Positions 1 to 60,370 of a DNA stretch of 60,370 nt are shown one piece after another. Within the stretch, counting starts at the first letter, position 1, and the number at the start of each line of letters is the position of its first letter. The position numbers were made by a program, and so were the translations under genes. The stretch covers positions 1 through 60,370 of the forward strand of contig CALIUG010000048.1 in NCBI GenBank assembly GCA_938048755.1, written 5' to 3'. This DNA is from an uncultured Alphaproteobacteria bacterium (lineage in GTDB: Bacteria > Pseudomonadota > Alphaproteobacteria > SP197). Below the pieces are notes generated by a model. It did no database searches. It saw only the letters and a program-made list of their open reading frames with translations, and had not been told where the DNA came from.

Positions 1-1
1 G

Positions 2-901
2 AAGCAGTATCAGATGGCTCGGCGTTTCGACGACAAACGCCATCCCTGCATGCGCTACTTCATTGGTGACGTGCGCGATGTTGATCGCCTGGAAATGGCC
101 ATGCGCGATGTCGATATCGTGGTGCATGCTGCCGCGCTGAAGCATGTGCCGGCAGCCGAATACAATCCGTTCGAGTGCATCATGACGAACATCCATGGTG
201 CCGAAAATGTCGTGAAGGCCTCCCTGCGCACCGGGGTCCAGCGCGTCGCCGTGCTCTCCACGGACAAGGCGGCCAGCCCGATCAACCTTTATGGCGCCTC
301 CAAGCTGGCCTCTGACAAGATCTTCGTGGCGGCCAACAACCTCTCGGGCGATGACGGTGCGTCGTTCTGCGTCGTGCGTTACGGCAATGTGCTGGGTTCG
401 CGCGGCAGCGTCCTGCCGCTCTTCCGCAGTCTGAAGGCCAACAAGGCCGATCATCTCCCCATCACCGATCCGCGCATGACGCGTTTCTGGATTACCCTGG
501 AACAGGGCGTGGCCTTTGTGCTTTCGAGCCTGGCCATGATGCAGGGTGGTGAAATCTTCGTGCCCAAGATCGCAAGTTCGCTGGTCACCGATCTCGCCCA
601 GGCGGTCGCGCCGGAACTGCCCATGCACAATGTCGGCATTCGTATTGGCGAGAAGCTGCACGAGGTGATGATCACCGAGGATGATGCCCGCGCGACGCTG
701 GAACTCGATGACCGGTTCGTGCTGTGCCCCGGCTATGACAACTGGAGTGCGGCCGCCTATGACGCCATGGGTGCGAAAAAGGTTTCCGAAGACTTCCGCT
801 ATGCCAGCAACCAGAACAGCGACGTGCTTGATGCCGAAGGCCTCGCCGCTCTGGTTGAACACGCCGATGCCCATGCCAAAGGCCAGGAGGCCAGCCTATG
901 A
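2..901 (+). CDS. pseB: UDP-N-acetylglucosamine 4,6-dehydratase (inverting), PseB/FlaA1 type; 5' end outside window
   Basis: Frame open from base 2 (KQYQMARRF). Motifs GDVRD, HAAALKHVP, STDKA, YGASK, RYGNVLGSRGSV, MTRFWITL, GEKLHEVM. Confidence 0.92.
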   Translation, partial: KQYQMARRFDDKRHPCMRYFIGDVRDVDRLEMAMRDVDIVVHAAALKHVPAAEYNPFECIMTNIHGAENVVKASLRTGVQRVAVLSTDKAASPINLYGASKLASDKIFVAANNLSGDDGASFCVVRYGNVLGSRGSVLPLFRSLKANKADHLPITDPRMTRFWITLEQGVAFVLSSLAMMQGGEIFVPKIASSLVTDLAQAVAPELPMHNVGIRIGEKLHEVMITEDDARATLELDDRFVLCPGYDNWSAAAYDAMGAKKVSEDFRYASNQNSDVLDAEGLAALVEHADAHAKGQEASL

Positions 902-2073
902 AACACTGCACCCGTTGCGTGATGCCTGAGACTTCCGAGACGCTGGCGTTTGACGGTGGCGGTGTGTGCACGGTCTGCCAGCAGGTTGAATTCAAGCAGA
1001 CAGGCATCGATTGGGATGCCAAGAAAGCCGAGTTTGCGACGCTGGTCGAAGAAGTGCGCGGCAAGCACGATTACGACTGCATCGTGCCGTTCTCCGGCGG
1101 CAAGGATTCAACCTACACGCTCTGGTATCTGGTAAAGGAACTGGGTCTCAAGCCGCTGGTCGTGCGTTTTGACCACGGCTTCATGCGCTCGACCCTGATC
1201 GAGAACAACATCCGCACCTTCCGAAAGCTGGGTTGCGACGTGATGACCTTCACGCCCAACTGGCAGGTCGTGAGGAAACTGATGTTCGAAGCATTGCGCC
1301 GTCGTGCCGATTTCTGCTGGCACTGTCACACCGGCATCTTTGCCTATCCCATGCGTATCGCGGTCGAGAAGCAGGTGCCGCTGGTGATCTGGGGCGAACC
1401 CAGCGCCGAATACGCCTCGTTCTACGGCTATGACGAAGACGAGGAGGTCGACGAGCGGCGTTTCAACACGCTGGTCAATCTGGGCATCAATGCCGAAGAC
1501 ATGGTCGGCATGCTCGACGACACCATCGGCGACTATCCCGTCACCGCACGTGATCTCAAGCCCTATACCTATCCACCGCTGGCCGACCTGCGCCGCCTGC
1601 GCATGCGTTCGGTGTGTCTGGGTTCCTACATTCCATGGGATGTCAGGAAGCAGGTTGATCTGATCAAGGAAGACCTTGGCTGGCAGGGCGAAGAGGTCGA
1701 GGGTGTGCCGCCCGAGTATGACTACGAGAAGATCGAGTGTTTCATGCAGGGCGTGCGTGACTACATCAAGTATCTCAAGCGCGGCTTTGGACGCACGGCC
1801 CATCTGGCTTCGATCGACATCCGCAACGGTCGTCTCAGCCGTGACGAGGGCGAGGCCCTGGTTGCCGCCTATGACGGCAAACGTCCGGGCTCGCTGGATG
1901 TCTTCCTGCATTACCTCGGCATCTCTGAAGCCGACTTCATGGAAATCGTGAACGGTCATGTCGTCAGTCCGCACGAGCCGCTGGATCTCGAATGGGCGCA
2001 GGCCAATGCAATGGAACAGAAGCCATGGGACTTCGAGCAGTGGACCCGTGTCGGCGGTGCCGACGAGGCCTGA
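898..2073 (+). CDS. N-acetyl sugar amidotransferase (PseA/WbpG/WbuX-like, PP-loop ATPase)
   Basis: N-terminal CxxC...CxxC, YDCIVPFSGGKDS PP-loop, KRGFGR, IRNGRLSRDE. ATGA overlap with pseB. Confidence 0.88.
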   Translation: MKHCTRCVMPETSETLAFDGGGVCTVCQQVEFKQTGIDWDAKKAEFATLVEEVRGKHDYDCIVPFSGGKDSTYTLWYLVKELGLKPLVVRFDHGFMRSTLIENNIRTFRKLGCDVMTFTPNWQVVRKLMFEALRRRADFCWHCHTGIFAYPMRIAVEKQVPLVIWGEPSAEYASFYGYDEDEEVDERRFNTLVNLGINAEDMVGMLDDTIGDYPVTARDLKPYTYPPLADLRRLRMRSVCLGSYIPWDVRKQVDLIKEDLGWQGEEVEGVPPEYDYEKIECFMQGVRDYIKYLKRGFGRTAHLASIDIRNGRLSRDEGEALVAAYDGKRPGSLDVFLHYLGISEADFMEIVNGHVVSPHEPLDLEWAQANAMEQKPWDFEQWTRVGGADEA

Positions 2074-2094
2074 TCCAGTCCGGCGACTGAGACC

Positions 2095-2715
2095 ATGAAT
2101 GTCACCATTGTCGATTACGGAGCAGGCAACCTGCGTTCGGTCGCTAATGCCTTCTATCTGGCAGGCGCCGATCCGGTTCTTGCGAGCAACCCCGACGAGG
2201 TTGCCGGCAGCGAACGCATCGTGCTGCCCGGCGTCGGAGCCGCCGGACCCGCCATGCTTGCCCTGCGGCAGTCGGGCATGGCCGAGGCGCTCAACATCGC
2301 GCGCATGCGCGGCACCCCCATCATGGGCATCTGTCTCGGCATGCAGATGATGGCCGAACGCCTGGAAGAATATGGCAGCCATACCGGTCTGGGTTGGATC
2401 CCAGGCCATGCAGGGCCCATCGAAGACAACACCAATCTGCCCTGCCGCGTGCCCCATACCGGGTGGAGCGAGATTTCCACGACCCCTGCGGCTGATGGGC
2501 TGATCGGGCGCGGTGCGCGTGACCGCTTTGTCTATTTCTGTCACAGCAACTGTCTCATCACGGATGAAGAGGTCGTTGCCGCGACGGTCGAATGCGGTGG
2601 CCCCATCGTCGCGGCGATTTGTCATGAGACACTGTTTGCCGTGCAGTTCCACCCTGAGAAAAGCCAGCTTGGCGGTGAGCGCGTCCTGCAGGGTTTTCTG
2701 GACTGGAAGCCCTGA
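2095..2715 (+). CDS. HisH-like glutamine amidotransferase subunit (WbuY-like)
   Basis: IVDYGAGNLRSV, LPGVG, GICLGMQ (catalytic Cys), QFHPEKS (His-Glu). Confidence 0.9.
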   Translation: MNVTIVDYGAGNLRSVANAFYLAGADPVLASNPDEVAGSERIVLPGVGAAGPAMLALRQSGMAEALNIARMRGTPIMGICLGMQMMAERLEEYGSHTGLGWIPGHAGPIEDNTNLPCRVPHTGWSEISTTPAADGLIGRGARDRFVYFCHSNCLITDEEVVAATVECGGPIVAAICHETLFAVQFHPEKSQLGGERVLQGFLDWKP

Positions 2716-2719
2716 GGCC

Positions 2720-3475
2720 TTGCCGCAGAACCGCATCATTCCAAGCCTGCTTCTGCGTGGCGGACGCCTGGTGAAGGGCGAGGGCTTTCGAGATCACCGC
2801 GACGCCGGCGCGCCGCCTTCAACAGCACGCGCCCACAATGCACAGGGTGCCGACGAACTGGTGGTGCTCGACATCGACGCCAACCGCGAAGCGCGCGCGC
2901 CTGACCTTGAGATCTTTCGCGCCATCGCCTCGGAAATCCAGATTCCGCTCACCGTCGGCGGTGGTGTCCGTGATGTCGCAACAGCGCGCCAGGCCATGGA
3001 TGCCGGAGCCGACAAGATCATGGTGACGACAACCGCGCTGGACCGGCCCGAACTCATCACCGAACTTGCCGAACTGTTCGGACGTCAGGCCGTCGTACTG
3101 GGTGTTGATGTCCTGTTGAACGACGACGCTGGAACCCTGTTTGACCATCGCACCGGCAAGACGGCAGGCACTGGCGACTGGCTTGGCTGGATGCGTGACG
3201 GCATCCGCCGCGGCGCCGGTGAGATCCGTTTGATGGCGGTGGATCGTGAAGGCGCGCGCTCCGGCCTTGCCCTCGATCTTCATGCGCGGGCGCGTACTTC
3301 GGTCAACGTCCCGATCATCCTGGAAGGTGGTGCCGGAACGCTCGATCATCTGACCCAGGCCATGGCTGCTGGCGCGGATTCGCTGGCGCTGGGCACCATG
3401 CTGGTCTTTTCTGACAACAACCTCGTGAAGCTGAAACGGGTACTGGCGCAAGCCGGACACCCGATGCGCCCATGA
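2720..3475 (+). CDS. HisF-like cyclase/ammonia-channel subunit (WbuZ-like)
   Basis: Probable TTG start at 2720 (LPQNRIIPSLLL...LVKG), GADELVVLDI, IPLTVGGGV, GAGEI, VPIILEGGAG. The ORF-track start at 2513 overlaps the HisH-like gene and is unlikely. Confidence 0.85.
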   Translation: MPQNRIIPSLLLRGGRLVKGEGFRDHRDAGAPPSTARAHNAQGADELVVLDIDANREARAPDLEIFRAIASEIQIPLTVGGGVRDVATARQAMDAGADKIMVTTTALDRPELITELAELFGRQAVVLGVDVLLNDDAGTLFDHRTGKTAGTGDWLGWMRDGIRRGAGEIRLMAVDREGARSGLALDLHARARTSVNVPIILEGGAGTLDHLTQAMAAGADSLALGTMLVFSDNNLVKLKRVLAQAGHPMRP

Positions 3476-4440
3476 AGAACCGGCTTGTCGGCGTATTGGG
3501 TCTGGGCTCCATCGGCATGCGCCATGCGCAGAACCTGATGGCGCTTCATTGTGATGTGATCGGCTTCGATCCCGATCCGGCAAGCCGTGCGCGTCTGGCT
3601 GCGGCCGGAGGTCGTGTTGCCGAAGACCGTCAGGCCGCGCTGAAGGCCTGTCAGGCCGTGGTCATCGCCACCCCCAATGCCAGTCACGCCGGCGATCTTG
3701 ATGCTGCGATCGGTGCAGGCCGTCATGTCTTTGCCGAGAAGCCGCTGGCACACGATGCTGCCGGACTCGACGCCTTGCTGGCCAAAGCAGCCCAAAGCAA
3801 TCTCACGGTCTTTGCCGCCTTCATGCTGCGTTACCACCCCGTGGTCGAGCGCATGAAGGCGCTGCTCGATGACGGTGCCATTGGTGAGGTCTGGGGCATG
3901 CGTGCTGCCTGTGGTTCGTGGCTGCCCTCCTGGCGGCCCGGCCAGGATTACCGTCAGGGTTATGCCGCCGACCCGGTCACGGGCGGGGTCATTCACGATA
4001 TCGTCCATGAGATCGATCTGGCCTGTCATCTGCTGGGGCAGGGCAGGGTTGCCTTCTGTGTCGCGCGCAGCAGCGGTCAGCTTGATATGCCCAGCGAGGA
4101 CATCGCCGATCTGGTCCTTGCCCATGCCGGCGGGGCATCCAGCAGCCTGCATCTCGACTATCTCGCCCGTCCCCCCGTGCGCCAGGGCAGTGTCTCGGGT
4201 ACGCGGGGCACCCTGTTCTATGACCTCAATGCCAGGACCCTGCGTCATCTCGATGCCGAGGGTTCCCAAGTGGAAGCCATGACTGCGCCCGGGGCATGGG
4301 CGGACGACTATGTTGCCGAGATGCAGGATTTTCTGGACTGCCTGGACGGCCAATCCGCGCCGCGTTGTGATGGCGCAGAAGCCTTGCAGGTTCTCCACAC
4401 CACCCTTCAGGCACGTGCTATGGCAGGGCTGCCCCAATGA
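3472..4440 (+). CDS. Gfo/Idh/MocA family NAD(P)-dependent oxidoreductase
   Basis: GLGSIG Rossmann motif, IATPNASH, EKPL, WRPGQDYR, GGVIHDIVHEID. Confidence 0.88.
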   Translation: MKNRLVGVLGLGSIGMRHAQNLMALHCDVIGFDPDPASRARLAAAGGRVAEDRQAALKACQAVVIATPNASHAGDLDAAIGAGRHVFAEKPLAHDAAGLDALLAKAAQSNLTVFAAFMLRYHPVVERMKALLDDGAIGEVWGMRAACGSWLPSWRPGQDYRQGYAADPVTGGVIHDIVHEIDLACHLLGQGRVAFCVARSSGQLDMPSEDIADLVLAHAGGASSSLHLDYLARPPVRQGSVSGTRGTLFYDLNARTLRHLDAEGSQVEAMTAPGAWADDYVAEMQDFLDCLDGQSAPRCDGAEALQVLHTTLQARAMAGLPQ

Positions 4441-6488
4441 CGACGCTGGCGATCATTCAGGCCCGCATGGGCTCGGCCCGCCTTCCCGGCAAGATGCTGA
4501 TGGATCTGGCGGGACGCCCGGTTCTGGCCCATGTCGTTGCGGCCGCACGCGCCATTGCCGGGGTCGACAAGGTTGTGGTGGCGACCTCCGTGGAAGTCGG
4601 CGACGATGCCCTGGCGCAATGGTGCGATGACCATGATGTCGCCTGCTTCCGTGGCAGCGAGAAGGATGTGCTCGAACGGTTTACCGGAGCCGCGCGCGCC
4701 CATGGTGCCGATGTGGTGTTGCGCCTGACGGGCGATTGCCCGCTGCTCGACCCCGAGATTGCCGGGCAGGTTCTGGCCCTGCTGATCGAAGGTGGTGCTG
4801 ACTATGCCAGCAACGTCGATCCGGCAAGCTGGCCTGATGGCCTCGATTGTGAAGCCATGACCATGGCGGCCCTGGAAACGGCTGCTGCCGAGGCACGCCG
4901 TCCTTCGGACCGTGAACATGTCACGCCGTTTCTGCGCAACACCAAGGCGCGCTTCTCGACCCTGAACCTGACCTGTTCTGTTCCCGGTCTGGCGTGGCAT
5001 CGTTGGACGCTCGACAAAGCCGACGACCTGGCCTTCCTGGAAAAGGTCGCGGCACATCTGCCCGGGGATCGTCCGGTTTCGATGACAGCCGTGCTCGCGA
5101 TCCTGCGTGACCATCCCGAACTGGTGCACGGCAACCGTGCCGCACGGAACGAGGGGTTTGATGCCTCGGTTGCCGCCGAACCGCTGGACCGAGAGCGTAC
5201 ATACGAGGCCTCGCACAAGATGCTGACCCGGGCCGAAGCGGTCGTGCCGTTGGGCTCTCAGACCTTCTCCAAGAGCCGTATCCAGCTTCCGCCGGGCGAA
5301 TCACCTCTGTTCCTGACCCACGGCGAAGGCGGCCGGGTCTGGGATGTCGATGGCAACGAATATGTCGACATGGTCAGTGGCCTGCTGCCGGTCGTGCTGG
5401 GTTATCGCGACCCTGATGTCGACCGGGCCGTGCGTCGTCAGCTCGATTGTGGCATCAGCTTCAGTCTGGCGACCAAAATGGAAAGCGATCTGGCCGAGCG
5501 CCTGATCCGTCATGTGCCCTCGGCCGAGATGGTCCGGTTTGGCAAGAACGGCACCGATGCCACCAGTGCCTGCATCCGCCTGGCGCGCGCGTTCACAGGG
5601 CGCGACCGGATCGCGCTGTGTGGCTATCACGGCTGGCAGGACTGGTATGTCGGTGCGACGACACGCAACCGCGGCATTCCAAAGGCCGTGAGCGAGCTCT
5701 CGCACATGGTGGCCTATGGTGACCTTGAAGCCGTCGACCAGTTGATGTCGCAACATCCAGGAGAGTTCGCCTGCCTGATCCTGGAGCCGACCAACGTGGT
5801 GGAGCCGCCCGAGGGTTATCTCGAAACCCTGCGTGATCTCGTGCACAGCCATGGCGCCCTCCTGGTGTTTGATGAGGTCATCACCGGATTCCGCTGGGCG
5901 CTGGGCGGGGCGCAGGCCTATTACGGCATCACGCCGGACCTCTCGGCCTTTGGCAAGGCCATGGCCAACGGTTTGCCGATTTGCGCCGTCGTCGGGCGCG
6001 CGGACATCATGATGGTGATGGAGGAAATCTTCTTCTCCTCGACCTTCGGCGGCGAGGCGCTTTCGCTTGCCGGAGCCATTGCCACCGTCGACAAGCTGGA
6101 AGACGAGCACGTGCCGGCCCTGCTGTGGCAGAAAGGTGCGCAGTTGATGGCCGATGCCCGCGCCATCACGGCGCGCCATGGCGTCGAGGATGCGTTGGGT
6201 CTGGTCGGGTCCGCGCCCTGGGCCATCCTCTCCTATCGCGATCATGAGGGCGGCAGCGCGGCGGCCGTGAAGACGCTGTTCCTGCGTGAAATGATCGCTT
6301 CGGGCGTGCTGATCAACGCCAGCCACAATGTCAGCTTTGCCCATGACCGGGCCGACATGGCCCGGGTCCTGGCTGCCTGGGATCATGCCGCGGGCGTGCT
6401 GGCCGGGGAGCTTGCACGCGGCGGACTCGACCAGCGGCTCGACAACGGCCTTATCCGCCCGGTCTTTCAGGTCCGGCCCAGCGCGTGA
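4437..6488 (+). CDS. Fusion: SpsF-like cytidylyltransferase + class III PLP aminotransferase (glutamate-1-semialdehyde aminomutase-like)
   Basis: N-terminal IQARMGSARLPGK, GSEKDVL, RLTGDCP, REHVTP. C-terminal WDVDGNEYVD, KNGTDA, FDEVITGFR, FGKAMANG (PLP Lys). Confidence 0.88.
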   Translation: MTTLAIIQARMGSARLPGKMLMDLAGRPVLAHVVAAARAIAGVDKVVVATSVEVGDDALAQWCDDHDVACFRGSEKDVLERFTGAARAHGADVVLRLTGDCPLLDPEIAGQVLALLIEGGADYASNVDPASWPDGLDCEAMTMAALETAAAEARRPSDREHVTPFLRNTKARFSTLNLTCSVPGLAWHRWTLDKADDLAFLEKVAAHLPGDRPVSMTAVLAILRDHPELVHGNRAARNEGFDASVAAEPLDRERTYEASHKMLTRAEAVVPLGSQTFSKSRIQLPPGESPLFLTHGEGGRVWDVDGNEYVDMVSGLLPVVLGYRDPDVDRAVRRQLDCGISFSLATKMESDLAERLIRHVPSAEMVRFGKNGTDATSACIRLARAFTGRDRIALCGYHGWQDWYVGATTRNRGIPKAVSELSHMVAYGDLEAVDQLMSQHPGEFACLILEPTNVVEPPEGYLETLRDLVHSHGALLVFDEVITGFRWALGGAQAYYGITPDLSAFGKAMANGLPICAVVGRADIMMVMEEIFFSSTFGGEALSLAGAIATVDKLEDEHVPALLWQKGAQLMADARAITARHGVEDALGLVGSAPWAILSYRDHEGGSAAAVKTLFLREMIASGVLINASHNVSFAHDRADMARVLAAWDHAAGVLAGELARGGLDQRLDNGLIRPVFQVRPSA

Positions 6489-7699
6489 CGATGTCCGGGT
6501 CAAAACCCTTCATGCCTTACGGGCGTCAGAGCATCGATCAGGCCGATATCGATGCGGTGGTGGCCGTGCTCGAGAGCGACTGGCTGACAACCGGCCCGGC
6601 GGTCGACCGGTTCGAGGAAGCCGCACGCGAGGTGACCGGCGCGCGACACGCGCTGGCCTGCTCCAACGGTACGGCCGGGCTTCATCTGGCAACCCTTGCG
6701 TTGGAACTGGGGTCGGGTGATGCCCTGATCGTACCCACCCTGACCTTCCTGGCGACAGCCAACTGCGCACGCTACGTCGGTGCCGAGGTCATCTTTGCCG
6801 ATGTCGACCCCGAGACAGCCCTGATCGAGCCCCATCATCTTGAAGAGGCGCTTGCCCGTGCCGGTGACCTGCGGCCCGTCGCGGTGGCACCGGTGCATTT
6901 CGGTGGCCAGGTTGCCGACCTTCAGGGGCTGTCAGCCGTCGCCCGGACTTCGGGCCTGCATGTCATGGAAGACGCCTGTCATGCGCTGGGCGGAACCTAT
7001 ACGCATGACGGCAAACAGGTTCGCGTGGGAGCCTGCGCCGACAGCGATCTTGCGGTGTTCTCCCTGCACCCGGTCAAGACCGCGACCATGGCTGAGGGCG
7101 GCATTGTCACCACCAACGACGACCGCCTTGCCGAGCGGGTTGCGCGCCTGCGCACCCACGGCACCATTCGTGAACCCTCGGGCTGGAGCGACCGTGACCA
7201 GGGATTCACCGATGGGATGGCGAACGCCTGGTACTACGAAATGCCAGAGGTCGGCCTGAACTATCGGGCTAGCGATCTTCATTGCGCGCTTGGTGCGACG
7301 CAGCTTTCCAGGCTGAATCATTTCGTCACGCGCCGGGCGGAACTGGTCGCGGCCTACGATGCCGCGCTTGCTCCGTTCTCGCCCGCCATCCGTCCTGTGG
7401 GGCGTCGTCCGGATCAAATGCCGGGCTGGCATCTCTTTATCGCGCTCATTGATTTCGAAGCGTTGGGCACGACCCGTGCCGCGGTGATGGCGGCGCTGCG
7501 TGAAGAGGGGATCGGCACACAGGTGCATTACCTCCCGGTGCATCGTCAGCCCTACTATCGGGACCGCTATGGCAGCCTTGATCTTCCCGGTGCCGATGCC
7601 TTTTACGAACGCTGCCTCAGCCTGCCGCTGTTTCCCGGCATGGAAGACGATGACGTCCGCCGCGTGGTCGAGGCACTGACAAGGGCCTGCGGGCTGTGA
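6485..7699 (+). CDS. pseC: UDP-4-amino-4,6-dideoxy-N-acetyl-beta-L-altrosamine transaminase (DegT family)
   Basis: PYGRQSID, SDWLTTGP, EDACHALG, SLHPVKTAT.AEGG, WYYEM..GLNYR, IGTQVHYLPVH. Start may be ATG 6491. Confidence 0.88.
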   Translation: MTMSGSKPFMPYGRQSIDQADIDAVVAVLESDWLTTGPAVDRFEEAAREVTGARHALACSNGTAGLHLATLALELGSGDALIVPTLTFLATANCARYVGAEVIFADVDPETALIEPHHLEEALARAGDLRPVAVAPVHFGGQVADLQGLSAVARTSGLHVMEDACHALGGTYTHDGKQVRVGACADSDLAVFSLHPVKTATMAEGGIVTTNDDRLAERVARLRTHGTIREPSGWSDRDQGFTDGMANAWYYEMPEVGLNYRASDLHCALGATQLSRLNHFVTRRAELVAAYDAALAPFSPAIRPVGRRPDQMPGWHLFIALIDFEALGTTRAAVMAALREEGIGTQVHYLPVHRQPYYRDRYGSLDLPGADAFYERCLSLPLFPGMEDDDVRRVVEALTRACGL

Positions 7700-9180
7700 A
7701 ACAACCGCTCATTGTTTTCCGCTGTGACGCAGGCCCGGTGCACGGAACCGGGCATGTGCGGCGGTGCCTTTCGCTTGCCCGTGTCTTTCGGAATGCTGGC
7801 TGGCGCGCCGTGTTCATGACCGATCTCGCCAGTCCCGAATATGTTCCCGAACTCGAGGCCCAGGGGGACGATCTTCTCCTGATCAATGGCGACGATCCCG
7901 TTGATGAGCAGGCCATGCATCTCCTGGCGCCAGAATCAGAGGGGGTCCAGGTGCTGGTCGCGGATAACTACGAACTCGATGCCCGCTTCGAGCGTGCGTG
8001 CCGGCCCATGACCGATGTTCTGGTGGCGCTCGACGACCTTGCCGACCGCCCGCGTGATGCTGATGTCCTCTTCGACTCGGCCCTGGGTCGTGAAGCATCC
8101 GACTATGCCGGTCTGTTGCCGGAATCCTGCAGGGTGGTGACGGGACCCGGTGTTGCCCTGCTCGCCCCTGATTTCATGGAAATGCGCGCGACCTCGCTCC
8201 TGCGCAGGGAAACACCGGGGCTGGAGAGAATCATGATCAGCCTGGGTGGTGTTGACCCTGGGCCTGTTCTCGAGCGCCTTGTCGATGGTCTCGCCCTGGG
8301 CGGATTCCAGGGCTGGCTGACGGTGGTGCTGGGCCAGGAACTGGAGGTCGCGACCCGATTGCGCGCGCGTTCCGGCGATCCCTTCAAGCTGGAAGTGTCC
8401 GTGGGCGTGCGTGACATGGCGCAGCGGTTGTTCATGACCGACCTTGCCATCGGTGCCGGCGGTTCGTCGGCCTGGGAGCGGTGTGCTTTGGGTGTTCCGA
8501 GTCTTGTGGTCGTCACGGCCCACAATCAGGATTTCATTGCCAGGGGCCTCGCCGAAGCAGGGGCCGTGCAGCTTCTGGGCTGGCATGAAGACGTGACAGC
8601 GGATTCTGTGGCCGCTGCCTTCCGAAATCTTGCGGACGATCCTGCCGGGCTGGCAAAGTTTTCCCAGAATTCAGCCGACCTGTGTGATGGGCGTGGTGGG
8701 GAACGCACGTGGCTTTCCTGTCTGGAGGAGGTCGTGCACGCAGGTCTGGTGACGTTGCGACTGGCAACGCAGGCCGACGAAGACATCGTGCTTGCTTGGC
8801 AGAACGCACCGCAGACGCGGCGCTACGCACACAGTGTCGTCGTGCTGACCCGTGAGGAACATCATGCCTGGTTTGCCGCACGCCTGACCGATCCGGACTG
8901 TCTGCTTTGCATCATCACCTGTGACGGCCAGGACGCAGGTTCGCTGCGTCTTGATCGCAAGGGAACAGGCAGTGACCGGATCGTCTCGATCTACCTTGCG
9001 CCCGAGGCCTATGGCGGGGGTGTGGCGACCGCAGCGCTCACGTTGGCGCAGCGCCTGGCGCCGGGCTGGCGCATGTTGGCCGAGGTTCTGGCCGAGAACG
9101 AGCCCTCACACCGCCTGTTCCAGCGCGCCGGGTTCCGCAGCGATGGCGAAGGTACCTATATCTGGGAGGCTGCCGCATGA
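7696..9180 (+). CDS. pseG: PseG-like UDP-sugar hydrolase fused to a C-terminal GNAT (PseH-like) domain
   Basis: [51 protein letters not shown]. Then a GNAT domain ([26 protein letters not shown]). Confidence 0.85.
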
Positions 9181-10238
9181 GCGAGACGACCGTCACCATC
9201 GCCGGACGGCCCATCGGGCCGGGCCATCGCCCCTATGTCATTGCCGAGCTGTCAGGCAACCACAATGGCGAGCTTTCACGCGCCCTGGAGATCATGGAAG
9301 CCTCGGCGAACGCCGGTGCCGATGCGATCAAGCTGCAGACCTATACGGCTGACACCATCACCATCGATTGCGATGCCGACGACTTCACGATCAAGGGCGG
9401 GTTGTGGGACGGACGCACGTTGTATGAGCTCTATCAGGAAGCCCACACCCCCTGGGACTGGCATGAAGCGTTGTTTGCCAAGGGCCGGGAACTGGGTGTC
9501 GCGGTCTTTTCGTCGCCCTTCGACGATACCGCCGTGGATTTTCTCGAAGGGTTTGATGCCCCGGCCTACAAGATCGCGTCGTTCGAGGCGGTCGATCACG
9601 AACTGATCGCCAAGGCCGCGTCGACCGGCAAGCCGATGATCATGTCGACCGGCATTGCCGACAGCGACGAGATTGCCGAGGCGGTTGCCGTTGCGCGTGG
9701 TGCCGGCTGCCGGGAACTGTTGCTGCTCCACTGTGTCAGCGGGTATCCCGCTCCGGTCGGCGACAGCAATCTTGCAACGATCCCCGATATGGCCGCGACC
9801 TTCGGCACCGCCGTGGGCCTTTCGGATCACACGCCGGGCACGGCGGTTTCCGTCGCTTCGATTGTTCTGGGCGCCTGCGCCATCGAGAAACACGTGACCC
9901 TGCGCCGGTCCGATGGCGGCCCGGACGCTGCCTTTTCGCTGGAGCCTGATGAGCTTGCCGTGCTGTGCCGCGATGTCGCCATGGCCTGGGAGTCGCTGGG
10001 CAAGATCGATTACGGCCTCAAGTCGAGCGAGCAGGGCAACCGTGCGTTTCGCCGCTCGATCTATGCCGTGGCCGATCTTGCTGCCGGTGAGGTGCTCACG
10101 CGCGAGAATGTCCGTGTCATCCGTCCAGGCCACGGTCTTGCGCCCAAGCATCTGCCGGCCGTTCTGGGTCGTACTGCACGGCGTGCCATCAAACGCGGCA
10201 CGCCCATCACAACTGATCTGCTGGATGAAACGTCATGA
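9177..10238 (+). CDS. pseI: Pseudaminic acid synthase (NeuB family with SAF domain)
   Basis: [73 protein letters not shown]. Confidence 0.92.
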
Positions 10239-11518
10239 GCAACCTGGCGCTTCTTGGTGGCAAGGCTGAAGTCTGGGGTGCGCTGCGCCCGTTCCGTGCT
10301 CTGGGTGATCGTGAACGTGCGCTGGTCAACGAGGTCATGGATGGCGGATTGCTCTCGGGCTTCTACGGTTCCTGGGGCGATGAGTTCTGGGGCGGACCCA
10401 TGGTCAAACGCCTGGAAGGCCTGTGGTGCGACGCATTGGGCGCCCGCCATGTCGTCAGCGTCAACTCCGCGACCTCCGGCCTTTTTGCTGCCGCCGGGGC
10501 CATCGGGCTTTCTCCCGGTGACGAAGTGATCTGCCCGCCCACCACCATGTCGGCAACTGCTGTCGCGCCGATGTTCTATGGTGCGGTGCCGGTGTTCGTC
10601 GATATCGAGGATGAAACCTTCTGCCTGGATGTCGCTGCCACAGAAGCGGCCATCGGGCCCAAGACCAGGGCAATCTTTGTTGTCAACCTGTTCGGCCATC
10701 CCGCCCGCCTTGCCGAGCTTCGTGCTCTTGCCGACCGTCATGGCATTTTTCTGGTGGAAGACAATGCGCAGGGGCCGTTTGCCATGGAGAACGGCAAGCC
10801 GGCTGGCACCATCGGTCACATCGGCGTCTTCAGTCTGAATGTGCACAAGCACATCCAGACCGGGGAAGGCGGCCTTTGCGTCACCGAAGATGAAGACCTT
10901 GCCCTGCGCATGCAGCTGATCCGCAATCACGGTGAAAACGTCGTGGGCGACGTCGAGGTCGAGGACATCGCGAACACACCGGGCCTCAATTTTCGCATGA
11001 CGGAGCTTTCCGCTGCCGTAGGCGTGGGTCAGATCGAACGGGCGGATGAGATCATCGGCGGGCGCGTCGCCATCGCCGAACACCTGACCGCAGGCATCGG
11101 CGAGATCGAGGGGTTCAAGGTTCCCGCCGTACGGGCCGACTGCCGTCACGTCTATTATGTCTGGACCGCTGATATGGACCCCGATGCCCTTGGCATCCGC
11201 CGTGAAACCCTGCTGGCTGCACTGCATGCCGAAGGTGTGCCGGCTGCGGGTGGTTATGTGCCGCCGCTCTATCGCCTGCCCATGTTCCGCGAACGCCGTG
11301 CCATCGGGCGTGATGGGTTTCCGTTTGCCGGGTCCAACCGGTCCTATGCCGACGGCCTGTGTCCCGTTGCCGAGCGCCTGCATGAAACCGGTTTCGTGAC
11401 CTATGAGATCTGCGGCTTTGATCCCGATGCCAAGCAGCTCGACCAGATGGTTGCTGCCTTCCACAAGGTGTTCGCGGGTCGTGAGCAACTCGCCGCCTGG
11501 GAAAGGGATCAGGCGTGA
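10235..11518 (+). CDS. DegT/DnrJ/EryC1/StrS family aminotransferase
   Basis: [33 protein letters not shown] (PLP Lys), GLNFRMTE. Confidence 0.9.
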
Positions 11519-12264
11519 GTCTGCCGCGCACCGTTGCCAGCATCGAGGCCCGCATGGGCTCCAGCCGCTTACCCGGCAAGGTGCTGATGGATGTCGGCGG
11601 AAAGCCCGCCCTGACACGGTTGGCGGAGCGCCTGCGTTGTGTGGAACTGCTGGACGATATCGTGCTCGCCACCACGACCGCGCCCGGTGATGACGCGCTG
11701 GAAGCCTGGGCCCGGGACGAGGGGGTGGCCTGCTACCGGGGCAGCGAGGAGGATGTTCTCGCCCGCGTGGTCGAAGCCCAGCAATCGGTTGGTGGTGAAC
11801 TGGTTGTGGAGGTCACGGGCGATTGCACCTTGATGCCGCCCGATGTCATCACGCTGGGTATCGAGACCTTCCATGCCAACCGCGCCGATGTGGTGAGCAA
11901 TTGCGGGCCTGTGCAGACCTTTCCCATGGGTGCAGATGTCCAGGTCTTTCCGCTGGCCCTGCTGGCCGATGTTGCGGCGACCGTCGATGACCCTGCGGTG
12001 CGCGAACATGTTTCGCTCCACTTCTATGACAATCCCGACCGCTACAGGATTCACAACATTGTCGCGCCGACGCTCTGGCATCAGCCGGACTGGCGTCTGC
12101 AGCTCGATTATGAAGAGGATCTGGCGTTCATCCGTGCGGTCTATGCCGAACTGGAGCCGGTGCATGGTCCTGTCTTCGGACTGCCCGAGCTCATGAACCT
12201 GCTCCATGCGCGCCCCGACCTGGTGGCGCTCAACATCGACTGCGAAGAAAAGGCGGCGCGGTGA
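11515..12264 (+). CDS. SpsF-like cytidylyltransferase (standalone)
   Basis: IEARMGSSRLPGKVL, GSEEDVLAR, TGDC, REHVS, RLQLDYEEDL. Confidence 0.87.
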   Translation: MSLPRTVASIEARMGSSRLPGKVLMDVGGKPALTRLAERLRCVELLDDIVLATTTAPGDDALEAWARDEGVACYRGSEEDVLARVVEAQQSVGGELVVEVTGDCTLMPPDVITLGIETFHANRADVVSNCGPVQTFPMGADVQVFPLALLADVAATVDDPAVREHVSLHFYDNPDRYRIHNIVAPTLWHQPDWRLQLDYEEDLAFIRAVYAELEPVHGPVFGLPELMNLLHARPDLVALNIDCEEKAAR

Positions 12265-13259
12265 GCGGGTTCGTGACGGCGCTCTTTGGTTGTGGCCAGA
12301 TCGGTGCGGGATATGCCGCGGATCCGCGCATGGCAGAGCACTACCGGTATGCCAGCCACACCCAGGTTCTGGCCGAACATCCCGCCTATGACTGGGTCGC
12401 TGCCGTGGACCCGGCTGAGAGCCATGCACAGGCATGCGCCGAGCAATTTGGCGTGGTTGCCTCTGGAGATGTCGCCGGCCTTTCCGATCGGGAAGCGATC
12501 GAAGTCGCGGTGCTGGCGACGCCGCCGGGGACGCGCCGGGCCTTAATCGAAGCGCTGCCCAACCTCAAAGCCGTGCTGGTCGAAAAACCGCTGGGTGCCG
12601 ACCTTGCCGAGGCCAGGGAGTTTGCCGCGCTCTGCAAGGCCCGGGGCCTTGTTGTTCAGGTCAATCTGCCGCGCCGTGCCGATGTCCGGCATCGCGACCT
12701 TGCCGAGGGTGGATTGGCCCGCGCCATCGGTGATGTACAGGGCGCCTTCATGATCTACGGCAACGGGCTCCACAACAACGGTACGCACATGGTGGACCTT
12801 GCACGCATGTTGCTGGGCGAAGTGGCGGACGTGAGCGTTCCTGCCGGTGCGACATCCCATGCCGGTAGCCCGCTCGATGGGGATGGCAACATGCCGTTCT
12901 CCCTGGTCATGCAGTCGGGGGTCACGGTGATGGCCCTGCCGGTGGGGTTTGATCACTACCGGGAGAATGCGCTCGATCTCTGGGGCACGGACGGCCGGTT
13001 GTCTCTCGTCAGCGAAGGTCTTCGTTTGTGCCGCTTCGAACGGCGCGAGAACCGCACGACCACGGGTGCCTTTGAAATCGCCAGCGACGACCCGGTCGTC
13101 GAAACCACGTCCATGGGTGAGGCGCTTTATGCCGTCCATGATGATCTGGCCCATGCGCTCCAGTCGGGGACCACGCCGGCCAGCCCGCTTGATTCGGCGC
13201 TGGAGACTTCCGCGGTAATCGAAGCCATTCATGAACAGGCCCTTGCGGTGGCGGCCTGA
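12261..13259 (+). CDS. Gfo/Idh/MocA family oxidoreductase
   Basis: GCGQIG, LATPP, VEKPL, VNLPRR, GLHNNGTHMVDL. Confidence 0.85.
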   Translation: MSGFVTALFGCGQIGAGYAADPRMAEHYRYASHTQVLAEHPAYDWVAAVDPAESHAQACAEQFGVVASGDVAGLSDREAIEVAVLATPPGTRRALIEALPNLKAVLVEKPLGADLAEAREFAALCKARGLVVQVNLPRRADVRHRDLAEGGLARAIGDVQGAFMIYGNGLHNNGTHMVDLARMLLGEVADVSVPAGATSHAGSPLDGDGNMPFSLVMQSGVTVMALPVGFDHYRENALDLWGTDGRLSLVSEGLRLCRFERRENRTTTGAFEIASDDPVVETTSMGEALYAVHDDLAHALQSGTTPASPLDSALETSAVIEAIHEQALAVAA

Positions 13260-14362
13260 TGCGCATGCTGGCCTATGTCGAAGATCCCGGCGCGGCAAAC
13301 TGGTTCGTGCCCATGGTGCGGGCCATGCCCGATGAGGACATCACCCTCCTGGCCGCAGGCGCAGCGCTCCGTTATCTGCGCGACCGTGGCCTGGAAGCCG
13401 CAAACGTCGGAGAAGATGCAAGGGCAGACGATCTGTTGGTCCAGTATGCGCCGGATCTCGTCGTGACCGGAACGTCGGAGAATCTCGAGAGCCTGGGTCT
13501 TGCACTGATCGATGCCGCGCGGAATGCCGGGATTCCCAGTGCTGCGCCGGTTGATCAGACGGCCAATGCGCAACATCGGTTCCGTGGTACCAGTGACGAT
13601 CCGCTTCGCCATGTGCCCGACCTCGTCATGGTCGCCGATGATATAGCCTTCCGGGCGTTTGCAGGCCTTGGTGTTTCCGAGGCCGCCATCGCGGTCACCG
13701 GCAATCCGCATCATGACCGGGTGCTTTCGGCCGCCGCAGGCTTCTCAGAGCAGGGCCGTGAGCCGCTGCGCCGAGAGACCGTGCCCGGGGCCGCAACGCG
13801 TCCGGTGATCGTCTTCCTTGCCGAGGTCGGCTACGCCGTGAATCCGGAAGCCGACCACTGGAACGCGACCCTCAACTTTGAAGGACGCGACGGCACGGCA
13901 CCGCGGTGTGCCCGCATGCTCGAAGAAGTGCTGGATGCCGTGGAGCAGCTCTCGTCACGGCCCTGGTTCGTCCTGCGTCTGCACCCAAAGAACGCCCAAG
14001 AGGAGTTCGCGGCCTATCGGCAGGAAATCGATCAGGTCAGCACAGGTGGTGATCCCCTGGCACTGGTCTGGGCTGCCGATATGGTCGTCGGCATGTCGGG
14101 CTCCCTTCTGGAAGAGGCCCACCTGATGGGCCGTCCCTGCCTTTCCATCCTGCCCCATGCGGCGGAACGCGACTGGCTGCCCGGGATCGCTTCTGGCGCC
14201 ATTCCCGCCGTTGAGGACCGGGCTGCGCTCCACACACATCTGTCCGGGCCCTGGCAGGCGGCAGAAGTGACCTATCGGGCCGGTGGCGCAGGTGTTGCGA
14301 TGGCCGAGGCGCTGCATCGGCTTGTGACGGCACATCACGGCGCAGCAAGGCAGACGGCATGA
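13259..14362 (+). CDS. GT-B-fold protein, putative ulosonate or phosphotransferase (HP motif)
   Basis: DPGAAN, PDLVMVAD, VTGNPHHD, LRLHPKN, ADMVVGMSGSLLEEAHLMGRP match a GT-B C-terminal pattern. Specific family not established. Confidence 0.6.
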   Translation: MRMLAYVEDPGAANWFVPMVRAMPDEDITLLAAGAALRYLRDRGLEAANVGEDARADDLLVQYAPDLVVTGTSENLESLGLALIDAARNAGIPSAAPVDQTANAQHRFRGTSDDPLRHVPDLVMVADDIAFRAFAGLGVSEAAIAVTGNPHHDRVLSAAAGFSEQGREPLRRETVPGAATRPVIVFLAEVGYAVNPEADHWNATLNFEGRDGTAPRCARMLEEVLDAVEQLSSRPWFVLRLHPKNAQEEFAAYRQEIDQVSTGGDPLALVWAADMVVGMSGSLLEEAHLMGRPCLSILPHAAERDWLPGIASGAIPAVEDRAALHTHLSGPWQAAEVTYRAGGAGVAMAEALHRLVTAHHGAARQTA

Positions 14363-15096
14363 CCGGCTCCATGCTCAGGGTTGCGGCGCTCACGACACAG
14401 GACGGCATTCTGGGCGGTCGCATTCTGCGCGGCATGCTGGATGCGGGTGTCGTGCTGGATGCCGTGTTGCTCGATCCAACCCCGTGCAGCGCGCGTGAAC
14501 GCGAGATTCATGCGCTGCGCACAGATGACCGGTTGCCGTCTCTGTCTCTGGCACTCCTGGACGACGCAGGGGTCGAATGCATGGAGGTCGAAGACCACAA
14601 TGCGCCTGGTGCCATCGCGTTGGTGCGTGAGCGCGGCATCGACCTTCTGGTCAACGCTGGCACGCCGCGGATTGTCAGCCCTGCTTTGCTGGATGCTCCA
14701 ACCCTGGGCGTTCTCAACTGCCATCCCGGACGGCTTCCCGATTATCGCGGATCCTGCGCTGTGGAACACGCCATCTTGGAAGAACAACCGGTTGCCAACA
14801 CCGTTCATCTGATGAGCGAAGGCATCGATGAAGGTGCGGTTCTGGAGGTGCGCGAGGTCGATCTGACCGGTGTTGCGACGTATCCCGACCTGCGCGTGGC
14901 GACCTATGTGCAGGGGTTCGCGTTTCTGGGAGCCTGCGTTGCAGCCCTGCAGACCGGCGAGAGAACACGGGACGATTTTATCGAGCAGGGTGCGGGGCGC
15001 TGGAACGGACCGGTCGACGACGCGACCATGTCGGAGGTCGAGGCGCGTGTGGCCGATGGTCGCTATGCCCCTCTGCAGGCGGTCTCGGTGGCATGA
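14359..15096 (+). CDS. Formyltransferase-family protein (putative sugar N-formyltransferase)
   Basis: LNCHPGRLPDYRG and GIDEG motifs of the N10-formyl-THF-dependent formyltransferase fold. Confidence 0.82.
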   Translation: MTGSMLRVAALTTQDGILGGRILRGMLDAGVVLDAVLLDPTPCSAREREIHALRTDDRLPSLSLALLDDAGVECMEVEDHNAPGAIALVRERGIDLLVNAGTPRIVSPALLDAPTLGVLNCHPGRLPDYRGSCAVEHAILEEQPVANTVHLMSEGIDEGAVLEVREVDLTGVATYPDLRVATYVQGFAFLGACVAALQTGERTRDDFIEQGAGRWNGPVDDATMSEVEARVADGRYAPLQAVSVA

Positions 15097-15629
15097 AGCT
15101 GGCCGAACCCCTGATGACCGAACGGCTGATGTTGCGAACGCTCGAGTCCGCGGATGCCGGTGGCGCCTATCTCGCCTGGATGAACGATCCCGAAATCATG
15201 CGCTACACCGAATCCCGGTTCGCCAGCCATGATGCTGCAGCGCTTGAAGGGTTCATCGAAGCGATGAATGCCAGCGCGGACAATCTCCTGTTGGGGCTGA
15301 TCACGGCCGATCAGGGCAATCACATCGGCAACATCAAGCTTGGCCCCATCGACGGGCACCATCAGCGTGCCTGGATCGGCATCATTATCGGAGACCGCGC
15401 ACGCTGGGGGCAGGGGCTTGCCAGCGAAGCCATCGACGCGGTTGCGCATCACGGGCTGACCGATCTGGGCCTGCGCCGTATTGCTGCCGGCATCTATGCC
15501 GATAACCAGGGTTCCGTCGGTGCGTTTGCGAAGGCCGGGTTTCATGAAGTTGCGCGGTTGCCCGGCTGGAGTCTGAGCGAGGGCGTTGCCACCGATGACG
15601 TCATCATGATGCGGGGAGGAGACCTGTGA
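15093..15629 (+). CDS. GNAT N-acetyltransferase (RimJ/RimL-like)
   Basis: YLAWMNDPE, HIGNIKLGPID, IGIIIG..RWGQGLA, NQGS..AFAKAGF. Confidence 0.87.
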   Translation: MKLAEPLMTERLMLRTLESADAGGAYLAWMNDPEIMRYTESRFASHDAAALEGFIEAMNASADNLLLGLITADQGNHIGNIKLGPIDGHHQRAWIGIIIGDRARWGQGLASEAIDAVAHHGLTDLGLRRIAAGIYADNQGSVGAFAKAGFHEVARLPGWSLSEGVATDDVIMMRGGDL

Positions 15630-16549
15630 ACCTTCTGCGTCAGGCCATCTCGGATCAGCTGTTTCGTCATTCCATCACACGCCATCGCAGCCGTCTGGGC
15701 TGGCGCGATGCGCCGCGTTACAGCGCCGATTGGGAGGCCTGCAGACAGGCCATGGTCGAGCCTTTGCCGGACCCCGGTGACCTCTCTTCCAGCATCACCG
15801 ACTTCAAGCGTGATGGCGTGACGTCGTTTCATTCCCCCGTCACCCAGGCCGTGGCGCGCAGCATGACCGCGACTCTGGCGCGCCGTGAATCGGCAGGAGA
15901 GATGGTCTGGCAGGATGACCCCCAGACCATCGGCAACAACCGATATGCCGGAGAGGTCTGGCGTGATTTCCCCGAACTGGAAGACCTGTTCCGGGCTGAT
16001 CTCGGCATCTTCCTGCAGCACTACTTCGGCTCTCATTACCGCATCTGGTTTGCACTGCTCTATCGCAACAGTCCCAAGCGTGAGATTCGCGTGGGCTCGC
16101 AACGCTGGCACAGCGATTCCGGCCCCGGCAGTTGCGTCAATGTCATGTTTTACCTTGACGAGACCACCCCTGAGGATGGTCCGCTGGAGGCTCTGCCCTG
16201 GCAGGATGCGCTGTCGATCTTCCGCACGGAACGCGCGGCCCTGCGTGGTCAGCCTGATCAGGTTGATGCAGCCGGTGACCGCAATGGTGCGCTTTATGAT
16301 CATTACGAGCGCGTCGTCGCCGATCAGCATCGCAACAAGGTGGTGCAGCCCCATGGGCCTGCCGGACTGGTCGTGCCGTTCCTCAACAACACACTTCACC
16401 GTGGTGGTTTCCCTCAGCCGGGCCATACCCGCACCGCTCTGGTGTTCCACTGTTATCCCGCACGCCAGGCCACGCCCTTTGAGCGTTATCGCGAGCAGGG
16501 TCTGGCCAAGCGTGGCTCCTATCCAAAGGACCCAGGGGAAGACTTCTGA
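15626..16549 (+). CDS. Phytanoyl-CoA dioxygenase-like Fe(II)/2-oxoglutarate oxygenase
   Basis: WHSD (HxD), VMFYLDE..PEDGPL, LHRGG...R distal His and 2OG Arg pattern. Confidence 0.75.
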   Translation: MNLLRQAISDQLFRHSITRHRSRLGWRDAPRYSADWEACRQAMVEPLPDPGDLSSSITDFKRDGVTSFHSPVTQAVARSMTATLARRESAGEMVWQDDPQTIGNNRYAGEVWRDFPELEDLFRADLGIFLQHYFGSHYRIWFALLYRNSPKREIRVGSQRWHSDSGPGSCVNVMFYLDETTPEDGPLEALPWQDALSIFRTERAALRGQPDQVDAAGDRNGALYDHYERVVADQHRNKVVQPHGPAGLVVPFLNNTLHRGGFPQPGHTRTALVFHCYPARQATPFERYREQGLAKRGSYPKDPGEDF

Positions 16550-18247
16550 ATGTCTGACATGCCCATGATGAAGGCGGCGCGGGGCTTCGCCCAGGAAGCA
16601 CGGCTGGTGGCGGGAGACGTGGTCAACCGCGTGCGTGCCATGTCGCCTGGGGCGCGTCGGGTTGCGCGCGACAACATGGCGCTGCGCCGCCAGGGATGTG
16701 ATCTGCTCAACGCGCTGTCGCGTCGGGATCAGGCGCCGGCCTATACCCGGGTTCTGATCGACGGCATGTGGGACAATCCCAATTACTGGACACGCTATGC
16801 CTTGCTGCGTGCCGCCCTGGGCCTCGACAAGGCACAGGAGGCGGGCATTCTGGGCCCCTTCAACCGCGAGAGGGTGACCGCCTCCTTCGACGGCCTGGGC
16901 ATCACCACACTGCACGACTTCACCGTGGATCGCCGCGCCCGTGCCCGGCACAGGGATGCGGCGCGACGCATGGCTGATGCGATCACCAGTGCCGATGATG
17001 CCATGACCCTGGTCTGGCCCCACGGATTCCCGGCGGCGATTGCCTATGACGGCGTCATCCGGCGTCAGCGGCGCGGCGATGTCGATCCAGATGATCCGCT
17101 GCTGGCCGATCATCTTGCCGAGGCGCTGGCCTGCCTGGCCGCGGCAGAGCGCATCCTGGATGAAGCCGATCCGGAACTTCTGGTGCTGAGCCACGCCATC
17201 AACTTCGATTTTGCAGCCCTTGCCTGGCTCGCACTCAAGCGTGGCACGGACGTGGTGGTTGCCTATGGCAACTATGGTGCGAACCGGTTTCTGCGGATCG
17301 ATTCCGAAGAAGCGCTCTATGACTTCTCCAATGTGCCAAGGCGCGACCAGTTTGACGGTGTCTCGCCGGATTCCTTCGATCGCCTGCGTGCCAGCGGCCG
17401 TGCGCTGATGTCGGATCGCCTGGACGGTGCAACCGACGACCTCGGCGCGGTCTATGCCTTCCAGCGCACACGCGCGGCTTCGGGGCGCGATCAGATCATC
17501 GCCGATCTGGGTCTTGATCCCGACAAGCCACTGGTCTGCGTCTATGCCTCCAACTGGTTCGATTTCCCCCACGGCGCGCACATGAGTCACTTCCGCGATT
17601 TCCGTGACTGGATCGATGCGACGCTGGAGGTCGCCTGTGCCACGCCGGAGGTAAACTGGCTGTTCCGCCCCCATCCCTGTGATGTCTGGTATGGCGGGGT
17701 CAACGGTCCCACGCTGGCCGACCTGGTCAATGCCACCGACGAGGCCCATGTCCGCCTGATCGCCTCGGACTGGAACGGCCACGACCTGATGCGCGCGGTC
17801 GATGCGGGGATCACCTATTTCGGAACGGTGGCGATTGAACTCGCCGCAAGCGGCAAACCTGCCCTGCTGGCAGATCTTGGTTGGTATGGTCACCTGGGCG
17901 TGGCCGTGTTGCCGGAAAGCCGGGCTCACTACCTCGATCTGCTCGGGAAAAACTGGTGGGAGTCGCTTGACCCTCGAGAGGCCAGGAGCCGCGCGGAAGC
18001 GTTTGCAGGGTGGTGGTTTGCCATGCCCGACTGGCTCGCTCCGGCGCGTCTGCGTGACGATTCGAACCAGGAAGACATCTGGAAGACGCTGCCGGACTGG
18101 CGGCGTGATGGCACTGAAGCCATCGAGCGTGAGATTGCCTCCATTCGGAGCTGGGCACGGTCCGGGGAGCGCCATCTCCACGTCTTTCGCTGGCTCGAGG
18201 AACTCGAAGGTTCCCAGACCGTGACGGCAAAGGCCGTGAACACATGA
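16550..18247 (+). CDS. Capsule-biosynthesis-type GT-B protein (KpsS/KpsC-like HP motif), putative ulosonate transferase
   Basis: FRDFRDWI..TL, WLFRPHP, DAGITYFGTVAIELAASGKP. Start abuts the upstream stop. Confidence 0.6.
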   Translation: MSDMPMMKAARGFAQEARLVAGDVVNRVRAMSPGARRVARDNMALRRQGCDLLNALSRRDQAPAYTRVLIDGMWDNPNYWTRYALLRAALGLDKAQEAGILGPFNRERVTASFDGLGITTLHDFTVDRRARARHRDAARRMADAITSADDAMTLVWPHGFPAAIAYDGVIRRQRRGDVDPDDPLLADHLAEALACLAAAERILDEADPELLVLSHAINFDFAALAWLALKRGTDVVVAYGNYGANRFLRIDSEEALYDFSNVPRRDQFDGVSPDSFDRLRASGRALMSDRLDGATDDLGAVYAFQRTRAASGRDQIIADLGLDPDKPLVCVYASNWFDFPHGAHMSHFRDFRDWIDATLEVACATPEVNWLFRPHPCDVWYGGVNGPTLADLVNATDEAHVRLIASDWNGHDLMRAVDAGITYFGTVAIELAASGKPALLADLGWYGHLGVAVLPESRAHYLDLLGKNWWESLDPREARSRAEAFAGWWFAMPDWLAPARLRDDSNQEDIWKTLPDWRRDGTEAIEREIASIRSWARSGERHLHVFRWLEELEGSQTVTAKAVNT

Positions 18248-19644
18248 CAGCAACCCAAGAACAGAAGGAACGCGCCATGCCGGAGGCAAAGGTTGTCGGG
18301 CCCGATGATGTCCTGATCCTTTCGGATCCGCTCATCTGGTCGGACCCGCGGTTCCACACACGCCTGCTTGAAGGCCTGCGCAAGGAAGGTTTTGCCGAAG
18401 AGACCCTGGTGGCTCTGGGCGATATCCTTGCCCGGAACAATGTCGGCGACCTTGATGGTCTGGTTGCTCTGGTCGGCAAGAGCGGAGACGAGGCGCTGAA
18501 GGCGGTCGTCGAACATCTGCACAGGATCGCGCAGTTCAATGCGACCTGCTATCTGCGCGACAAGCCCGAAAAGACCCGCGTCATCCAGTGGCCCAACAAC
18601 TCCAAGCTGAAGGCGGACGACCCCGGGCACTACTTCGACATTCTCGAGGATTTTCCCTGCCGTCAGACCCATCGTTTCATCACGCGCGATACGCCCATCG
18701 GCAGTGCGGGCTCGTGTTTTGCCCTGCGCATCGCGCACCAGCTGCAGCTCTGGGGCTACAACTACGTCATCGAGGAGGACGACCTCCCGCCCGATGTGCC
18801 GCTGGACCAGATTCAGGGCACCAACTACCGCATGGCGCCGGCACGCACCGGCACGCTCTTCAATGTGGTGTCCATGCGCCAGATGGTGGAGCGCGCCTTT
18901 GGTGAGTGGGAGCCCGAACATATCCTTTCCGTCGACAAGGGTTTCTGGCTCGACCCGTTCCGGCGTGTGCGCGCTTCTTACAAGGACCTCGATGGATACC
19001 TCGAGGACTATCAGCGTCATACCGATGCTCTGCGCCGCGCCCTCATGGCCTGCGAGGCGTTTGTCCTGACTCTGGGGCCGACCGAAGCCTGGAAGTTCGC
19101 CCATAGCGGTGACTTCACCAGTGTCGGACCCTGGAAGGTCGAGCCGACCCTGGTGCGGGCACACAACCTGACCGTGGAAGAGCATGTCGAGGAACTCGAA
19201 CGCCTTCTTGCCTGCTACAAGCGGCACCGCCCGGGAATCAAGATCATCCTCACGGTCTCGCCGGTGCCGCTCGACAAGACCTATTCGGATCACCTGCATG
19301 TCGTGGAAGCCAACGCGATTTCCAAGGCAAAGCTGCGTTTGGCAGCGGATCAGTTTGCCAGCCGCCACCCCGAAGATGTGTTCTATTTCCCGTCCTACGA
19401 GATCGTCATTTACGGTACCGCGAACCCTTGGGAATCCGACCATCGCCATGTTTCCTCCGAAGCGGTCGGCAGGGTGATGGCGATGTTCCAGCACATGTTT
19501 CTGAAAGAGCGCACAAAGCTTCCCTATAGCGGTCACACGGACGAAGTGGCGCCCGTCTCACCCACCATGATGGGCCGTGCCCGGCAACTGGCCGGTCCTC
19601 TGCGACCGCATCTGGGCGCCTTGCGCCGCAAGCTGGGGATCTAG
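18244..19644 (+). CDS. GSCFA domain-containing protein (SGNH-like) with N-terminal extension
   Basis: SAGSCFA, FVLTLGPTEAW, ILTVSPVPL, SKAKLR, YFPSYEI, DHRHV. Confidence 0.88.
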   Translation: MTATQEQKERAMPEAKVVGPDDVLILSDPLIWSDPRFHTRLLEGLRKEGFAEETLVALGDILARNNVGDLDGLVALVGKSGDEALKAVVEHLHRIAQFNATCYLRDKPEKTRVIQWPNNSKLKADDPGHYFDILEDFPCRQTHRFITRDTPIGSAGSCFALRIAHQLQLWGYNYVIEEDDLPPDVPLDQIQGTNYRMAPARTGTLFNVVSMRQMVERAFGEWEPEHILSVDKGFWLDPFRRVRASYKDLDGYLEDYQRHTDALRRALMACEAFVLTLGPTEAWKFAHSGDFTSVGPWKVEPTLVRAHNLTVEEHVEELERLLACYKRHRPGIKIILTVSPVPLDKTYSDHLHVVEANAISKAKLRLAADQFASRHPEDVFYFPSYEIVIYGTANPWESDHRHVSSEAVGRVMAMFQHMFLKERTKLPYSGHTDEVAPVSPTMMGRARQLAGPLRPHLGALRRKLGI

Positions 19645-19651
19645 AAAAACC

Positions 19652-21562
19652 GTGAGCGATCCCACGCACAACGAAAAGGCAAAGCCTTTGCCGCCTCACG
19701 GGGGCGACAGCCGCGCTGCACCGTCGGGTGTGACTGGCAGCGTGCGCGCTGCCGCCGCCATGACCGTTTCGGGCTGGCGCATGTTGCTGCCACGCGAGAA
19801 GATGGAAACGAGCATCATCTTCCTTGCTTCGTTCCTGTCGTCTGCCGTGGAACTGGCGGCACTTTCGACTGCGGTGCCGTTCATCGGCCTGTTGCTGGAG
19901 CCCGATTCCCCCGATCGTTTCCCCATGGTCAACGAAGCCCTGGCGCTGGTCGGTTTGAAACCGGAAGGCGACACCGTGTTCCTGATGGGCGGGCTCGTGA
20001 TCGCCAGCCTTGCCGTGGCCTTCCTGTTCCGGACTATCATCTTCATCGCAGTGGAACGGTTCAGCGCGCATTTTGCCAACCGGCTGGTGGATGAGTTGAT
20101 CCATGGCTGCCTGTTCGGTCCCTACGCATGGCTGCGCACGCAGAACGGTGCGCATCTGGCTCAACGCATCTCGGTTGATGCCGCTTCGGTCGGCCAGGCG
20201 CTCTTCGCCAGTGTTCTCGACCTCAGCTACGGCGTCTTCATTCTGCTCATCGGCCTGACGGCGGTGATCGCTGCCTCGTCCTGGATGACCATCGGGGTCC
20301 TGATCGGTTTTGGCCTGCTGGCTGCGCTGATCCTTGCGGCGCTCAATCCGCTCTCGGCGCGTTATTCTGCCGACCAGCGCCATCAGAGCATCAAGAGCGT
20401 GCAGCAGGCCGTCGAATCTCTCAGTGGTGCCAAGGTTCTGAAGGTTTCCGGGCGTGAGCGTTACTTCCTGGACCGGTTCGCGACCAGCTGGCGACGTGCG
20501 AACTTCTCGCGCATGAAACTCAATGTGGTCAACAAGACGATCCCTGCCATCACCATGCTGGTGGGGCAGATTGCCATGTTGTCGCTTGCCATGACCCTGG
20601 TTGCCATTCAGCTCTCGGCCGAAATCATCGTGGCGCAGCTGACCTTTATCCTTCTGGTGCTGGTGCGCGTCCTGCCTGCCGTCTCCCAGATCAGTGGCGC
20701 CATCAACCGGCTGGTCAAGCTGGAACCGTTCTATGTCGGCTACAGCGAACTGCTGGGCTGGATCAAGAGCTGGACCACGACCCATACCGCCGCCGAAGTG
20801 CCCCATGGCGAGAGCCTGGCCTGGCAAACCCTGACCTTTGAAGAGGTTGCCTTTCGCTATGCCGATGCTGATCGGGCGCAGCTTGAAGACATCAACCTCA
20901 CGCTCGAACGCGGCAGTAGCTACGCCTTTGTCGGTGCTTCAGGCGCAGGCAAGAGTACTCTGCTGGATATCCTGCTTGGCCTGCTGATCCCGACCGGGGG
21001 GCTGGTGCGTCTGGACGGCAAACCGCTGACCGGAGGTATGCGCAACGCCTGGCTCTCGGTGATCGGCTATGTGCCCCAGGAAGCCTTCATCATTGATGAT
21101 TCCCTGCGCCGCAACATCGCCTTTGGCCTCGATGACACGCAGATCGATGATGCCAAGGTCTGGCGCTGCCTGGAGCTCGCGGAACTGGCCGATGTTGTGA
21201 AAACATGGCCGGACGGTCTGGAAACATCCCTGGGCGATGCCGGTGGCAGACTCTCGGGCGGACAGCGCCAGCGTGTGGCCATCGCACGCGCACTCTACGG
21301 CGACCCCCAGGTTCTGGTGTTTGACGAAGCGACCAGCGCGCTGGATGTCCCGACCGAACGCGCCATTCGCGGCACGATCAGTCGCCTGGGGGGCGAGCGC
21401 ACTCTGGTGACCATCACCCACCGCATGGGTTCTCTTGCCGATTGCGACAAGATCTTCGTGCTGGAGGACGGCGCCATCACGGCATCAGGCAGTCACGATG
21501 CCTTGTCGCGCGATAGCCGCTCATTCCGCCTGCTCTCGGACGCGCGCGTGGAAAGCGCATGA
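19652..21562 (+). CDS. ABC transporter permease/ATP-binding fusion (MsbA/PglK-like glycan flippase)
   Basis: Several hydrophobic helices, then GASGAGKST, VPQE, LSGGQRQR, DEATSALD, ITHR. GTG start at 19652 assumed. Confidence 0.88.
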   Translation: MSDPTHNEKAKPLPPHGGDSRAAPSGVTGSVRAAAAMTVSGWRMLLPREKMETSIIFLASFLSSAVELAALSTAVPFIGLLLEPDSPDRFPMVNEALALVGLKPEGDTVFLMGGLVIASLAVAFLFRTIIFIAVERFSAHFANRLVDELIHGCLFGPYAWLRTQNGAHLAQRISVDAASVGQALFASVLDLSYGVFILLIGLTAVIAASSWMTIGVLIGFGLLAALILAALNPLSARYSADQRHQSIKSVQQAVESLSGAKVLKVSGRERYFLDRFATSWRRANFSRMKLNVVNKTIPAITMLVGQIAMLSLAMTLVAIQLSAEIIVAQLTFILLVLVRVLPAVSQISGAINRLVKLEPFYVGYSELLGWIKSWTTTHTAAEVPHGESLAWQTLTFEEVAFRYADADRAQLEDINLTLERGSSYAFVGASGAGKSTLLDILLGLLIPTGGLVRLDGKPLTGGMRNAWLSVIGYVPQEAFIIDDSLRRNIAFGLDDTQIDDAKVWRCLELAELADVVKTWPDGLETSLGDAGGRLSGGQRQRVAIARALYGDPQVLVFDEATSALDVPTERAIRGTISRLGGERTLVTITHRMGSLADCDKIFVLEDGAITASGSHDALSRDSRSFRLLSDARVESA

Positions 21563-23868
21563 ACGTCGCGACCATGCAGTTCGGTACCAAGGGTGAAACC
21601 CTGGCGCGTCTTGCGCCGCTGGTGCCCGACGCCAGATTCTGTGCCCAGATCCTGTTTACCGTGGCGGACTGGAACCAGGATGCCGATGCACTGCTGCGCC
21701 GGATCATGGCGGAGTTCGGTGACGGGCTTCTGGTGGTGCGCTCCAGTGGGCTCTCCGAGGACACCCACGCCTCATCCATGGCCGGTGTTTTCGACAGTGT
21801 GATTTCCGTGGAGCCGACACAGGAATCGATCACCCGCGCCGTAGAAACCGTCATGGCGAGCTACGGCAACGGGCCGGACGGCAACCAGATTCTGGTCCAG
21901 CCCATGATCCGCGATGTCGATATCTCCGGGGTGGTCGTGACCCGCGAGCTCACCGTTGGTGGCCCCTATTTCGTCATCAACTACGACGATTTCTCAGGCC
22001 GCACCGACACCGTGACCAGCGGGGCAGAAAGCAAGACCCTTCTGATCCACCATGATTCCGTCGAGGGCCTTCATTCGCCGCGCTTCCTGCGCCTGATCGC
22101 GATTGTGAAGACGCTCCAGGCGACCTGCGCCAATTCCCTGCTTGATATCGAGTTCTGTATTGCCGGTGACGACATCACCATCCTTCAGGTGCGCCCGCTC
22201 ACCATGCATGGACGCTGGCAGGCCGCGCCGGATGCCGATGTTGCCGCCAGCCTCACGCACATTCGCAACGATTGGGCCGAACGCACAGCTCCTCACGGTG
22301 CGATTTTCGGCGATGCACCGGTGCTCAGCGACATGGCCGACTGGAATCCGGCCGAGATGATCGGCCAGGCCCCGCGCCCCCTTGCCCTCTCGCTCTATCG
22401 GCGTCTCATTACCGACCGAACCTGGTGTGAGGCGAGGTTCGACATGGGGTATCGCCGCTTCACACCTGAGCCTCTTCTGATCGACCTGGGCGGCAGGCCC
22501 TATATTGATGTGCGTCTCAGCCTCAATTCTCTGTTGCCCGATGGGCTCGCAGACGGGGTTGCCGAACCGATTGTCACCCAGCAGCTCGCCATGCTGCGTG
22601 ATCAGCGTGATCTCCATGACAAGTTCGAGTTCGAGATCGCGCTTTCCAGCATGGACTTCGGATTCGCCGAGAAGGCCGGGCGTCTCGAGGTCGGGGACCT
22701 GGGCGACCTTGAGGATCTCCTGCGTGGCCTTACCAACGGCTGGATCGCGACCCGGCATGGTGAATTCCAACGCCTTTCGGACATGACCAGCCGGCTGGAT
22801 GCCGGAGTCGCGCAAACGTCTTCCAACCTGGTGCGGGCAGACCTACTCCTGGAAAACTGCCGGCATTACGGCACCCATCCGTTTTCGATTGTCGCGCGCC
22901 ACGCCTTCATCGCCATGGCGTTCGTCAAGTCGCTGGTCGCCCGTGATGCTGTCGATCCCGCCACAGCCGCTCGCCTGATGACCAGCGTGCATACGGTTGC
23001 TGCCGATGTGGTGGACGGCATGCACGGCGTTTCAAGGGGCACCACGACCATGGAGGCCTTCCTGGGTTTCTGCGGCCATCTGCGCCCGGGCACCTATGAC
23101 ATCCTCTCGGCACGTTATGACGCTGCGCCCGATCTCTACCTCAAGGGCAGCATGGCCGAGCCTGCGCCGGTAGAGCCTTTTGTCTGGGCTCAGGACGAGG
23201 GCAAGGCGCTGCAGTCTCTGCTGAACGATCATGGCCTTGATACCGATCCTGAGGGGCTGATGGATTACATCAGCCAGAGCGTGGCCGGTCGCGAGCAGAT
23301 CAAGTTCGACTTCACCCGCAACATTTCAGATGCGCTCGAAGCGCTGGCAGCCTGGGGCGAAGGCGTAGGACTCAGTCGTGATGACCTCTCGTATCTCGAT
23401 ATCGGAACGATTCTGAACGGATCGAACAAGGCCCCCGAAGAACTGCAAGAGATCGTGGCGCAGCAGCGTGAACAGCATGCCGTAACCCTGACCCTGCGCC
23501 TGCCGGAGGTCGTGACCGGCGTGGCCGACATCGGCGTTGTGCGCATGCCCCTGGGCAAGCCGACCTTCACGACACAGGAAGCGGTCACGGCCCGCGTCGT
23601 CGACCTGGAACGTGATGGTGCTGATGCGTTGGATGGCGCCATTGTCCTGATCGAGGCGGCCGATCCCGGTTATGACTGGATCCTGTCTCACGGCATCGCG
23701 GGCCTCGTAACCAAGTTCGGCGGTGCGAACTCGCATATCGCAATCCGTTGTGCGGAGTTTGGTCTTCCCGCCGCGATCGGGTGTGGCGAACGTCTGTTTG
23801 CCGAACTGGGGCGTGGTTCTGTGATCGAACTCGACTGTGCCACCCGAACCCTGCGGTCGATCGCATGA
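21559..23868 (+). CDS. L-glutamine kinase-like PPDK/PEP-utilising enzyme (Cj1418 homologue)
   Basis: FGTKGETL, VRSS...ED...SMAG, DIEF, LQVRP (ATP-grasp), MADWNPAEMIG, GHLRPGTYDI, ADPGYDW, GGANSHIAIRCAEFGLPAAIGCGE (phospho-His domain). Confidence 0.85.
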   Translation: MNVATMQFGTKGETLARLAPLVPDARFCAQILFTVADWNQDADALLRRIMAEFGDGLLVVRSSGLSEDTHASSMAGVFDSVISVEPTQESITRAVETVMASYGNGPDGNQILVQPMIRDVDISGVVVTRELTVGGPYFVINYDDFSGRTDTVTSGAESKTLLIHHDSVEGLHSPRFLRLIAIVKTLQATCANSLLDIEFCIAGDDITILQVRPLTMHGRWQAAPDADVAASLTHIRNDWAERTAPHGAIFGDAPVLSDMADWNPAEMIGQAPRPLALSLYRRLITDRTWCEARFDMGYRRFTPEPLLIDLGGRPYIDVRLSLNSLLPDGLADGVAEPIVTQQLAMLRDQRDLHDKFEFEIALSSMDFGFAEKAGRLEVGDLGDLEDLLRGLTNGWIATRHGEFQRLSDMTSRLDAGVAQTSSNLVRADLLLENCRHYGTHPFSIVARHAFIAMAFVKSLVARDAVDPATAARLMTSVHTVAADVVDGMHGVSRGTTTMEAFLGFCGHLRPGTYDILSARYDAAPDLYLKGSMAEPAPVEPFVWAQDEGKALQSLLNDHGLDTDPEGLMDYISQSVAGREQIKFDFTRNISDALEALAAWGEGVGLSRDDLSYLDIGTILNGSNKAPEELQEIVAQQREQHAVTLTLRLPEVVTGVADIGVVRMPLGKPTFTTQEAVTARVVDLERDGADALDGAIVLIEAADPGYDWILSHGIAGLVTKFGGANSHIAIRCAEFGLPAAIGCGERLFAELGRGSVIELDCATRTLRSIA

Positions 23869-24554
23869 GCAAACCCCTGTTTGCGGTCTCCATGCGGGTC
23901 CAGCAGGCTGTGGGATACCACGAGCCGCGCGATGCCCTGGCCCATGACTGGTGGGCACAGATCGCAGACTGGGGCGGCATGCCGCTGCCCGTACCCAATC
24001 TTGGTGCAGGCATCGGCGCCTGGCTCGATGCGCTTGGCCCCTCAGTCGTGATTCTGACTGGCGGGAACGATGTCATCACGCGCACCGATGCTGCTGATGA
24101 CCGTTCGCCTGAACGCGATGCCACCGAACACGCCATGATTACCTGGGCCGGCGAACGTGGCGTGCCGGTTTTTGCCACATGCCGGGGACTGCAGGTGGTC
24201 AACCTCCATTTCGGTGGTGCGGTGCACGAGATTGCCGACAAGGGCAGCCATGTCGGGCGCGATCATGCCGTCACTCTGTCGCCGCCGTTATGCGAACTGG
24301 CCGGAAGCGGAACGGCAACGGTCAACTCGTTCCACAATTTTGGTGTGGCGCCGGACGCGGTTGGCGACGGCCTAAAGGTTTGTGCGGTCTCCACCGGGGA
24401 TGGTCTGGTGGAGGCGTTGGTGCATCGCGATGCGCCCATCGTTGCACTCCACTGGCACCCCGAACGGCGTGCGCCGGGAACGCAAGGCTTCGAAGACACT
24501 CTGTTCCGACGGCTTCTGGCCGAGGGCGCATTCTGGAAGGAAACGAGCGAATGA
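23865..24554 (+). CDS. gamma-glutamyl-CDP-amidate hydrolase-like class I glutamine amidotransferase (Cj1417 homologue)
   Basis: ATG 23865 overlaps upstream stop. SMRV...YHEPRDALAHDW, LTGGND, TCRGLQ, VNSFH, WHPER. Confidence 0.83.
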   Translation: MSKPLFAVSMRVQQAVGYHEPRDALAHDWWAQIADWGGMPLPVPNLGAGIGAWLDALGPSVVILTGGNDVITRTDAADDRSPERDATEHAMITWAGERGVPVFATCRGLQVVNLHFGGAVHEIADKGSHVGRDHAVTLSPPLCELAGSGTATVNSFHNFGVAPDAVGDGLKVCAVSTGDGLVEALVHRDAPIVALHWHPERRAPGTQGFEDTLFRRLLAEGAFWKETSE

Positions 24555-25345
24555 AGGTTCTGATTGTTGCTGCCGGCCGGGGTTCGCGCCTTGGCGTTCA
24601 CAGCGACCAAACGCCCAAATGCCTGACGCCTTTTGCCGGATACAGGTTGCTGGACCTCCAGCTATCGGTTCTCCGCGGGGCGGGTCTTGATGATATCCAT
24701 CTGGTGCGCGGTTATCTCGGCGAGCAGCTCGATGGCCTGGGCCTCACGCTCTGGGACAATCCCGATTGGTCAGCGACCAACATGGTTGCTTCCATGCTGT
24801 GTGCGCGTCCGGTTCTTGAATCCGGTGAGGATGTCATCCTGGCCTATGGCGACATCATCTATGAAGAGAAGATCCTCGAGGCACTGCTGGCCGATGACAG
24901 TGAGGCCGGTGTGATCGTGGACCGTGAATGGCTGAAGCTCTGGATTCTGCGCAGCGACGATCCGCTTTCGGATGCAGAGAGCCTGCGCCTTGATGGTGGC
25001 GGCAACATCATCGATATCGGACGCAAGGTGCCGAGCCTGGACGAGATCGAGGCGCAGTACATCGGCCTCATGCGGTTCTCAGCCAAGGCGTGCGGCGAAC
25101 TGCTCGACCTCCTCGATCGTGCAGCCCAACCCGGCGGCGATGTGCAGGGCAAGCCGGTCGCCAACTGTTACATGACAGACCTGCTGCAGGCCCACATCGA
25201 TCATGGTGGCAAGCTCCATGCCGTCCCCATCGATGGCGGCTGGATCGAAGTCGATACTGATGAGGACCTTGCGCGTTACACCGCCCTGGTCGAGGCCGGA
25301 ACGTTTGGCGATCTGTGCGGTATCAAGGCATTGGCCGGGCGATAG
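24551..25345 (+). CDS. CTP:phosphoglutamine cytidylyltransferase-like NTP transferase (Cj1416 homologue, LicC family)
   Basis: AAGRGSRL..PKCL, TNMV, YGDIIY, W.KLW..R..DPLSDAE, EIEAQYIGL, YMTDLLQ, WIEVD. Confidence 0.85.
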   Translation: MKVLIVAAGRGSRLGVHSDQTPKCLTPFAGYRLLDLQLSVLRGAGLDDIHLVRGYLGEQLDGLGLTLWDNPDWSATNMVASMLCARPVLESGEDVILAYGDIIYEEKILEALLADDSEAGVIVDREWLKLWILRSDDPLSDAESLRLDGGGNIIDIGRKVPSLDEIEAQYIGLMRFSAKACGELLDLLDRAAQPGGDVQGKPVANCYMTDLLQAHIDHGGKLHAVPIDGGWIEVDTDEDLARYTALVEAGTFGDLCGIKALAGR

Positions 25346-25365
25346 ATCGAGACTTGGCGCAAACC

Positions 25366-26604
25366 ATGTCATTTGGATTGATCCCTGTTCTCGTGACCGC
25401 CGGTGCCGTGCTGGCGGCCGTTGAAGCGGCTGCGTGGACGGTGGTCATGATCTTCCGACGCAACTTTCCCTGGCTCATCGTGCCCCGTGACGCCAGGCCG
25501 GAGATCGCCACGGACGTGATCGAGAAATACGCCCGCGTGAGCTTCGATGCGGAGCTGGGCTGGGCACGCAAGCCCGGTACGTCGGGCCTCGATGTCTCGC
25601 CTGAGGGCGATGCAGCCTTTTCCATCGCGGACGATGGTGCGCGTACCAACCCGGGTTTCGAGGGCAAGCCCAGCAGTGTTGCGGTCTTTGGTGATTCCTA
25701 CGCCTTCTGCCGTCTGGTCGGTGACGGAGAGACCTGGCCACACGCGCTCTCCGGTCTGTGCGGGACCAACGTGCGCAACTTCGGTGTCGGCAATTACGGT
25801 CTGGACCAGGCGCTCCTGCGTTATGAACGTCAGGCCCCTGACCACAAAGGCTCTGTCGTGATCATGGCTGTGGTGCCCGAAACCATTGCCAGGGTTCACT
25901 CGTTCTGGAAGCACTTCTATGAGTAAGGCAACACGCTGGCGTTCAAGCCGATGTTCCAGATTGAAGGGGATGACCTCAAGCTGGTCCCGTGTGCGGTCCA
26001 GGAGGCACACGAAATCGCCGAGACCTCGCGCTGGCGTGACGCTGTGCGCCAGAACGACCGGTTCTACCGCGAGAAGTTCCTGGCAGACCTGATCCGGTTT
26101 CCCGCGAGCCTCAGCATCCTGCGCCGGTGGCGGCGTCATGGACGCATTCTTTCCGAACTGCTTTGCGGCGCGATGACCGGGGAACCCGAAGCTGCGCGCC
26201 GCAGGGCGTTTTCGGTTGTGCTCGATGAAAACCACCTGCATCAGCGGCGTCTCTTTGCCGAGCCGGAAGCAGGGGAACTGCTGCGCCGGCTGGTGGTCCG
26301 TTTCGAGGCGACGGCCAGACGTCACGGCGCAACGCCGCGCCTTGTCATCCTTCCTCAGCTCCGTGACCTCGCGGACCGGGCATCAGGCAGGGATGTCAGC
26401 CGGGAGGTTGTCCACAAACTGGGCGAGGTTGTGCCTGTTCTCGACCTTGGTGATGTCCTGCTGCAACAGCACGATGCCATGGAGGTCTATGAGGAGGGCG
26501 CATTGGGGCCGCATACCAGTCCCAATGCGAACCGTCTGATCGCCGAAACCGTACATCAATGGCTGGCTGCCGACGGGCTGGCCGGGGTGAAGGAAAGCAA
26601 CTAA
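25366..26604 (+). pseudogene. Membrane-anchored SGNH/GDSL-like protein split by an in-frame TAA at 25924-25926
   Basis: ORFs 25315-25926 and 25951-26604 share a frame. Read-through gives HFYE*GNTLAFKPMF. N-terminal TM helix, FGDSYAF, NFGVGNYGLDQA, C-terminal GPHTSPNANRLIA. Confidence 0.78.
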
Positions 26605-26608
26605 CGCC

Positions 26609-28408
26609 ATGTCTCTCTGGGCTTCACGATTCAAGGAATTCTGCCGTGACGCGGTGATTCCGCCTGCCCTGTGGAAGGCGCTTTCCAATGCTTCACGTGC
26701 CATGCATGCCGACAAGCGCAAGGCCGACAAGAACAAGAGCCAGTATCCCTATATCTGGGATGGTGACGACTTCGAACTTGCCCACGACCTGCGTTATGTT
26801 GCGGTCCCCGATGCGACCGGTGCCATGGGCATCACCCGTGCGCGCGATACCCGTGCTGCCATCGAGGTGCAGAGGGATGTCGATATCAGCGTCGGTCCGT
26901 TTCCGCCTGATACCGTTGCCTTCACGACTGCATTTGCCCAGGCGCGCATCAATCTTCCCTATGCCGATCTCACGGTGACGCTGGATGGCAAGCCCGTCAC
27001 CCAGATCAAGGGGCCGCTGATTGCCGAGAACTGGAACAACGTTCGAGTGCCCATCGGGGACCCCGCAAAGGTTTCGACCCTGCGTCTGAGCTGGTTGGGC
27101 GAGCGGTTGTATCTGTCCCAGCCGGTGCCGGAACGGGTTCTGGCCGACCGGGAAAAACGCTCCAACGTGATTGTTCTGGTACTTGATTCCATGGTGCCCG
27201 AAACCGTGGGGTGCCTTTCGGGCGCGTCACCAGAGGAATCGTTCACGCCCCAGATCGACCGCTACTTCGCAAACGGCCAGCTGTGCACCAACGCCTACAG
27301 CCAGAGCGAATACACGATGCCCTCGCTCGCCACGATGATGACGGGGCTTTATCCCATCCAGCACGGTGTCTTCACCCATGACCGGTGTCAGCGCACCATC
27401 CCGCCCCAGATTCCGACTCTGGCGGAGTTTCTGCAGGAAGCAGGTTACCGAACGTTTGCCTATTCGACGGGGCGTCGGTACGTGCCGCCCTATGGTCATT
27501 ACCGCGGGTTCGAGCGCTTTCATTTTCACAACCAGAGCCTGGCAGACACGACCGACACGGTGGTCAACCGGGCGATGGAGTTCATCGAGACGCACAAGGA
27601 TTCACCGACCTTCTGTTTCCTGCACATCATCGATCCGCACCCCCCCTTTGCCCTGCCGACCTATTTTTCCGAACTCAATTCGGGTGAGTCACGCTGGGGG
27701 GACAGCCGAAGCCTTTATGGCGCCTTCAAGCTGCATCGTGACAGCCGCGAGCGTGTCGCCGACCTGCGCGAGATGGAGCGCGTCATGGTGCGCAATCTCG
27801 ACTTCATCCTGGGCAAGCTCTTTGGCTATCTGGAACGCGAAGGCCTCAACAAGACAACCGATGTCATGGTGCTGGCTGATCATGGACGGGAATACATGAA
27901 GGGCTCGCCGCTGCTGACCCGCAGCCTGACCCGTATTCCATTCCTGCTCACCGGCCCCGGTGTGAAGTCGGGCACCTGTGACGGTTTCGTTGAGCCGCCC
28001 ATCGATCTTTATCCAACCATTGCAGGGATGGCCGGATTGGAGCCGCCGCCGCATCTTTCCGGACGCAACGCGATTGAACCCGAAGGCGGCTATCGCACGG
28101 TCGGGCGATCGGAATCTCTCTTCCGGGAGACCGGTGAAATCGTTCTGCGCGAGGATGACCGCATGTACGCCCTGCGCTTCCCGCTCGATGACCTTGCCGG
28201 TGAGGGGGATTTTGACGCGCCGGTCGGTGAATGGCTGTTCCGCCGGGATCCAGCGACCAAGGAAGAGGACATGAGCGAGAATCTGCTCGATTCCGAACCG
28301 GAAACCACGGCGCGGTTCCGCAAGATGGTGCGCGATCACTACGACGGCATGGAACGCCATTTCTCCAACGACAACATCATCGCCATGACGCGGGACTATC
28401 CCAAATGA
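26609..28408 (+). CDS. Alkaline-phosphatase/sulfatase superfamily protein with Thr at the nucleophile position
   Basis: NVIVLVLDS, SQSEYTMPSLATMMTGLYP, LHIIDPHPPF, VLADHG, IPFLL, DLYPTI. About 185-aa N-terminal extra region. No obvious signal peptide. Confidence 0.83.
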   Translation: MSLWASRFKEFCRDAVIPPALWKALSNASRAMHADKRKADKNKSQYPYIWDGDDFELAHDLRYVAVPDATGAMGITRARDTRAAIEVQRDVDISVGPFPPDTVAFTTAFAQARINLPYADLTVTLDGKPVTQIKGPLIAENWNNVRVPIGDPAKVSTLRLSWLGERLYLSQPVPERVLADREKRSNVIVLVLDSMVPETVGCLSGASPEESFTPQIDRYFANGQLCTNAYSQSEYTMPSLATMMTGLYPIQHGVFTHDRCQRTIPPQIPTLAEFLQEAGYRTFAYSTGRRYVPPYGHYRGFERFHFHNQSLADTTDTVVNRAMEFIETHKDSPTFCFLHIIDPHPPFALPTYFSELNSGESRWGDSRSLYGAFKLHRDSRERVADLREMERVMVRNLDFILGKLFGYLEREGLNKTTDVMVLADHGREYMKGSPLLTRSLTRIPFLLTGPGVKSGTCDGFVEPPIDLYPTIAGMAGLEPPPHLSGRNAIEPEGGYRTVGRSESLFRETGEIVLREDDRMYALRFPLDDLAGEGDFDAPVGEWLFRRDPATKEEDMSENLLDSEPETTARFRKMVRDHYDGMERHFSNDNIIAMTRDYPK

Positions 28409-28433
28409 CGGTGTATGGACCGGGAGAACAGCG

Positions 28434-28961
28434 GTGATCATCTGGCTCATCGGCCTGTCGGGTGCCGGCAAGACGACCATCGGGCGCGAGGTCTGGCAGC
28501 AATGGCGCGAGCAGGACCCCGCCACGGTGTTCCTTGACGGCGACATTCTGCGGGACGTCTGGGGCGACCGCCTGGGGCACGATGTCGAGGGCAGGGCGCG
28601 CAACGCCCATCGCATCTCCCATCTGTGCCGGGTTCTGGACGAGCAGGGCATCAATGCCGTCGCGGCGGTTCTGTCGATCTTTCCCGAATGGCAGGCCTGG
28701 AACCGCGAGACATTTTCGTCTTACTACGAGGTCTTTCTGGATCTTCCCATGGAGGTTCTGAAACAACGCGATCCCAAGGGGATCTATGCCGCCCATGACA
28801 GTGGCGAAATGCCACTGGTGGTAGGGTGTGACCTGCCGTTTCCCACACCGCCCGCGCCGGATCTGGTGCTGGGCGAAGACGCCATGAAAAGCAGCCCGGG
28901 CGATCTTGCCCGCCGTATTCTCGGTGATTCGGGTGTGCTCCATGATCAAGAAGGAGTTTGA
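28434..28961 (+). CDS. Adenylyl-sulfate-kinase-like protein, probable cytidine diphosphoramidate 3'-kinase (Cj1415 homologue)
   Basis: IIWLIGLSGAGKTT, LDGDILR, WNRETFSSYYEVF, RDPKGIY, VVGCDLPF. Context next to Cj1416-18 homologues. Confidence 0.82.
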   Translation: MIIWLIGLSGAGKTTIGREVWQQWREQDPATVFLDGDILRDVWGDRLGHDVEGRARNAHRISHLCRVLDEQGINAVAAVLSIFPEWQAWNRETFSSYYEVFLDLPMEVLKQRDPKGIYAAHDSGEMPLVVGCDLPFPTPPAPDLVLGEDAMKSSPGDLARRILGDSGVLHDQEGV

Positions 28962-28964
28962 CGC

Positions 28965-30044
28965 GTGAAGGTGAAGATTTTCGGTGCCGGTTCGATCGGC
29001 AACCATCTGGCGAATGCCTCGCGGCGTCTCGACTGGCAGGTCGATGTCGTCGATATCGACCCGGCGGCGCTCAAGCGCATGCGCGAGGAGATTTATCCCG
29101 CACGTTATGGCGCATGGGACGAAGCCATCGGCCAGCACGTTGCCGGTGATGCGCCCGTGGGTGGTTATGACCTGATCATGATCGGCACGCCGCCCGACCA
29201 CCATGTCGGCCTGGCGCGTGAAGCCATCGCGGAGAATCCTGCCGCGCTGCTGATCGAAAAGCCGCTTTCGACGCCCGATCTGGAAGGTCTGGCCGAGCTT
29301 CACGCCGAGGCAGAGGCTGCCGGCGTGGTTGCCTTTACCGGCTATGACCATGTCGTGGGCGAGGCCAGCAGCCTGATGACCGATGCCCTGGCTGCCGGCG
29401 CCTTCGGCACGCTCGAAACACTCGATGTCGAGTTCCGCGAGCACTGGGGCGGCATCTTTGCAGCACACCCCTGGCTTGATGGCCCGACCGATACCTATCT
29501 GGGCTTCTGGAAGCGCGGTGGCGGCGCCAGCGGCGAGCATTCCCACGCCGCCAATCTGTGGCAACACTTCGCGCATGCTGCCGGTCATGGTGGCGTTGTC
29601 GAAGTCCAGGCCAGGCTGGACTACGTCACCGATGGTGGCGCCGATTATGACCGGCTCTGCCTGCTCAACCTGACAACGCAGACCGGCTTCTGCGGGCGGG
29701 TCGTACAGGACGTTGTGACCAAGCCGCCGCGCAAATGGGCGCGTGCCCAGGGCAGCGACAGCGGTGGGGAATGGCGTTGCGGTTTCGAGCCCGGCAAGGA
29801 TGCCTATGCCCCCGATGGTGGCGAGGCAACGGTGGTCACGAAGACCCGTCCGGACGACTTCATCCGCGAACTGCGTCACATTGAAGATGCCCTGGCATCG
29901 AAAACCGGCTCTGCCAGCCCCATATCGCTGGAACGTGGTCTCGACACCATGCTGGTGGTTGCTGCCGCGCATCGTTCCCAGGCGCAAGGCCGGACCGTAC
30001 GCATTGACCGCTCAGCCGGTTACAGTATGGCTGCTCTTGACTGA
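28965..30044 (+). CDS. Gfo/Idh/MocA family oxidoreductase
   Basis: GAGSIGNH, IGTPPDHH, IEKPL, GGGASGEHSH. Confidence 0.85.
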   Translation: MKVKIFGAGSIGNHLANASRRLDWQVDVVDIDPAALKRMREEIYPARYGAWDEAIGQHVAGDAPVGGYDLIMIGTPPDHHVGLAREAIAENPAALLIEKPLSTPDLEGLAELHAEAEAAGVVAFTGYDHVVGEASSLMTDALAAGAFGTLETLDVEFREHWGGIFAAHPWLDGPTDTYLGFWKRGGGASGEHSHAANLWQHFAHAAGHGGVVEVQARLDYVTDGGADYDRLCLLNLTTQTGFCGRVVQDVVTKPPRKWARAQGSDSGGEWRCGFEPGKDAYAPDGGEATVVTKTRPDDFIRELRHIEDALASKTGSASPISLERGLDTMLVVAAAHRSQAQGRTVRIDRSAGYSMAALD

Positions 30045-30079
30045 TCCAACGCCGTTTACGCTTAGAATCTGGAAAACCC

Positions 30080-31639
30080 ATGACTCCTCCGCATGACGAA
30101 AAACCCTTTGATTTCAAGGACCTGTTTGTTCTCGACCTCGCCAATAACCATCAGGGCGACATCGAGCACGGCAAACGCGTGATCCGTGAGCATGGTGCGG
30201 TCGTGGCCCGCCATGGTGTTCGGGGGGTCATCAAGTTCCAGTTCCGCGATCTCGACACCTTCATTCATCCCAGCCATCTGCAATCCAGCGACAACAAACA
30301 TGTGCCGCGGTTTCTTTCGACCCGGCTGGACCGAGACGGGTTCCAGGCATTGCTCGATGAGGTGCGTGCCCAGGGCATGATGGCGGCCTGTACTCCGTTC
30401 GACGAGGCCTCGGTTGGCGTGATCGAGGAGATGGGTTTCGACATCATCAAGGTGGCGAGCTGCTCAGCCAAGGACTGGCCGCTTCTGGAACGGATTGCCG
30501 CCTCCGCCCGTCCGGTGATTGCCTCGACCGGTGGCCTCTTGCAGTCGGATATGGACGCGTTGGTCAGCTTTCTGGGTCATCGTGGTGCGGACTTTGCGCT
30601 CATGCATTGCGTCTCGGTCTATCCCACACCCGATTCCATGTGCCATCTCAACAACATCGCCATGATGATCGAACGCTTCGGCGGTCGCACGGTCGGCTGG
30701 TCGACCCATGAGAACCCGGCAGACACGATGCCGGTGGGTCTCGCACTCGCCAAGGGTGCGCGCATGTTCGAGCGCCATGTCGGTGTGCCGACTGACACCA
30801 TCACGCTCAACGCCTATTCCTCCAATCCCGATGAGGTCGACGCCTGGATCACGGCCTGGAAGAAGGCACAGACCCTGCTGGGCCTGGATGAACGCCAGGC
30901 ACCCAGTGAGGATGAAGCCGTCGCGATTGCCGGATTGAGCCGCGGTGTGTTTGCCCGGCATGATCTTGAAGCAGGCCACGCGGTTTCTCGCGATGATGTC
31001 TACTTTGCCTTCCCCTATGCTGAAGGTGGCCTGGAAAGTGGACAGTGGAGCAACGAGATCGTCACGACCAAGGCGATCAAGGCCGATGCCACCCTGGCGC
31101 TTGATGCCATCTCCATGCCCGAACGTTCCGATGTGCATGTGCTCAAGCAGGCGGTGCACGAGGTCAAGGGTCTGCTCAACAAGGCGCGGGTCGAACTGGG
31201 CAGCGAGTTCGAGGTGGAGTACTCGCACCATTACGGACCCGGGGCATTCCGCGAGACCGGCGTGGTCATCGTCAACTGCATCAACCGTGAATACTGCAAG
31301 AAGGTGCTGATCCAGCTTGCCGGTCAGGGTCATCCCTCGCACTACCACAAGCGCAAGGAAGAGACCTTCCATGTTCTGTGCGGCGAGCTTCACAGTGAAC
31401 TGGACGGTCGCCATCGCCTGCTCCAGCCCGGCGACACGCTGCTGGTTCTGCCCGGCGTCTGGCACCGCTTCTGGACCGAGACCGGCTGTGTTTTCGAGGA
31501 GATCTCGACGACCCATTACAACAACGATTCGGTCTATCGCGATCCGAAGATCCAGGCGATGGAACGCTCGGAGCGCAAGACCGTGGTCGATCACTGGGGC
31601 CGTTTCCAGCTTGCCGATGGAGCCCAGGCGGCAGAATGA
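30080..31639 (+). CDS. NeuB-family ulosonate synthase fused to SAF and a C-terminal cupin (D-lyxose/mannose isomerase-like) domain
   Basis: LANNHQGD, KFQFR, TPFDE, KVASCS, STGG, HCVSVYP, GWSTHE, FERH. Cupin YCKK...HPSHYHKRKEETF...WHRF...FEEIST. Confidence 0.85.
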   Translation: MTPPHDEKPFDFKDLFVLDLANNHQGDIEHGKRVIREHGAVVARHGVRGVIKFQFRDLDTFIHPSHLQSSDNKHVPRFLSTRLDRDGFQALLDEVRAQGMMAACTPFDEASVGVIEEMGFDIIKVASCSAKDWPLLERIAASARPVIASTGGLLQSDMDALVSFLGHRGADFALMHCVSVYPTPDSMCHLNNIAMMIERFGGRTVGWSTHENPADTMPVGLALAKGARMFERHVGVPTDTITLNAYSSNPDEVDAWITAWKKAQTLLGLDERQAPSEDEAVAIAGLSRGVFARHDLEAGHAVSRDDVYFAFPYAEGGLESGQWSNEIVTTKAIKADATLALDAISMPERSDVHVLKQAVHEVKGLLNKARVELGSEFEVEYSHHYGPGAFRETGVVIVNCINREYCKKVLIQLAGQGHPSHYHKRKEETFHVLCGELHSELDGRHRLLQPGDTLLVLPGVWHRFWTETGCVFEEISTTHYNNDSVYRDPKIQAMERSERKTVVDHWGRFQLADGAQAAE

Positions 31640-32271
31640 TCAGCCACCTGGTCTTTGACCTGGACGGCACGCTGGTGCCTTCAAACGACGTCAAGCGTGA
31701 CGCTTTCTTTGCCTGTGTCGAGGGCATCGACGGCGCAGGTGAGATCATTGCCTCCATGCTGGACGCCGACCCCACGCGCGACCGCTACCGCGTGTTCGGC
31801 GAACTTGTCGCGCGCCTGCCCGCCAGCGGCGATGCCGATGTGCTGATCGCGCGCTACAGCACACTGTGCCACGAACGGATTGTCGCACTTCTCAAGGAAG
31901 GCGTGACCGATGCGTTGCTTGATCTGTTACGCGGTCAGGGACTGACCTTGCACCTGAGCTCTGGGACGCCGCGTGACGCGCTCCTGGCGATGATGCGCGA
32001 AACCGGTTTTGACCGGCACTTCGCCGATATCAACGGATCGCCGTCCGCCAAGGCCGACACCCTGCGTTCCATCATGCAGAAGCATGGCCTTGAGGCCTCC
32101 CAGCTTGCCGTCATCGGAGATGGCGACAGCGACGCAGAGGCCGCCACAGCGGTCGATTGTGCCTTCCTGCGCGTGGCGGATGATGCGAGCGAGCTTTATG
32201 GACAACCGGCCGACGCGGGTTGCGCGTTTCTGGGTAGGCACCTCGATCTGGCATCCAGGGAAGCGGCATGA
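31636..32271 (+). CDS. HAD-family hydrolase/phosphatase
   Basis: VFDLDGTL, SSGTP, K, IGDGDSD (HAD motifs I-IV). Confidence 0.87.
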   Translation: MISHLVFDLDGTLVPSNDVKRDAFFACVEGIDGAGEIIASMLDADPTRDRYRVFGELVARLPASGDADVLIARYSTLCHERIVALLKEGVTDALLDLLRGQGLTLHLSSGTPRDALLAMMRETGFDRHFADINGSPSAKADTLRSIMQKHGLEASQLAVIGDGDSDAEAATAVDCAFLRVADDASELYGQPADAGCAFLGRHLDLASREAA

Positions 32272-33137
32272 CTCTTGATCTTGCACGCCTGACCCGGCCG
32301 CTCGATCAGGATACCTACACCCTGTTGCGCTCGGGTGTTCAGGATGACCCCCAAATCAACGTCTACATCAACGAGCAGGGCGACTTCGCCGTTCTCGACC
32401 CTATGCCGGTCATGGACTATGCCGCCTATGAGCGCCGGTCGGAAAAGCTGGGCCTTCAGGCCTATGCGAAGAACTCCGGAGGTCTCGAGGCGCGCCTGCA
32501 GAAGGTGCAGCACCTGATCCCGGACGGTGGGGGAGTGCTGGAAATCGGTGCGGCCAATGCTGCGTTTCTCGAACTTGCTCAGAATGCGGTTCCGGCAAGC
32601 CGGTATGCCGCCATTGAACCGGACCAGAATACCCGGCCGGACCGGGACCGCCTGTCGTGGCTGACGCAGTATGACGGAATCGAGGAAGCACGTGCGGGCG
32701 GAGAGCGGTTTGACCTCGTCATGCTGTTCCATGTTTTCGAGCACATTCCCGAGCCCGATGTGTTCCTGGCTGAAGCCCGCAGCCTGCTCGCCGAGGGCGG
32801 GTCGCTCCTGATCGAGGTGCCGTGCCTCCATGACCCACTGCTGACGCTCTACGAGAACGCCGACTATCAGGCATTCTACTTCCAGCGGCAGCATCCCTTC
32901 GTTTACTCCGCGCCATCCCTGGAACGCGTGCTCAAGCACAGCGGCTTTGTTGTACGCACTTCGATTCCGCATCAGCGATATGGCATCGAGAATCATCTCC
33001 AGTGGTTGTCTGCGGGAAAACCAGGCGGCAATGCGCGTTTCCGCGAGCTGTTCGGCACCACTGATCTTGCCTACCGCGCTGCGCTTGAGGCTCAGGGCAC
33101 GACCGACACCATCATCATCGAGGCTGTCGCGGCATGA
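32268..33137 (+). CDS. Class I SAM-dependent methyltransferase
   Basis: VLEIGAANA, FDLVMLFHVFEHI, LLIEVP, QRYGIENHLQW. Confidence 0.85.
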   Translation: MTLDLARLTRPLDQDTYTLLRSGVQDDPQINVYINEQGDFAVLDPMPVMDYAAYERRSEKLGLQAYAKNSGGLEARLQKVQHLIPDGGGVLEIGAANAAFLELAQNAVPASRYAAIEPDQNTRPDRDRLSWLTQYDGIEEARAGGERFDLVMLFHVFEHIPEPDVFLAEARSLLAEGGSLLIEVPCLHDPLLTLYENADYQAFYFQRQHPFVYSAPSLERVLKHSGFVVRTSIPHQRYGIENHLQWLSAGKPGGNARFRELFGTTDLAYRAALEAQGTTDTIIIEAVAA

Positions 33138-33853
33138 CCTGGGACGGTCGCCGCATTCTGGCTGTGTGCCCGGCGCGGGGAGGCAGCAAAGGTATCCGTC
33201 TCAAGAACCTGCGACCGGTGGGTGGTGTTCCCATGGTCGCCCGGGTCGGCCATCTCTGTGCTGAACTCGACTGGCTCGACCGTGCCGTGGTGTCGACCGA
33301 TCACGACGAGATCGCCGCCATGGCCGAAGAAAGTGGTCTTGCCGCACCGTTCCGCCGGCCTGAAGACATCTCCGGCGACCGTATCGGTGACTGGGACGTG
33401 TTGCACCATGCCCTGCACGCCAGCGAAGCCCATGACGGCGTCACCTACGATGTCGTCGTGATGCTCCAGCCGACCTCACCCTTGCGCCGGGCCGAACATG
33501 TAGCCGACACGGTCGCCGCTCTGGTTGATGGCGACTGGGATGCCTGCTGGACGGTTTCGGAAACCGACAGCAAGGCGCATCCGCTCAAGCAGCTTGCCAT
33601 TGATGAGGACCGGCTGGACTTCAACGATCCCGGTGGCGCGGCCATCATCGCACGCCAGCAGCTCAAGCCGGTCTACCATCGCAACGGACTTGCCTATGCC
33701 ATCACCCGCTCCTGTCTGGTGGACCAGAAAACGATCATGGGAGCGCGTACGCGCGGTCTGGTGACACCTGGCCATTTCATCAGCATTGATACCGAGTTCG
33801 ACATCGCACTGGTCGAATTCCTCATGGATTGGGAGCGCAGGGACACCGCGTGA
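33134..33853 (+). CDS. neuA: Acylneuraminate (CMP-ulosonate) cytidylyltransferase, NeuA family
   Basis: PARGGSKGIRLKN, VSTD, PFRRP, LQPTSPLR, RQQL, RNGLAY, SIDTEFD. Confidence 0.88.
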   Translation: MTWDGRRILAVCPARGGSKGIRLKNLRPVGGVPMVARVGHLCAELDWLDRAVVSTDHDEIAAMAEESGLAAPFRRPEDISGDRIGDWDVLHHALHASEAHDGVTYDVVVMLQPTSPLRRAEHVADTVAALVDGDWDACWTVSETDSKAHPLKQLAIDEDRLDFNDPGGAAIIARQQLKPVYHRNGLAYAITRSCLVDQKTIMGARTRGLVTPGHFISIDTEFDIALVEFLMDWERRDTA

Positions 33854-35220
33854 AGGTTCTGGTGTTCATCGATGCTGATCTGGTCGTGCGTCACTTCGTG
33901 ATGAGTGCTGCGTTTGCCGATCTGGCCGCCAGGCATGATGTCGAGTTCGTCTTTCTGGATCCTTCGAACCAGCGCATGGGTCCGGTGGAGCCGGAGACGC
34001 TGGACCTGCATGGTGCCGATTACGAACTGCTGGATGTCGAACCCAAGCGGGCGCGTCTCTGGAGCGAACTCTTCACCGTGGACCGCCTGCGTCTGCGGCC
34101 GGGCCGGCAGTTCCGTGCCGTACGCCACATCTATCGCAACGCCCAGTCCTGGAAAGGGCGTCTGCTCTATCAGACCCTGGCCCTGCCCGGTCTGCGCCAG
34201 CTCTTCACCTGGTTCCAGTACCACCGTCTTGACGCGCATCCCAACCGTGCCCTGGAAACACTACTGGATCGCCATCAGCCAGATCTCGTCGTGCATCCCA
34301 CGGTTCTGAACGGACTCTTCATCAACGATGTCGTGCAGACATGCCGCCGCCGCGGGTTGCCCCATGTGCTGGTCATGAACTCCTGGGACAACCCCTCGAG
34401 CAAACAGGCGGTTGTCGGCCATCCCGATCTTTTGCTCGTCTGGGGCGAGCAGACCGAGGAACACGCGTTGCGTTACATGAACATGCCGATTGATCGTATC
34501 CGCCGGTTCGGTGCCGCGCAGTTTGAAGTCTACCGCGAGCCGCCACGTCTCGACCGTGCGGCGTTCTGTGCTGCCTACGATATCGACCCTGCAAAACGCA
34601 TCCTGCTGTATGCGGGATCCAGCAAGGAAACCGATGAGTTCAGTCACCTCAAGGCAATCGAGGCCATGATCGAATCCGGCACTCTGCCCGATACGGTTCT
34701 GCTCTATCGACCGCATCCGTGGGGCAATGGTGGTCAGGACGGGCACCGGATCATCGATGAACCCTGGAGGCATGTTCGCCTGGAACGTTCGATGCGGGGT
34801 TATCTCGAACAGGTCAAGGCGGGCAATCTCGAGAAGTCCCTGCCGGACTACCGTGAAACCCGTGACCTGCTCTGCCATATCGACGCGCTGGTTTCTCCGC
34901 TTTCGACGATCATTGTGGAAGCCGCCCGTCTCGGACATCCGGTTCTGTGCTTCCTGCCCGAAGATGAGCTCCAGGAGGCCGAGCACCTGCGCATCGCCAT
35001 GCCCAGCGTGCACTTTGATGCGCTGTATGACATGCCGGGCGTGATGGTGGCGCGCAGCCGCCAGGCCATGCTCGATGCTCTGCCATCCCTTGTTGCCCTG
35101 TCCGGCGATGACGCTGCCTGCGAGAGGTTGCGCAGGGCAACCGATGTCATCGTGGAGCCCTTTGATGAGCCCTGGGGCCGGCGTTTCACTAATCTGGCCG
35201 AGGAGCTTGTAGCGGCATGA
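33850..35220 (+). CDS. GT-B/TagF-like protein with HP motif, putative CMP/CDP-donor transferase
   Basis: GTG start overlapping neuA stop. SWDNPSSK, LLVWGE, GAAQFE, YRPHPW, STIIVEAARLGHP. Confidence 0.65.
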   Translation: MKVLVFIDADLVVRHFVMSAAFADLAARHDVEFVFLDPSNQRMGPVEPETLDLHGADYELLDVEPKRARLWSELFTVDRLRLRPGRQFRAVRHIYRNAQSWKGRLLYQTLALPGLRQLFTWFQYHRLDAHPNRALETLLDRHQPDLVVHPTVLNGLFINDVVQTCRRRGLPHVLVMNSWDNPSSKQAVVGHPDLLLVWGEQTEEHALRYMNMPIDRIRRFGAAQFEVYREPPRLDRAAFCAAYDIDPAKRILLYAGSSKETDEFSHLKAIEAMIESGTLPDTVLLYRPHPWGNGGQDGHRIIDEPWRHVRLERSMRGYLEQVKAGNLEKSLPDYRETRDLLCHIDALVSPLSTIIVEAARLGHPVLCFLPEDELQEAEHLRIAMPSVHFDALYDMPGVMVARSRQAMLDALPSLVALSGDDAACERLRRATDVIVEPFDEPWGRRFTNLAEELVAA

Positions 35221-36194
35221 GTGGTTCCCTCCAGGGAAGGACCTGCGCCATCACGGGCGGCGGGGGCCTGATCGGTTCGTTTCTGGTCGATGACCTGGTC
35301 GCACGAGGTGCGAGCGTTGTTGTCGTGGACGACTTCTCCAAGGGCCGGCGCGCCAACCTTGCCCATCAGGCTGAGGCCATCGAGATCCGAGAGGTCGATC
35401 TGGAACAGGCGGGAAGCGCCCTTGATGCGCTGGAAGGCTGTGAGATCGTGTTTCACCTCGCCAGCCGTGCCTTTGGGGTCGGTCATGGTGCGGGACGTCA
35501 CTGGGAAATCCTGGCGCATAACGAAGCCATCACCAACAACGTGCTTGTTGCCGTCGCGCGACAGCGTCCCGACCATGTGCTGATCACCTCGTCTTCCTGT
35601 GTGCATCGCGATGATGGACCCGACACCGTGGGCGAGTTGCTGCTGTTTGACGGTGAACCGGAAATGGCGAACTGGGGTTATGGCTGGGCCAAACGGTTCC
35701 TCGAACAGAAAGCCCTTGTGGTCGCGCGCGAGACCGGCATTCCCATGACCCTCGTGCGCCCGTTCAACATCTTTGGTGAACGTTATGCCTGGGCAGGCAA
35801 CAGCAGTCAGGCCATTCCCATGCTGGTGAAGAAGGTCATGGACGGCGAAGACCCCGTCATCATGTGGGGTTCGGGCGAACAACGCCGCACCTACCTCCAT
35901 GCCAGCGATTGCGCGGCGATCATGCGCAGTCTGGTTGAAGCGGGCTGGACCGACGGGCCGGTGAACATCGGTCTGGCGGAAACCGTCACCGTTCGCGAAC
36001 TGGTCGAAACGATCTGTCGTGTCGCCGGACGTTCACCGGAGCTGATTGCCGATACCAGCAAGCCAGAAGGCCGGTTTGTGAAGAGCAGCGATCCCACGCG
36101 TCTCATGCAGGCCGTTCCGGGCTTCAAACCATCGCTCAGCTTTGAAGAGGGCATCCGCCGCATGACCGACTGGTACAGACAGGAGTTCGCGTGA
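35217..36194 (+). CDS. NAD-dependent epimerase/dehydratase (extended SDR, GME/Fcl-like)
   Basis: TGGGGLIG, VFHLA, SSSCV, YGWAK, RPFNIFG, WGSGEQRRTYLH. Confidence 0.87.
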   Translation: MSGSLQGRTCAITGGGGLIGSFLVDDLVARGASVVVVDDFSKGRRANLAHQAEAIEIREVDLEQAGSALDALEGCEIVFHLASRAFGVGHGAGRHWEILAHNEAITNNVLVAVARQRPDHVLITSSSCVHRDDGPDTVGELLLFDGEPEMANWGYGWAKRFLEQKALVVARETGIPMTLVRPFNIFGERYAWAGNSSQAIPMLVKKVMDGEDPVIMWGSGEQRRTYLHASDCAAIMRSLVEAGWTDGPVNIGLAETVTVRELVETICRVAGRSPELIADTSKPEGRFVKSSDPTRLMQAVPGFKPSLSFEEGIRRMTDWYRQEFA

Positions 36195-37345
36195 GGGTTC
36201 CACCACAGGCCGCATCGCGGTTAGGCCGCGGCAAGGCCCGGATCCAGTGCTTGACCAAGGGTCGGTTTGACGCACGCCTTGCTGATATGGCCGAAGGGCT
36301 GTCGCCGCGTGACTTTTTCTATGGTTTCCTCGGGCTGGTCGAACGGGGTTACGACGCCAGGTTCCAGCAGACCGATGCGCCCTATCAGGGCGTGATCGGC
36401 CAGGTTGCCCATCTTCATGAGCGTGTGCTGAGCCGATTCACCGGGCTTTCCCGGCGTCAGCATGTGCTTTCGGAACTGAATTCGGATTGGCGTGATTCCG
36501 AGGTTCTGGTGAGTTTCACGGACCATTTCAGTCTCAGTCTGGGCGATGTCATGCGCAATCGTCTGGAGCATCCTTTCGCCATTGGCCTGTTCCACGGTCT
36601 CTCCGACATCGAGAATCGCATGCCGACCTTCGGGCGTCTGTTCAGCCGTGGGTTTGTCCGCAATGCGCTCTCGGGCCTCGATCACATCGGTTTCTTCGGG
36701 CCCGGCGACCGGGAAGAAGCAATCCGTCGTTATGGCCTCGATCCAGACCGCACCAGCGTCTATGCCTTCGGGATCGATACGGACTTCTGGTGCCCCGATG
36801 ACACAGAGGTACCCGAAGAACCCTATGTCCTCTCCGTGGGCTCGGATCCCAGCCGCGACTACGCCACGCTGATTGCTGCTCCCATCGAAGCACCGGTCCG
36901 TATTGTGACGCGCTTGCCCGTCGACGTGCCCTCTGATCGCCCCAACGTCGCGGTGCTGGCGGGACACTACTTCAAGAGCCCGTTGGATGATGTCGGCCTG
37001 CGCCGTCTCTATCGCCAGGCCTCGGTTGTCGTCGTTTCCCTGCAGGATGTCTTCCAGCCCACGGGTTACAGCGTCTGTCTGCAGGCCATGGCATGTGGCC
37101 GCCCGGTCGTGCTGACCGATATCAAGGGGCTGTGGTCGCCCGGACTCTACCGGGACGGAGAGCACTGCCTTCTGGTGCCGCCACGTGATCCCCGCGCGAT
37201 TGCATCATCTGTACAACGCATTCTGGGTGATCAAGTTCTTGCGCAGGACCTTGGCGAAGCCGCTCGTGCGGTGACCTGTGAACATCATCCGCTCAAGCGC
37301 ATGGATGACGGTCTCGAAGCCCTGGTCCGGATGGGTCTGTCGTGA
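36191..37345 (+). CDS. Glycosyltransferase family 4-like
   Basis: FGIDTDFW, SVGSDPSRDY, PTGYSVCLQAMACGRPVV. Start position uncertain. Confidence 0.83.
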   Translation: MRVPPQAASRLGRGKARIQCLTKGRFDARLADMAEGLSPRDFFYGFLGLVERGYDARFQQTDAPYQGVIGQVAHLHERVLSRFTGLSRRQHVLSELNSDWRDSEVLVSFTDHFSLSLGDVMRNRLEHPFAIGLFHGLSDIENRMPTFGRLFSRGFVRNALSGLDHIGFFGPGDREEAIRRYGLDPDRTSVYAFGIDTDFWCPDDTEVPEEPYVLSVGSDPSRDYATLIAAPIEAPVRIVTRLPVDVPSDRPNVAVLAGHYFKSPLDDVGLRRLYRQASVVVVSLQDVFQPTGYSVCLQAMACGRPVVLTDIKGLWSPGLYRDGEHCLLVPPRDPRAIASSVQRILGDQVLAQDLGEAARAVTCEHHPLKRMDDGLEALVRMGLS

Positions 37346-38358
37346 AGGTTGCCATTGGTTATCACGTGCAGCCCGGTGCCTGGGGTGGCGGCAACCGCTT
37401 TGCAAAGTCATTGGCAGCCGCGCTGGAAGCCCGGGGTGATGCCGTCGTCTATGACCTCAGCGACGATGACATCGATATCCTGATCATGACCGATCCGCGC
37501 TCGCGCAGTTCCAACATCTCCTTTGCCGCCGGCGCCTGCCTGAACTATCTCAAGCGTCACCCGCAAGCTGTGGTGATCCATCGCATCAACGAATGTGATG
37601 AACGCAAGGGCACGAAATCCATGAACCGGCGGTTGCGCATCGCCAACTACGCTGCCGATCACACGGTCTTCATCGCTTCCTGGCTGCGTGACCTCGACCT
37701 CTGGCGACACGGCCCCTGGTCGGTCGTGCTGAACGGTGGTGAAACCAGTGTCTTCCGAGCAGACCGTAACCAGCCCTGGGACGGGCGCGGACCACTCAGG
37801 CTTGTCACGCACCACTGGGGTGCAAGTCTGATGAAGGGATTCGATGTCTATCAGGAACTCGACCGCCTGATCGGCACGCCGAGCTGGAAGGACAAGTTGG
37901 CCTTTACCTATGTCGGCAACCTGCCCAGGGGATTTGCCTTCGAGAACGCACGGCATGTCGCGCCGCTTGATGGCGATGCGCTGGCTGGGGAGCTCGCCAG
38001 CCATCATGTCTATGTCACGGGTTCGCGCAACGAACCTGCGGGCATGCATCACATCGAAGGTGCACTTTGTGGCCTGCCGCTGATCTATCGCGATTCCGGG
38101 GCGCTGCCGGAGTACTGCAACGGGTTCGGTGAGATCTTTGACGATCTGCAGAGCTTCCATCCCGCCCTGGGGCGCATGATGCAGCATTACGAACGGCACA
38201 AGTCGGCGATGGCTGGCTACCGCCACACGGCTGATCGCATGGCTGCGGGATATCTCGACGTGATCGACGATCTCTATGATCAGCGCGCCGAAATTGCTGC
38301 TGCACGGCGTCTCTGGCGCAGCCCTGCCGCGATGCTGGCAAACAAGGTGCCCTGGTGA
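37342..38358 (+). CDS. GT-B glycosyltransferase-like protein
   Basis: WGGGNRF, HRINECDERKG, LVTHHW...KGFD, NEPAGMHHIEGALCGLP. Confidence 0.72.
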   Translation: MKVAIGYHVQPGAWGGGNRFAKSLAAALEARGDAVVYDLSDDDIDILIMTDPRSRSSNISFAAGACLNYLKRHPQAVVIHRINECDERKGTKSMNRRLRIANYAADHTVFIASWLRDLDLWRHGPWSVVLNGGETSVFRADRNQPWDGRGPLRLVTHHWGASLMKGFDVYQELDRLIGTPSWKDKLAFTYVGNLPRGFAFENARHVAPLDGDALAGELASHHVYVTGSRNEPAGMHHIEGALCGLPLIYRDSGALPEYCNGFGEIFDDLQSFHPALGRMMQHYERHKSAMAGYRHTADRMAAGYLDVIDDLYDQRAEIAAARRLWRSPAAMLANKVPW

Positions 38359-38368
38359 GCAACATCTG

Positions 38369-40258
38369 ATGTGTGGTCTCGCCGGCATGGTCGACTGGTC
38401 CGCCTCGATGGCACCGGATGCGCGTGAACGTGCGGTCCAGGCCATGAGCGATGCGCTGATTCATCGCGGCCCCGATGACTCCGGCATCTGGTCGGATGAT
38501 CGCGCGACCCTGGGACAGCGTCGCCTGGCGATCATCGACCTCAGCCCCACCGGTCATCAGCCCATGGTCAGTGCATGCGGGCGTTATGTGCTGAGTTACA
38601 ACGGCGAGATCTACAACCATCGCAGCATGGCCGAGGACCTGCGCGCCGATGGCGTCACCTTCCGCGGCCATAGCGATACCGAAATTCTTCTCGAAGCCAT
38701 CGCCCTTTGGGGAGTCGAGCGTGTCTTGGAGCAGGCGGCAGGCATGTTCGCCTTTGCTCTGTGGGATACGCGCGAGGCCACCATGCTTCTGGCGCGTGAC
38801 CGCCTGGGCAAGAAGCCCCTCTACTGGACCAGCGCGGGCGGACGGCTTGCCTTTGCTTCGGAAATGACGGCCTTGCTCAAGCTTGAAACCACGCCGCGTG
38901 CGATCGACCGGGATGCGCTCTGTCTCTATCTGCGTCACGCCTGTGTTCCCGCGCCGCGCTCCATTCTCCAGGGAGTGCACAAGCTTGAACCCGGCACTAT
39001 GCTGACCTTCACGGCTTCCGACCAGGCCCAGGAAATGCGCTACTGGAATATTCGCAGTATCGCCATGGACGGGCTTGATGCGCCGTTTTCCGGCAGTGAT
39101 GACGAGGCCGTTACATCCATTTCCGATACCCTGGCTGTTGCCGTGCGTGAGCGCATGATTTCCGATGTCCCTCTGGGTGCCTTTCTCTCCGGCGGTATCG
39201 ACTCATCGCTGATCGTGGCGCTGATGCAGGAAGAGAGCGATCAGCCGGTCAACACGTTCTGCATTTCCTTTGATGAGGACGGCTGGAACGAGGGGGATTA
39301 CGCAAAGACCGTTTCGGAGCATCTGGGAACACGCCATCGCGAATTGCGGCTTGATCCCGCCCGGGCGATCGACAGCCTCGATACCGTGGTGGCTCATGCC
39401 GACGAACCTTTTGCCGATGCCTCATCCATCGCAACCTATCTCGTCTCAAAACTGGCGCGCGAACACGTTACGGTCGCGCTCAGCGGGGATGGCGGCGATG
39501 AGATCTTCGCCGGTTACTCTCGCTACGACTGGACCCAGCAGACCTGGAACCGGATCGCGCCCTGGCCGCGTCTTCTGCGCCGGCCGGTCGCTGCCCTGAT
39601 GCGTGGACTCTCCTGGTCGGGTGGCCGGGGGGATAGCCTGGGCCACTACGGCGCCGTACTGGGAGAAGCCACCCCGGACGGCATCTATCGTCACACGCTC
39701 AGCGCATGGCAATGTCCGACCCGCCTTGCCTGTGGCGGTCGTGAACCGGCCGGACCCATCTGGGACACGAGCCTGAAGCGCGACGTGCCGGACCTGATGA
39801 CACGCATGCAGGTGATCGATGTCGCGGGTTTTCTGCATGACGACATCCTGACCAAGGTCGACCGTGCCTCCATGGCGGTCAGCCTGGAGGCACGGTCGCC
39901 CATTCTGGATCACCGGGTGGTGGAGCAGGCGTTCCGCCTGCCGCGCGCGATCATGCATCGGGATGGTCGTGGAAAATGGCCCCTACGCCGAATTCTGGAT
40001 CGTCATGTTCCGGCCCATCACTTTGAGCGGCCCAAGCGAGGATTCTCTGTGCCCGTGGGCTATTGGCTGCGTGGCCCGCTGAAGGACTGGGCGGCAAACC
40101 TCATCGAAACCAGACGGATCGAAGAGGCCGGCTTCTTCGATGCCAGGGAACTTCACAAGGTCTGGGACCGCCACCAGGCCGGTAGCAACCGCTGGGCCAA
40201 CGCTTTATGGACCGTGGTCATGTTCGAAGCGTGGCGCGACCGCCACGGCTTTACCTGA
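38369..40258 (+). CDS. asnB: Asparagine synthase (glutamine-hydrolysing)-like amidotransferase, copy 1
   Basis: MCGLAG, HRGPD, RRLAIID, NGEIYN, SDTE, LSGGIDSS, SGDGGDEIFAGY, KVDRASM, KRGF. ATG 38369. Confidence 0.92.
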   Translation: MCGLAGMVDWSASMAPDARERAVQAMSDALIHRGPDDSGIWSDDRATLGQRRLAIIDLSPTGHQPMVSACGRYVLSYNGEIYNHRSMAEDLRADGVTFRGHSDTEILLEAIALWGVERVLEQAAGMFAFALWDTREATMLLARDRLGKKPLYWTSAGGRLAFASEMTALLKLETTPRAIDRDALCLYLRHACVPAPRSILQGVHKLEPGTMLTFTASDQAQEMRYWNIRSIAMDGLDAPFSGSDDEAVTSISDTLAVAVRERMISDVPLGAFLSGGIDSSLIVALMQEESDQPVNTFCISFDEDGWNEGDYAKTVSEHLGTRHRELRLDPARAIDSLDTVVAHADEPFADASSIATYLVSKLAREHVTVALSGDGGDEIFAGYSRYDWTQQTWNRIAPWPRLLRRPVAALMRGLSWSGGRGDSLGHYGAVLGEATPDGIYRHTLSAWQCPTRLACGGREPAGPIWDTSLKRDVPDLMTRMQVIDVAGFLHDDILTKVDRASMAVSLEARSPILDHRVVEQAFRLPRAIMHRDGRGKWPLRRILDRHVPAHHFERPKRGFSVPVGYWLRGPLKDWAANLIETRRIEEAGFFDARELHKVWDRHQAGSNRWANALWTVVMFEAWRDRHGFT

Positions 40259-40274
40259 AAGGCAGACGTTAACG

Positions 40275-41102
40275 ATGCGCAAGGATTTCATTGATGGCCG
40301 GCAGTTTCACGGCCTCGCCGAGCCTGACTTCGTCGAGAAGTACTGGACCGATGTGTGGCGTCAGCAGGGTGCGCGCAAGGATCTGCTCGCCAAGATTCCG
40401 ACCAAGCCGGAGTACAAGGTCATGGCACCGGTGCTCGACAGCCTGCCGCAGGGTGCGCGCATCGTGGATGGCGGCTGTGGCCTGGGCGACTGGATCGTCC
40501 ATTTCCAGGAACGCGGCTTCGATGCCCTGGGTCTCGACATCAGCCGTGAGACCATCGCCATCCTGAACGAACGCTTTCCCGATGCTTCCTTTGCCGTTGG
40601 GGACATCCGCGCCATGGACGCCGAGGATGCCAGTGCTGACGTCTATTTCTCCTGGGGCGTGTTCGAGCATTTTGAGGAGGGCCTCGGCCCCTGTATCCGT
40701 GAGGCCTTCCGCGTGCTCAAGCCCGGTGGGCACCTCTACATCACGGTGCCCTTCGACAACCTGCGCATGGCCATCAAGGCGGCCCTATCGGGTGTGGGAA
40801 AGGTCGCTGAGCCGGATCTCGAACGGCGTTTCTATCAATGGCGCCTGACCCGTGCCGAACTGGCCGCGGAACTGTCACGCGAGGGGTTTGAAGTCCTTGA
40901 GGTCAAGCCCCTGCACAAACGCCAGGGCGTCTTGCGCAGCCTGCACCATGAATTCGGCATGTCCTATGACTGGTTCCTCACCAAGGCACTCTCGGCCGTG
41001 ATCGCGCCTGTGGTGCCCGGTGGCGTCTTTGCCCACATGTTGATGGCAACGGCGCGCCGACCGCTGGAATCAGATACTCAAGATGCCCGGCCAATCGGGT
41101 AG
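40275..41102 (+). CDS. Class I SAM-dependent methyltransferase
   Basis: VDGGCGLG, GLDIS, GDI, SWGVFEHF, VLKPGG. ATG 40275. Confidence 0.87.
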   Translation: MRKDFIDGRQFHGLAEPDFVEKYWTDVWRQQGARKDLLAKIPTKPEYKVMAPVLDSLPQGARIVDGGCGLGDWIVHFQERGFDALGLDISRETIAILNERFPDASFAVGDIRAMDAEDASADVYFSWGVFEHFEEGLGPCIREAFRVLKPGGHLYITVPFDNLRMAIKAALSGVGKVAEPDLERRFYQWRLTRAELAAELSREGFEVLEVKPLHKRQGVLRSLHHEFGMSYDWFLTKALSAVIAPVVPGGVFAHMLMATARRPLESDTQDARPIG

Positions 41103-41830
41103 TTTTCGTCGGTATGCGAGTAATAGGCTCCTTCGACCGCATCGTGACTGCGCTGGCAGACAAAGGCGCCGCGTACCCGCGACAACGCAAAGGACTGGCG
41201 CGCGTGACACGGCGAATGCTCGATCTTGCTGAACCCCACCAGCGACAGCCAGGCATCGACCGCGCTGATCGACGGCAGGTGGGTGATGTGGTGACTCAGA
41301 TGATGCCGGTTCTGGACCGCCTTGGGCACGTTGTGCCAGATCTCGACACACTTCTGGCCGCGCGTCGGGAACCGTCGCGCCGTCGCGGTTTCCAGCACCA
41401 GCGTACCGCCCGGCGCCAGCCAATCGTAAAGGCGCGCGATCATGCGCAGCTGTTCGGGGTTGTGGTAGAGCACACCCGCACACCAGATCAGGTCGAACGG
41501 GACGGCGTCGGCAAGAACATCGTCATACATGATATTGCCGTAACGGATGTCGATCTTGTCCAGGATGCCGCGACCGGCCAGATCGGCCTCCAGCGCGTCC
41601 TTGGCGTGGGGCAGCTCGGCCTGCACCATGCGGTCGGCGCCCAGCGTCAGGAGTCTTTCGCTGTCGACGCCGTCACGCGGCCCGATCTCCAGGATCGAGG
41701 AGGGCGTTCTGCCGCCCAGATACGTCTGGAGATTCTCGAACATGTAGAGCCGGTAGTCACGTCGGTCGTTGGTCAGTTTGCGGATCACGCGACGCGGAAG
41801 ATCAAGGGCGCGATAGAGAAGCATGGGCAA
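41078..41830 (-). CDS. Class I SAM-dependent methyltransferase, opposite strand to the island
   Basis: ILEIGPRDG, FDLIWCAGVLYH, LAPGGTLVLET. The + strand frames here give no recognisable protein. Confidence 0.8.
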   Translation of the reverse strand: MPMLLYRALDLPRRVIRKLTNDRRDYRLYMFENLQTYLGGRTPSSILEIGPRDGVDSERLLTLGADRMVQAELPHAKDALEADLAGRGILDKIDIRYGNIMYDDVLADAVPFDLIWCAGVLYHNPEQLRMIARLYDWLAPGGTLVLETATARRFPTRGQKCVEIWHNVPKAVQNRHHLSHHITHLPSISAVDAWLSLVGFSKIEHSPCHARQSFALSRVRGAFVCQRSHDAVEGAYYSHTDENYPIGRAS

Positions 41831-41897
41831 TCCCGGTACCGGATGGGTTCAGAAACAAGGGCAATACAGTACCTGCTTGCCAAAGGCCAGTCTTCCC

Positions 41898-42716
41898 ATG
41901 ACTGAGCTTTCCGGCGACGGCGCCATGAGCGTGGGCAATCGCCTGCGCTGGCTCATCGGGAACGCGGCGCGCAACGTCACGGGGTGTTTCACCGGCCTCA
42001 CGGTCGAACGGGTTGCAGCCAATGCGCAGACTCGAGAGCGTGCACGTACCTGGCACGGATCACCGTCGCGCCTTGTTTCCGACCAGGTCATCGAGCAGGA
42101 ACTGGGTATGCTCTCGGTCCGTCCCATCAAAATCCTTGATGTCGGCTGCGGCAGTGGTCTGGCGCGACGGCACTTTGCCGCTGCCGGCCTCTCTGGCGCG
42201 TATCTGGGCATCGACATTGACGACAGGTTTGATCGGGATGCGGACTTTGCTGATCTCGACAGTCGGTTCGAGCAGGGGGATGCCCATACCGTCGAACTGG
42301 GCAATCCCGATCTGGTCTTCTCGTTTTCCGCGCTGGAGCATATCCCGCGGGACACAGCACTTCTCGCGCACCTGCGCGGTGCGCTGAAATCCGGGGGCAT
42401 GCAGGTGCATGTGGTTCCCGGCGGATGGGCGCTGCTGGCCTATCTCTGGCACGGTTACCGGCACTACCACCGCAGCGCCCTGAAGGCACGGTTTCCCATG
42501 AACCAGACGCGCGTCATTGCTGTGGGGGGACCGGGAAGTCTGGTGCTCCACACGCTTGTGATTGCCGTGCCTGAGATCCTGCTGCATATCAATCTGCGCA
42601 AGCGGTGGCCGGTCCTCTTCGGTCGGCTCACCGTTCTTGCGTTGGCGATTGACCGGCTTCTGCCGATCATGCCGACCAGTTACGTCGTGATTGAAAGAGC
42701 AGGCGGTACGCCATGA
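41898..42716 (+). CDS. Class I SAM-dependent methyltransferase
   Basis: ILDVGCGSG, YLGIDI, FSFSALEHI, LKSGG..VHVVP. Start 41898 or 41925. Confidence 0.82.
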   Translation: MTELSGDGAMSVGNRLRWLIGNAARNVTGCFTGLTVERVAANAQTRERARTWHGSPSRLVSDQVIEQELGMLSVRPIKILDVGCGSGLARRHFAAAGLSGAYLGIDIDDRFDRDADFADLDSRFEQGDAHTVELGNPDLVFSFSALEHIPRDTALLAHLRGALKSGGMQVHVVPGGWALLAYLWHGYRHYHRSALKARFPMNQTRVIAVGGPGSLVLHTLVIAVPEILLHINLRKRWPVLFGRLTVLALAIDRLLPIMPTSYVVIERAGGTP

Positions 42717-43681
42717 CACGGGCCTTGATCTTTGGCGTCAGCGGGCAGGACGGAGCCTATCTGGCCGAGTTGCTGTTGGCCCGCGGTTGCGAGGTGCATG
42801 GCGCGTCGCGTGATGCCGAAAGCAACCGGTTCGAAAACCTGGACCGGTTGGGCGTGCGGGACCGTGTCACCCTGCACTCGGCCACGCCAACCGATTTCCG
42901 CAGTGTCTTCCAGGTTGTTGAGCGGGTTCAGCCCGACGAGATCTTCAATCTTTCGGGCCAGTCGTCGGTCGGTCTTTCCTTCGATGAACCGGCCGAGACA
43001 CTCCAGAGCATTACGCTTGGCACCTTCAACATGCTGGAGACCATGCGTGTGGTCGGCGGCAACATGCGATTCTACAACGCCTGTTCGTCGGACTGCTTCG
43101 GCAACACCGATGGCCGGCCGGCCGGTGAGACCACCGCTTTCCGGCCACGCAGTCCCTATGGTGTGGCCAAATCCGCTGCCTTCTGGGCGGTCGCGAACTA
43201 TCGCGAGAGTTACGGTCTCTTTGCCTGCTCGGGCATCCTCTTCAACCATGAATCGCCTCTGCGTCCGGCGCGCTTCGTGACCCGCAAGATCGTCGGGGCG
43301 GCCTGCCGGATTGCTGCCGGTTCGGGCGAGCGCCTGAAACTGGGCAATATCGACATTGCGCGCGATTGGGGCTGGGCGCCCGAATATGTCGATGCCATGT
43401 CGCGCATGCTCCAGCAGGATGTGGCAGCAGACTATGTTGTTGCCACAGGCAAGACCCACACCTTGCAGGATTTTGTCGCCCATGCCTTTTCCAGTCTTGA
43501 TCTCGACTGGCGCGATCATGTCGACAGCGACCCGGCGCTGATACGACCTTCGGATCTCACGGTCTCTTCCGGTGACCCGTCCAAAGCTGCCGATGTGCTG
43601 GGTTGGCGCGCCAACAGGACCATGCCGGATGTTGTTGAAGCAATGATTGCGGCAGAACAGGACGCGTTGTCACCGTCGTGA
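42713..43681 (+). CDS. gmd: GDP-mannose 4,6-dehydratase-like
   Basis: GVSGQDGAYL, NLSGQSSV, SPYGVAK, NYRESY, LFNHESPLR, FVTRKI, LGN...RDWG. Confidence 0.88.
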   Translation: MTRALIFGVSGQDGAYLAELLLARGCEVHGASRDAESNRFENLDRLGVRDRVTLHSATPTDFRSVFQVVERVQPDEIFNLSGQSSVGLSFDEPAETLQSITLGTFNMLETMRVVGGNMRFYNACSSDCFGNTDGRPAGETTAFRPRSPYGVAKSAAFWAVANYRESYGLFACSGILFNHESPLRPARFVTRKIVGAACRIAAGSGERLKLGNIDIARDWGWAPEYVDAMSRMLQQDVAADYVVATGKTHTLQDFVAHAFSSLDLDWRDHVDSDPALIRPSDLTVSSGDPSKAADVLGWRANRTMPDVVEAMIAAEQDALSPS

Positions 43682-44796
43682 TCGAGCCGTTCAAACAGAT
43701 CCTTCGGCCCGTCGCGCGCGGCGGTACGGCGCTGCTGGCCCGCGCCGGTGCCGCGACAGGGTTGCGTCCCGTTGATCCTGCTCCCGTGCACTTTGTCATC
43801 GAGGAACAGGACTGGGCCATCCGTCGTGTGGGCACCGGTATTCAGGAAGGGGTCGAGCGACATCATCCCGGCAAGGTCTGCCTTACGCTCAATGCATCCG
43901 GCACGTCAAAGCGGGTGGTACACTTTGGCTCGCAGTACATGTGGTGTGCGTGGACACCGTTCATGTCGGGCTCGAACCGTTATGTCACCTCGTTTTTCCA
44001 CGGCAAGCCAGAAGACGGCCCCGATATCGCCCGCCACATTGACCAGTTTCTCGAAAGCGTACCGAAACTCGGGCGCATTGTGGCGTCGAACGGCATTCTG
44101 ATGGATCGCCTGGCTGGGTGGGGCGTTCCGAAAAACAAGCTGGTGCAGATCTCGATCGGCACCGACACGACCCTGTTCCAGCCCCCCATGGGTGAAGAGC
44201 GCAGACTTGCTCGCGAACGCTTCGGTATTCCTCAAGACGCCATCGCGATCGGCAGCTTCCAGAAGGACGGTGTGGGATGGGGCGACGGTATGGAACCCAA
44301 ACCGGTCAAGGGCCCCGACATCCTGGTTGCCGCCATCGCCGAGATGGCGCGTCACAAACCGGTCCATGTCCTGCTGACCGGCCCTGCCAGGGGCTACGTC
44401 AAGGCCGAGCTGGAGAAACGCGGCATTCCGTTCAGCCATGACTATCTGAAAGACTATGCCGAACTGAAATCGGCCTATCATGCTCTCGATATCTATCTTG
44501 TGACCTCCAGAGAGGAGGGCGGACCCATGGGGCTGATGGAAAGCATGGCGAGCCATGTCCCGGTGGTCTCGACCCCGGTGGGCATGGGTCCCGATCTGAT
44601 CGATGAAGGTGTGACCGGCTGGCTCGCGCCGGTCGAGCCTGACGCCATTGCAACGGCAGCACTTTCCGCACTGGACCGGCCCGAGCCCGAACGTGTCCTA
44701 AACGCAGCGCGTGAACGTGTTCTGTCCTGTGACTGGCAGGTGGTGGCCGATGCTCACTGGTCGCAGGTCTATCAGCCGCTTATGGCGGAACTCTAG
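43678..44796 (+). CDS. Glycosyltransferase family 4
   Basis: GSFQKDG, KGPD, SREEGGPMGLMESMASHVPVVST (EX7E). Confidence 0.85.
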   Translation: MIEPFKQILRPVARGGTALLARAGAATGLRPVDPAPVHFVIEEQDWAIRRVGTGIQEGVERHHPGKVCLTLNASGTSKRVVHFGSQYMWCAWTPFMSGSNRYVTSFFHGKPEDGPDIARHIDQFLESVPKLGRIVASNGILMDRLAGWGVPKNKLVQISIGTDTTLFQPPMGEERRLARERFGIPQDAIAIGSFQKDGVGWGDGMEPKPVKGPDILVAAIAEMARHKPVHVLLTGPARGYVKAELEKRGIPFSHDYLKDYAELKSAYHALDIYLVTSREEGGPMGLMESMASHVPVVSTPVGMGPDLIDEGVTGWLAPVEPDAIATAALSALDRPEPERVLNAARERVLSCDWQVVADAHWSQVYQPLMAEL

Positions 44797-44799
44797 GCC

Positions 44800-45897
44800 A
44801 TGGCCGGGAAACGCGATCCTCTGCGCAAGCGCCTTGCGCGCCGCGGATACCGTGCCGCCCTGGCGCTGGAGACCAGCTTCACGGCGCGTCGCCGGGCCGG
44901 ATTGCCCCGCGTCTTTTATGGTGGTGCGCGTGCAGGTTCGGGGGGCGGACCGCTGGTCAAGGTTGCCAGGCTCCAGGAGCATTTCCCTCAGGATCGCAGG
45001 GGTTACAACCTCGTCTACCTGCTCAGCAACACGCCCTATCTGACCCGCACCACCCTGGGACGTTTCAAGCGCCGCAAGGTACCCATGGTGCTCAACCAGA
45101 ACGGCGTCTTCTATCAGGCATGGTTCGATGGTGACTGGCGCGCCAAGAACGCCGAGATGGCGGCAGCCTACCACATGGCCGACCACGTCTTCTGGCAGAG
45201 CGACTTCTGCCGGCGCTGCGCCGACCGTTTTCTGGGCGAACGTGAAGGCCCCGGCGAGGTGCTCTACAACGCGGTCGACACAGGCCGCTTCACGCCGCTG
45301 GGTGAACGTCTGGAGCGTTCGGTCACCTTTCTGGTTGCCGGAAAGATCGAGCATCACCTTTACCGGCGGATCAGAGATGCTCTCGAAGGTCTTGCCAGGC
45401 TGCGGGCAGAAGGGGTTGATGCGCACCTGGTTGTTGCAGGATCCCTCGACGATCGCAGCAGCCAGCACAGTGCCGATGATATCACCCGGCTTGGTCTGGC
45501 CGATGCGGTCTCGTTCACCGGGCCCTATGATCAGGACCAGGCACCGGAGGTCTTTCGCTCTGCCGACATCTATCTCATGACCAAACCGAACGATCCCTGT
45601 CCCAACACGGTGCTTGAGGCGCTGGCTTGCGGTCTTCCCGTCATCTATTCGGCGACGGGCGGCGTGCCCGAGCTGGTCGGCGACACAGCGGGCTGGCCGC
45701 TCGTCTGCGAAGAGGATTTCGAAGCCATGGTCTGGCCCGACGTTTCCGATCTGACCGCAGCGATGCGTGATGCAGCGCAGAACTGGCAGGGCAGGGCAGC
45801 GGCAGCCCGTCAACGTGCCGTAGAGCGGTACGATCTGGCCCCCTGGCTCGAACGACACCGCACGGTGTTCACCCAATTGCTGGAGCAACGCCTATGA
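44800..45897 (+). CDS. Glycosyltransferase family 4
   Basis: GGGP, YNAVD, DPCPNTVLEALACGLPV, GGVPELV. Confidence 0.85.
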   Translation: MAGKRDPLRKRLARRGYRAALALETSFTARRRAGLPRVFYGGARAGSGGGPLVKVARLQEHFPQDRRGYNLVYLLSNTPYLTRTTLGRFKRRKVPMVLNQNGVFYQAWFDGDWRAKNAEMAAAYHMADHVFWQSDFCRRCADRFLGEREGPGEVLYNAVDTGRFTPLGERLERSVTFLVAGKIEHHLYRRIRDALEGLARLRAEGVDAHLVVAGSLDDRSSQHSADDITRLGLADAVSFTGPYDQDQAPEVFRSADIYLMTKPNDPCPNTVLEALACGLPVIYSATGGVPELVGDTAGWPLVCEEDFEAMVWPDVSDLTAAMRDAAQNWQGRAAAARQRAVERYDLAPWLERHRTVFTQLLEQRL

Positions 45898-46661
45898 GTG
45901 TGAAATCGGTTGCCCTTGCCGGTGCCAAGGCCATGGCGCTTCTGGTCGGCCTGGTACCTGCCGGTCTGCGCCACAAGCTGATCTTTGCGTCCCTGGTCCT
46001 GGAATCGCGGATCGGCAAACCCGACAATGCCCTGCGCAACCTCTACCGGATCCAGGATGATCTCGAGATGATCCTGGCCGAGCGCGCGACGGCCTATGGC
46101 GACGGCATCCATCCCAAACACCGGCTGACCCGCTATCACGAATTCTTCGTCGAACGGATCGGGGAGACCGCCCGCGTGCTCGATATCGGCTGTGGCTACG
46201 GTGAGGTCGCCCGCGCGATTGCACGGGCACGTCCTCAGAGTGTCGTCCAGGGCATCGACATCGAAGCTCCGCTGATCCGCCAGGCCCTTGGTGCCGACAA
46301 CCCGCCGAACCTGGCGTTTATCGAAGGTGACGCCACACAGAGTCTGCCCGATGGACCCTGGGACACCGTGGTGCTTTCCAACATCCTGGAACATCTCGAG
46401 GACAGGATCGGGTTCCTGCGTGCGCTGATTGCCGCCCAACAGCCCGATCAGATTCTCATCCGTGTTCCCGCCTTCGAACGGCATTGGCACATTCCCATGC
46501 GCCGGGAACTGGGCATCGGCTTCTTCTCCGACCGGACCCATTTCATCGAACACACAGCGGACGAGTTTGCTTCCGAAATCGTGGCATCCGGGCTGGAAAT
46601 CATCGAGATGAAGACGGTCTGGGGTGAAATCTGGGCAGCCTGCCGGACACGCAATGCCTGA
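45894..46661 (+). CDS. Class I SAM-dependent methyltransferase
   Basis: VLDIGCGYG, GIDI, DTVVLSNILEHL, IRVP. Confidence 0.85.
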   Translation: MSVKSVALAGAKAMALLVGLVPAGLRHKLIFASLVLESRIGKPDNALRNLYRIQDDLEMILAERATAYGDGIHPKHRLTRYHEFFVERIGETARVLDIGCGYGEVARAIARARPQSVVQGIDIEAPLIRQALGADNPPNLAFIEGDATQSLPDGPWDTVVLSNILEHLEDRIGFLRALIAAQQPDQILIRVPAFERHWHIPMRRELGIGFFSDRTHFIEHTADEFASEIVASGLEIIEMKTVWGEIWAACRTRNA

Positions 46662-47502
46662 CGTTTCCATCATTCTGCCCTGCTACAACGCCCATGCTTA
46701 TCTCGACCAGGCGGTGGAAAGCGCGCGGGCACAGACGTTTGCTTCCAGGGAAATCATCGTCATCAACGACGGCTCGACAGCACCGGAAACCGCTGAGGCG
46801 CTGGCTGCCCTGCCAGATGACGTTCGGGTTGTGCATCAGGAAAACCGTGGGCTGGCCGGTGCCCGAAACCGCGGCTATCAGGAAGCGGCCGGGCGCTACG
46901 TCCTGCCGCTGGACTGCGACGACTGGATCGAGCCCGAATATGTCGAAAAGGCCGTTGCCCTGATCGACGGGCGCGAGGACGCTTTTGTCTTCCCCTGGAT
47001 CGACGCCTTCGAACAGTACGAAGCGGTTCTGGAAAAACACTGGAACCTGTTCGAGCAGCTCGTCGCCAACCAGATGCCCTATTGCATGCTGATCCCCCGT
47101 TCACTGTGGCAGAAGGTCGGCGGTTACGACGAAGCCATGCGGCTTGGTTACGAGGACTGGGACTTCAACATCCGCCTCGGCCTCTCTGGTGCGGAAGGTC
47201 TTGGTCTTGCCGAGCCGGTGTTTCATTACCGGGTCGCCGCATCGGGCATGCTGCAGGCTGTCGCGCACCAACGCCACGGCCAGCTCTGGCGTGTGATCCA
47301 GAAGAAACATCCCGAAGCCTATGGTGTCCGGGGTTTTCTGGGCCATATGCGCGCCTGGTCGGGCAGGCCCAAGAACAACGCCACCTGGAAGCTGCTTGCC
47401 TTCTACACCGCGCATCGCCTGTTGCCCGATGCCGCGTTTTCCCGCCTGTTCCAGGCTGTGCTGAAGCGCAGTCACCTTCGCCGCAAGGCGGCAGAGGTCT
47501 GA
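46654..47502 (+). CDS. Glycosyltransferase family 2
   Basis: SIILPCYN, INDGS, NRGLAGARN, LDCDD, GGYD, EDWDF. ATG 46654. Confidence 0.9.
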   Translation: MPDVSIILPCYNAHAYLDQAVESARAQTFASREIIVINDGSTAPETAEALAALPDDVRVVHQENRGLAGARNRGYQEAAGRYVLPLDCDDWIEPEYVEKAVALIDGREDAFVFPWIDAFEQYEAVLEKHWNLFEQLVANQMPYCMLIPRSLWQKVGGYDEAMRLGYEDWDFNIRLGLSGAEGLGLAEPVFHYRVAASGMLQAVAHQRHGQLWRVIQKKHPEAYGVRGFLGHMRAWSGRPKNNATWKLLAFYTAHRLLPDAAFSRLFQAVLKRSHLRRKAAEV

Positions 47503-47503
47503 C

Positions 47504-49393
47504 ATGTGCGGCATTGCCGGCCTGATCGAGCTTGCCGGACTGGATCGCGGTACGGTTGCGCCGCGGCTTGATCGTGCGGTGGCCCGTCTGAAGGCGCGGG
47601 GTCCGGATGATAACGGCACCTGGTACGATGACCACGCCGCCCTGGGCCACACCCGGCTTGCTATTGTCGATCTCTCGGCTGCCGGCCATCAGCCGATGAC
47701 CCAGGGCAGTCTGGCGCTGGTCTATAACGGCGAAATCTACAACCACGCCCAGCTGCGCACCGAACTCGAGGCCTTGGGTGAGGTGTTTGACGGCCATTCC
47801 GATACCGAGGTCCTGATCCGCGGCTGGTCCCATTGGGGTGCCGCAATGCTCCCGCGGCTCAACGGCATGTTCGCCTTCGCCCTCTGGGATTCCGGGGATC
47901 AGTCACTCACCCTGGCGCGCGATCGTTTCGGCAAGAAGCCGCTGAGTTATGCCCTGTCGGGCGCGCAATTGGCGTTTGCTTCCGATCTGGTCGCTCTGGA
48001 AGAAGTCGAAGGCACGCAGCGTGCGGTTGATCCCGATGCCCTGCGCCTTCTGTTCGGCCTGCGCTGGCTCCCGGAACCATGGTCCATTGCCAAAGGCGTA
48101 TTTCACCTGTCTCCGGGACACGTTGCCCGCTTCGATCGTCAGGGCTTTGAAGCCCGATCCTTCGTCGAGCCCGAGCAGCTTCCAGCCTATACCGACGAAA
48201 TCACAGCAGCCGAGGCCCTGCGCGGGCGTTTCGATGCTGCCGTTGCTGCCCGTATGGTCGCTGACGTGCCGGTTGGTGCCTACCTCTCAGGAGGAGTGGA
48301 TTCCGCTGCCGTTGCCGCGGCCATGGTGCGCGCGTCCGATCAGGTCGCGACCTTCACGGTCGGCTTTGCCGATGTCCCGGCCTATTACGAGGAACGCCCC
48401 CAGGCCCGCGTCATTGCGGATCATCTGGGCACCCGTCACACCGAGATCGAGGTGACCTCGGCCGATGCCCTGGCTGCCATCGATGACCTGTTCGATGGCC
48501 TGGATGAACCCTTTGCGGATTCCTCGGCCCTTCCGTCCTTCATCCTGGCCCGCGAGGCGTGCCGTCACGTCACGGTCGCCCTGTCCGGGGATGGCGGGGA
48601 CGAGGTCTTTGGCGGCTACCGCCTCTATCAGGGCGAGCTTTATGCCGGAGCCTATCAGCGCCTGCCTGCCTGGCTGCGCAACACGGTGATCGAACCTGTG
48701 GCCGGCTATTTGCCCGATGACAAGGGTGGCAGGCTGACAGAAAAGGCGCGTCGCCTGCGCCGCTTTGTCGATCACGCGGGCAAGAAAGCCGTGGCCCGGC
48801 GTGCCGGTCTGGCGCGTCTGCTGGACGACGATCAGCTTGATGCCCTGCTGGTGCAGCCCTCCGGTCATGCCCCCGGTGTCGAGAGCATCTTTGCTGCGGC
48901 ACGCCCGAAGAACGCTCTGGACCCCATCACCGCCATGCTGATCGGTGATCAGCGCACGGTGCTCCCGGGCGACATGCTGACCAAGGTGGATCGCACCTCC
49001 ATGGCCAACTCGCTGGAGGTGCGCTCACCGTTTCTGGATCCCGCGGTGGTCGATTGCGCCAATGCCATGCCCGGTCCGTTCAAGCTGCAACGCGGGCGCG
49101 GCAAGGCGATCTTCCGGGAGACCTTTGGCGAACGGCTGCCGGCCGACGTCTTCAGCCGCGCCAAGAAGGGCTTCGAGCTTCCCATCGACCGCTGGCTTGC
49201 CGGGCCGCTGGCCGATCTCACGCGGCGTGCTGTTGATCCCGTCAGGCTGGAACGTCAGGGCCTCATCCGGCCCGAGCTTCCCGGACAATGGTGGGATGAT
49301 CTCAGCGCCGGCAGGCGCGACACATCCTGGCAGCTCTGGACCCTGGTTGCCTTCCAGGCCTGGTGGGACCGGCGCGAGGTTCGGGCCACGTGA
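47504..49393 (+). CDS. asnB: Asparagine synthase (glutamine-hydrolysing)-like amidotransferase, copy 2
   Basis: MCGIAG, RGPD, NGEIYN, SDTE, LSGGVDS, SGDGGDEVFGGY, KVDRTSM, KKGF. Confidence 0.92.
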   Translation: MCGIAGLIELAGLDRGTVAPRLDRAVARLKARGPDDNGTWYDDHAALGHTRLAIVDLSAAGHQPMTQGSLALVYNGEIYNHAQLRTELEALGEVFDGHSDTEVLIRGWSHWGAAMLPRLNGMFAFALWDSGDQSLTLARDRFGKKPLSYALSGAQLAFASDLVALEEVEGTQRAVDPDALRLLFGLRWLPEPWSIAKGVFHLSPGHVARFDRQGFEARSFVEPEQLPAYTDEITAAEALRGRFDAAVAARMVADVPVGAYLSGGVDSAAVAAAMVRASDQVATFTVGFADVPAYYEERPQARVIADHLGTRHTEIEVTSADALAAIDDLFDGLDEPFADSSALPSFILAREACRHVTVALSGDGGDEVFGGYRLYQGELYAGAYQRLPAWLRNTVIEPVAGYLPDDKGGRLTEKARRLRRFVDHAGKKAVARRAGLARLLDDDQLDALLVQPSGHAPGVESIFAAARPKNALDPITAMLIGDQRTVLPGDMLTKVDRTSMANSLEVRSPFLDPAVVDCANAMPGPFKLQRGRGKAIFRETFGERLPADVFSRAKKGFELPIDRWLAGPLADLTRRAVDPVRLERQGLIRPELPGQWWDDLSAGRRDTSWQLWTLVAFQAWWDRREVRAT

Positions 49394-50514
49394 AGATCTG
49401 CCAGCTCTGCGCCGTCGACTTCACCATGGCACGCCTGCTGCTGCCGCTCTGCATCGCCATGCAGGAGGCCGGGCACGAGGTCGTGGCGATCTGCTCGGAC
49501 GGTCCCCTGCTGGAGCGTGTGCGCGCCGCCGGCATCCGCTGCCGTCCCGTCACAATCGAGCGCAGCATGAACCCCGCTGCCGCCCTGCGCTCGGCCCGTG
49601 CCGTCACCCGGGTAATGCGCGAGGAGCAGTTTGACATCGTCCATGTCCACACCCCGGTCGCCAGCCTGATCGGTCGTCTAGCCGCCTGGCGCGCCGGTGT
49701 GCCGTTGATCGCCTATACCGCCCACGGGTTCTACTTCCACGAACACATGGCCTGGTTCCGGCGCAACGTCTTCATTGCTCTTGAATGGCTGGCCGGGCGT
49801 GTGACTCACGTGTTGATGACCCAGTCCCGGGAAGATGCCGCATTTGCCTCCAGCAAACGCCTGATTGCCGGCGATGTCATCGAAGCCATCGGCAACGGCG
49901 TCGATGCCACGCGCTTCCTGCCGGGATCGAATGAGCAACGCACCCGCACCCGAAGGGAGCTCGATACTCCGGAAGATGCCGTCGTCATCATGATGGTCGG
50001 GCGCCTGGTCGCCGAGAAAGGTTATCCCGAACTCTTCGCGGCCATGAAGAAGGTCGACGCCCATCTCTGGGTCGCAGGTGCCAAGCTGGAAAGCGATCAC
50101 GCCGATTCCGTCGATGCCGCGCTCGCCGCCGTCGCGGCCGACCCCGGCCTTTCCGCACGCATCCACCAGCTGGGTGAACGCGACGATGTGCCGGACCTGC
50201 TGGCCGCTGCCGACATCTTCACTCTGCCTAGCCATCGCGAGGGCATGCCCCGCTCCATCATCGAAGCCATGATGATGGCCCTGCCCGTCGTCGCCACCAA
50301 CATCCGCGGCAGCCGTGAAGAAGTCGTGGATGGCAAGACCGGCCTGCTGGTGCCGGTCAACCAGACCGATGCCCTGGCATCGGCCCTCTCGGCCCTCGCT
50401 GCCGACCCCGCCCGCCGCACCGCCATGGGTGCCGCCGGCCGCGAACGCGCGCTCGATCTCTACGATGAATCCCGCATAATCGCCCGCCAGCTGGAGATTT
50501 TGAAGCTCACGTAA
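49390..50514 (+). CDS. Glycosyltransferase family 4 (CapM/PglA-like)
   Basis: VHVHTP, YTAHGF, GNGVD, GRLVAEKG, SHREGMPRSIIEAM. GTG 49390. Confidence 0.88.
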   Translation: MKICQLCAVDFTMARLLLPLCIAMQEAGHEVVAICSDGPLLERVRAAGIRCRPVTIERSMNPAAALRSARAVTRVMREEQFDIVHVHTPVASLIGRLAAWRAGVPLIAYTAHGFYFHEHMAWFRRNVFIALEWLAGRVTHVLMTQSREDAAFASSKRLIAGDVIEAIGNGVDATRFLPGSNEQRTRTRRELDTPEDAVVIMMVGRLVAEKGYPELFAAMKKVDAHLWVAGAKLESDHADSVDAALAAVAADPGLSARIHQLGERDDVPDLLAAADIFTLPSHREGMPRSIIEAMMMALPVVATNIRGSREEVVDGKTGLLVPVNQTDALASALSALAADPARRTAMGAAGRERALDLYDESRIIARQLEILKLT

Positions 50515-51403
50515 CGCCGTACTGGCTCCGCTCCCCCGGAGCCCCGTCACACGTAACCCGTCCCGTTTCGACCATATGCACGATATGAGCGAAAACGGAG
50601 CTGCGGGCGGCGGGGTGGAGGGCGCGGTCGATACTGGCGTACATCACCTCGACCATTTCGGGGATCGTGGTGATGCCTTCCTTGAGGCAGGCCAGGATCT
50701 GGGCTTCGCGGCTCCTGCGGTGTTCGATCAGTTCTCTGACGTGGGTCCGGGGATCGGTGATAGCCGGGCCGTGGGTCGGGCGGAACTGCTCGTCATCGCG
50801 TTCCAGCAGCAGTTCCAGGCTCCTCATATAGGCTGCCATGTCGCCATCGGGCGGGGAAACCACGGTGCTGGACCAGCCCATGACGTGATCGCCGCTGAAG
50901 AGGGTCTTTTCTTCGTGCAGCGCATAACACATGTGGTTGGAGGTGTGGCCGGGCGTGAAGACGCATTCAACGGTCCAGCCGGCCCCTTCGATGACATCGC
51001 CGTGGCGCACCCTGTGGTCGGGCGTGAAGGCATGATCCCCGCCTTCCTCGACCACGGCGGCACCCTCCGCACGGCCGGAGCCATGGGGCCCGAAGCCCCA
51101 GGTTTTGGCACCCGTGGCTTCCTTCACCAGGCGTGCGGCCGGGCTGTGGTCGCTATGGGTGTGGGTGATCAGCTGGTGCGTGATGGTCTCGCCCGCCGTT
51201 GCCTCCAGGATGGCATCGACATGGCGGGGCAGGGCGGGACCGGCATCGATCACGGCAACCTCGCCGCGCCCGATGATGTAGGTGCCGGTGCCGTGATAGG
51301 TGAAGTTCGACGGGTTGTCGGCCATCACCCGGCGCACCAGGGGAGAAACCTCGGTCGCGGTGCCGTAACGCACGCTCTCTTCATAGACAAAGGGTATCGC
51401 CAT
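50507..51403 (-). CDS. MBL-fold metallo-hydrolase (LACTB2-like)
   Basis: NPSNFTYHGTGTY, THTHSDH, TPGHTSNH, FSGDHVM, PTHGP, HRRSRE. Confidence 0.9.
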   Translation of the reverse strand: MAIPFVYEESVRYGTATEVSPLVRRVMADNPSNFTYHGTGTYIIGRGEVAVIDAGPALPRHVDAILEATAGETITHQLITHTHSDHSPAARLVKEATGAKTWGFGPHGSGRAEGAAVVEEGGDHAFTPDHRVRHGDVIEGAGWTVECVFTPGHTSNHMCYALHEEKTLFSGDHVMGWSSTVVSPPDGDMAAYMRSLELLLERDDEQFRPTHGPAITDPRTHVRELIEHRRSREAQILACLKEGITTIPEMVEVMYASIDRALHPAARSSVFAHIVHMVETGRVTCDGAPGERSQYGVT

Positions 51404-51459
51404 GGCTGTCTCCCGAAACCGTGGGGAGTATGCACCGGGCGGGCATCGTCGCGCAGCGC

Positions 51460-51496
51460 AAAAGAAAAGGCCGGCGGTTGTTCGGCCCGCCGGCCT
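51460..51496 (-). terminator. Rho-independent terminator downstream of the yceI-like gene
   Basis: Perfect 10-bp stem AGGCCGGCGG (51468-77) / CCGCCGGCCT (51487-96), 9-nt loop, followed on the - strand by a T-rich tail. Confidence 0.8.
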
Positions 51497-51522
51497 CTCC
51501 GTCCATCAGGGCTTGGCACCCG

Positions 51523-52110
51523 TCAGTTGAGCGAGCGGGTCGCTTCCAGCTCGATATCGATCTGGATCTCCGTGCCGATGCCGCCGACACCGTACATCAT
51601 GCCGAACTCGGTACGATCGATGATGCCGCTCACGTCAAATCCCACAACTTCGGTGGTGTCGTCCCAGGGGTAGGTCCCCATGCCGTTGTAGACCGCATCC
51701 AGGGTCACCGATTTTGTCACGCCCAGCATGGTCAGATCGCCGGTGATCTTGGCGGTGTTGTCGCCGGTCACTTCGACGCTGGTGCTCTGGAAGGTGATTT
51801 CGGGGAACTCTGCAGTGTTGAAGAAATCGGGCGACCGCAGATGATCGTCGCGCTCACCATGGTTGGTGTCGATGCTGGCGGCATCGATCACGATGCTGAC
51901 CGCGGCATCGGCCGGATTGGCGGGATCGAAGCTGACCGTGCCTGATTCCTCGTTGAACCTGCCCCACATGGTCGAATAGCCCAGATGGCTGACCCGGAAA
52001 TTGGCCTGGGTATGGGTGTCGTCGATGACATAGTCGGCGGCGAAGGCCGGTATGGCAGTCATCGCAAGTGCGGCAGCGCCGGTGGCAAGAAGTGTGGTGC
52101 GTATGGTCAT
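51523..52110 (-). CDS. yceI: YceI family protein with signal peptide
   Basis: ATG 52110 with GGAG RBS. Signal peptide ending AFA, then HTQANF.VSHLG, GRF, RDDHLRSPDFF, GDLT.LGVTK, IDRTEFGM. Confidence 0.9.
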   Translation of the reverse strand: MTIRTTLLATGAAALAMTAIPAFAADYVIDDTHTQANFRVSHLGYSTMWGRFNEESGTVSFDPANPADAAVSIVIDAASIDTNHGERDDHLRSPDFFNTAEFPEITFQSTSVEVTGDNTAKITGDLTMLGVTKSVTLDAVYNGMGTYPWDDTTEVVGFDVSGIIDRTEFGMMYGVGGIGTEIQIDIELEATRSLN

Positions 52111-52136
52111 GTGAAGTCTCCCTTGGGTGATTGTGG

Positions 52137-53003
52137 TTAGTAGCCTGAAGAGGACGTCGCTTCGGGCAAGGTGAGAAAAACAATGAGAACGGCAGCCGCA
52201 GCGGGCAGGACGCAGAGCAGTCCGACCACAACAGACCGCAGGCCCTGACTGACGAGACCGCTGCCCTTGACCAGGCGCGCGCCCAGCGGCACCAGGAATG
52301 GAATCACCGCCAGCGGCAGCAATGCCAGGGTCTCGAGTTTGGGCACAAACAGGGCAAGCTGGACGGCCAGTCCCCCGATCAGGGCGAGTGCCGCGCCAAG
52401 GGCTGCGTTGTTGAACACAAAGCGCGCCTTGGGCCAGTTCCACAACAGGAAGCCGCCGGTTGCGGCAGCCAGGCCGCCGGCAAGCTGCGCACTGGACGCG
52501 GCATTGCTCATGAATGCGCAGGCTGCCATGGCCAGGCATAAGACCAGGATGGACGCACCGATCTCGCTGCTGCGTTTGGCCTGTGCGTGATAGCGCCAGC
52601 CTGCGGCAGCGGTCACGGCGACCACGATCAGGACGGCCACGCCTGCAGGCCAGGGGGCTTCTAGGCCTTTCTCCGCACCGATCCACAGCGCCGCGAACGG
52701 GCCTGCCAGAAGGGCAACGGCACGCCCTGCCCAGCCTTCGCGAGCCACCAGGTCGGCGGTCAGGCCTGCAATCGTGGCAATCAGTACGATGTAGAAGAGT
52801 TTGTTGGTCGCACCCACCGGCGGGAACGCCGGCACCCGGAACGTCGCCCAATAGGACGCCAGAACGGCAAGGGCCAGTACCAGCCCGGCCAGAGCTGCGC
52901 CGCGGCCCGATCCACCAATCAGGCGAACCAGCCCGACCAGAATCAGGGCCGTTAGCAGTGGAATCAGACCGCTTTGCACGGGAGGACTGGTCAGCGTGAA
53001 CAT
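52137..53003 (-). CDS. Hypothetical integral membrane protein
   Basis: About 9 hydrophobic segments. Fills the gap directly upstream of yceI. Start ATG 53003 or TTG 53012. Confidence 0.7.
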   Translation of the reverse strand: MFTLTSPPVQSGLIPLLTALILVGLVRLIGGSGRGAALAGLVLALAVLASYWATFRVPAFPPVGATNKLFYIVLIATIAGLTADLVAREGWAGRAVALLAGPFAALWIGAEKGLEAPWPAGVAVLIVVAVTAAAGWRYHAQAKRSSEIGASILVLCLAMAACAFMSNAASSAQLAGGLAAATGGFLLWNWPKARFVFNNAALGAALALIGGLAVQLALFVPKLETLALLPLAVIPFLVPLGARLVKGSGLVSQGLRSVVVGLLCVLPAAAAVLIVFLTLPEATSSSGY

Positions 53004-53240
53004 GCGCGGCAACGTCTCCTCAACAACACTGCCTTCAACCTAGGTCCGGGCAGGCAAAGCTGGAGTAAACTTTGTGTTACCCGCAAGCGCTGCTGCGCTG
53101 GATCGCTGATTCCATGCAGAAAATCCTTGAAGACGCCGCGCCACGGCCCCAAGTCCCCGTTTCCGCCGCCAAGCGAGACGCCTGACACCGTGAATCCCTC
53201 AATGGGTTTCGCGCAAGCAGGTGCGTTTGGAGGAGAGCCC

Positions 53241-53567
53241 ATGACCTGCTCGGTCGTAACCGCCAACCGTCTTGATGACGGTGCGGTTGTCTATCTGGCG
53301 CCGGAAGGCCGCTGGACCGGATGCCTGGACGCCGCGCTTGTTGCCCGCGATGACGCCACGGAACCGCTGATGGCCATGGCCGAACGCGCCGTGGCGGATC
53401 GCCTGGTCGTCACCCCCTATCTCATCGCTGTGGAAGATGGCCCCAAAGGCCGTCTGGCCAGCCATATCAAGGAGCGCATCCGCGCCACCGGCCCCACGGT
53501 CCGCCTGGATCTGGGCAAGCAGGCTGGGCAAACCGGTTCAACGGAGGCTCGTTATGTATCGCTATGA
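53241..53567 (+). CDS. DUF2849 family protein
   Basis: GGAGGAG RBS, VVTANRLDDGAVVYL, VVTPYLI, KERIRATGPTV. Typical position upstream of sulfite reductase. Confidence 0.85.
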   Translation: MTCSVVTANRLDDGAVVYLAPEGRWTGCLDAALVARDDATEPLMAMAERAVADRLVVTPYLIAVEDGPKGRLASHIKERIRATGPTVRLDLGKQAGQTGSTEARYVSL

Positions 53568-55212
53568 TGAATTCGATCACACGCTGGTTGCCGAACGGGT
53601 CACCCAGTTCCGTGATCAGGTGCGCCGCCGCGTTGCCGGTGAGCTGACCGAGGACGAGTTCAAACCGCTGCGCCTGATGAACGGCCTCTATCTGCAACTC
53701 CACGCCTACATGCTGCGTGTTGCCGTGCCTTACGGCGTCCTGTCGGCCCATCAGATGCGTCGTCTGGCCCACATCGCGCGGGTCTATGACAAGGGTTACG
53801 GCCATTTCACCACGCGCCAGAACATCCAGTACAACTGGCCCAGGCTGGAAGAGGTGCCCGACCTGCTGGAGGAACTGGCCGAGGTCGAGATGCATGCCAT
53901 CCAGACCAGCGGCAACTGCATCCGCAACGTCACGGCCGATCAATTTGCCGGGGTTGCCGCCGACGAAATCGACGATCCCCGCGTCTATGCCGAGATCATC
54001 CGTCAGTGGTCCACGCTGCATCCGGAATTCTCGTTCCTGCCGCGCAAGTTCAAGATTGCGATCACCGGTGCGCCCAACGATCGTGCTGCGGTGAAGGTGC
54101 ACGACATCGGCCTGCGCATGGTCCGCAACGAAGCCGATGAACCGGGGTTCGAGGTCATTGTTGGTGGTGGTCAGGGGCGCACGCCCATGATCGGCCATGT
54201 CGTACGCGGGTTCCTGCCCGTGCCCGATCTGCTGACCTATCTTGATGCGGTTCTGCGCGTCTACAACCAACTTGGCCGGCGCGACAATCTCTGCAAGGCA
54301 CGTATCAAGATTCTGGTACACGAGACCGGTGTGGACGAGTTCACGCGTCTGGTGGAGGAGGAATTCGCTGCCATGTCGCGGGAATCACCCCAGGTCCTGC
54401 CCGGCGGCGAACTGGCCCGCATCCGCGCCTACTTCCAGCCACCGGCCTATCGCGACCTTCGCGAAGCCGCACCCACGCTCGATCTTGCGCTCGCTACCGA
54501 CCGAGCCTTTGCCCAGTGGCATGCTGCCTCGGTATCGGCGCACAAGCAGCCGGGCTATGCCATCGTTACCATCTCGCTCAAGCCGATCGGTGGTATTCCC
54601 GGCGATGCCAGCGCCGAGGAAATGGAAGCGGTTGCTGATCTGGCTGAGAGATTCAGCTTCAGCGAGATCCGTGTCACCCACGAGCAGAACCTTGTCCTGC
54701 CCGATGTTGCCAAAGAGAACCTCCATGCGGTCTGGCAGGGGTTGAAGGCTGCGGGGCTGGCGACGCCCAATGTCGGCCTCGTGACCGACATCATCGCCTG
54801 CCCGGGGCTGGACTACTGCAACCTGGCCAATGCGCGCTCGATCCCGATTGCCCAGGAGATCAGCGAACGGTTTGCCGATCTCGACCGCCAGCACGATATC
54901 GGTGAACTGAAGGTCAAGATCTCGGGCTGCATCAATGCCTGCGGCCATCACCATGTCGGCCATATCGGCATTCTGGGCGTCGACAAGAAGGGCATCGAAC
55001 ATTACCAGATCACGCTGGGCGGTGACGCCACCGAAACGGCTGCGTTGGGAGACATCGTCGGCCCTGCCTTCTCCGGCGAGAAGGTCACCGATGCCGTCGA
55101 TACCATCGTCGCGGTATATCTCGAACAGCGCCGGGACGGCGAGCGGTTTCTTGAAACCTACCGCCGTGTCGGCCTCGCCCCGTTCAAGGAAAAGCTCTAT
55201 GCCTCTCGTTAA
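53554..55212 (+). CDS. cysI: Siroheme nitrite/sulfite reductase hemoprotein
   Basis: MYRYDEFD, PLRLMNGLYLQLHAYMLR, TTRQN, SGNCIRN, LPRKFK, ACPGLDYCNLA, SGCINACGHH. Confidence 0.92.
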   Translation: MYRYDEFDHTLVAERVTQFRDQVRRRVAGELTEDEFKPLRLMNGLYLQLHAYMLRVAVPYGVLSAHQMRRLAHIARVYDKGYGHFTTRQNIQYNWPRLEEVPDLLEELAEVEMHAIQTSGNCIRNVTADQFAGVAADEIDDPRVYAEIIRQWSTLHPEFSFLPRKFKIAITGAPNDRAAVKVHDIGLRMVRNEADEPGFEVIVGGGQGRTPMIGHVVRGFLPVPDLLTYLDAVLRVYNQLGRRDNLCKARIKILVHETGVDEFTRLVEEEFAAMSRESPQVLPGGELARIRAYFQPPAYRDLREAAPTLDLALATDRAFAQWHAASVSAHKQPGYAIVTISLKPIGGIPGDASAEEMEAVADLAERFSFSEIRVTHEQNLVLPDVAKENLHAVWQGLKAAGLATPNVGLVTDIIACPGLDYCNLANARSIPIAQEISERFADLDRQHDIGELKVKISGCINACGHHHVGHIGILGVDKKGIEHYQITLGGDATETAALGDIVGPAFSGEKVTDAVDTIVAVYLEQRRDGERFLETYRRVGLAPFKEKLYASR

Positions 55213-55699
55213 GGATGATGCTCTGATCCAGGACAACTGGACGCGTCTGGATGATGACGCTGCCATGATCGACGGTCCCGTGGTCGTATCTTTGGAGCGC
55301 TGGCTCAATGAACGCGACGTTCTGGCCAGCCGCAACGGCGCGCTTGGTGTTGTCCTTACCAGCCATGAAACGCCTGAGCAGATCGCCGGTGATCTCGATC
55401 GCTTCTCTCTGGTCTGCCTGGAGTTTCCCAAATTCACCGACGGGCGCGCCTACTCCCATGCGCGCAAGCTGCGTGAACGCTTCGGGTTCAAGGGCGAATT
55501 GCGCGCTGTCGGCAACGTTCTGCGCGATCAGTTCCTGTTCATGCAGCGTTGCGGCTTTGATGCCTTCGAGGTTGCCGAGGGCACCGCTCTGGAGGACTGG
55601 TTGCGCGCTACGACCGAGATCAGTGTCGCCTACCAGTCGGCCGCCGACCGCCGCGCGACCGCCATGGCACAACGCCAGGATGCGTGCTCCACGTCCTGA
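55199..55699 (+). CDS. DUF934 family protein
   Basis: FPKFTDGRAYS.AR.LR.RFGFKGELRAVG.VLRDQ..FM.RCGFDAF, YQ. Confidence 0.88.
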   Translation: MPLVKDDALIQDNWTRLDDDAAMIDGPVVVSLERWLNERDVLASRNGALGVVLTSHETPEQIAGDLDRFSLVCLEFPKFTDGRAYSHARKLRERFGFKGELRAVGNVLRDQFLFMQRCGFDAFEVAEGTALEDWLRATTEISVAYQSAADRRATAMAQRQDACSTS

Positions 55700-55755
55700 G
55701 GCGTTGCTCTGGTTGACATCATCGGTGCAAGGCTCCTACACGCAGCTATCCCGGC

Positions 55756-57000
55756 GTGGAGCCTGCCTTGCGTGTCCTTGTTCTACAAAACGGTCTGAAG
55801 TCCCGCTCGACGCATTTCTACAATGAGTCGCTGGCCTGGCGGCGGCTGTGTGCAGAGCGAAACCTGCCCCTCCACATCCTTGCGCACAGGCAGGCGCCCC
55901 TCGACCTGTTGCGCGAACTGGATGCGGTCGCGGCCTTTCCGGCCGGACCCGATGCGTCGTTCTACATCGATGACAAGGGCACGCGAGGGCGACCCCAGGA
56001 GATGCTGGAGACAGTATTCTCTGATGTCTGCATGCGCGCCTTCGCCGGCAAGACGACGGCCGACGACCTGGTGGTGGTTCCTTATGCCCGGGTTCCCGAG
56101 TTCGGGGGACTGGCGCGCTGGTTCGAGAAGATTCCTGCCGAGCGGCGCCCCTTTGTCGTGGTTCTCCTGCATCGGCCGGAAGAGGAATGGCGCGTCGACC
56201 CCACGCGCCAGCGCATCACGGGCAATCCCGGACCCATGCGTGAAGCGGCAAACCGGCTGCGTGGCCTGGCAACCCGTGGCCTGCTGGTTCTGGCAACCAA
56301 CGCCCCGCTGGCCGGGATTCTCCGATCGGCCCTCGACATGGATGTTGCGGTCTCGCCCCCGCTCTACAGCTATGCGTTTCAGGAGCGTTGGTTTGCCGAA
56401 AGGGGAGAGGAGCAGCCCAAACTGCGCGGTCGCCGGTTTGATCTGGGGTTCCTGGGTCAGATGCGTCCGGAGAAGGGGGGCGGCGTCGCGATCGAGGGCA
56501 TCAAGACTCTGATGACGCGTCGCCAGGGCCTGAAGATTGCCCTCCACGTTCGCGACAAGGAGTCAGAGGCCTCCTTCAACGAGAGTCTTGAGGGCGCGCG
56601 TGGGCAGGGACAGGTCAGTCTGTTGACCGGAGAAATGAGCCATGACGCGTTCCTGATGGCGATCGGGTCCTGCCGGATCATGGTCATGGCCTATGACCCG
56701 GAACGTTATCGTGCGCGCCTGTCGGGGCCGCTGGTCGAAGCGGCAGCCTGGGGGCGGCCGGTCGTTGTCCCGGCAGATACCTGGATGGCTGACATGGTCG
56801 CACGTGGACGGGTCGCCGGCACGATCTTCAGGGGCCATCGTCCCGACGCCTTGTGCGAGGCGATCCTGTCGGCACTCGACCAGGTTGACACCCTCTCCGA
56901 GACGGCCCGCACGGCTGCGGTGCGCTGGCGCGCGGAACGCTCCATCGATCAAGCCTTCGATCTGATGTTGGCCAGACGCGCTGCGGCGGCATCGGCCTAG
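55756..57000 (+). CDS. Glycosyltransferase-like (GT-B/GT4-like) protein
   Basis: LGQMRPEKG, RYRARLSGPLVEAAAWGRPVVVP. Start uncertain. Confidence 0.65.
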   Translation: MEPALRVLVLQNGLKSRSTHFYNESLAWRRLCAERNLPLHILAHRQAPLDLLRELDAVAAFPAGPDASFYIDDKGTRGRPQEMLETVFSDVCMRAFAGKTTADDLVVVPYARVPEFGGLARWFEKIPAERRPFVVVLLHRPEEEWRVDPTRQRITGNPGPMREAANRLRGLATRGLLVLATNAPLAGILRSALDMDVAVSPPLYSYAFQERWFAERGEEQPKLRGRRFDLGFLGQMRPEKGGGVAIEGIKTLMTRRQGLKIALHVRDKESEASFNESLEGARGQGQVSLLTGEMSHDAFLMAIGSCRIMVMAYDPERYRARLSGPLVEAAAWGRPVVVPADTWMADMVARGRVAGTIFRGHRPDALCEAILSALDQVDTLSETARTAAVRWRAERSIDQAFDLMLARRAAAASA

Positions 57001-57010
57001 TTTTTGGATG

Positions 57011-57074
57011 TAGATCGGATTCACGCCAAAGAGTCGCACCCTGTCAGGCGCGACTCTATTTGCGATCCGATCTA
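57011..57074. repeat. Nested inverted repeat between convergent genes (terminator or small palindromic element)
   Basis: Outer arms TAGATCGGAT (57011-20) / ATCCGATCTA (57065-74). Inner arms AGAGTCGC (57030-37) / GCGACTCT (57050-57). Confidence 0.72.
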
Positions 57075-58409
57075 GCCTGCGCCCAGCGCGGCCATGACAT
57101 CGCCGGCGACCCGTTCACCCGACATGTAGGCACCGCCACAGGTCACGGAGTATTTGCCGGCCAGTGCTTCGCCCGCCAGATAGACCCTGCCGTCCAGAGG
57201 TTCCGCCATGGCGGCGCGGGCACCGTGGAAGCCTGGTCGCTCGGAGGCATAGGAGCCCCGGACCAGCGGGTCGTAGGCCCAGTTCGTGAAGTCGCCCTTG
57301 ATGAAGTGCTGGTCGACCTTTTCACCAAAGATCTTGCGCAGTTCGCCAAGCGCGAAATCGACGGCTGCATCGGGGCCCGCAGCAGAGAGTTCCCAACCGA
57401 ACTTGCCACCCACCAGACCGACCATCAGATCCATGTTGAACGGCCAGGTAAGGAAATAGCAGGCCTGGGCCGGCATCTCCTCGGGCACCTTGTAGGCCAG
57501 CCACTCGTTGGACTTGAGGCCGAAATGGTAACCGTCGAACAGCAGCGGTACCTTGGCCAACAGACCCATGGGCATGTTCCCGATGGCGCCAAGCGTGGCA
57601 TCGGGCAGGCCGGGCGTGAAACGGATGGTCTCGGCGGCCAGAACACCGGTCGAGACCGTCACGATCACGGCCTTGGCGCTGATGCTTCCTGCCGCACTTT
57701 CGATACGTACTGAGGGACCGGTGTCATCGATGGCCGTGACCGGCGCGTTCAAGGTGACCGGAAGGTCCGCGCCGAACCGCGCCACCACGGTGCCAAAGCC
57801 CTCCTAGACTTCCAGGTTTGGTTTGGTCGTGGAAAGCGACCACCAGTCGACCGGGGAAAGATCGGCAAAATCCATGCCCATGCTCATGGGGCCGGTCCAG
57901 GTCTGGCTCACGCCACTCCAGGGAATACCGTTGGGCCTGACCTCGGAGGCCGGAACGTCCATTCAGGCTTCACCGGCATCAGACAGACCTGCGCGTGTCC
58001 GCCGCCATCCACGGTCATAGGCCGACCATCCCGAGCTGGTGGGCGGGCGGTGACCAACAAACATCGCCTCCCCGGCACCGTCATGGCTTTCCAGGGTTAA
58101 GCCGTAGTCACGCGCATAGGGCGTGTAGGGATTCACATCGGATGAGTGAATCCAGGAACAGCCACGATCAAAAGGCAGGCCAAAGGTGGTTGTATCGGTA
58201 TGGGCACGCCCGCCGATGCGCGACGCCGCCTCGAGAACCGTGACACTGTATCCCGCATTGATCAGCGTATGGGCCGCAGCGAGACCAGCCGAGCCGGCGC
58301 CGACGATTGCAACGTCGACATCTCCCGTGGCAGCGCGCACGACAGCAGGTGTCGCCAAAGTGGCAGATGCTGTAGAAAGGAAGCCGCGACGGCTGAGGTT
58401 CAGGGACAT
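57072..58409 (-). pseudogene. Tat-exported flavin monoamine-oxidase-family gene with two in-frame stops
   Basis: SRRGFL Tat motif, IVGAGSAG, EA..RIGGR, C-terminal GSYA, LAGEA, TCGGAYMSG. One frame throughout with TGA at 57963-65 and TAG at 57804-06. Confidence 0.85.
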
Positions 58410-58484
58410 GGGACACGCTCCTGTTATCGGAATCTTAAGGACTTTCCGTCTGTGATGGAGATTACGGCATGGCGACGACAGAAT

Positions 58485-58500
58485 GTTAAACAAATTTTAC
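58485..58500 (-). promoter_or_regulatory. Possible CtrA-like box in an AT-rich divergent promoter region
   Basis: - strand reads GTAA-N7-TTAAC, 8/9 match to TTAA-N7-TTAAC. Confidence 0.35.
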
Positions 58501-58528
58501 ATTATTGGGATTTGAAAGAGCTGCTGCG

Positions 58529-59458
58529 ATGACCAACCAGCACGCCATTGCCGTCCTGATTCCCTGCTTCAACGAAGCGGTCGCCATCGGGCGTGTCATC
58601 GATGACTTTCGTGCCGCGCTGCCTGATGCGCGCATCTATGTCTTCGACAACAACTCGACCGATGACACGGTGTCTGTTGCTTCGGACCATGGCGCGGAGG
58701 TCCGCAGCGAAAGCCGCCAGGGCAAGGGCAATGTGGTGCGCCGCATGTTCTCGGATATCGAAGCCGATCTCTATGTCCTGGTGGATGGGGACGGCACCTA
58801 TGACGCGGCCAGTGCTCGGACTCTGGTGGATCACCTCTTGGAGAACCATCTCGACATGGTGATCGCCTCCAGAATTGCCGACGGTGATCTTGCCTACAGG
58901 CCCGGCCATGTCATGGGCAATCGGCTGCTGACCACTCTGGCCGCCCGGTTGTTCGGGCATCGCCTTGACGACATGCTTTCGGGCTACCGTGTGTTCTCGC
59001 GCCGTTTCGTGAAGAGCTTTCCCGCACTCTCGCGCGGGTTCGAGACCGAAACCGAACTGACGGTCCATGCTCTTGCCTTGCGCATGCCTTTTGCCGAGGT
59101 GGCAACACCTTATCGCAGCAGGCCGGAGGGTTCGGCCAGCAAGCTGAACACCTGGCGCGATGGTTTCCGCATTCTGTTTGCGATCTTCATGCTGGTGAAG
59201 GAGGAGCGGCCCCTGCCGTTCTTTGCCGTATTGGGAACGCTCTTCTGCCTGGTCTCGCTGATCCTGGGATACCCTGTCGTCACCGAATGGCTGCAGACCG
59301 GCCTCGTGCCACGCATCCCCACGGCGATTCTTGCCACAGGGCTGATGCTGCTTGGTTTCCTCAGCTATGCCAGCGGCCTCATTCTCGACACCGTGACCCA
59401 CGGACGCATAGAGGCCAAGCGTCTGGCCTATCTTGCCCAGCGTGGCCCCGATGGCTGA
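58529..59458 (+). CDS. Glycosyltransferase family 2, GtrB/polyprenol-phosphate glycosyltransferase-like
   Basis: LIPCFNE, DNNSTD, QGKG, VDGDGTY, DMLSGYR, FETETE, YRSR, two C-terminal TM helices. Confidence 0.88.
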   Translation: MTNQHAIAVLIPCFNEAVAIGRVIDDFRAALPDARIYVFDNNSTDDTVSVASDHGAEVRSESRQGKGNVVRRMFSDIEADLYVLVDGDGTYDAASARTLVDHLLENHLDMVIASRIADGDLAYRPGHVMGNRLLTTLAARLFGHRLDDMLSGYRVFSRRFVKSFPALSRGFETETELTVHALALRMPFAEVATPYRSRPEGSASKLNTWRDGFRILFAIFMLVKEERPLPFFAVLGTLFCLVSLILGYPVVTEWLQTGLVPRIPTAILATGLMLLGFLSYASGLILDTVTHGRIEAKRLAYLAQRGPDG

Positions 59459-59900
59459 GTATCTGGTCGATCCCGACGATCCCGAGGAGTATCGTCGCGT
59501 CATGCTGGAGCGCCAATTCGTCTTCTATTGCGCGGTCGGAGCCATGGGCTTTCTGGTCGATGCTGCGGTGCTCTGGCTCATCCTGCACTTTACCGAGATG
59601 GGCCCTCTGGTTGCGCGCCTGCTGTCCTATCTGGGTGCGGCGACGACCACTTGGATGCTGCACAGGCATCTGACCTTCCCGGCCGCACGGAGGCATCGAA
59701 AGGTCAGGCAATGGTTCGCCTTTGTTATCGTCAATGGTGCCGGGGCACTGCTGAACTACGGCATCTACGCGCTTCTCGTCCTTTATGTCGGCTTCTTTGG
59801 TGATCATCCCGTCGCTGCGGTCGCCGTGGGATCGGCGATCGCATTTGTCGTGAACTTCTGGGCCAACAAGACCTGGGTCTTCCGTGCGTCTCCAGGCTGA
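59451..59900 (+). CDS. GtrA family protein
   Basis: Four TM helices, VGAMGFLVD, LHRHLTF, NYGIY, NFWANKTWVF. Confidence 0.85.
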   Translation: MAEYLVDPDDPEEYRRVMLERQFVFYCAVGAMGFLVDAAVLWLILHFTEMGPLVARLLSYLGAATTTWMLHRHLTFPAARRHRKVRQWFAFVIVNGAGALLNYGIYALLVLYVGFFGDHPVAAVAVGSAIAFVVNFWANKTWVFRASPG

Positions 59901-60370
59901 AGTTCTCGCCGCCATCCTGCTGACGGTTACCCTGCATGCCCTTGTGCTCCTGCTGGCATCGCCGGACGTTCTTGAGGGCAGGCTGGTTGATTCCGACTGT
60001 TACCTGCGCCTGATGCGCATCGAAATCCTGCTGTCGGGCGGCGGCTGGTATGACGGCCATGTCCCGCTGCTCAACGCCCCTCATGGCCTGGAGATGCACT
60101 GGACCCGGCTTTTTGACGTCCTGATCCTTCTCCTGACGCTGCCCTTGATGGCATTCTTGGCACTGCCGGACGCTCTGTTCTGGGCTGGCGCTCTGATCAG
60201 TCCCGTCCTGCATGTGGTTGCCGCAGGCCTGATTGCCTGGGCGGCAAGACCGCTTCTGGGCCGTGCAGGAACTCTCTTGGCGGTGGTCCTCTTCCTCTGT
60301 CAGGCATCGCTTTATGGCGTGTTCCAGGTCGGACGCGCTGATCATCACCGTGCAGGGCATCGCGGCGGGC
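59884..60370 (+). CDS. GT-C / STT3-like multi-TM glycosyltransferase, 3' end outside window (absent from ORF track)
   Basis: Manual translation from GTG 59884 gives a TM helix, DSDCYLRL, WYD...NAPHGLEMHWTRLFD, further TM helices, GRADHH. No stop before the window end. Confidence 0.7.
   Translation, partial: MRLQAEVLAAILLTVTLHALVLLLASPDVLEGRLVDSDCYLRLMRIEILLSGGGWYDGHVPLLNAPHGLEMHWTRLFDVLILLLTLPLMAFLALPDALFWAGALISPVLHVVAAGLIAWAARPLLGRAGTLLAVVLFLCQASLYGVFQVGRADHHRAGHRGG

Follow-up and report, generated by a model that had tools for sequence, protein, structure and literature searches.

Two enzyme sets that tailor nonulosonic acids around a cytidylyltransferase have been described in Acinetobacter baumannii. 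In A. baumannii KL49 (8-epi-legionaminic acid), ElaB is a cytidylyltransferase, ElaA a Gfo/Idh/MocA (Gfo) protein proposed to oxidise C8 of CMP-legionaminic acid (CMP-Leg), and ElaC an SDR reductase (PMC13656337). In A. baumannii prophages, EpaA, a CTP_transf_3 domain fused to an aldo/keto reductase (AKR), and the SDR EpaB convert pseudaminic acid (Pse) to 8-epi-Pse, as was shown by capsule NMR (PMC12053666). As far as the available parts of these reports go, Ela and Epa are the closest precedents for the locus analysed here: a cytidylyltransferase, a Gfo or AKR enzyme and an SDR together invert C8 of Leg or Pse.

Cytidylyltransferases other than PseF have also been linked to nonulosonates. 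According to the accessible part of the report, the spsF mutant of Bacillus subtilis still makes legionaminic acid and has lost its transfer, i.e. spsF is required for transfer and not for synthesis (PMC7439481). Six genes, one of them for the non-PseF cytidylyltransferase FlmC and none for an oxidoreductase, were enough to reconstitute the flagellin glycosylation of Caulobacter crescentus in E. coli, according to the accessible part of that report (PMC7591256).

We analysed a stretch of 60,370 nucleotides from an uncultured Alphaproteobacteria bacterium, called the window below, which begins at base 1 of its contig (C48). Judging from the predicted proteins, two enzyme sets in one of its operons probably make modified forms of Pse.

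Organisation of the operon

According to the ORF and domain scan, the genes at 3472-13259 belong to one translationally coupled operon (Table 1); neighbouring genes overlap by 1-4 nt throughout, in agreement with a single operon. A first-pass annotation had described two triads, each consisting of an oxidoreductase, an aminotransferase and an SpsF-type cytidylyltransferase, that bracket pseC-pseG-pseI, and the ORFs and domains match this description. Beyond what it described, pseB and a presumed acetamidino-forming trio (WbuX, HisH and WbuZ, 898..3475) lie upstream of the triads at 2-3475. PseB has lost its 5' end at the contig edge and covers positions 47-322 of the 324 in the TIGR03589 profile; in the WbuZ/HisF-like ORF the family match begins at residue 72. 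In the PseG::GNAT fusion, TIGR03590 matches residues 6-283 and PF13302 residues 352-481. The fusion scores 34.5 bits with TIGR03585 (PseH; cut-off 93.1), and its GNAT is presumed to fill the PseH role.

Table 1. Genes of the locus, with profile or domain matches (bit scores, compared with the curated cut-off where one is given)
Feature	Position	Strand	Match
PseB, UDP-GlcNAc 4,6-dehydratase (inverting)	2..901	+	TIGR03589 417 bits > 407.75
WbuX-type N-acetyl sugar amidotransferase	898-2073	+	TIGR03573 351 > 203
HisH-like	2095-2715	+	TIGR01855 165 > 105
WbuZ/HisF-like	ORF 2513-3475	+	TIGR03572 208 bits, under 299.7 cut-off
Gfo1, Gfo/Idh/MocA NAD(P) oxidoreductase, upstream triad gene 1	3472..4440	+	PF01408, PF22725, PF02894
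SpsF1::AT3 fusion, 683 aa	4437..6488	+	PF02348 105 bits, PF00202 153 bits
PseC aminotransferase	6485..7699	+	TIGR03588 471 > 423.5
PseG (UDP-sugar hydrolase)::C-terminal GNAT	7696..9180	+	TIGR03590 201 > 153.6; PF13302
PseI pseudaminic acid synthase	9177..10238	+	TIGR03586 501 > 340
DegT2, DegT/DnrJ/EryC1-family aminotransferase, 427 aa	10235..11518	+	PF01041 263 bits
SpsF2, second SpsF-type cytidylyltransferase (CTP_transf_3)	11515..12264	+	PF02348 72 bits
Gfo2, divergent Gfo/Idh/MocA oxidoreductase	12261..13259	+	PF01408 64 bits
g13, divergent UDP-GlcNAc 2-epimerase/NeuC fold	13259..14362	+	PF02350 23.9 bits < 30.6
Formyltransferase-like protein	14359-15096	+	PF00551 50.7 bits
GNAT	15093-15629	+	PF13302 91 bits

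Gfo1 and Gfo2 can barely be aligned (E 0.17, no significant similarity), the SpsF1 domain and SpsF2 are 36% identical, and the two aminotransferases come from different families, class III upstream and DegT downstream. Judged by these comparisons, the triads are not duplicates; the same three activities have been assembled twice, independently, from unrelated parts. The KdnB/KdnA analogy drawn earlier fails on KdnB, as no gene of the Fe-ADH type, the family of KdnB, is present among the 53 ORFs scanned.

The earlier statement that canonical PseF is missing holds for the whole assembly (completeness 92.7%): a TIGR03584 profile search found no PseF above the curated cut-off, the best match being a third CTP_transf_3 gene at 33134-33853 with 104.9 bits against 205.7. 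The absence can be explained by the SpsF domains, and the same replacement has been proposed by others for a Vibrio pse cluster, according to the available part of the report (PMC7371886). Among 18 other genomes with the class III aminotransferase (AT3) module, a PseF-like match above 52 bits is missing in seven; to judge by gene content, the SpsF domain is a substitute for PseF in some genomes. In 11 of the 18 the module is accompanied by a PseF/NeuA-like gene (101-211 bits), which counts against a reading in which SpsF replaces PseF and the sugar is aminated. Three CTP_transf_3 genes stand against two NeuB genes, one cytidylyltransferase more than synthases, in the window's cluster and likewise in that of genome G152. 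The assembly contains no further NeuB outside the window's cluster, and the only other NeuB of this genome is fused to a cupin and accompanied by a cytidylyltransferase of its own.

The upstream triad

In the SpsF1::AT3 fusion the cytidylyltransferase domain covers residues 5-174 and the class III PLP aminotransferase domain residues 254-678; the latter is glutamate-1-semialdehyde-aminomutase-like (226 bits with 6w80). The best NCBIfam match of the fusion is PRK06209 (398 bits, below the 486 cut-off). SpsF1 retains the motifs ARMGSxRLPGK and GDCPL, and the FGK lysine and FDEV motif of AT3 align with GSAM structures. With the PLP lysine/aspartate and the CTP motifs intact, both domains look catalytically competent. 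The fold matches of the Gfo1 AlphaFold model (pLDDT 92) are generic for the family, with GnnA, WlbA and 8w9s among them.

Relatives of SpsF1::AT3 (7989 were scored) are found mainly in the company of nonulosonate genes: of their loci of at least 18 kb, 52 of 57 have a NeuB gene and 37 of 57 have PseB, PseC and PseI together, and in most loci PseG comes downstream of SpsF-AT3. The position of Gfo1 is taken in other loci by an orthologue or by an AKR analogue. The ORF directly before SpsF in 48 scannable loci is an AKR (29), a Gfo protein (7), NeuB (4) or something else (8), and tblastn placed Gfo1 relatives before SpsF in 5 further loci. Among the 120 longer SpsF2 relatives listed there are 69 Gfo-SpsF-AT3 triple fusions, whose domain order equals the gene order in the window, 39 SpsF-AT3 and 6 SpsF-Gfo fusions. 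Oxidoreductase and AT3 occur inside pse clusters across many phyla and persist where the cytidylyltransferase is PseF-like and not SpsF-like (L188-L190). In terms of gene neighbourhood, this pair is the constant part of the upstream triad. Of 401 genomes sampled from the phylum, 19 carry the AT3 module, that of the window counted among them. As far as such comparisons tell, the upstream triad recurs widely as a unit within pse clusters and is no chance grouping.

The downstream module

The three genes of the downstream triad are real, and the first-pass annotation drew their unit too narrowly: a larger conserved module continues through 13259-15629 and includes g13, which had not been counted. 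By its conserved neighbourhood, the triad forms the core of a module of five genes that is less common than the upstream unit, DegT2-SpsF2-Gfo2-g13-GNAT, and is no chance grouping. There are 130 relatives of g13 at E <= 1e-5. DegT2 is found in 43, SpsF2 in 41, Gfo2 in 42 and all three in 40 of the 44 evaluable g13 metagenome loci. SpsF2 adjoins Gfo2 in 43/43 module loci, 37 of 48 evaluable loci have a GNAT or formyltransferase after g13, and NeuB immediately precedes the module in 12 of 33 evaluable loci. In G152 the module has a NeuB of its own and one more cytidylyltransferase as neighbours. The formyltransferase-like protein and GNAT of the window (14359..15629) would be the N-acylating partners.

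DegT2 has PseC as its best NCBIfam match (196 bits, below 423.5), and its PDB matches are 8gyh (179 bits), perosamine synthetase (163), KdnA (144) and WbpE (130). SpsF2 retains both CTP motifs; in the PDB it scores highest with 6oew, 'Cytidylyltransferase' (100.7 bits). Gfo2 and the Gfo part of P0246, an SpsF-Gfo fusion, share 28% identity (E 3e-22). The model of g13 (pLDDT 94) fits best to UDP-GlcNAc 2-epimerases and NeuC (Z 23.1-24.8), other GT-B proteins reaching at most 21.2, and its top Foldseek matches include UDP-2,3-diacetamido-2,3-dideoxy-glucuronic acid 2-epimerase. HP(K)N and SG..EEA-like motifs are retained; by hhalign, g13 resembles E. coli WecB only weakly (probability 1.7%). In one relative, P0218, g13 is fused to a GNAT, which mirrors the PseG::GNAT of the window. 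A NeuC/LegG-like g13 that can be fused to GNAT suggests that at least one step of the downstream module takes place on a nucleotide-hexose, and this keeps a hexose-level branch or a WbpB/E/D/I-like route in play for this module.

Discussion

Both triads have an aminotransferase in place of the SDR of Ela and Epa. Its best reading in our analysis is extra amination of the sugar, most likely at C8, although we would put this slightly short of an even chance. The ordinary Pse route (PseB, PseC, GNAT/PseH, PseG and PseI) would come first, followed by activation and tailoring in two independent modules, each with an SpsF-type CMP-transferase, an NAD(P) oxidoreductase and a PLP aminotransferase. Upstream, SpsF1 would form the CMP-sugar and hence make PseF dispensable, Gfo1 would oxidise one of the free secondary hydroxyls on the nine-carbon sugar, by analogy with ElaA most likely that at C8, and the fused class III aminotransferase would convert the ketone to an amine, giving a 5,7,8-triamino (pentadeoxy) nonulosonate. 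The downstream module would draw on the same synthase and give another CMP-nonulosonate, distinct from the first: SpsF2, Gfo2 and DegT2 would repeat activation, oxidation and transamination, the GNAT and the formyltransferase would acylate an amine, and g13 with GNAT could be an alternative PseG/PseH-like pair acting on a nucleotide-hexose precursor. The first-pass annotation had assigned the triads to extra-aminated nonulosonic acids; both are real, conserved and tied to nonulosonate clusters, and we infer the occurrence of amination itself, as well as the substrates, the carbon attacked and the order of steps.

Characterised Gfo enzymes working on nucleotide-hexoses (WbpB, WlbA, GnnA) oxidise C3. 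That the Gfo1 fold matches GnnA as well as any other is a point against this reading, and so are the highest scores of DegT2 with C4-aminotransferases such as PseC. AKRs usually reduce carbonyls, so a reductive role fits as well as an oxidative one. To our knowledge triamino nonulosonates are almost unreported, which, given an AT3 module in 19 of 401 genomes, also speaks against amination. The pentadeoxy nonulosonic acid of Flexibacter maritimus is said to carry an 8-amino group as its extra group. Its occurrence in the O-antigen of this species shows, in the part of the report available, that a pentadeoxy nonulosonic acid is known in nature, a point in favour of the reading (PMC4052302). If FlmC belongs to the SpsF::AT3 fusion family, amination would be at least dispensable in C. 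crescentus, going by the accessible description of its six-gene set.

A serious rival for the downstream module, although we consider it rather unlikely, is a parallel hexose-level branch that adds no third amine and yields a stereo- or acyl-isomer of a 5,7-diamino nonulosonate. DegT2 would replace PseC on the PseB keto-sugar, with other stereochemistry or acyl fate, the GNAT/formyltransferase would replace PseH, and g13 would replace PseG/LegG and might or might not invert C2; PseI or another NeuB would condense the product, and SpsF2 and Gfo2 would activate and then epimerise or reduce. The fold and motifs of g13, its fusion in P0218, PseC as the top family match of DegT2 and the separate NeuB and extra cytidylyltransferase in G152 all fit such a branch, which would cover every Leg-type pathway role save the dehydratase. 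However, it leaves no partner to consume the keto product of Gfo2, makes a coincidence of the twofold cytidylyltransferase/oxidoreductase/aminotransferase assembly from unrelated parts, and finds no spare synthase in the genome of the window, where the other NeuB is the cupin fusion; the weak WecB match of g13 also speaks against it.

Less probable again is that the SpsF domains just replace PseF while the AT3/oxidoreductase pairs leave the nine-carbon sugar alone and make or recycle something else, e.g. an unusual N-acyl donor or a small aglycone for later attachment to the glycan. Pse and Leg carry many unusual N-acyl groups, small carbonyls are commonly reduced by AKRs, and the closest matches of AT3, the glutamate-1-semialdehyde aminomutases, act on small amino-aldehydes. 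The Caulobacter reconstitution in E. coli with six genes, as far as described in the available text, is in line with this (PMC7591256). On the other side, the triple fusion in 69 of the 120 listed relatives points to successive reactions of a single substrate that includes the sugar of the cytidylyltransferase, the oxidoreductase/AT3 pair keeps to pse clusters across many phyla, and the Ela and Epa precedents work on the sugar itself.

We regard it as improbable that Gfo2, DegT2, GNAT and g13 form a WbpB/WbpE/WbpD/WbpI-like route to a UDP-2,3-diacylamido-2,3-dideoxy-hexose (GlcNAc3NAc or ManNAc3NAc type), a separate glycan sugar, which would make SpsF2 no more than the nonulosonate activator of the cluster. 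The four classes do match (Gfo dehydrogenase, DegT aminotransferase, N-acyltransferase, 2-epimerase fold), as do the diacetamido-sugar epimerase among the Foldseek matches of g13 and GnnA and WlbA among those of the Gfo1-type fold. But SpsF2 lies between DegT2 and Gfo2, adjoins the latter in all 43 module loci and is also found fused to a Gfo2-type domain; module loci carry one surplus cytidylyltransferase; a UDP-GlcNAc 6-dehydrogenase and an LbH acetyltransferase are absent among the 53 ORFs scanned; and DegT2 matches WbpE more weakly than it matches C4-aminotransferases. Hardly credible is the reverse direction, in which the class III aminotransferase strips an unacylated amino group (e.g. 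at C7) and the AKR/Gfo enzyme reduces the ketone, giving a fusaminic-acid-type sugar, a 5-amino-7-hydroxy-9-deoxy nonulosonate. In its favour, AKRs mostly work as reductases, transamination can run both ways and 5-amino-3,5,9-trideoxy nonulosonates exist, according to a title in the reference list of PMC5595891. Against it, a ketoreductase on the PseB product would be a simpler way to the same sugar, the same clusters keep PseC and an acetyltransferase, and the direction is without known precedent.

Comparison with known systems

Compared with the canonical PseB/PseC/PseH/PseG/PseI/PseF pathway, the window has PseB, PseC, PseG and PseI above curated NCBIfam cut-offs, whereas PseF stays below and PseH is represented only by the sub-cut-off GNAT fused to PseG. 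Beyond this pathway it has two extra aminotransferases, two oxidoreductases, two SpsF-type cytidylyltransferases and a NeuC-like protein. B. subtilis SpsF and C. crescentus FlmC are, as in the window, non-PseF nonulosonate cytidylyltransferases, and FlmC is encoded directly upstream of the PseG homologue flmD, comparable to SpsF-AT3 upstream of PseG (PMC7591256). The accessible parts of the two reports mention no aminotransferase or oxidoreductase partner for either (PMC7439481, PMC7591256).

WbpB/WbpE/WbpD/WbpI (UDP-ManNAc3NAcA) and GnnA/GnnB (UDP-GlcNAc3N) belong to the same classes as Gfo2, DegT2, GNAT and g13. They act on C3 of a UDP-hexose without a cytidylyltransferase, whereas SpsF2 is integral to the window's module and sometimes fused; the acyltransferase is a GNAT or formyltransferase in the window and an LbH enzyme in Wbp-type pathways.

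As far as the available text goes, Ela resembles the window in combining a cytidylyltransferase, a Gfo/Idh/MocA protein and a third, ketone-acting enzyme, and in adjoining sugar-synthesis genes (PMC13656337). The Ela third enzyme is an SDR reductase leading to an epimer, while that of the window is an aminotransferase, class III upstream and DegT downstream. ElaB, for whose structure solution PseF 6IFD served as the model, is PseF-like and the window's enzymes are SpsF-type; the Ela sugar is Leg and that of the window Pse, and the likeness between ElaA and the Gfo proteins is at the family level. The queries used brought up no EpaA-like sequence in the phage collection. In the accessible description, EpaA joins an SpsF-like CTP_transf_3 domain to an AKR and works on pseudaminic acid (PMC12053666). 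Its AKR family is that of the ORF before SpsF in 29 of the 48 scanned loci, while the window itself uses Gfo, and where EpaA is paired with the SDR EpaB the window has an aminotransferase.

Operon layout and the pseudaminic acid pathway

The window begins with a + strand operon of 20 kb in which neighbouring genes overlap by 1–4 nt. Genes were called with curated NCBIfam cut-offs and Pfam. These matches and the gene coordinates agree with the first-pass annotation, which had described two triads of oxidoreductase, aminotransferase and SpsF-type cytidylyltransferase around PseC-PseG-PseI. The PseB, PseC, PseG and PseI orthologues of the canonical CMP-pseudaminic acid (CMP-Pse) pathway are all above the NCBIfam cut-offs. 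PseH (TIGR03585, cut-off 93.1) is reached neither by the GNAT domain fused to PseG (34.5 bits) nor by the separate GNAT protein (24.9 bits). As the GNAT fold is present, the PseH role may still be filled by such a protein. The earlier remark that no canonical PseF is adjacent holds for the whole assembly (92.7% complete): nothing exceeds the TIGR03584 cut-off of 205.7 bits, the best match being a third CTP_transf_3 gene (33134–33853, 104.9 bits), and the SpsF1 domain scores 31.4 bits.

Genes of the operon at the start of the window, with the matches on which they were named
Feature	Position	Strand	Basis
PseB, truncated at contig edge	2–901	+	TIGR03589, 417 > 407.75
WbuX/HisH/WbuZ amidotransferase trio	898–3475	+	NCBIfam
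Gfo1, Gfo/Idh/MocA oxidoreductase	3472–4440	+	Pfam
SpsF1::AT3, 683 aa, CTP_transf_3 then class III aminotransferase	4437–6488	+	PRK06209, 398 bits < 486
PseC	6485–7699	+	TIGR03588, 471 > 423.5
PseG::GNAT fusion	7696–9180	+	TIGR03590, 201 > 153.6
PseI	9177–10238	+	TIGR03586, 501 > 340
DegT2, DegT-family aminotransferase	10235–11518	+	Pfam
SpsF2, second CTP_transf_3 protein	11515–12264	+	Pfam
Gfo2, second Gfo/Idh/MocA protein	12261–13259	+	Pfam
g13	13259–14362	+	Epimerase_2 match, sub-threshold only
Formyltransferase-like gene	14359–15096	+	operon member after g13
GNAT	15093–15629	+	operon member after formyltransferase-like gene
PhyH-like gene	15626–16549	+	weak match, 21.9 bits vs cut-off 22

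A recent duplication of one triad was considered and rejected. Gfo1 and Gfo2 can barely be aligned (E 0.17), the SpsF1 and SpsF2 domains are 36% identical, and the two aminotransferases fall in different Pfam families. Thus the same three activities have been combined twice from unrelated parts, which is our chief reason for reading the two triads as sharing one logic.

The upstream triad

Relatives of SpsF1::AT3 number at least 7989 at E ≤ 0.001 (7989 of 8000 scored candidates). We took 80 loci with such relatives from named genome records; they span Alpha-, Beta- and Gammaproteobacteria, Acidobacteriota, Actinomycetota, Chloroflexota, Bacillota, Bacteroidota, Planctomycetota and two archaeal MAGs. 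Of these loci, 57 span at least 18 kb; a NeuB-family (nonulosonate synthase) gene is present in 52 of the 57 and PseB, PseC and PseI together in 37, with PseG in addition in 31. The common gene order is PseB-PseC-[oxidoreductase]-SpsF(-)AT3-PseG/GNAT-PseI, SpsF and AT3 being fused or split. Across the phylum, an AT3 orthologue (E ≤ 1e-90) was found in 19 of 401 sampled genomes, its own genome counted.

The start of SpsF could be placed in 62 loci, and for 48 of them the ORF filter yielded a preceding ORF. This was an aldo/keto reductase (AKR) in 29 cases, Gfo/Idh/MocA in 7, NeuB in 4, GNAT in 2, a PhyH-like protein and a methyltransferase in one each, and a protein of no family in 4. A Gfo1 relative lies directly 5' of SpsF by tblastn in 5 of the 14 loci without a filter-passing ORF. 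Since both AKR and Gfo proteins are found before SpsF, two unrelated oxidoreductase families fill the same slot. In a census of fusions, 69 of the 120 longer SpsF2 relatives listed combine Gfo, CTP_transf_3 and Aminotran_3 as a single protein of roughly 1028 aa; SpsF-AT3 (39), SpsF-Gfo (6) and methyltransferase fusions (2) were also seen among these 120. The two triple fusions inspected have the domain order Gfo-SpsF-AT3, which is the gene order of the window. The neighbourhood survey proposed at first pass therefore finds a widespread unit, and the gene fusions confirm that the upstream triad belongs together.

For Gfo1 the best PDB sequence match is 8w9s, an 'NAD-dependent dehydrogenase' (64 bits, 26% identity). 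A fold search with its model returned generic Gfo/Idh/MocA matches only (scyllo-inositol dehydrogenase, GnnA, 1,5-anhydrofructose reductase, WlbA), with no pointer to the substrate. AT3 retains an FGK lysine and an FDEV motif, which in alignments with solved aminomutases correspond to the catalytic lysine and to the aspartate that binds PLP. SpsF1::AT3 does not reach the HemL equivalog (TIGR00713, 243.6 bits vs 527.3). Because the catalytic lysine is kept, AT3 is predicted to be a competent PLP enzyme of the HemL subfamily, yet not HemL itself.

SpsF domains and PseF

The ARMGSxRLPGK and GDCPL motifs are intact in both SpsF1 and SpsF2. PseF is above the TIGR03584 cut-off in one of the 18 other AT3-positive genomes; six have PseF-like genes of 186–203 bits, four have weaker PseF/NeuA-like genes (101–153 bits) and seven have nothing above 52 bits. 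In loci L188–L190, where a PseF-like gene is nearby, AKR and AT3 are kept and an SpsF-type gene is absent. From these loci and the genome survey we conclude that the SpsF domain is a predicted nonulosonate cytidylyltransferase, interchangeable with PseF, and that oxidoreductase plus AT3 form the constant core of the upstream unit. SpsF::AT3 as a mere PseF replacement was rejected as a full explanation, since AKR and AT3 are found together with PseF-like cytidylyltransferases as well.

Published work agrees with this interchangeability. Bacillus subtilis spsF mutants make legionaminic acid (Leg) and have lost its transfer (PMC7439481). In a Vibrio pse cluster the absence of NeuA was explained by an SpsF-like::AKR gene (PMC7371886). 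FlmC of Caulobacter crescentus 'resembles cytidylyltransferases' and has no homology to PseF (PMC7591256). On the question of FlmC architecture, the TIGR03584 and NF004856 signals in the Caulobacter vibrioides control genome were non-discriminating. The Sinorhizobium rkp-3 genes rkpN and rkpO, considered as SpsF- and HemL-like, proved to be a wrong lead: PMC7591256 gives RkpN 46% identity to PseF and describes RkpO as a PseG homologue. A tblastn match, H29, lies on pNGR234b.

It is worth mentioning that the window has three cytidylyltransferases as against two NeuB genes in the genome. Both modules also occur together in genome G152, of the same class, within a 35-kb cluster that holds three cytidylyltransferases and two NeuB genes. 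Tandem SpsF-type cytidylyltransferases were seen in the protein relatives P0241 and P0242 and in locus L141 (5593–8934); P0241 (516 aa) carries two CTP_transf_3 stretches within one protein.

The downstream module and g13

At E ≤ 1e-5, g13 has 130 relatives among about 5.8 billion clusters, all unnamed or 'hypothetical', and it is present in 5 of 401 sampled genomes, its own genome counted. Its AlphaFold model (pLDDT 94) is matched best by UDP-GlcNAc 2-epimerases, NeuC and CapG, with Foldseek E-values of about 1e-13 and VIA-align Z scores of 23.1–24.8 as compared to at most 21.2 for other GT-B proteins. Against Pfam PF02350 (Epimerase_2) it scores 23.9 bits, under 30.6. A profile alignment with Escherichia coli WecB is weak (probability 1.7%); in it, HP(K)N and SG..EEA-like motifs align and an invariant Asp of g13 stands opposite WecB Glu117.

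We collected 80 metagenome loci that carry a relative of g13; of these, 44 could be evaluated upstream (at least 3.4 kb) and 48 downstream (at least 1.8 kb). On the upstream side 43 have DegT2, 41 SpsF2 and 42 Gfo2, with the complete triad in 40; on the downstream side GNAT is found in 34, formyltransferase in 5 and either in 37. The triad pointed out at first pass is thus conserved here as well, as the central part of a five-gene module that also includes g13 and GNAT and is rarer than the upstream unit. The triad genes run DegT2-SpsF2-Gfo2 in 34 loci and SpsF2-Gfo2-DegT2 in 9, and SpsF2 adjoins Gfo2 in 43 of 43 module loci. The SpsF-Gfo fusion P0246 has a C-terminal half of the Gfo2 type (28% identity, E 3e-22), and P0218 is a g13::GNAT fusion with the architecture of the window's PseG::GNAT. 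The gene immediately 5' of the module (n = 33) is NeuB in 12 loci, an additional cytidylyltransferase of the SpsF-like type in 10 and neither of these in 11.

In L141 a TPR protein with a weak glycosyltransferase-9 match lies after the module; we take its layout to be FlmG-like, and fliK and flgD come next (11660–16092). Because of these neighbours, some copies of the module probably serve flagellin glycosylation. DegT2 has its best PDB match in 8gyh, an entry for which the literature search found no paper. Its best family score is against PseC (196 bits), and among the PDB matches perosamine synthetase (163 bits) scores above WbpE (130 bits). Full-text literature searches for published work on the downstream module gave nothing relevant.

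The surrounding glycan genes

All 50 kb have the appearance of a single surface-glycan island. A third ulosonic-acid set (28965–33853) comprises Gfo3, NeuB::cupin (519 aa), a HAD phosphatase, a methyltransferase and the cytidylyltransferase ending at 33853, the most PseF-like of the genome. Gfo3 (60% identity) and NeuB::cupin (58%) recur 3' of the downstream module in L175, and two further genomes with g13, G218 and G066, contain NeuB ORFs of 528–538 aa. The set may represent a phosphorylated-substrate (Kdn-like) route. The stretch 21559–28961 encodes a PRK05849-type PEP-utilising protein (798 bits > 501) and NTP_transf_3, sulfatase/phosphotransferase-fold and APS-kinase-like proteins, and we take it to resemble the Campylobacter jejuni phosphoramidate genes Cj1415–Cj1418.

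A 565-aa protein (16550–18247) without a Pfam match accompanies the downstream module in L099, L104, L131, L164 and L175. Its ESM Atlas neighbours are clusters with Capsule_synth (KpsC/KpsS-like) in 24–61% of members, and it may be a transferase using the CMP-sugar. At the equivalent position G152 has a Capsule_synth-like 513-aa gene. A GSCFA-family protein is encoded at 18244–19644; in L175 its gene and the PhyH-like gene both accompany the module, and L099 has the PhyH-like gene alongside the module too. Such PhyH-like genes also adjoin g13 in L115 and L135 and precede SpsF in L051. Two asparagine-synthase-type amidotransferases (38276–40258 and 47504–49393) lie amid glycosyltransferase and methyltransferase genes, with a GDP-mannose 4,6-dehydratase (42713–43681) in the same region.

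The G152 cluster (L096 and L191, G152:C5:198000–232900) contains three formyltransferase-like genes, a polysaccharide deacetylase and a PseG without fused GNAT, and this composition suggests N-formylated or free-amine nonulosonates. Such nonulosonates have been reported from Kuenenia stuttgartiensis (preprint 10.64898/2026.04.20.719630).

Proposed chemistry

The reading we favour, with a little less than even confidence, is that both modules are 'activate, oxidise, transaminate' lines acting on a nine-carbon sugar. The published Ela and Epa systems, which invert C8 of Leg or Pse, have an SDR where the window has an aminotransferase. This raises the question what the aminotransferase does at the reductase's place; conversion of the ketone to an amine would be the simplest extension. 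GNAT and the formyltransferase would acylate an amine, and g13 with GNAT could be an alternative PseG/PseH-like pair. More specifically, the organism may make two distinct nonulosonates, each with a third amine that is acylated or formylated, both modules acting on the activated sugar; we consider this possible but doubtful. That the third amine gives a 5,7,8-triamino type or sits at C4 is put forward just as cautiously.

Several observations speak against the 'activate, oxidise, transaminate' reading. Triamino nonulosonates are hardly reported, yet the upstream module is present in about 5% of sampled genomes. Moreover, six Caulobacter genes without an oxidoreductase were enough for flagellin modification in E. 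coli (PMC7591256). The fold of g13 and its GNAT fusion indicate a nucleotide-hexose step, and DegT2 is closest in score to C4-aminotransferases (PseC, perosamine synthetase). The downstream module might then be a parallel hexose-level branch, which we regard as rather unlikely. A module role unrelated to the sugar core is less probable still. There is little to recommend a WbpB/E/D/I-like route to a 2,3-diamino-hexose: unlike in WbpB/WbpE/WbpD/WbpI, a cytidylyltransferase is embedded in the downstream module in 41 of 44 loci, and neither a UDP-GlcNAc 6-dehydrogenase nor an LbH N-acetyltransferase is found among the 53 scanned ORFs of the window. A C3-aminated hexose feeding NeuB was rejected on chemistry, as hexose C3 becomes C6 of the nonulosonate, the ring-oxygen carbon, and the WbpB-like route therefore leaves SpsF2 unexplained. 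The reverse, deaminating direction is very improbable.

Nonulosonic acids occur on flagella, capsules and lipopolysaccharides and affect motility, recognition by the immune system and phage adsorption. Only a small chemical range is known, namely six stereoisomers with some acyl variants (PMC5595891). If amination takes place, it would be a new substitution pattern for nonulosonic acids, it would give a function to a fusion with thousands of relatives, now annotated 'glutamate-1-semialdehyde aminomutase/SpsF', and it would provide enzymes for chemoenzymatic synthesis of hard-to-make CMP-sugars. The upstream line occurs in about 1 of 20 sampled Pseudomonadota genomes and also in Acidobacteriota, Actinomycetota, Bacillota and archaeal records. 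Should the more doubtful proposal of a third amine be true, a reusable 'activate, oxidise, transaminate' cassette would make triamino sugars, and because the upstream line is so widespread, triamino sialic-acid-like sugars would represent a large class of microbial surface sugars that has been overlooked.

Comparison with known systems

The first-pass annotation had cited the KdnA/KdnB pair as a precedent, and this does not fit the window. KdnB is an iron-dependent alcohol dehydrogenase, and no Fe-ADH match is found among the scanned ORFs; DegT2 scores 144 bits against KdnA (5k8b), below several other DegT enzymes. The pentadeoxy nonulosonic acid of Tenacibaculum maritimus is, we presume, 8-aminated. 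Such a pentadeoxy sugar is known in the O-antigen of this organism (Flexibacter maritimus in the older name; PMC4052302).

In Acinetobacter baumannii KL49, 8-epi-Leg is proposed to be made by ElaB, ElaA and ElaC, supported by mutants and crystal structures. In that study (PMC13656337), ElaB is the cytidylyltransferase, ElaA is a Gfo/Idh/MocA protein proposed to oxidise C8 of CMP-Leg5,7Ac2, and ElaC is an SDR that reduces the 8-keto sugar. Similarly, a cytidylyltransferase gene is adjacent to and translationally coupled with a Gfo gene beside the nonulosonate genes in the window (Gfo1-SpsF1, SpsF2-Gfo2), and the two are fused in relatives. Unlike in Ela, there is no SDR beside either triad and an aminotransferase is in its place; the SDR-fold genes among the scanned ORFs are PseB and two epimerase/dehydratase genes (35217–36194 and 42713–43681) only.

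The prophage proteins EpaA (CTP_transf_3::aldo/keto reductase) and EpaB (SDR) convert Pse to 8-epi-Pse, as seen by NMR (PMC12053666). The window differs in having Gfo enzymes and neither an AKR nor an SDR partner, whereas its relatives share the Epa-like trait of an AKR before SpsF (29 of 48 loci), but with AT3 instead of the SDR. In the phage collection, the Aeromonas AKR query gave no match to EpaA-like genes, and the SpsF1 domain query gave one 25% match, in a marine virus record. The acinetaminic acid module yields the C8 epimer when AciE takes the place of AciB, another short-chain dehydrogenase (PMC5595891), and EpaB is 41.5% identical to AciE. Because of this resemblance we infer by analogy that the AKR half of EpaA is probably the oxidising partner, equivalent to ElaA, and this would explain why AKR and Gfo proteins interchange before SpsF.

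What the first reader, a model, noticed from the sequence alone, without database searches (positions are those of the whole stretch)
21559..28961. Complete phosphoramidate (P-N bond) precursor pathway inside a non-Campylobacter glycan island
Seen: a PPDK-like enzyme, a class I GATase and an NTP transferase overlap end to end, and an APS-kinase-like gene follows about 3 kb downstream. Established: C. jejuni Cj1418 (glutamine kinase), Cj1416 (cytidylyltransferase), Cj1417 (gamma-glutamyl-CDP-amidate hydrolase) and Cj1415 (3'-kinase) make 3'-phosphocytidine-5'-diphosphoramidate for capsular O-methyl phosphoramidate. The motifs here (DWNPAEMIG, YHEPRDALAHDW, EIEAQYIGL, IIWL.GL.G.GKTT) fit those subfamilies as I recall them. 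Inference: this probable alphaproteobacterium decorates an ulosonate-rich glycan with a (methyl)phosphoramidate. Automated annotation would likely mislabel these genes as PPDK, peptidase C26, LicC and CysC.
Basis: partly seen in the sequence, partly recalled or inferred. Interest (0 to 1): 0.85.

Follow-up and report, generated by a model that had tools for sequence, protein, structure and literature searches.

The report
Phosphoramidate-donor genes in a marine glycan island
A marine alphaproteobacterium carries, inside a pseudaminic-acid sugar island, the same four-enzyme set that Campylobacter uses to make the activated phosphorus-nitrogen donor for its capsule, and this gene set turns out to be common across many microbial phyla rather than a rarity.

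Summary
Genes 21559-23868, 23865-24554 and 24551-25345 overlap by ATGA, and an APS-kinase-like gene lies at 28434-28961.

The reading as a Cj1418/1417/1416/1415-type pathway is well supported, but only indirectly. No Campylobacter sequence could be obtained, so there is no direct comparison.
- The large protein scores 798 bits on NF004508, against 53 bits for PEP synthase. JGI names 12 of its 120 listed relatives "glutamine kinase".
- In 80 loci from named genomes of many phyla, the GATase, the NTP transferase and the kinase lie beside it in 73, 72 and 56 loci.
- Fusion proteins join the kinase-like enzyme to each of the first two partners.
- The small kinase is not a canonical CysC.

The family is very large: 1502 clusters at 50% identity, and at least 587 hits in species genomes. 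This is therefore a new member of a known kind.

Two genes sit inside the module and may act downstream:
- a sulfatase-fold protein with an invariant Thr where sulfatases have formylglycine;
- a membrane-anchored SGNH protein, which carries a TAA stop in this genome but TAC in other populations.

No phosphoramidate on the glycan has been shown.

The parts
19577..21562 (+). ABC exporter with fused membrane and ATPase domains. It is translationally coupled (ATGA) to the next gene. It is probably the exporter or flippase of the glycan or its lipid-linked precursor.
   Evidence: Pfam ABC_membrane plus ABC_tran. The best NCBIfam hits are HepA-family, MsbA and PglK, all below their cut-offs. The overlap is shown. 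A like ABC gene lies directly upstream of the module in L005, L006, L008 and L043.
21559..23868 (+). Glutamine-kinase-like PEP-utilising enzyme (Cj1418 type). Inferred reaction: ATP + L-glutamine gives N-phospho-L-glutamine, through a phosphohistidine.
   Evidence: NF004508 798.3 bits (cut-off 501), against 52.6 bits for the best PEP-synthase model. H726 in GGANSH and D261-W262-N263-P264-E266 are invariant in 28 sequences. JGI names 12 of 120 listed relatives 'glutamine kinase'.
23865..24554 (+). Class I glutamine-amidotransferase-fold hydrolase (Cj1417 type). Inferred reaction: CDP-L-glutamine gives cytidine diphosphoramidate + glutamate.
   Evidence: Peptidase_C26 100 bits. The best NCBIfam model is NF045546, gamma-glutamyl-CDP-amidate hydrolase, at 80.8 bits, below its cut-off of 250; PuuD scores 47.3. 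C106, H198 and E200 are invariant in a 5-sequence alignment. A relative lies next to the large enzyme in 73 of 80 loci.
24551..25345 (+). COG1213-type nucleotidyltransferase (Cj1416 type). Inferred reaction: CTP + phosphoglutamine gives CDP-L-glutamine + PPi.
   Evidence: NTP_transf_3 55 bits. The AAGxGSR motif is invariant. A relative lies next to the large enzyme in 72 of 80 loci. N-terminal NTP_transf_3 fusions to the large enzyme exist in P0147 and P0148. JGI names 7 of 120 listed relatives 'L-glutamine-phosphate cytidylyltransferase' and 14 'choline kinase'.
25367..26604 (+). Membrane-anchored SGNH/GDSL-fold protein, interrupted here by an in-frame TAA at 25924-25926. It is a candidate downstream enzyme of the module.
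   Evidence: The two ORFs 25315-25926 and 25951-26604 are in one frame. The congener G013 has an intact 416-aa gene with Tyr at that codon. Contigs of runs X3 and X5 read C at 25926, while X1 reads A. The Atlas places it with SGNH/GDSL and AlgX-like clusters. In L011, L016, L056 and L068 it follows the kinase directly; in L081 it lies upstream of the kinase with one methyltransferase gene between them.
26609..28408 (+). Sulfatase-fold (alkaline-phosphatase superfamily) protein with an N-terminal beta-sandwich. It has Thr236 in place of the formylglycine precursor. It is a candidate phosphoramidate transferase or phosphoesterase.
   Evidence: Pfam Sulfatase 120.6 bits. The alignment to solved sulfatases puts T of TMPSL at the C/S-x-P-x-R site. 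T236, D193, D424 and H425 are conserved in 18 relatives. The AF2 model has pLDDT 87.4, and its nearest folds are S1 sulfatases. In metagenome locus L126 (44% identity) it follows GlnK-GAT-NTP directly.
28434..28961 (+). APS-kinase-fold P-loop kinase (Cj1415 type). Inferred reaction: ATP + cytidine diphosphoramidate gives 3'-phospho-cytidine 5'-diphosphoramidate.
   Evidence: NF004041 152.6 bits (cut-off 127), and TIGR00455 108.2 bits (cut-off 138.7). It is the only APS-kinase-like match in the genome. Canonical domains of the class score 194-274 bits. A quick tree places it among the module-linked kinases. A relative is present in 56 of 80 loci.
40140..41102 (+). SAM methyltransferase of the type ('MT_b') that lies beside the module in 14 of 80 loci. 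It is a possible methylating enzyme; the link is weak.
   Evidence: 95 bits on an HMM built from the 14 module-adjacent methyltransferases, with the next best hit in the genome at 32 bits. Pfam Methyltransf_25/11.

Best explanation
Genes 21559-25345 and 28434-28961 encode a four-enzyme route of the Campylobacter Cj1418, Cj1416, Cj1417, Cj1415 kind.

The inferred steps are:
1. [quoted passage not shown]
2. A COG1213 nucleotidyltransferase joins the phosphoglutamine to CMP, giving CDP-L-glutamine.
3. A class I GATase-fold hydrolase (Cys106, His198, Glu200) releases glutamate and leaves cytidine diphosphoramidate.
4. An APS-kinase-fold enzyme phosphorylates the 3'-OH, giving a PAPS-like donor of the phosphoramidate group.

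What is shown here: gene presence, family assignments, conserved catalytic residues, and conserved linkage of the four genes across phyla.

What is inferred from the published Campylobacter work: the chemistry of each step.

What is inferred from position alone: the donor is used in the cytoplasm to decorate the pseudaminic-acid-containing glycan made by the surrounding operon, and the ABC exporter encoded just upstream then exports the glycan.

The transferase is not identified. The two genes lodged inside the module are the best candidates. These are a sulfatase-fold protein with a Thr nucleophile and a membrane-tethered SGNH protein.
For: - Family scores: NF004508 798 bits against 53 bits for PEP synthase. 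NF045546 is the best family for the GATase. NF004041 is above its cut-off and TIGR00455 below it.
- Names from JGI: 'glutamine kinase' for 12 of 120 listed relatives, and 'L-glutamine-phosphate cytidylyltransferase' for 7 of 120.
- Linkage: GATase in 73, NTP transferase in 72 and kinase in 56 of 80 loci, from Alphaproteobacteria, Pseudomonas, Desulfovibrio, Planctomycetota, Bacillota, candidate phyla and DPANN archaea.
- Fusions: NTP_transf_3 joined to the large enzyme in P0147 and P0148, and the large enzyme joined to Peptidase_C26 in P0243.
- Catalytic residues are conserved.
- The kinase is the only APS-kinase-like gene in a genome that is 92.7% complete. It scores 111 bits where canonical ones score 194-274. 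It groups with module-linked kinases in a quick tree in which 30 canonical domains form one clade with SH-aLRT 96.
- 7 of 10 module-linked kinases from other phyla show the same pattern of PRK05541 above and TIGR00455 below the cut-off.
- Pathway and gene roles in Campylobacter: passages of PMC3907429, PMC6429109 and the preprint 10.64898/2026.02.12.704994.
- Pse pathway genes in the island.
Against: - No Cj1415-1418 sequence was available, so identity to and trees with the characterised enzymes were not computed.
- NF004508 is described only as 'hypothetical protein'. Its link to Cj1418 rests on my recall.
- The GATase reaches 80.8 bits on NF045546, below the cut-off of 250.
- The NTP transferase matches no specific NCBIfam model. 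JGI calls twice as many of its listed relatives 'choline kinase' as 'L-glutamine-phosphate cytidylyltransferase'. Relatives of this transferase family use other phospho-substrates, such as phosphoglycerate and phosphothreonine.
- 24 of 80 loci show no kinase, and 2 of 10 module-linked kinases look canonical.
- No TagF-like gene and no 'u195' gene, both partners of the module elsewhere, is in the window.
- The SGNH gene inside the module has a stop codon in this genome.
- No chemical data exist for this organism.
Confidence: 0.75

Rival explanations
1. The module makes a CDP-activated phospho-compound other than cytidine diphosphoramidate. One example would be CDP-glutamine or another CDP-amino acid used directly as a donor. 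The glycan would then carry a phosphodiester-linked amino acid rather than a P-N group.
For: COG1213 transferases accept several phospho-substrates (passage of PMC12275187). CDP-threonine is a direct donor in C. difficile flagellin glycan synthesis. The GATase is below the cut-off of the Cj1417 model.
Against: A GATase-fold hydrolase with an intact Cys-His-Glu triad is fixed next to the kinase-like enzyme in 73 of 80 loci, and is fused to it in P0243. That fits hydrolysis of the glutamine conjugate. NF045546 is still the best-scoring family for it.
Confidence: 0.1
2. The precursor pathway is present, but the decoration is not made in this strain. The SGNH-like gene inside the module is inactivated by a nonsense codon, so this would be an off allele or a decaying island.
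For: There is a TAA at 25924-25926. The same A is read in contigs of run X1, while X3 and X5 read C, giving Tyr. The congener G013 has the intact 416-aa gene.
Against: The role of the SGNH protein is unknown, so its loss need not stop the decoration. X1 may be the window's own source sample, so the A is not independently confirmed. All other genes of the module are intact.
Confidence: 0.12
3. The genes have the functions that their generic labels suggest: PEP synthase/PPDK, PuuD-type hydrolase, LicC-type cytidylyltransferase and CysC. Their neighbourhood is coincidental.
For: The Pfam domains are those of these families. RefSeq uses such labels.
Against: PEP-synthase models score at most 53 bits, against cut-offs of 598-1063. 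The kinase is below the CysC cut-off and lies outside the canonical clade. The four-gene linkage recurs across phyla.
Confidence: 0.02

Closest known systems
Campylobacter jejuni MeOPN precursor pathway: Cj1418 L-glutamine kinase, Cj1416 phosphoglutamine cytidylyltransferase, Cj1417 gamma-glutamyl-CDP-amidate hydrolase, Cj1415 cytidine diphosphoramidate kinase
   Same: The same four protein families are present. The large enzyme, the GATase and the transferase are tightly linked, and the genes lie inside a surface-glycan cluster served by an ABC exporter. Gene roles come from passages of PMC3907429 and PMC6429109.
   Different: Gene order here is kinase-like enzyme, GATase, transferase, then two other genes, then the small kinase. 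The host is a marine alphaproteobacterium with 62% G+C. An SGNH gene and a sulfatase-fold gene sit inside the module. Whether Cj1419/1420 methyltransferase or Cj1421/1422 transferase homologues exist could not be tested, because no sequences were available. The GATase is below the NF045546 cut-off.
PEP synthase / pyruvate phosphate dikinase / rifampin phosphotransferase (PEP-utilising enzymes)
   Same: An N-terminal ATP-grasp part (PPDK_N) and a C-terminal swivelling phosphohistidine domain with GGxxSH.
   Different: Only the two terminal domains match. The scores of 52.6 bits or less are far below the cut-offs of these families, and PDB matches are limited to residues 667-762.
APS kinase CysC and the PAPS system
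   Same: The P-loop fold, the LDGD motif, and the logic of 3'-phosphorylating a nucleoside 5'-diphospho donor.
   Different: It is below the TIGR00455 cut-off, stands alone, is not next to sulfate adenylyltransferase, and lies outside the clade of 30 canonical domains.
Phosphoethanolamine transferases (EptA/MCR-1), LtaS and nucleotide pyrophosphatases: alkaline-phosphatase superfamily enzymes with a Thr nucleophile (recalled knowledge)
   Same: The 599-aa protein has the superfamily fold, conserved metal-ligand Asp and His residues, and an invariant Thr at the nucleophile site.
   Different: By sequence and fold it is nearest to S1 sulfatases and phosphonate monoester hydrolases, not to EptA or LtaS. 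It has no membrane domain. Its activity is unknown.
Clostridioides difficile FtaABCD (CDP-threonine route to a phospho-amino-acid decoration of flagellin glycan)
   Same: A COG1213-type cytidylyltransferase makes a CDP-linked donor for a post-glycosylation modification. In 18 of the 80 loci a TagF-like transferase, the kind FtaD belongs to, accompanies the module.
   Different: The window has no TagF-like gene. In the window's module the conjugate is expected to be hydrolysed to the amidate before transfer.
Borg extrachromosomal elements of Methanoperedens (preprint 10.1101/2024.11.05.622173)
   Same: A non-Campylobacter cluster read by its authors as glutamine kinase, cytidylyltransferase and hydrolase of the MeOPN route (passages).
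   Different: It is an archaeal element. The assignment was by structure prediction, and no kinase of the Cj1415 kind is mentioned in the passages I saw.

Membership tests
L-glutamine kinase (Cj1418 type, EC 2.7.3.13) | PEP-utilising architecture with an N-terminal ATP-binding part and a C-terminal swivelling His domain | tested here: met
   PPDK_N at residues 43-102 and PEP-utilizers at 692-762. There is a full-length match to NF004508, positions 6-787 of 789.
L-glutamine kinase (Cj1418 type, EC 2.7.3.13) | Catalytic histidine in the GGxxSH motif. That the equivalent His is the phosphorylated residue in Cj1418 is recalled, not checked. | tested here: met
   G721, G722, N724, S725 and H726 are invariant in 28 sequences.
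L-glutamine kinase (Cj1418 type, EC 2.7.3.13) | Closer to Cj1418 than to PEP synthase, PPDK or Rph by direct comparison or tree | not testable with these tools
   No Campylobacter sequence could be fetched. Indirect evidence: JGI names 12 of 120 listed relatives 'glutamine kinase'.
L-glutamine kinase (Cj1418 type, EC 2.7.3.13) | Gene neighbourhood with a GATase-fold hydrolase and a COG1213 cytidylyltransferase | tested here: met
   73 and 72 of 80 loci. ATGA overlaps in the window.
gamma-glutamyl-CDP-amidate hydrolase (Cj1417 type, NF045546) | Score at or above the curated cut-off of the equivalog model | tested here: not met
   80.8 bits against a cut-off of 250. It is nevertheless the best NCBIfam family, ahead of PuuD at 47.3 bits.
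gamma-glutamyl-CDP-amidate hydrolase (Cj1417 type, NF045546) | Class I GATase fold with a Cys-His-Glu triad | tested here: met
   Peptidase_C26 100 bits. C106 in CRGxQ, and H198 and E200 in WHPER, are invariant in 5 sequences.
phosphoglutamine cytidylyltransferase (Cj1416 type) | COG1213 / NTP_transf_3 fold with the N-terminal GxGxR nucleotide-binding loop | tested here: met
   NTP_transf_3 55 bits. A7, A8, G9, G11, S12 and R13 are invariant.
phosphoglutamine cytidylyltransferase (Cj1416 type) | Specific assignment to the phosphoglutamine-using subfamily | tested here: inconclusive
   No specific NCBIfam model matches. JGI names among the 120 listed relatives: 7 'L-glutamine-phosphate cytidylyltransferase' and 14 'choline kinase'. 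Support comes from linkage (72 of 80) and from fusions to the large enzyme.
cytidine diphosphoramidate kinase (Cj1415 type) | APS-kinase fold, but outside canonical CysC | tested here: met
   APS_kinase 105.6 bits. TIGR00455 108-111 bits, below the cut-off of 138.7, while 31 of 61 genomes of the class hold domains over the cut-off that score 194-274 bits. In a quick tree the canonical domains form one clade with SH-aLRT 96, and the window protein lies inside the module-linked set.
cytidine diphosphoramidate kinase (Cj1415 type) | Membership of the same subfamily as Cj1415 | not testable with these tools
   NF004041 (PRK05541) scores 152.6 bits against a cut-off of 127, and 7 of 10 module-linked kinases behave alike. 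That Cj1415 belongs to PRK05541 is my recall only.
S1 sulfatase | The C/S-x-P-x-R motif that is converted to formylglycine | tested here: not met
   The aligned site reads T-M-P-S-L. T236 is invariant in 18 relatives. The protein is therefore not filed as a sulfatase.

The most novel reading that the evidence does not exclude
In this lineage the phosphoramidate group is not transferred by a Campylobacter-type or TagF-type transferase. Instead it is transferred by one of two proteins embedded in the module.

The first candidate is a cytoplasmic sulfatase-fold enzyme. Its invariant Thr would take the phosphoramidate from 3'-phospho-CDP-amidate as a covalent intermediate and pass it to the glycan. 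This would be a new activity for the alkaline-phosphatase superfamily. The second candidate is the membrane-tethered SGNH protein.

The TAA/TAC polymorphism in the SGNH gene among near-identical marine populations would then be an on/off switch of the decoration. That would be comparable in effect to phase variation of the MeOPN transferases in C. jejuni.
Probability: 0.2. Interest if true: 0.7.

Novelty: new member of a known kind. Interest (0 to 1): 0.45.

Why it matters
P-N bonds in glycans have been shown chemically only in Campylobacter capsules. Non-methylated phosphoramide has also been reported in Xanthomonas and Shewanella LPS (passages of PMC3907429 and PMC3210612).

The gene set for the activated donor is widespread. 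It occurs in at least 587 places in species genomes of many phyla. It also occurs in a marine alphaproteobacterium whose DNA is held by runs of 17 studies. Phosphoramidate decoration of surface glycans may therefore be common in the environment and largely overlooked.

The steps after the donor are still unsolved even in Campylobacter, according to the closing remarks of PMC12409886. The alternative partner genes seen here give concrete candidates to test. These are TagF-like proteins, the 'u195' plus formyltransferase-like pair, the SGNH protein, and the Thr-bearing sulfatase-fold protein.

Tried and rejected
**Direct comparison with Cj1415-1418 was not achieved.**
- The four Raushel papers are not held.
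- PDB holds no closer chain.
- The 14 control genomes of the genome search do not include it.

**Other dead ends**
- PRK05849, PRK05541, K23753 and EC 2.7.3.13 were searched in the paper library. Nothing useful was found.
- I tested whether the SGNH protein is a fusion or relative of the 'u195' plus formyltransferase-like pair that takes its place in other loci. hhalign gave probabilities of 0.15-0.26%, so I rejected the idea.
- I considered that PMC8949473 shows the MeOPN transferase to be TagF-like. Its passages concern a different gene (06875, not the MeOPN transferase 06810), so I rejected that too.
- I asked whether the AlkP-like protein always accompanies the module. It does not. Of the 5 full-length relatives in metagenome contigs I read 3. 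L126 has it directly after the three core genes. L127 and L128 do not, though both contigs are short, and L128 lies beside an ATP-sulfurylase-like ORF. L124 and L125 were not examined.
- Contig-length coincidences between hits (44668, 13804, 9651, 12611) suggest co-location but were not verified.
- A second contig of the genome, C15, starts with a 'u195' plus formyltransferase-like pair. Its neighbours there are an aminotransferase, an arginase-family gene and others, not glycan genes. I did not link it to the module.
- The careful tree did not finish, so only the quick tree is reported.
- A script meant to tabulate residue conservation over all 71-78 cluster members failed when the script machine was lost. 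I used small alignments of 5 and 6 sequences instead.

**Limits on what I read**
- Supplements of papers were not opened. Table S1 of PMC3907429 and any sequence-network data of the Raushel papers could bear on the distribution claims.
- That the wide distribution is not in print rests only on searches, in a library that lacks most subscription journals.


Full report
**What is there.** The window is contig C48 of a 4.16-Mb draft genome. From about base 14 to 50514 it carries one long + strand gene array for a surface glycan.

The four genes of the finding are real ORFs.
- 21559-23868: 769 aa, PPDK_N plus PEP-utilizers.
- 23865-24554: 229 aa, Peptidase_C26/GATase.
- 24551-25345: 264 aa, NTP_transf_3.
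- 28434-28961: 175 aa, APS_kinase (domains).

The first three overlap by ATGA. The ABC exporter gene upstream (19577-21562) overlaps the first in the same way.

Two further genes lie between the transferase and the small kinase. One is an SGNH-like gene, 25367-26604, split by an in-frame TAA. The other is a sulfatase-fold gene, 26609-28408.

**Family assignment.** The 769-aa protein matches NCBIfam NF004508 over its whole length at 798 bits (cut-off 501). The best PEP-synthase, PigC or Rph model gives at most 53 bits. None of the 14 control genomes reaches the NF004508 cut-off.

The GATase scores best on NF045546, the model named for the Cj1417 activity. It reaches only 80.8 bits against a cut-off of 250, and PuuD scores 47.

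The transferase has only weak N-terminal matches to MurU, GlmU and similar models.

The small kinase passes NF004041 (152.6 against 127) and fails the canonical APS-kinase model TIGR00455 (108 against 138.7).

PDB holds nothing closer than generic members of each fold.

**Size and spread of the family.** The large enzyme has 1510 relatives at E <= 0.001 among 8000 scored candidates. The 120 listed are 44-98% identical. Among them JGI 'glutamine kinase', 6 'hypothetical protein' and 2 'phosphohistidine swiveling domain-containing protein'. NCBI calls one 'pyruvate phosphate dikinase'.

An exhaustive search of cluster representatives at 50% identity found 1502 at E <= 1e-30. The 150th best hit was still at 1e-141.

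Of these, 587 were confirmed. The best 80 come from Alphaproteobacteria, Pseudomonas, Aeromonas, Alteromonas, Desulfovibrio, Planctomycetota, Acidobacteriota, Actinomycetota, Bacteroidota, Cohnella, candidate phyla and DPANN archaea. No Campylobacter was among those 80.

Fourteen plasmids also carry a relative. On one of them RefSeq labels the three genes 'PEP/pyruvate-binding domain-containing protein', 'gamma-glutamyl-gamma-aminobutyrate hydrolase family protein' and 'phosphocholine cytidylyltransferase family protein'.

**Linkage.** I searched the 80 loci with tblastn using the window proteins, requiring at least half of the query to be covered.
- The GATase was found in 73 loci, the transferase in 72 and the small kinase in 56.
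- The sulfatase-fold protein was found in 1 locus (5 with any hit).
- The C-terminal part of the SGNH protein was found in 7.

Some loci are short contigs, so these are lower bounds.

I also scanned nine longer relatives for extra domains. Two have an N-terminal NTP_transf_3 domain, one a C-terminal Peptidase_C26 domain and one a PHP domain. Five showed no extra Pfam domain.

Catalytic residues are kept:
- His726 in GGANSH, and DWNPAE, in 28 sequences;
- Cys106, His198 and Glu200 in 5 GATases;
- the AAGxGSR loop in 6 transferases.

**The small kinase is not CysC.** It is the only APS-kinase-like match in its genome, which is 92.7% complete.

In 61 genomes of the class, 31 have a match over the cut-off. 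Those domains score 194-274 bits, and most sit in open frames of about 560-780 aa. The window's gene scores 111.

In a quick IQ-TREE tree of 78 sequences, the 30 canonical domains form one clade (SH-aLRT 96). The window protein sits within a 41-row group of module-linked kinases with support 84, which is not a strong value. The careful search did not finish.

Of 10 module-linked kinases from other phyla:
- 7 repeat the pattern of PRK05541 above and TIGR00455 below the cut-off;
- the 2 Cohnella ones look canonical;
- 1 is below both.

**Context.** The island encodes PseB (417 bits against a cut-off of 408), PseC (471 against 424), PseI (501 against 340), and PseG (201 against 154), which is fused to a GNAT domain.

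It also encodes a second NeuB fused to a cupin, three CMP-transferase-type genes, HisH/HisF-like genes, several methyltransferases and glycosyltransferases.

Within the genus, the large enzyme is over the cut-off in only one of 21 other species genomes, G013. A fragment lies at a contig end in G020. Of 17 genomes from other families of the class, one has it (G031).

G013 has the same island in the same order, at 52-92% protein identity over the stretch fetched. The low value is the N-terminal part of the SGNH gene, and most genes are at 75-92%.

The island is therefore accessory. DNA of this stretch is held by 20 runs of 17 studies, mostly marine.

**Variants of the module.** I clustered all ORFs of the 80 loci and read the gene orders. 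This showed alternative partner sets:
- the kinase followed by an unknown 195-aa protein ('u195') and a formyltransferase-like protein, often with a methyltransferase and a TagF-like gene;
- a methyltransferase plus the kinase;
- a TagF-like gene without the kinase;
- the window's type, with ABC exporter, core genes, sulfatase-family gene, kinase and SGNH gene. This type is seen in L005, L006 and L008, and in part in L038 and L043.

In L011, L016, L056 and L068 the SGNH gene sits directly after the kinase, where 'u195' plus the formyltransferase-like gene sit elsewhere. In L081 it lies upstream of the kinase, with one methyltransferase gene between them. The SGNH protein and that pair are not homologous.

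The window has no TagF-like gene and no 'u195' gene.

TagF-like FtaD transfers a substituted phosphate from CDP-threonine in C. difficile (passages). This makes the TagF-type partners plausible transferases elsewhere.

**The two embedded genes.** The 599-aa protein aligns with solved S1 sulfatases. Where they have the C/S-x-P-x-R site, it reads T-M-P-S-L.

Only about 19 full-length clusters exist in 5.8 billion proteins. In 18 aligned relatives, T236, D193, D424 and H425 are conserved.

An AlphaFold model from that alignment has pLDDT 87.4. It shows an N-terminal beta-sandwich and a core nearest to S1 sulfatases and phosphonate monoester hydrolase.

A 44%-identical relative in a low-G+C metagenome contig follows the three core genes directly. 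Two more distant relatives do not.

I infer a phosphoryl-transfer enzyme rather than a sulfatase. Its substrate is unknown.

The SGNH protein is placed by the Atlas with SGNH/GDSL and AlgX-like clusters. It has an N-terminal hydrophobic helix followed by RR. By the positive-inside rule, which I recall rather than tested, this suggests a cytoplasmic catalytic domain.

In this genome codon 25924-25926 is TAA. G013 has Tyr at that position. Contigs of two runs from different studies read TAC. Run X1, which may be the source sample, reads TAA.

**Literature.** I saw passages only.
- cj1415-cj1418 are the biosynthesis genes, and cj1421/cj1422 are the transferases. Non-methylated phosphoramide occurs in Xanthomonas campestris and Shewanella LPS (PMC3907429; PMC3210612).
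- Glutamine kinase forms N-phospho-L-glutamine, and the later intermediates include 3'-phospho-5'-cytidine diphosphoramidate (PMC6429109).
- The steps that decorate the polymer are still to be elucidated (PMC12409886).
- A Borg preprint reads a similar cluster in archaeal elements.

Searches found no paper in this library that describes the wide bacterial distribution. The original enzymology papers were not available to me.

**Verdict.** The reading as a phosphoramidate-donor pathway is the best explanation (0.75). It rests on models, names, linkage and fusions, and not on a direct comparison with the Campylobacter proteins.

The module is a common one, so the finding is a new member of a known kind. 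The open and more interesting part is which protein uses the donor in this lineage.

Noticed in passing
window 25924-25926: There is an in-frame TAA in the SGNH-like gene. Near-identical contigs from two other studies read TAC (Tyr), as does the congener G013. This is either a strain-level loss-of-function allele or an error carried in one sample.
   Followed up: yes
window 26609-28408: A sulfatase-fold protein has an invariant Thr at the formylglycine site and an N-terminal beta-sandwich of about 130 residues. The family is rare, with about 19 full-length clusters.
   Followed up: yes
G000 contig C15, 481-1738 (L092): The 'u195' plus formyltransferase-like pair accompanies the kinase in 21 other loci. 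In this genome it lies at the very start of another contig (58% G+C), beside aminotransferase, arginase-family, semialdehyde dehydrogenase and hexapeptide-transferase genes.
   Followed up: partly
L003-L082 (80 loci): At least four alternative sets of partner genes accompany the conserved three-gene core. They are: kinase + u195 + formyltransferase-like; methyltransferase + kinase; TagF-like without kinase; and ABC + sulfatase-family + kinase + SGNH.
   Followed up: partly
P0147, P0148, P0243, P0163: Natural fusions of the glutamine-kinase-like enzyme exist with an NTP transferase (N-terminal), a C26 GATase (C-terminal) or a PHP domain. About 60 of the 150 listed cluster representatives are some 200-250 aa longer at the N terminus.
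   Followed up: partly
window 7696-9180: PseG (201 bits, cut-off 154) is fused to a C-terminal GNAT domain. This is probably a PseG-PseH fusion.
   Followed up: no
window 30080-31639: A NeuB-family synthase is fused to a C-terminal cupin / lyxose-isomerase-like domain. It is below the NeuB and PseI cut-offs, and would be a second, unusual ulosonate synthase in the island.
   Followed up: no
window 4437-6488: A CMP-transferase-type domain (CTP_transf_3) is fused to a class III aminotransferase. HisH/HisF-like genes lie just upstream at 2095-3475.
   Followed up: no
window 16550-18247, 33829-35220, 37342-38358, 41114-41905, 50576-51673: Five ORFs of 263-565 aa in the island match no Pfam family at E <= 0.001. 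Two of them, at 33829-35220 and 37342-38358, are conserved in G013 at 79-82% identity.
   Followed up: no
L128 1-870 and 1306-3066: A distant (28%) full-length relative of the Thr-bearing sulfatase-fold protein lies beside an ATP-sulfurylase-like ORF and a radical-SAM-like ORF in a metagenome contig. It is not beside the phosphoramidate module.
   Followed up: no
G000 contig C183, 3749-5361 (L093): A paralogue of the NTP transferase (152 bits on the module HMM) lies next to a CDP-alcohol phosphatidyltransferase. This looks like a separate CDP-alcohol system.
   Followed up: no
window 24551-25345 and 40140-41102: There are weak sub-threshold matches to the NCBIfam 'DVU_1551 family NTP transferase' and 'DVU_1556 family methyltransferase'. 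These hint that a named Desulfovibrio gene set may be of the same kind. Several Desulfovibrio loci carry the module.
   Followed up: no

What the first reader, a model, noticed from the sequence alone, without database searches (positions are those of the whole stretch)
30080..35220. Second ulosonate module: NeuB-cupin isomerase fusion + HAD phosphatase + methyltransferase + NeuA + HP-motif transferase
Seen: a divergent NeuB (LDLANNH and GWSTHE, versus AELSGNH and GLSDH in the PseI here) carries a metal-binding cupin (HYH..KEE...H), and four genes follow in 4-nt overlaps. No NeuC is in the window. Established: KDN synthesis in Bacteroides uses a 9-phosphate synthase, a HAD phosphatase and a CMP synthetase, and lyxose/mannose isomerases are cupins. 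Inference: the cupin makes the aldose(-phosphate) for its own synthase domain, giving a non-acetamido (KDN-like or shorter) ulosonate that may be O-methylated.
Basis: partly seen in the sequence, partly recalled or inferred. Interest (0 to 1): 0.75.

Follow-up and report, generated by a model that had tools for sequence, protein, structure and literature searches.

The report
Isomerase-fused synthase cassette for acidic sugar
A sialic-acid-type synthase fused to a sugar isomerase sits in a widespread but never-studied gene set that probably makes an activated, nitrogen-free, sialic-acid-like sugar for the cell surface; which sugar it makes is still unknown.

Summary
30080-31639 encodes a NeuB barrel, a retained SAF-like domain and a complete D-lyxose/mannose-isomerase-type cupin. 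A HAD hydrolase, a SAM methyltransferase, a NeuA/PseF-type cytidylyltransferase and a TagB-like transferase with an invariant HP motif follow, joined by ATGA/GTGA overlaps.

The synthase and isomerase catalytic sets are both intact. The arginine that binds the N-acetyl group in NeuB and PseI is a hydrophobic residue here. No amino-sugar genes travel with the cassette. A nitrogen-free CMP-ulosonate, KDN-like, is therefore the best reading.

The methyltransferase is lineage-specific (12 of 52). The HAD enzyme is optional (35 of 54) and is not the KdsC/KDN-9-P phosphatase type. Lyxose isomerases act on free sugars, so the "9-phosphate" analogy is not supported.

A nested sister clade pairs the same fusion with CDP-hexose genes and a thiamine enzyme, and has no CMP synthetase.

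The synthase subfamily (PDB 3g8r-like) is far from NeuB, LegI and PseI. No paper on it turned up. This scan has reported the same fusion in at least 17 other genomes.

The parts
28965..30044 (+). Gfo/Idh/MocA-family NAD(P) oxidoreductase (359 aa). Its role is unassigned.
   Evidence: Pfam GFO_IDH_MocA 38.7 bits. GxGxxG and EKP motifs are present. Found directly upstream of the fusion in 45 of 47 clade-1 loci with enough flank. AF2 model pLDDT 95.7. Foldseek gives only generic sugar/cyclitol dehydrogenases: GenD2, 1,5-anhydrofructose reductase, scyllo-inositol DH, YjhC, all TM 0.70-0.80. A profile search of PDB scores at most 46 bits.
30080..31639 (+). Three-domain fusion: NeuB-type PEP-condensing TIM barrel (about res 14-270), SAF-like cap (about res 285-345), and a D-lyxose/mannose-isomerase-type cupin (about res 350-507).
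   Evidence: Pfam and NCBIfam. PDB 3g8r 316 bits against at most 74 bits for NeuB, SpsE and PseI. AF2 pLDDT 90.4. Foldseek: 3g8r TMt 0.95; cupin part to 2y0o TMt 0.71, rmsd 1.9 over 166 columns. Invariant catalytic residues in a 27-sequence alignment.
31636..32271 (+). HAD-superfamily hydrolase with cap domain (211 aa), a probable sugar-phosphate phosphatase. The substrate is unknown and could be precursor or product.
   Evidence: Pfam Hydrolase 56.7 and HAD_2 38.2 bits. DLDGT motif. The best NCBIfam hit is phosphoglycolate-phosphatase-like at 33.7 bits, and there is no KdsC/YrbI hit. Present in 35 of 54 clade-1 loci.
32268..33137 (+). Class I SAM-dependent methyltransferase (289 aa). Lineage-specific tailoring step, probably O-methylation.
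   Evidence: Methyltransf_23 79.3 bits. A homologue lies downstream in 12 of 52 clade-1 loci. Strong orthologues occur only in L003, L013, L011 and L050.
33134..33853 (+). NeuA/PseF-type cytidylyltransferase (239 aa), a CMP-ulosonate synthetase.
   Evidence: CTP_transf_3 56.6 bits. TIGR03584 PseF 105.3 bits over its full length, below the 205.7 cut-off. PDB: CMP-Neu5Ac synthetases 67-77 bits against KdsB at most 24 bits. Within 3.5 kb downstream in 43 of 52 clade-1 loci.
33850..35220 (+). Putative CMP-ulosonate transferase, distantly TagB/TagF-like, with an invariant RPHPWG (HP) motif. Start taken at GTG 33850; the ORF opens at TTG 33829.
   Evidence: NCBIfam BFO_1060 domain 41.6 bits, E 8.5e-11. 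BFO_1060 is one of the Tannerella Pse/Leg transferase homologues (PMC5420450). ESM Atlas nearest clusters carry Glyphos_transf in 24-58% of members. Pfam Glyphos_transf is matched by 6 of 13 orthologues, and the window's own protein scores only 12.7 bits. HP motif invariant in 13 of 13. Present in 15 of 49 clade-1 loci.
35217..38358 (+). Translationally coupled continuation: an SDR epimerase/reductase (35217-36194) and two GT4-like glycosyltransferases (36191-37345, 37342-38358). This is context, not core.
   Evidence: Pfam. 4-nt overlaps. Co-occur in L003, L011, L013, L050, L054 and L065.

Best explanation
Genes 28965-35220 form one translationally coupled module for a CMP-activated, nitrogen-free 3-deoxy-2-ulosonic acid. 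The product is most likely a nine-carbon KDN-type acid, O-methylated in this lineage.

Proposed steps (all inferred):
1. The C-terminal cupin of the fusion, a metal-dependent aldose-ketose isomerase of the D-lyxose/D-mannose type, turns a ketose into the rare manno/lyxo-configured aldose. The ketose would be fructose or xylulose, free or phosphorylated.
2. The N-terminal NeuB barrel of the same polypeptide condenses that aldose irreversibly with PEP. Fusion lets this condensation pull the unfavourable isomerisation.
3. The HAD enzyme removes a phosphate, either from the starting sugar phosphate or from the ulosonate phosphate.
4. The methyltransferase adds a methyl group.
5. The NeuA-type enzyme makes the CMP-sugar.
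6. The TagB-like HP-motif enzyme transfers it to the glycan built by the downstream glycosyltransferases.

The upstream Gfo/Idh/MocA oxidoreductase is an obligatory partner whose step is not assigned. It either supplies the ketose or changes one carbinol of the acid by oxidation and reduction. The product may therefore be an isomer or derivative of KDN rather than KDN itself.

Shown here: domain architecture, intact catalytic sets, cassette conservation and subfamily placement. Inferred: substrates, order of steps and product.
For: Architecture and fold.

NeuB machinery is invariant in 27 aligned sequences: K52, Q54, T105, K124, S127, S149, Y181, S208, H210, E231 and H233. These map to the PEP, Mn and sugar ligands listed for NmNeuS/PNH5 (PMC11339185 passages; alignments).

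The Arg that binds the N-acetyl carbonyl (NmNeuB R314) aligns to F311: 'VIRP' in the window's PseI against 'FAFP' here. Position 311 is F, M or I across the alignment.

Lyxose-isomerase residues K62, H75, H77, K86, E88, H143, E156 and D163 of TsLI (PMC8378251) correspond to K408, H421, H423, K426, E428, H462, E474 and D483.

Cassette conservation in clade 1:
- oxidoreductase upstream, 45 of 47
- CMP synthetase, 43 of 52 within 3.5 kb and 45 of 52 within 8 kb
- HAD, 35 of 54
- aminotransferase, 4,6-dehydratase or NTP-transferase of the clade-2 type, 0 of 43-47

The cytidylyltransferase is NeuA-like, not KdsB-like (77 against at most 24 bits). This favours a C9 acid.

Precedent: Serratia marcescens KL1/KL2 neuB is a NeuB fused to a COG1082 sugar-phosphate isomerase/epimerase domain. 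It is required for KDN production, with KDN:Neu5Ac about 20:1 (PMC9000132 passages).

A 5-O-methyl-KDN polysaccharide of Sinorhizobium fredii is on record. I saw it only as a reference-list entry in PMC9000132.

4-nt overlaps run from 31636 to 37342.
Against: - There are no biochemical data for any member. No paper was found.
- The oxidoreductase, the most constant neighbour, has no defined step. Structure and profile searches give only generic relatives.
- The HAD enzyme is absent from 19 of 54 loci and is not of the KdsC/KDN-9-P phosphatase type.
- Known lyxose isomerases use unphosphorylated sugars (PMC8378251). Yet the family carries extra invariant basic residues, which could mean an anionic substrate: H383, H384, R403, K407, H418, R499 and K500, plus R56, H63 and R77 in the NeuB beta2-alpha2 loop. 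Free sugar against sugar phosphate is therefore open.
- A nested sister clade (22 of 79 loci) keeps the same fusion but has a thiamine-diphosphate enzyme (20 of 20) and no CMP synthetase (0 of 20). The acid can be an intermediate rather than a donor sugar.
- The genome (92.7% complete) has no cytidylyltransferase above the PseF cut-off. The module's enzyme is the most PseF-like at 104.9 bits, so it might also, or instead, activate pseudaminic acid.
- A UDP-GlcNAc 2-epimerase-family fragment exists on contig C79.
Confidence: 0.6

Rival explanations
1. The cupin and the oxidoreductase act after condensation. The NeuB domain uses an ordinary cellular aldose or aldose phosphate. The cupin then isomerises the keto-deoxy acid, as KduI and KdgF do on keto-deoxy-uronates, and the Gfo-type enzyme reduces or epimerises it. 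The result would be a rearranged ulosonic acid that is then CMP-activated.
For: Many invariant basic residues unique to this family surround the cupin motifs, and the RKT motif lies in the C-terminal tail. This fits an anionic substrate. The oxidoreductase is linked more tightly than the HAD enzyme (45 of 47 against 35 of 54). A Gfo-family enzyme of sialic-acid metabolism, YjhC (6o15), is among the structural neighbours at TM 0.71; its role is recalled, not checked here. KdgF appears as a weak cupin hit at 17.4 bits.
Against: The closest fold and sequence relatives of the cupin are the free-sugar lyxose isomerases, with the full catalytic set. The KdgF similarity is not significant. YjhC is no closer than a dozen other Gfo enzymes.
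Confidence: 0.15
2. It is a second amino-sugar nonulosonate synthase of Leg/Pse/Neu type. It would use ManNAc or a diacetamido-hexose made elsewhere, for example by the Pse module in this window or the epimerase on contig C79. The cupin would be accessory.
For: A complete PseB/PseC/PseG-PseH/PseI set lies 20 kb upstream. An Epimerase_2 fragment lies on C79. PseI genes lie near the cassette in 4 of 79 loci: L004, L041, L072 and L075.
Against: The N-acetyl-binding Arg is replaced. Scores are far below the NeuB and PseI equivalog cut-offs (118 against 399.65 and 112 against 340.25). In the tree, a branch of about 6.4 substitutions per site with SH-aLRT 100 separates the subfamily from 31 canonical synthases. 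No aminotransferase is found in 0 of 47 clade-1 loci. The isomerase active site is strictly conserved, which argues against a vestigial domain.
Confidence: 0.07
3. The keto acid is a building block rather than a donor sugar, as in the sister clade. Another enzyme would decarboxylate it or graft it onto a sugar. The neighbouring cytidylyltransferase would then serve pseudaminic acid.
For: The sister clade and an unfused relative pair the synthase with a thiamine-diphosphate enzyme (20 of 20 loci; G074). No PseF above cut-off exists in the genome.
Against: No thiamine enzyme is found next to any clade-1 fusion (0 of 51). The cytidylyltransferase follows the fusion in 43 of 52 loci, most of which have no Pse genes. 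Two other CTP_transf_3 genes sit inside the Pse module.
Confidence: 0.05

Closest known systems
PDB 3g8r, 'probable spore coat polysaccharide biosynthesis protein E' of Chromobacterium violaceum (structural-genomics entry, function untested)
   Same: Same NeuB subfamily: 316 bits and 46% identity over 336 columns, TMt 0.95. It shares the ANNH, STHE and ERH motifs.
   Different: 3g8r is 350 aa with no cupin, and nothing is known of its substrate. An unfused relative in genome G074 sits beside a thiamine enzyme, not a CMP synthetase.
Serratia marcescens KL1/KL2 capsule NeuB (NeuB fused to a COG1082 sugar-phosphate isomerase/epimerase domain) with NeuA; makes KDN (PMC9000132)
   Same: A NeuB-family synthase fused to a sugar isomerase domain, next to a NeuA-type cytidylyltransferase in a surface-polysaccharide locus. 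The product is nitrogen-free KDN.
   Different: The isomerase there is a different fold (COG1082 class, per the paper) and the protein is about 746 aa. No oxidoreductase or HAD partner came up in the passages I read. I could not compare the sequences.
KDN pathway of Bacteroides thetaiotaomicron (KDN-9-P synthase, KDN-9-P phosphatase, CMP-KDN synthetase). Recalled; Wang et al. 2008 was seen only as a reference entry.
   Same: The logic of synthase, then phosphatase, then cytidylyltransferase, giving a non-amino nonulosonate.
   Different: The phosphatase there is a cap-less KdsC-type HAD (recalled), whereas the one here is a capped HAD_2 type. That pathway has no fused isomerase and no Gfo-type oxidoreductase, and its mannose-6-P comes from central metabolism.
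D-lyxose/D-mannose isomerases (B. subtilis YdaE 2y0o, Thermofilum TsLI 7nzo, E. coli Z5688 3kmh)
   Same: Cupin fold with an N-terminal helix. The metal ligands and the catalytic Lys, Glu and Asp are conserved.
   Different: Here the domain is fused to a synthase. It has a shorter loop between the second His and the Lys, extra invariant basic residues, and a conserved RKT-containing tail. The NCBIfam lyxose/mannose isomerase equivalog scores 24.8 against a cut-off of 350.
Tannerella forsythia Pse/Leg transferases (Tanf_01245, TFUB4_00887; BFO_1060 family; PMC5420450)
   Same: TagB-like architecture with an HP motif, encoded next to nonulosonate genes. In Tannerella, knock-outs lose the terminal nonulosonate.
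   Different: Only the N-terminal domain matches, at 41.6 bits against a cut-off of 200. Neither the donor nor the acceptor here is known.

Membership tests
NeuB family (Pfam PF03102), PEP-dependent ulosonate synthases | Score above the curated family cut-off, with metal-binding His pair and PEP-binding Lys/Ser residues | tested here: met
   128.4 bits against a cut-off of 22.1. K52, K124, S127, S149, S208, H210, E231 and H233 are invariant.
N-acetylneuraminate / legionaminate synthase equivalog (TIGR03569) | Whole-protein score at or above 399.65 bits; Arg of the SAF domain binding the N-acetyl group | tested here: not met
   118.4 bits. The Arg position is F311. In the tree the subfamily is separated from 29 TIGR03569-positive sequences with SH-aLRT 100.
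Pseudaminic acid synthase PseI equivalog (TIGR03586) | Whole-protein score at or above 340.25 bits | tested here: not met
   112 bits, while the window's true PseI (9177-10238) scores 500.9.
D-lyxose/D-mannose isomerase family | Cupin fold with His-His-Glu-His metal site and catalytic Lys/Glu/Asp | tested here: met
   Pfam Lyx_isomer 34.5 bits against a cut-off of 20.8. Foldseek 2y0o, 7nzo and 3kmh. Residue mapping. In the sister clade the first His is Gln.
D-lyxose/D-mannose isomerase family | NCBIfam equivalog NF051472 score at or above 350 bits | tested here: not met
   24.8 bits. It is a relative of the family, not an orthologue of the characterised enzymes.
D-lyxose/D-mannose isomerase family | Isomerase activity on lyxose/xylulose or mannose/fructose | not testable with these tools
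   Needs an enzyme assay.
KDN pathway (Bacteroides type) | KdsC/YrbI-type (cap-less, C0) HAD phosphatase specific for KDN-9-P | tested here: not met
   No KdsC/YrbI model hit at E <= 0.001. The best hits are phosphoglycolate-phosphatase-like at 33.7 bits, and the protein has a cap domain. That the Bacteroides enzyme is C0-type is recalled.
KDN pathway (Bacteroides type) | [quoted passage not shown] | not testable with these tools
   Needs DMB-LC-MS or NMR of the product.
CMP-nonulosonate synthetases (NeuA/PseF/LegF type, Pfam CTP_transf_3) | Family score above cut-off, and closer to NeuA than to KdsB | tested here: met
   56.6 bits against a cut-off of 22.6. PDB NeuA 67-77 bits against KdsB at most 24. 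The PseF equivalog is not reached (105.3 against 205.7).
TagB/TagF-like (Glyphos_transf) / BFO_1060 nonulosonate transferases | Family score above the curated cut-off | tested here: not met
   Glyphos_transf 12.7 bits against a cut-off of 22.1 for the window's protein, though 6 of 13 orthologues match with best E 4.1e-6. BFO_1060 domain 41.6 bits against a cut-off of 200. A PDB profile search found nothing significant.
TagB/TagF-like (Glyphos_transf) / BFO_1060 nonulosonate transferases | Conserved HP motif of CMP-sugar-using bacterial sialyltransferases | tested here: met
   R294-P-H296-P297-W-G is invariant in 13 of 13. The motif's meaning is taken from PMC5420450 passages.
Gfo/Idh/MocA oxidoreductases | N-terminal Rossmann fold with GxGxxG and EKP motif, and an alpha/beta C-terminal domain | tested here: met
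   Pfam 38.7 bits against a cut-off of 24. G7-x-G9-x-x-G12 and E98-K99-P100 are invariant. Fold confirmed.

The most novel reading that the evidence does not exclude
The four-gene core (Gfo-type oxidoreductase, isomerase-fused 3g8r-type synthase, HAD, NeuA-type synthetase) makes a CMP-activated ulosonic acid that is not KDN, Kdo or any described acid. It could be, for example, a KDN stereoisomer or keto/deoxy derivative set by the oxidoreductase, O-methylated here. In this island it would be combined with an acetamidino-pseudaminic acid and a phosphoramidate group into one surface glycan. The same synthase-isomerase unit was later recruited, in the nested sister clade, to feed a thiamine enzyme that builds higher-carbon or branched sugars.
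Probability: 0.35. Interest if true: 0.75.

Novelty: new variant of a known kind. Interest (0 to 1): 0.55.

Why it matters
Nonulosonic and related acids cap bacterial surface glycans. They shape recognition by phages, immune systems and symbiotic hosts.

Mass-spectrometric surveys report KDN and unassigned CMP-linked ulosonic acids in environmental bacteria, without genes to explain them. One example is Magnetospirillum gryphiswaldense (preprint 10.64898/2026.04.20.719630, passages read).

This cassette is found across many phyla. It occurs in 14 of 401 sampled genomes of the window's phylum and in 79 species loci overall, and it is untested.

Assigning its product would annotate thousands of genes. 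It would also give a one-polypeptide route from a common ketose to a sialic-acid-like sugar, and explain why an oxidoreductase is needed.

Tried and rejected
1. Literature. 'NeuB'+'cupin' returned 124 papers, and the 20 listed were unrelated word-start matches. 'nonulosonic'+'cupin' returned 0 papers. '3G8R' returned 3 papers, 2 listed, with only a template-list mention. The large NulO-synthase phylogeny paper PMC8208679 has no occurrence of cupin, fused, isomerase or uncharacterized.

2. Function of the oxidoreductase. Single-sequence PDB search gave at most 23 bits, profile search at most 46 bits, and AF2 plus Foldseek gave only generic Gfo/Idh/MocA relatives. No assignment was possible.

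3. PDB searches for the HAD enzyme (at most 19 bits) and the transferase (nothing significant) led nowhere.

4. Open frames of about 800 aa holding canonical NeuB domains in the phylum sample looked like possible Serratia-type fusions. Two were checked (L107, L109) and show no second Pfam domain. They are probably long GC-rich open frames, so I dropped them.

5. I could not place a characterised KDN-9-P synthase, LegI or the Serratia NeuB in the tree, because no stored sequence was available. Tree labels rest on NCBIfam model hits.

I could not check how the cupin and NeuB active sites sit relative to each other, or where the extra basic residues lie.

7. No complex prediction was run, because I make no claim that these proteins bind each other.

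Full report
**Observation**

The + strand of the window carries an almost unbroken chain of glycan-biosynthesis genes from base 14 to about 50514. The five genes of the finding are present as described.

- 30080-31639 (519 aa): Pfam NeuB 128.4 bits (residues 50-268), Cupin_2 44.1 bits (415-467), Lyx_isomer 34.5 bits (443-490).
- 31636-32271: a HAD hydrolase with an intact DxDxT motif.
- 32268-33137: a Methyltransf_23 protein.
- 33134-33853: a CTP_transf_3 cytidylyltransferase.
- 33829-35220: no Pfam family.

The junctions read ATGA at 31636, 32268, 33134 and 35217, and GTGA at 33850, 36191 and 37342. The transferase therefore probably starts at GTG 33850, and translational coupling continues into an SDR and two GT4-like genes.

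The genome has only two NeuB-family genes: the PseI at 9177-10238 (TIGR03586, 500.9 bits) and this one.

**The fusion protein**

The AlphaFold2 model, built on a 27-sequence alignment, is confident (mean pLDDT 90.4). It shows a TIM barrel, a small beta domain at about 285-345, a helix, and a cupin barrel.

The beta domain is the usual SAF/antifreeze-like cap. Pfam SAF is detected in the Pseudomonas homologue (26.7 bits) and in three of the 120 listed database homologues.

Foldseek against the PDB gives these matches:
- 3g8r, an uncharacterised 350-aa 'SpsE' of Chromobacterium violaceum: TMt 0.95, 46% identity.
- NeuB (1xuu) and PseI (8h2c): TMt about 0.75-0.81.
- For the C-terminal part, the D-lyxose isomerases 2y0o (TMt 0.71, rmsd 1.9 A over 166 columns), 7nzo/p/q and 3kmh.

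By sequence, 3g8r scores 316 bits, while NeuB, SpsE and PseI structures score 59-74. The NCBIfam equivalogs are far from met: NeuB_NnaB 118.4 against 399.65, and PseI 112 against 340.25.

In a sample of 151 genomes of the phylum, canonical NeuB-family genes score 205-336 bits on PF03102. Members of this subfamily score 121-132.

**Tree of the NeuB domain**

I built an IQ-TREE tree (quick search, LG+C20) of 59 rows:
- the window's fusion, cut to its NeuB+SAF part
- 26 further fused proteins from alignment A1, out of the 79 loci and 120 listed database proteins
- one unfused relative
- the window's PseI
- the 30 best-scoring canonical genes of the 151-genome sample, of which 29 pass TIGR03569 and 1 passes TIGR03586

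The tree splits the 28 3g8r-like rows from the 31 canonical rows by a branch of about 6.4 substitutions per site (SH-aLRT 100). No experimentally characterised LegI, KDN-9-P synthase or Serratia NeuB could be included, so the tree shows separateness, not specificity.

**Active sites**

In the NeuB part, the residues that PMC11339185 (passages) lists for PEP, Mn2+ and the sugar have invariant counterparts: K52 and Q54, T105, K124, S127, S149, Y181, S208 and H210, E231 and H233.

The SAF-domain arginine is described there as completely conserved in bacterial NeuS, as contacting the N-acetyl carbonyl, and as absent from the mammalian 9-phosphate synthase. It aligns with F311: 'VIRP' in the window's own PseI against 'FAFP' here. 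Position 311 is F, M or I in all 27 sequences.

The beta2-alpha2 loop, which in NeuS carries the Asn that contacts the C6 hydroxyl of ManNAc, is longer here. It carries invariant R56, H63 and R77.

In the cupin, the eight residues that contact sugar and Mn in the Thermofilum lyxose isomerase are K62, H75, H77, K86, E88, H143, E156 and D163 (PMC8378251 passages). They correspond to K408, H421, H423, K426, E428, H462, E474 and D483, through the HMMER alignment to B. subtilis YdaE and alignment A1. All are invariant except H421, which is Gln in the sister clade.

Residues that are invariant here but not shared with YdaE are H383, H384, R403, K407 and H418, plus an R499-K500-T501 motif in a C-terminal tail.

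I read both domains as catalytically competent.

**Conserved context**

The search for related loci returned 79 loci from GTDB species genomes. They come from Alpha-, Beta- and Gammaproteobacteria, Chloroflexota, Actinomycetota (Nitriliruptoraceae), Gemmatimonadota, Acidobacteriota, Verrucomicrobiota, Bacillota and others.

I translated all their frames and searched them with the window's proteins and with those of the Pseudomonas capeferrum locus L020. The loci fall into two groups according to which fusion protein scores higher.

Clade 1 (57 loci, including the nearest relatives L013 at 91% and L003 at 84% identity):

| Neighbour | Loci with it, of those with enough flank |
|---|---|
| Gfo/Idh/MocA oxidoreductase directly upstream | 45 of 47 (missing in L005, L047) |
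| NeuA-type cytidylyltransferase within 3.5 kb downstream | 43 of 52 (45 of 52 within 8 kb) |
| HAD | 35 of 54 |
| Methyltransferase homologue | 12 of 52 |
| Homologue of the 463-aa transferase | 15 of 49 |
| Aminotransferase, 4,6-dehydratase, NTP-transferase or thiamine enzyme of the L020 type | 0 of 43-51 |

Clade 2 (22 loci; Pseudomonas, Pelomonas, other Betaproteobacteria, Desulfobacterota, Nitrospirales, Pirellulales):

| Neighbour | Loci with it, of those with enough flank |
|---|---|
| Thiamine-diphosphate enzyme directly downstream | 20 of 20 |
| DegT-family protein upstream | 18 of 21 |
| 4,6-dehydratase upstream | 16 of 20 |
| Sugar-1-P nucleotidyltransferase upstream | 16 of 20 |
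| Oxidoreductase | 0 of 22 |
| Cytidylyltransferase | 0 of 20 |

In L020 the clade-2 set lies beside fliD and fleQ. An unfused relative in genome G074 (362 aa, 37% identity) also sits beside a thiamine enzyme, in a Wzm/Wzt-type glycan locus.

In the tree, clade 2 is monophyletic (SH-aLRT 100) and nested within a clade-1 grade. That fits recruitment of the fusion from the CMP-type cassette, but the root is only a midpoint.

In a sample of 401 genomes of the phylum, relatives occur in 14 including the window's genome: 12 with fused-length frames and 2 unfused.

**The other genes**

- The cytidylyltransferase matches CMP-Neu5Ac synthetase structures at 67-77 bits and KdsB structures at no more than 24. 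It aligns over the whole PseF model at 105 bits, below the cut-off. It is a nonulosonate-type enzyme, which mildly favours a nine-carbon product.
- The HAD protein has a cap domain. Its best model hits are phosphoglycolate-phosphatase-like (33.7 bits), and no KdsC/YrbI model hits it.
- The oxidoreductase has the GxGxxG and EKP motifs and a family-specific, highly conserved insert. Sequence, profile and fold searches place it only generically among sugar and cyclitol dehydrogenases.
- The 463-aa protein has a weak but significant match (E 8.5e-11) to the N-terminal domain of the BFO_1060 family. Homologues of that family in Tannerella are needed for attaching the terminal Pse or Leg derivative, and they are described as TagB-like with an HP motif (PMC5420450 passages).
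- Its nearest ESM-Atlas clusters carry Glyphos_transf in 24-58% of members. Six of 13 orthologues match that Pfam family. RPHPWG is invariant.

**How it most likely works**

The synthase has lost the N-acetyl-binding arginine. No amino-sugar enzymes travel with the cassette. The fused domain belongs to the one isomerase family that makes D-mannose from D-fructose and D-lyxose from D-xylulose. The activating enzyme is NeuA-like.

The simplest scheme is ketose, then manno/lyxo-aldose (cupin), then 3-deoxy-2-ulosonic acid (NeuB domain plus PEP), then CMP-acid, then glycan. A HAD-catalysed dephosphorylation comes either before the isomerase (Fru-6-P to Fru) or after the synthase (ulosonate-P to ulosonate). 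In this lineage there is also a methylation.

Fusion makes chemical sense. The isomerase equilibrium favours the ketose, and the PEP condensation is irreversible.

A genetic precedent exists in Serratia marcescens. Its capsule neuB is a NeuB fused to a COG1082 sugar-phosphate isomerase/epimerase domain, and it is required for a capsule with KDN:Neu5Ac of about 20:1 (PMC9000132 passages). An O-methylated KDN polymer is on record for Sinorhizobium fredii, which I saw only as a reference entry.

I put 0.6 on 'nitrogen-free CMP-ulosonate module', and roughly half of that on KDN itself.

**What does not fit**

- The oxidoreductase is the most faithful partner and has no step in the KDN scheme. It may supply the ketose, or it may oxidise and reduce one position of the acid. 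In the second case the product is not KDN.
- The HAD enzyme is optional and of a different type from the known KDN-9-P and Kdo-8-P phosphatases.
- The same fusion serves a pathway without CMP activation in clade 2.
- In this genome (92.7% complete) no cytidylyltransferase reaches the PseF cut-off, and the module's enzyme is the most PseF-like. A shared or alternative role in pseudaminic acid activation cannot be excluded. Against that, two other CTP_transf_3 genes lie inside the Pse module.

**Comparison and novelty**

No paper on the fusion, or on 3g8r-type synthases, turned up in the searches, or in the phylogeny paper checked. Supplements of the bioRxiv preprint on Magnetospirillum CMP-ulosonic acids are closed and might bear on gene assignments.

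Source databases name these proteins only generically, for example 'N-acetylneuraminate synthase family protein' or 'D-lyxose/D-mannose family sugar isomerase'.

This scan has reported the same fusion before, in at least 17 other genomes, with the same reading. One note covers the thiamine-enzyme branch. I reached my cassette counts and the two-clade split before reading those notes, and they agree.

What is particular to this window:
- the inserted methyltransferase
- the coupled TagB-like transferase
- the position of the module between a phosphoramidate-type gene set and a block of glycosyltransferases, downstream of a full acetamidino-pseudaminic acid module

I class it as a new variant of a known kind (ulosonic-acid pathways), with interest 0.55.

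Noticed in passing
window 21559-28961 (+): This gene set resembles the Campylobacter phosphoramidate (MeOPN precursor) pathway. It holds a PEP-synthase-like protein matching NF004508/PRK05849 at 798 bits (21559-23868), an NTP_transf_3 protein (24179-25345), two small proteins with no family (25315-25926, 25951-26604), a 599-aa sulfatase/phosphotransferase-family protein (26609-28408), and an APS-kinase-like PRK05541 protein (28434-28961). That these models correspond to Cj1418 and Cj1415 is recalled. PMC11800397 only confirms that Cj1415-1418 make CDP-phosphoramidate 3'-phosphate. The same block precedes the cassette in L003 and L013.
   Followed up: partly
window 14-15629 (+): A pseudaminic acid module with acetamidino genes: PseB (417 bits), WbuX, HisH, WbuZ-like, PseC (471 bits), a PseG-GNAT fusion, PseI (501 bits), a second DegT, a formyltransferase-like protein and a GNAT. 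No canonical PseF is found in the window or the genome. Instead there are two KdsB-like CTP_transf_3 proteins, each next to a Gfo/Idh/MocA oxidoreductase (3472-4440 with 4437-6488; 11515-12264 with 12261-13259). That makes three oxidoreductase/cytidylyltransferase pairings in one island.
   Followed up: partly
window 4437-6488 (+): A fusion of a cytidylyltransferase domain (CTP_transf_3, 105 bits) with a class-III aminotransferase. The aminotransferase is glutamate-1-semialdehyde-aminomutase-like (398 bits, below the cut-off of 486).
   Followed up: no
L020:4783-16604 (Pseudomonas capeferrum WCS358) and 21 other loci; L094:9187-12134 (G074): A sister cassette: sugar-1-P nucleotidyltransferase, 4,6-dehydratase, a 441-aa DegT-family protein, the NeuB-cupin fusion, a thiamine-diphosphate enzyme, then HAD, methyltransferases and an SDR. 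In Pseudomonas it lies beside fliD/fleQ. An unfused 3g8r-like synthase also pairs with a thiamine enzyme. This suggests a keto acid used as a thiamine-enzyme substrate, perhaps for a branched or higher-carbon sugar on flagellin or O-antigen.
   Followed up: partly
window 38276-40258 and 47504-49393 (+); 40140-41102, 41823-42716, 45894-46661 (+): Two AsnB-type glutamine amidotransferases (352 and 315 bits) and at least three further SAM methyltransferases lie among the glycosyltransferases. They point to amidated and methylated sugars in the final glycan. GDP-mannose 4,6-dehydratase lies at 42713-43681 (345 bits).
   Followed up: no
G000:C79:8209-8490: The only UDP-GlcNAc 2-epimerase-family (Epimerase_2) match in the genome above cut-off (93.9 bits). 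It covers only the first 100 model positions and is cut by the contig end. Whether it is WecB- or NeuC-type is unknown.
   Followed up: no
window 16550-19644 (+): A 565-aa protein with no family, followed by a GSCFA-family protein (155 bits) and a PglK/MsbA-like ABC exporter (19577-21562). Homologues of this exporter flank the cassette in some clade-1 loci: 7 of 42 upstream and 7 of 49 downstream.
   Followed up: no
literature (preprint 10.64898/2026.04.20.719630): CMP-activated ulosonic acids with a ten-carbon marker fragment are reported in Magnetospirillum gryphiswaldense, with no gene assignment in the passages I read. They are N-acetylated, so they are probably not the product of this cassette. 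Still, the organism belongs to the same broad group as the window's nearest relatives.
   Followed up: no
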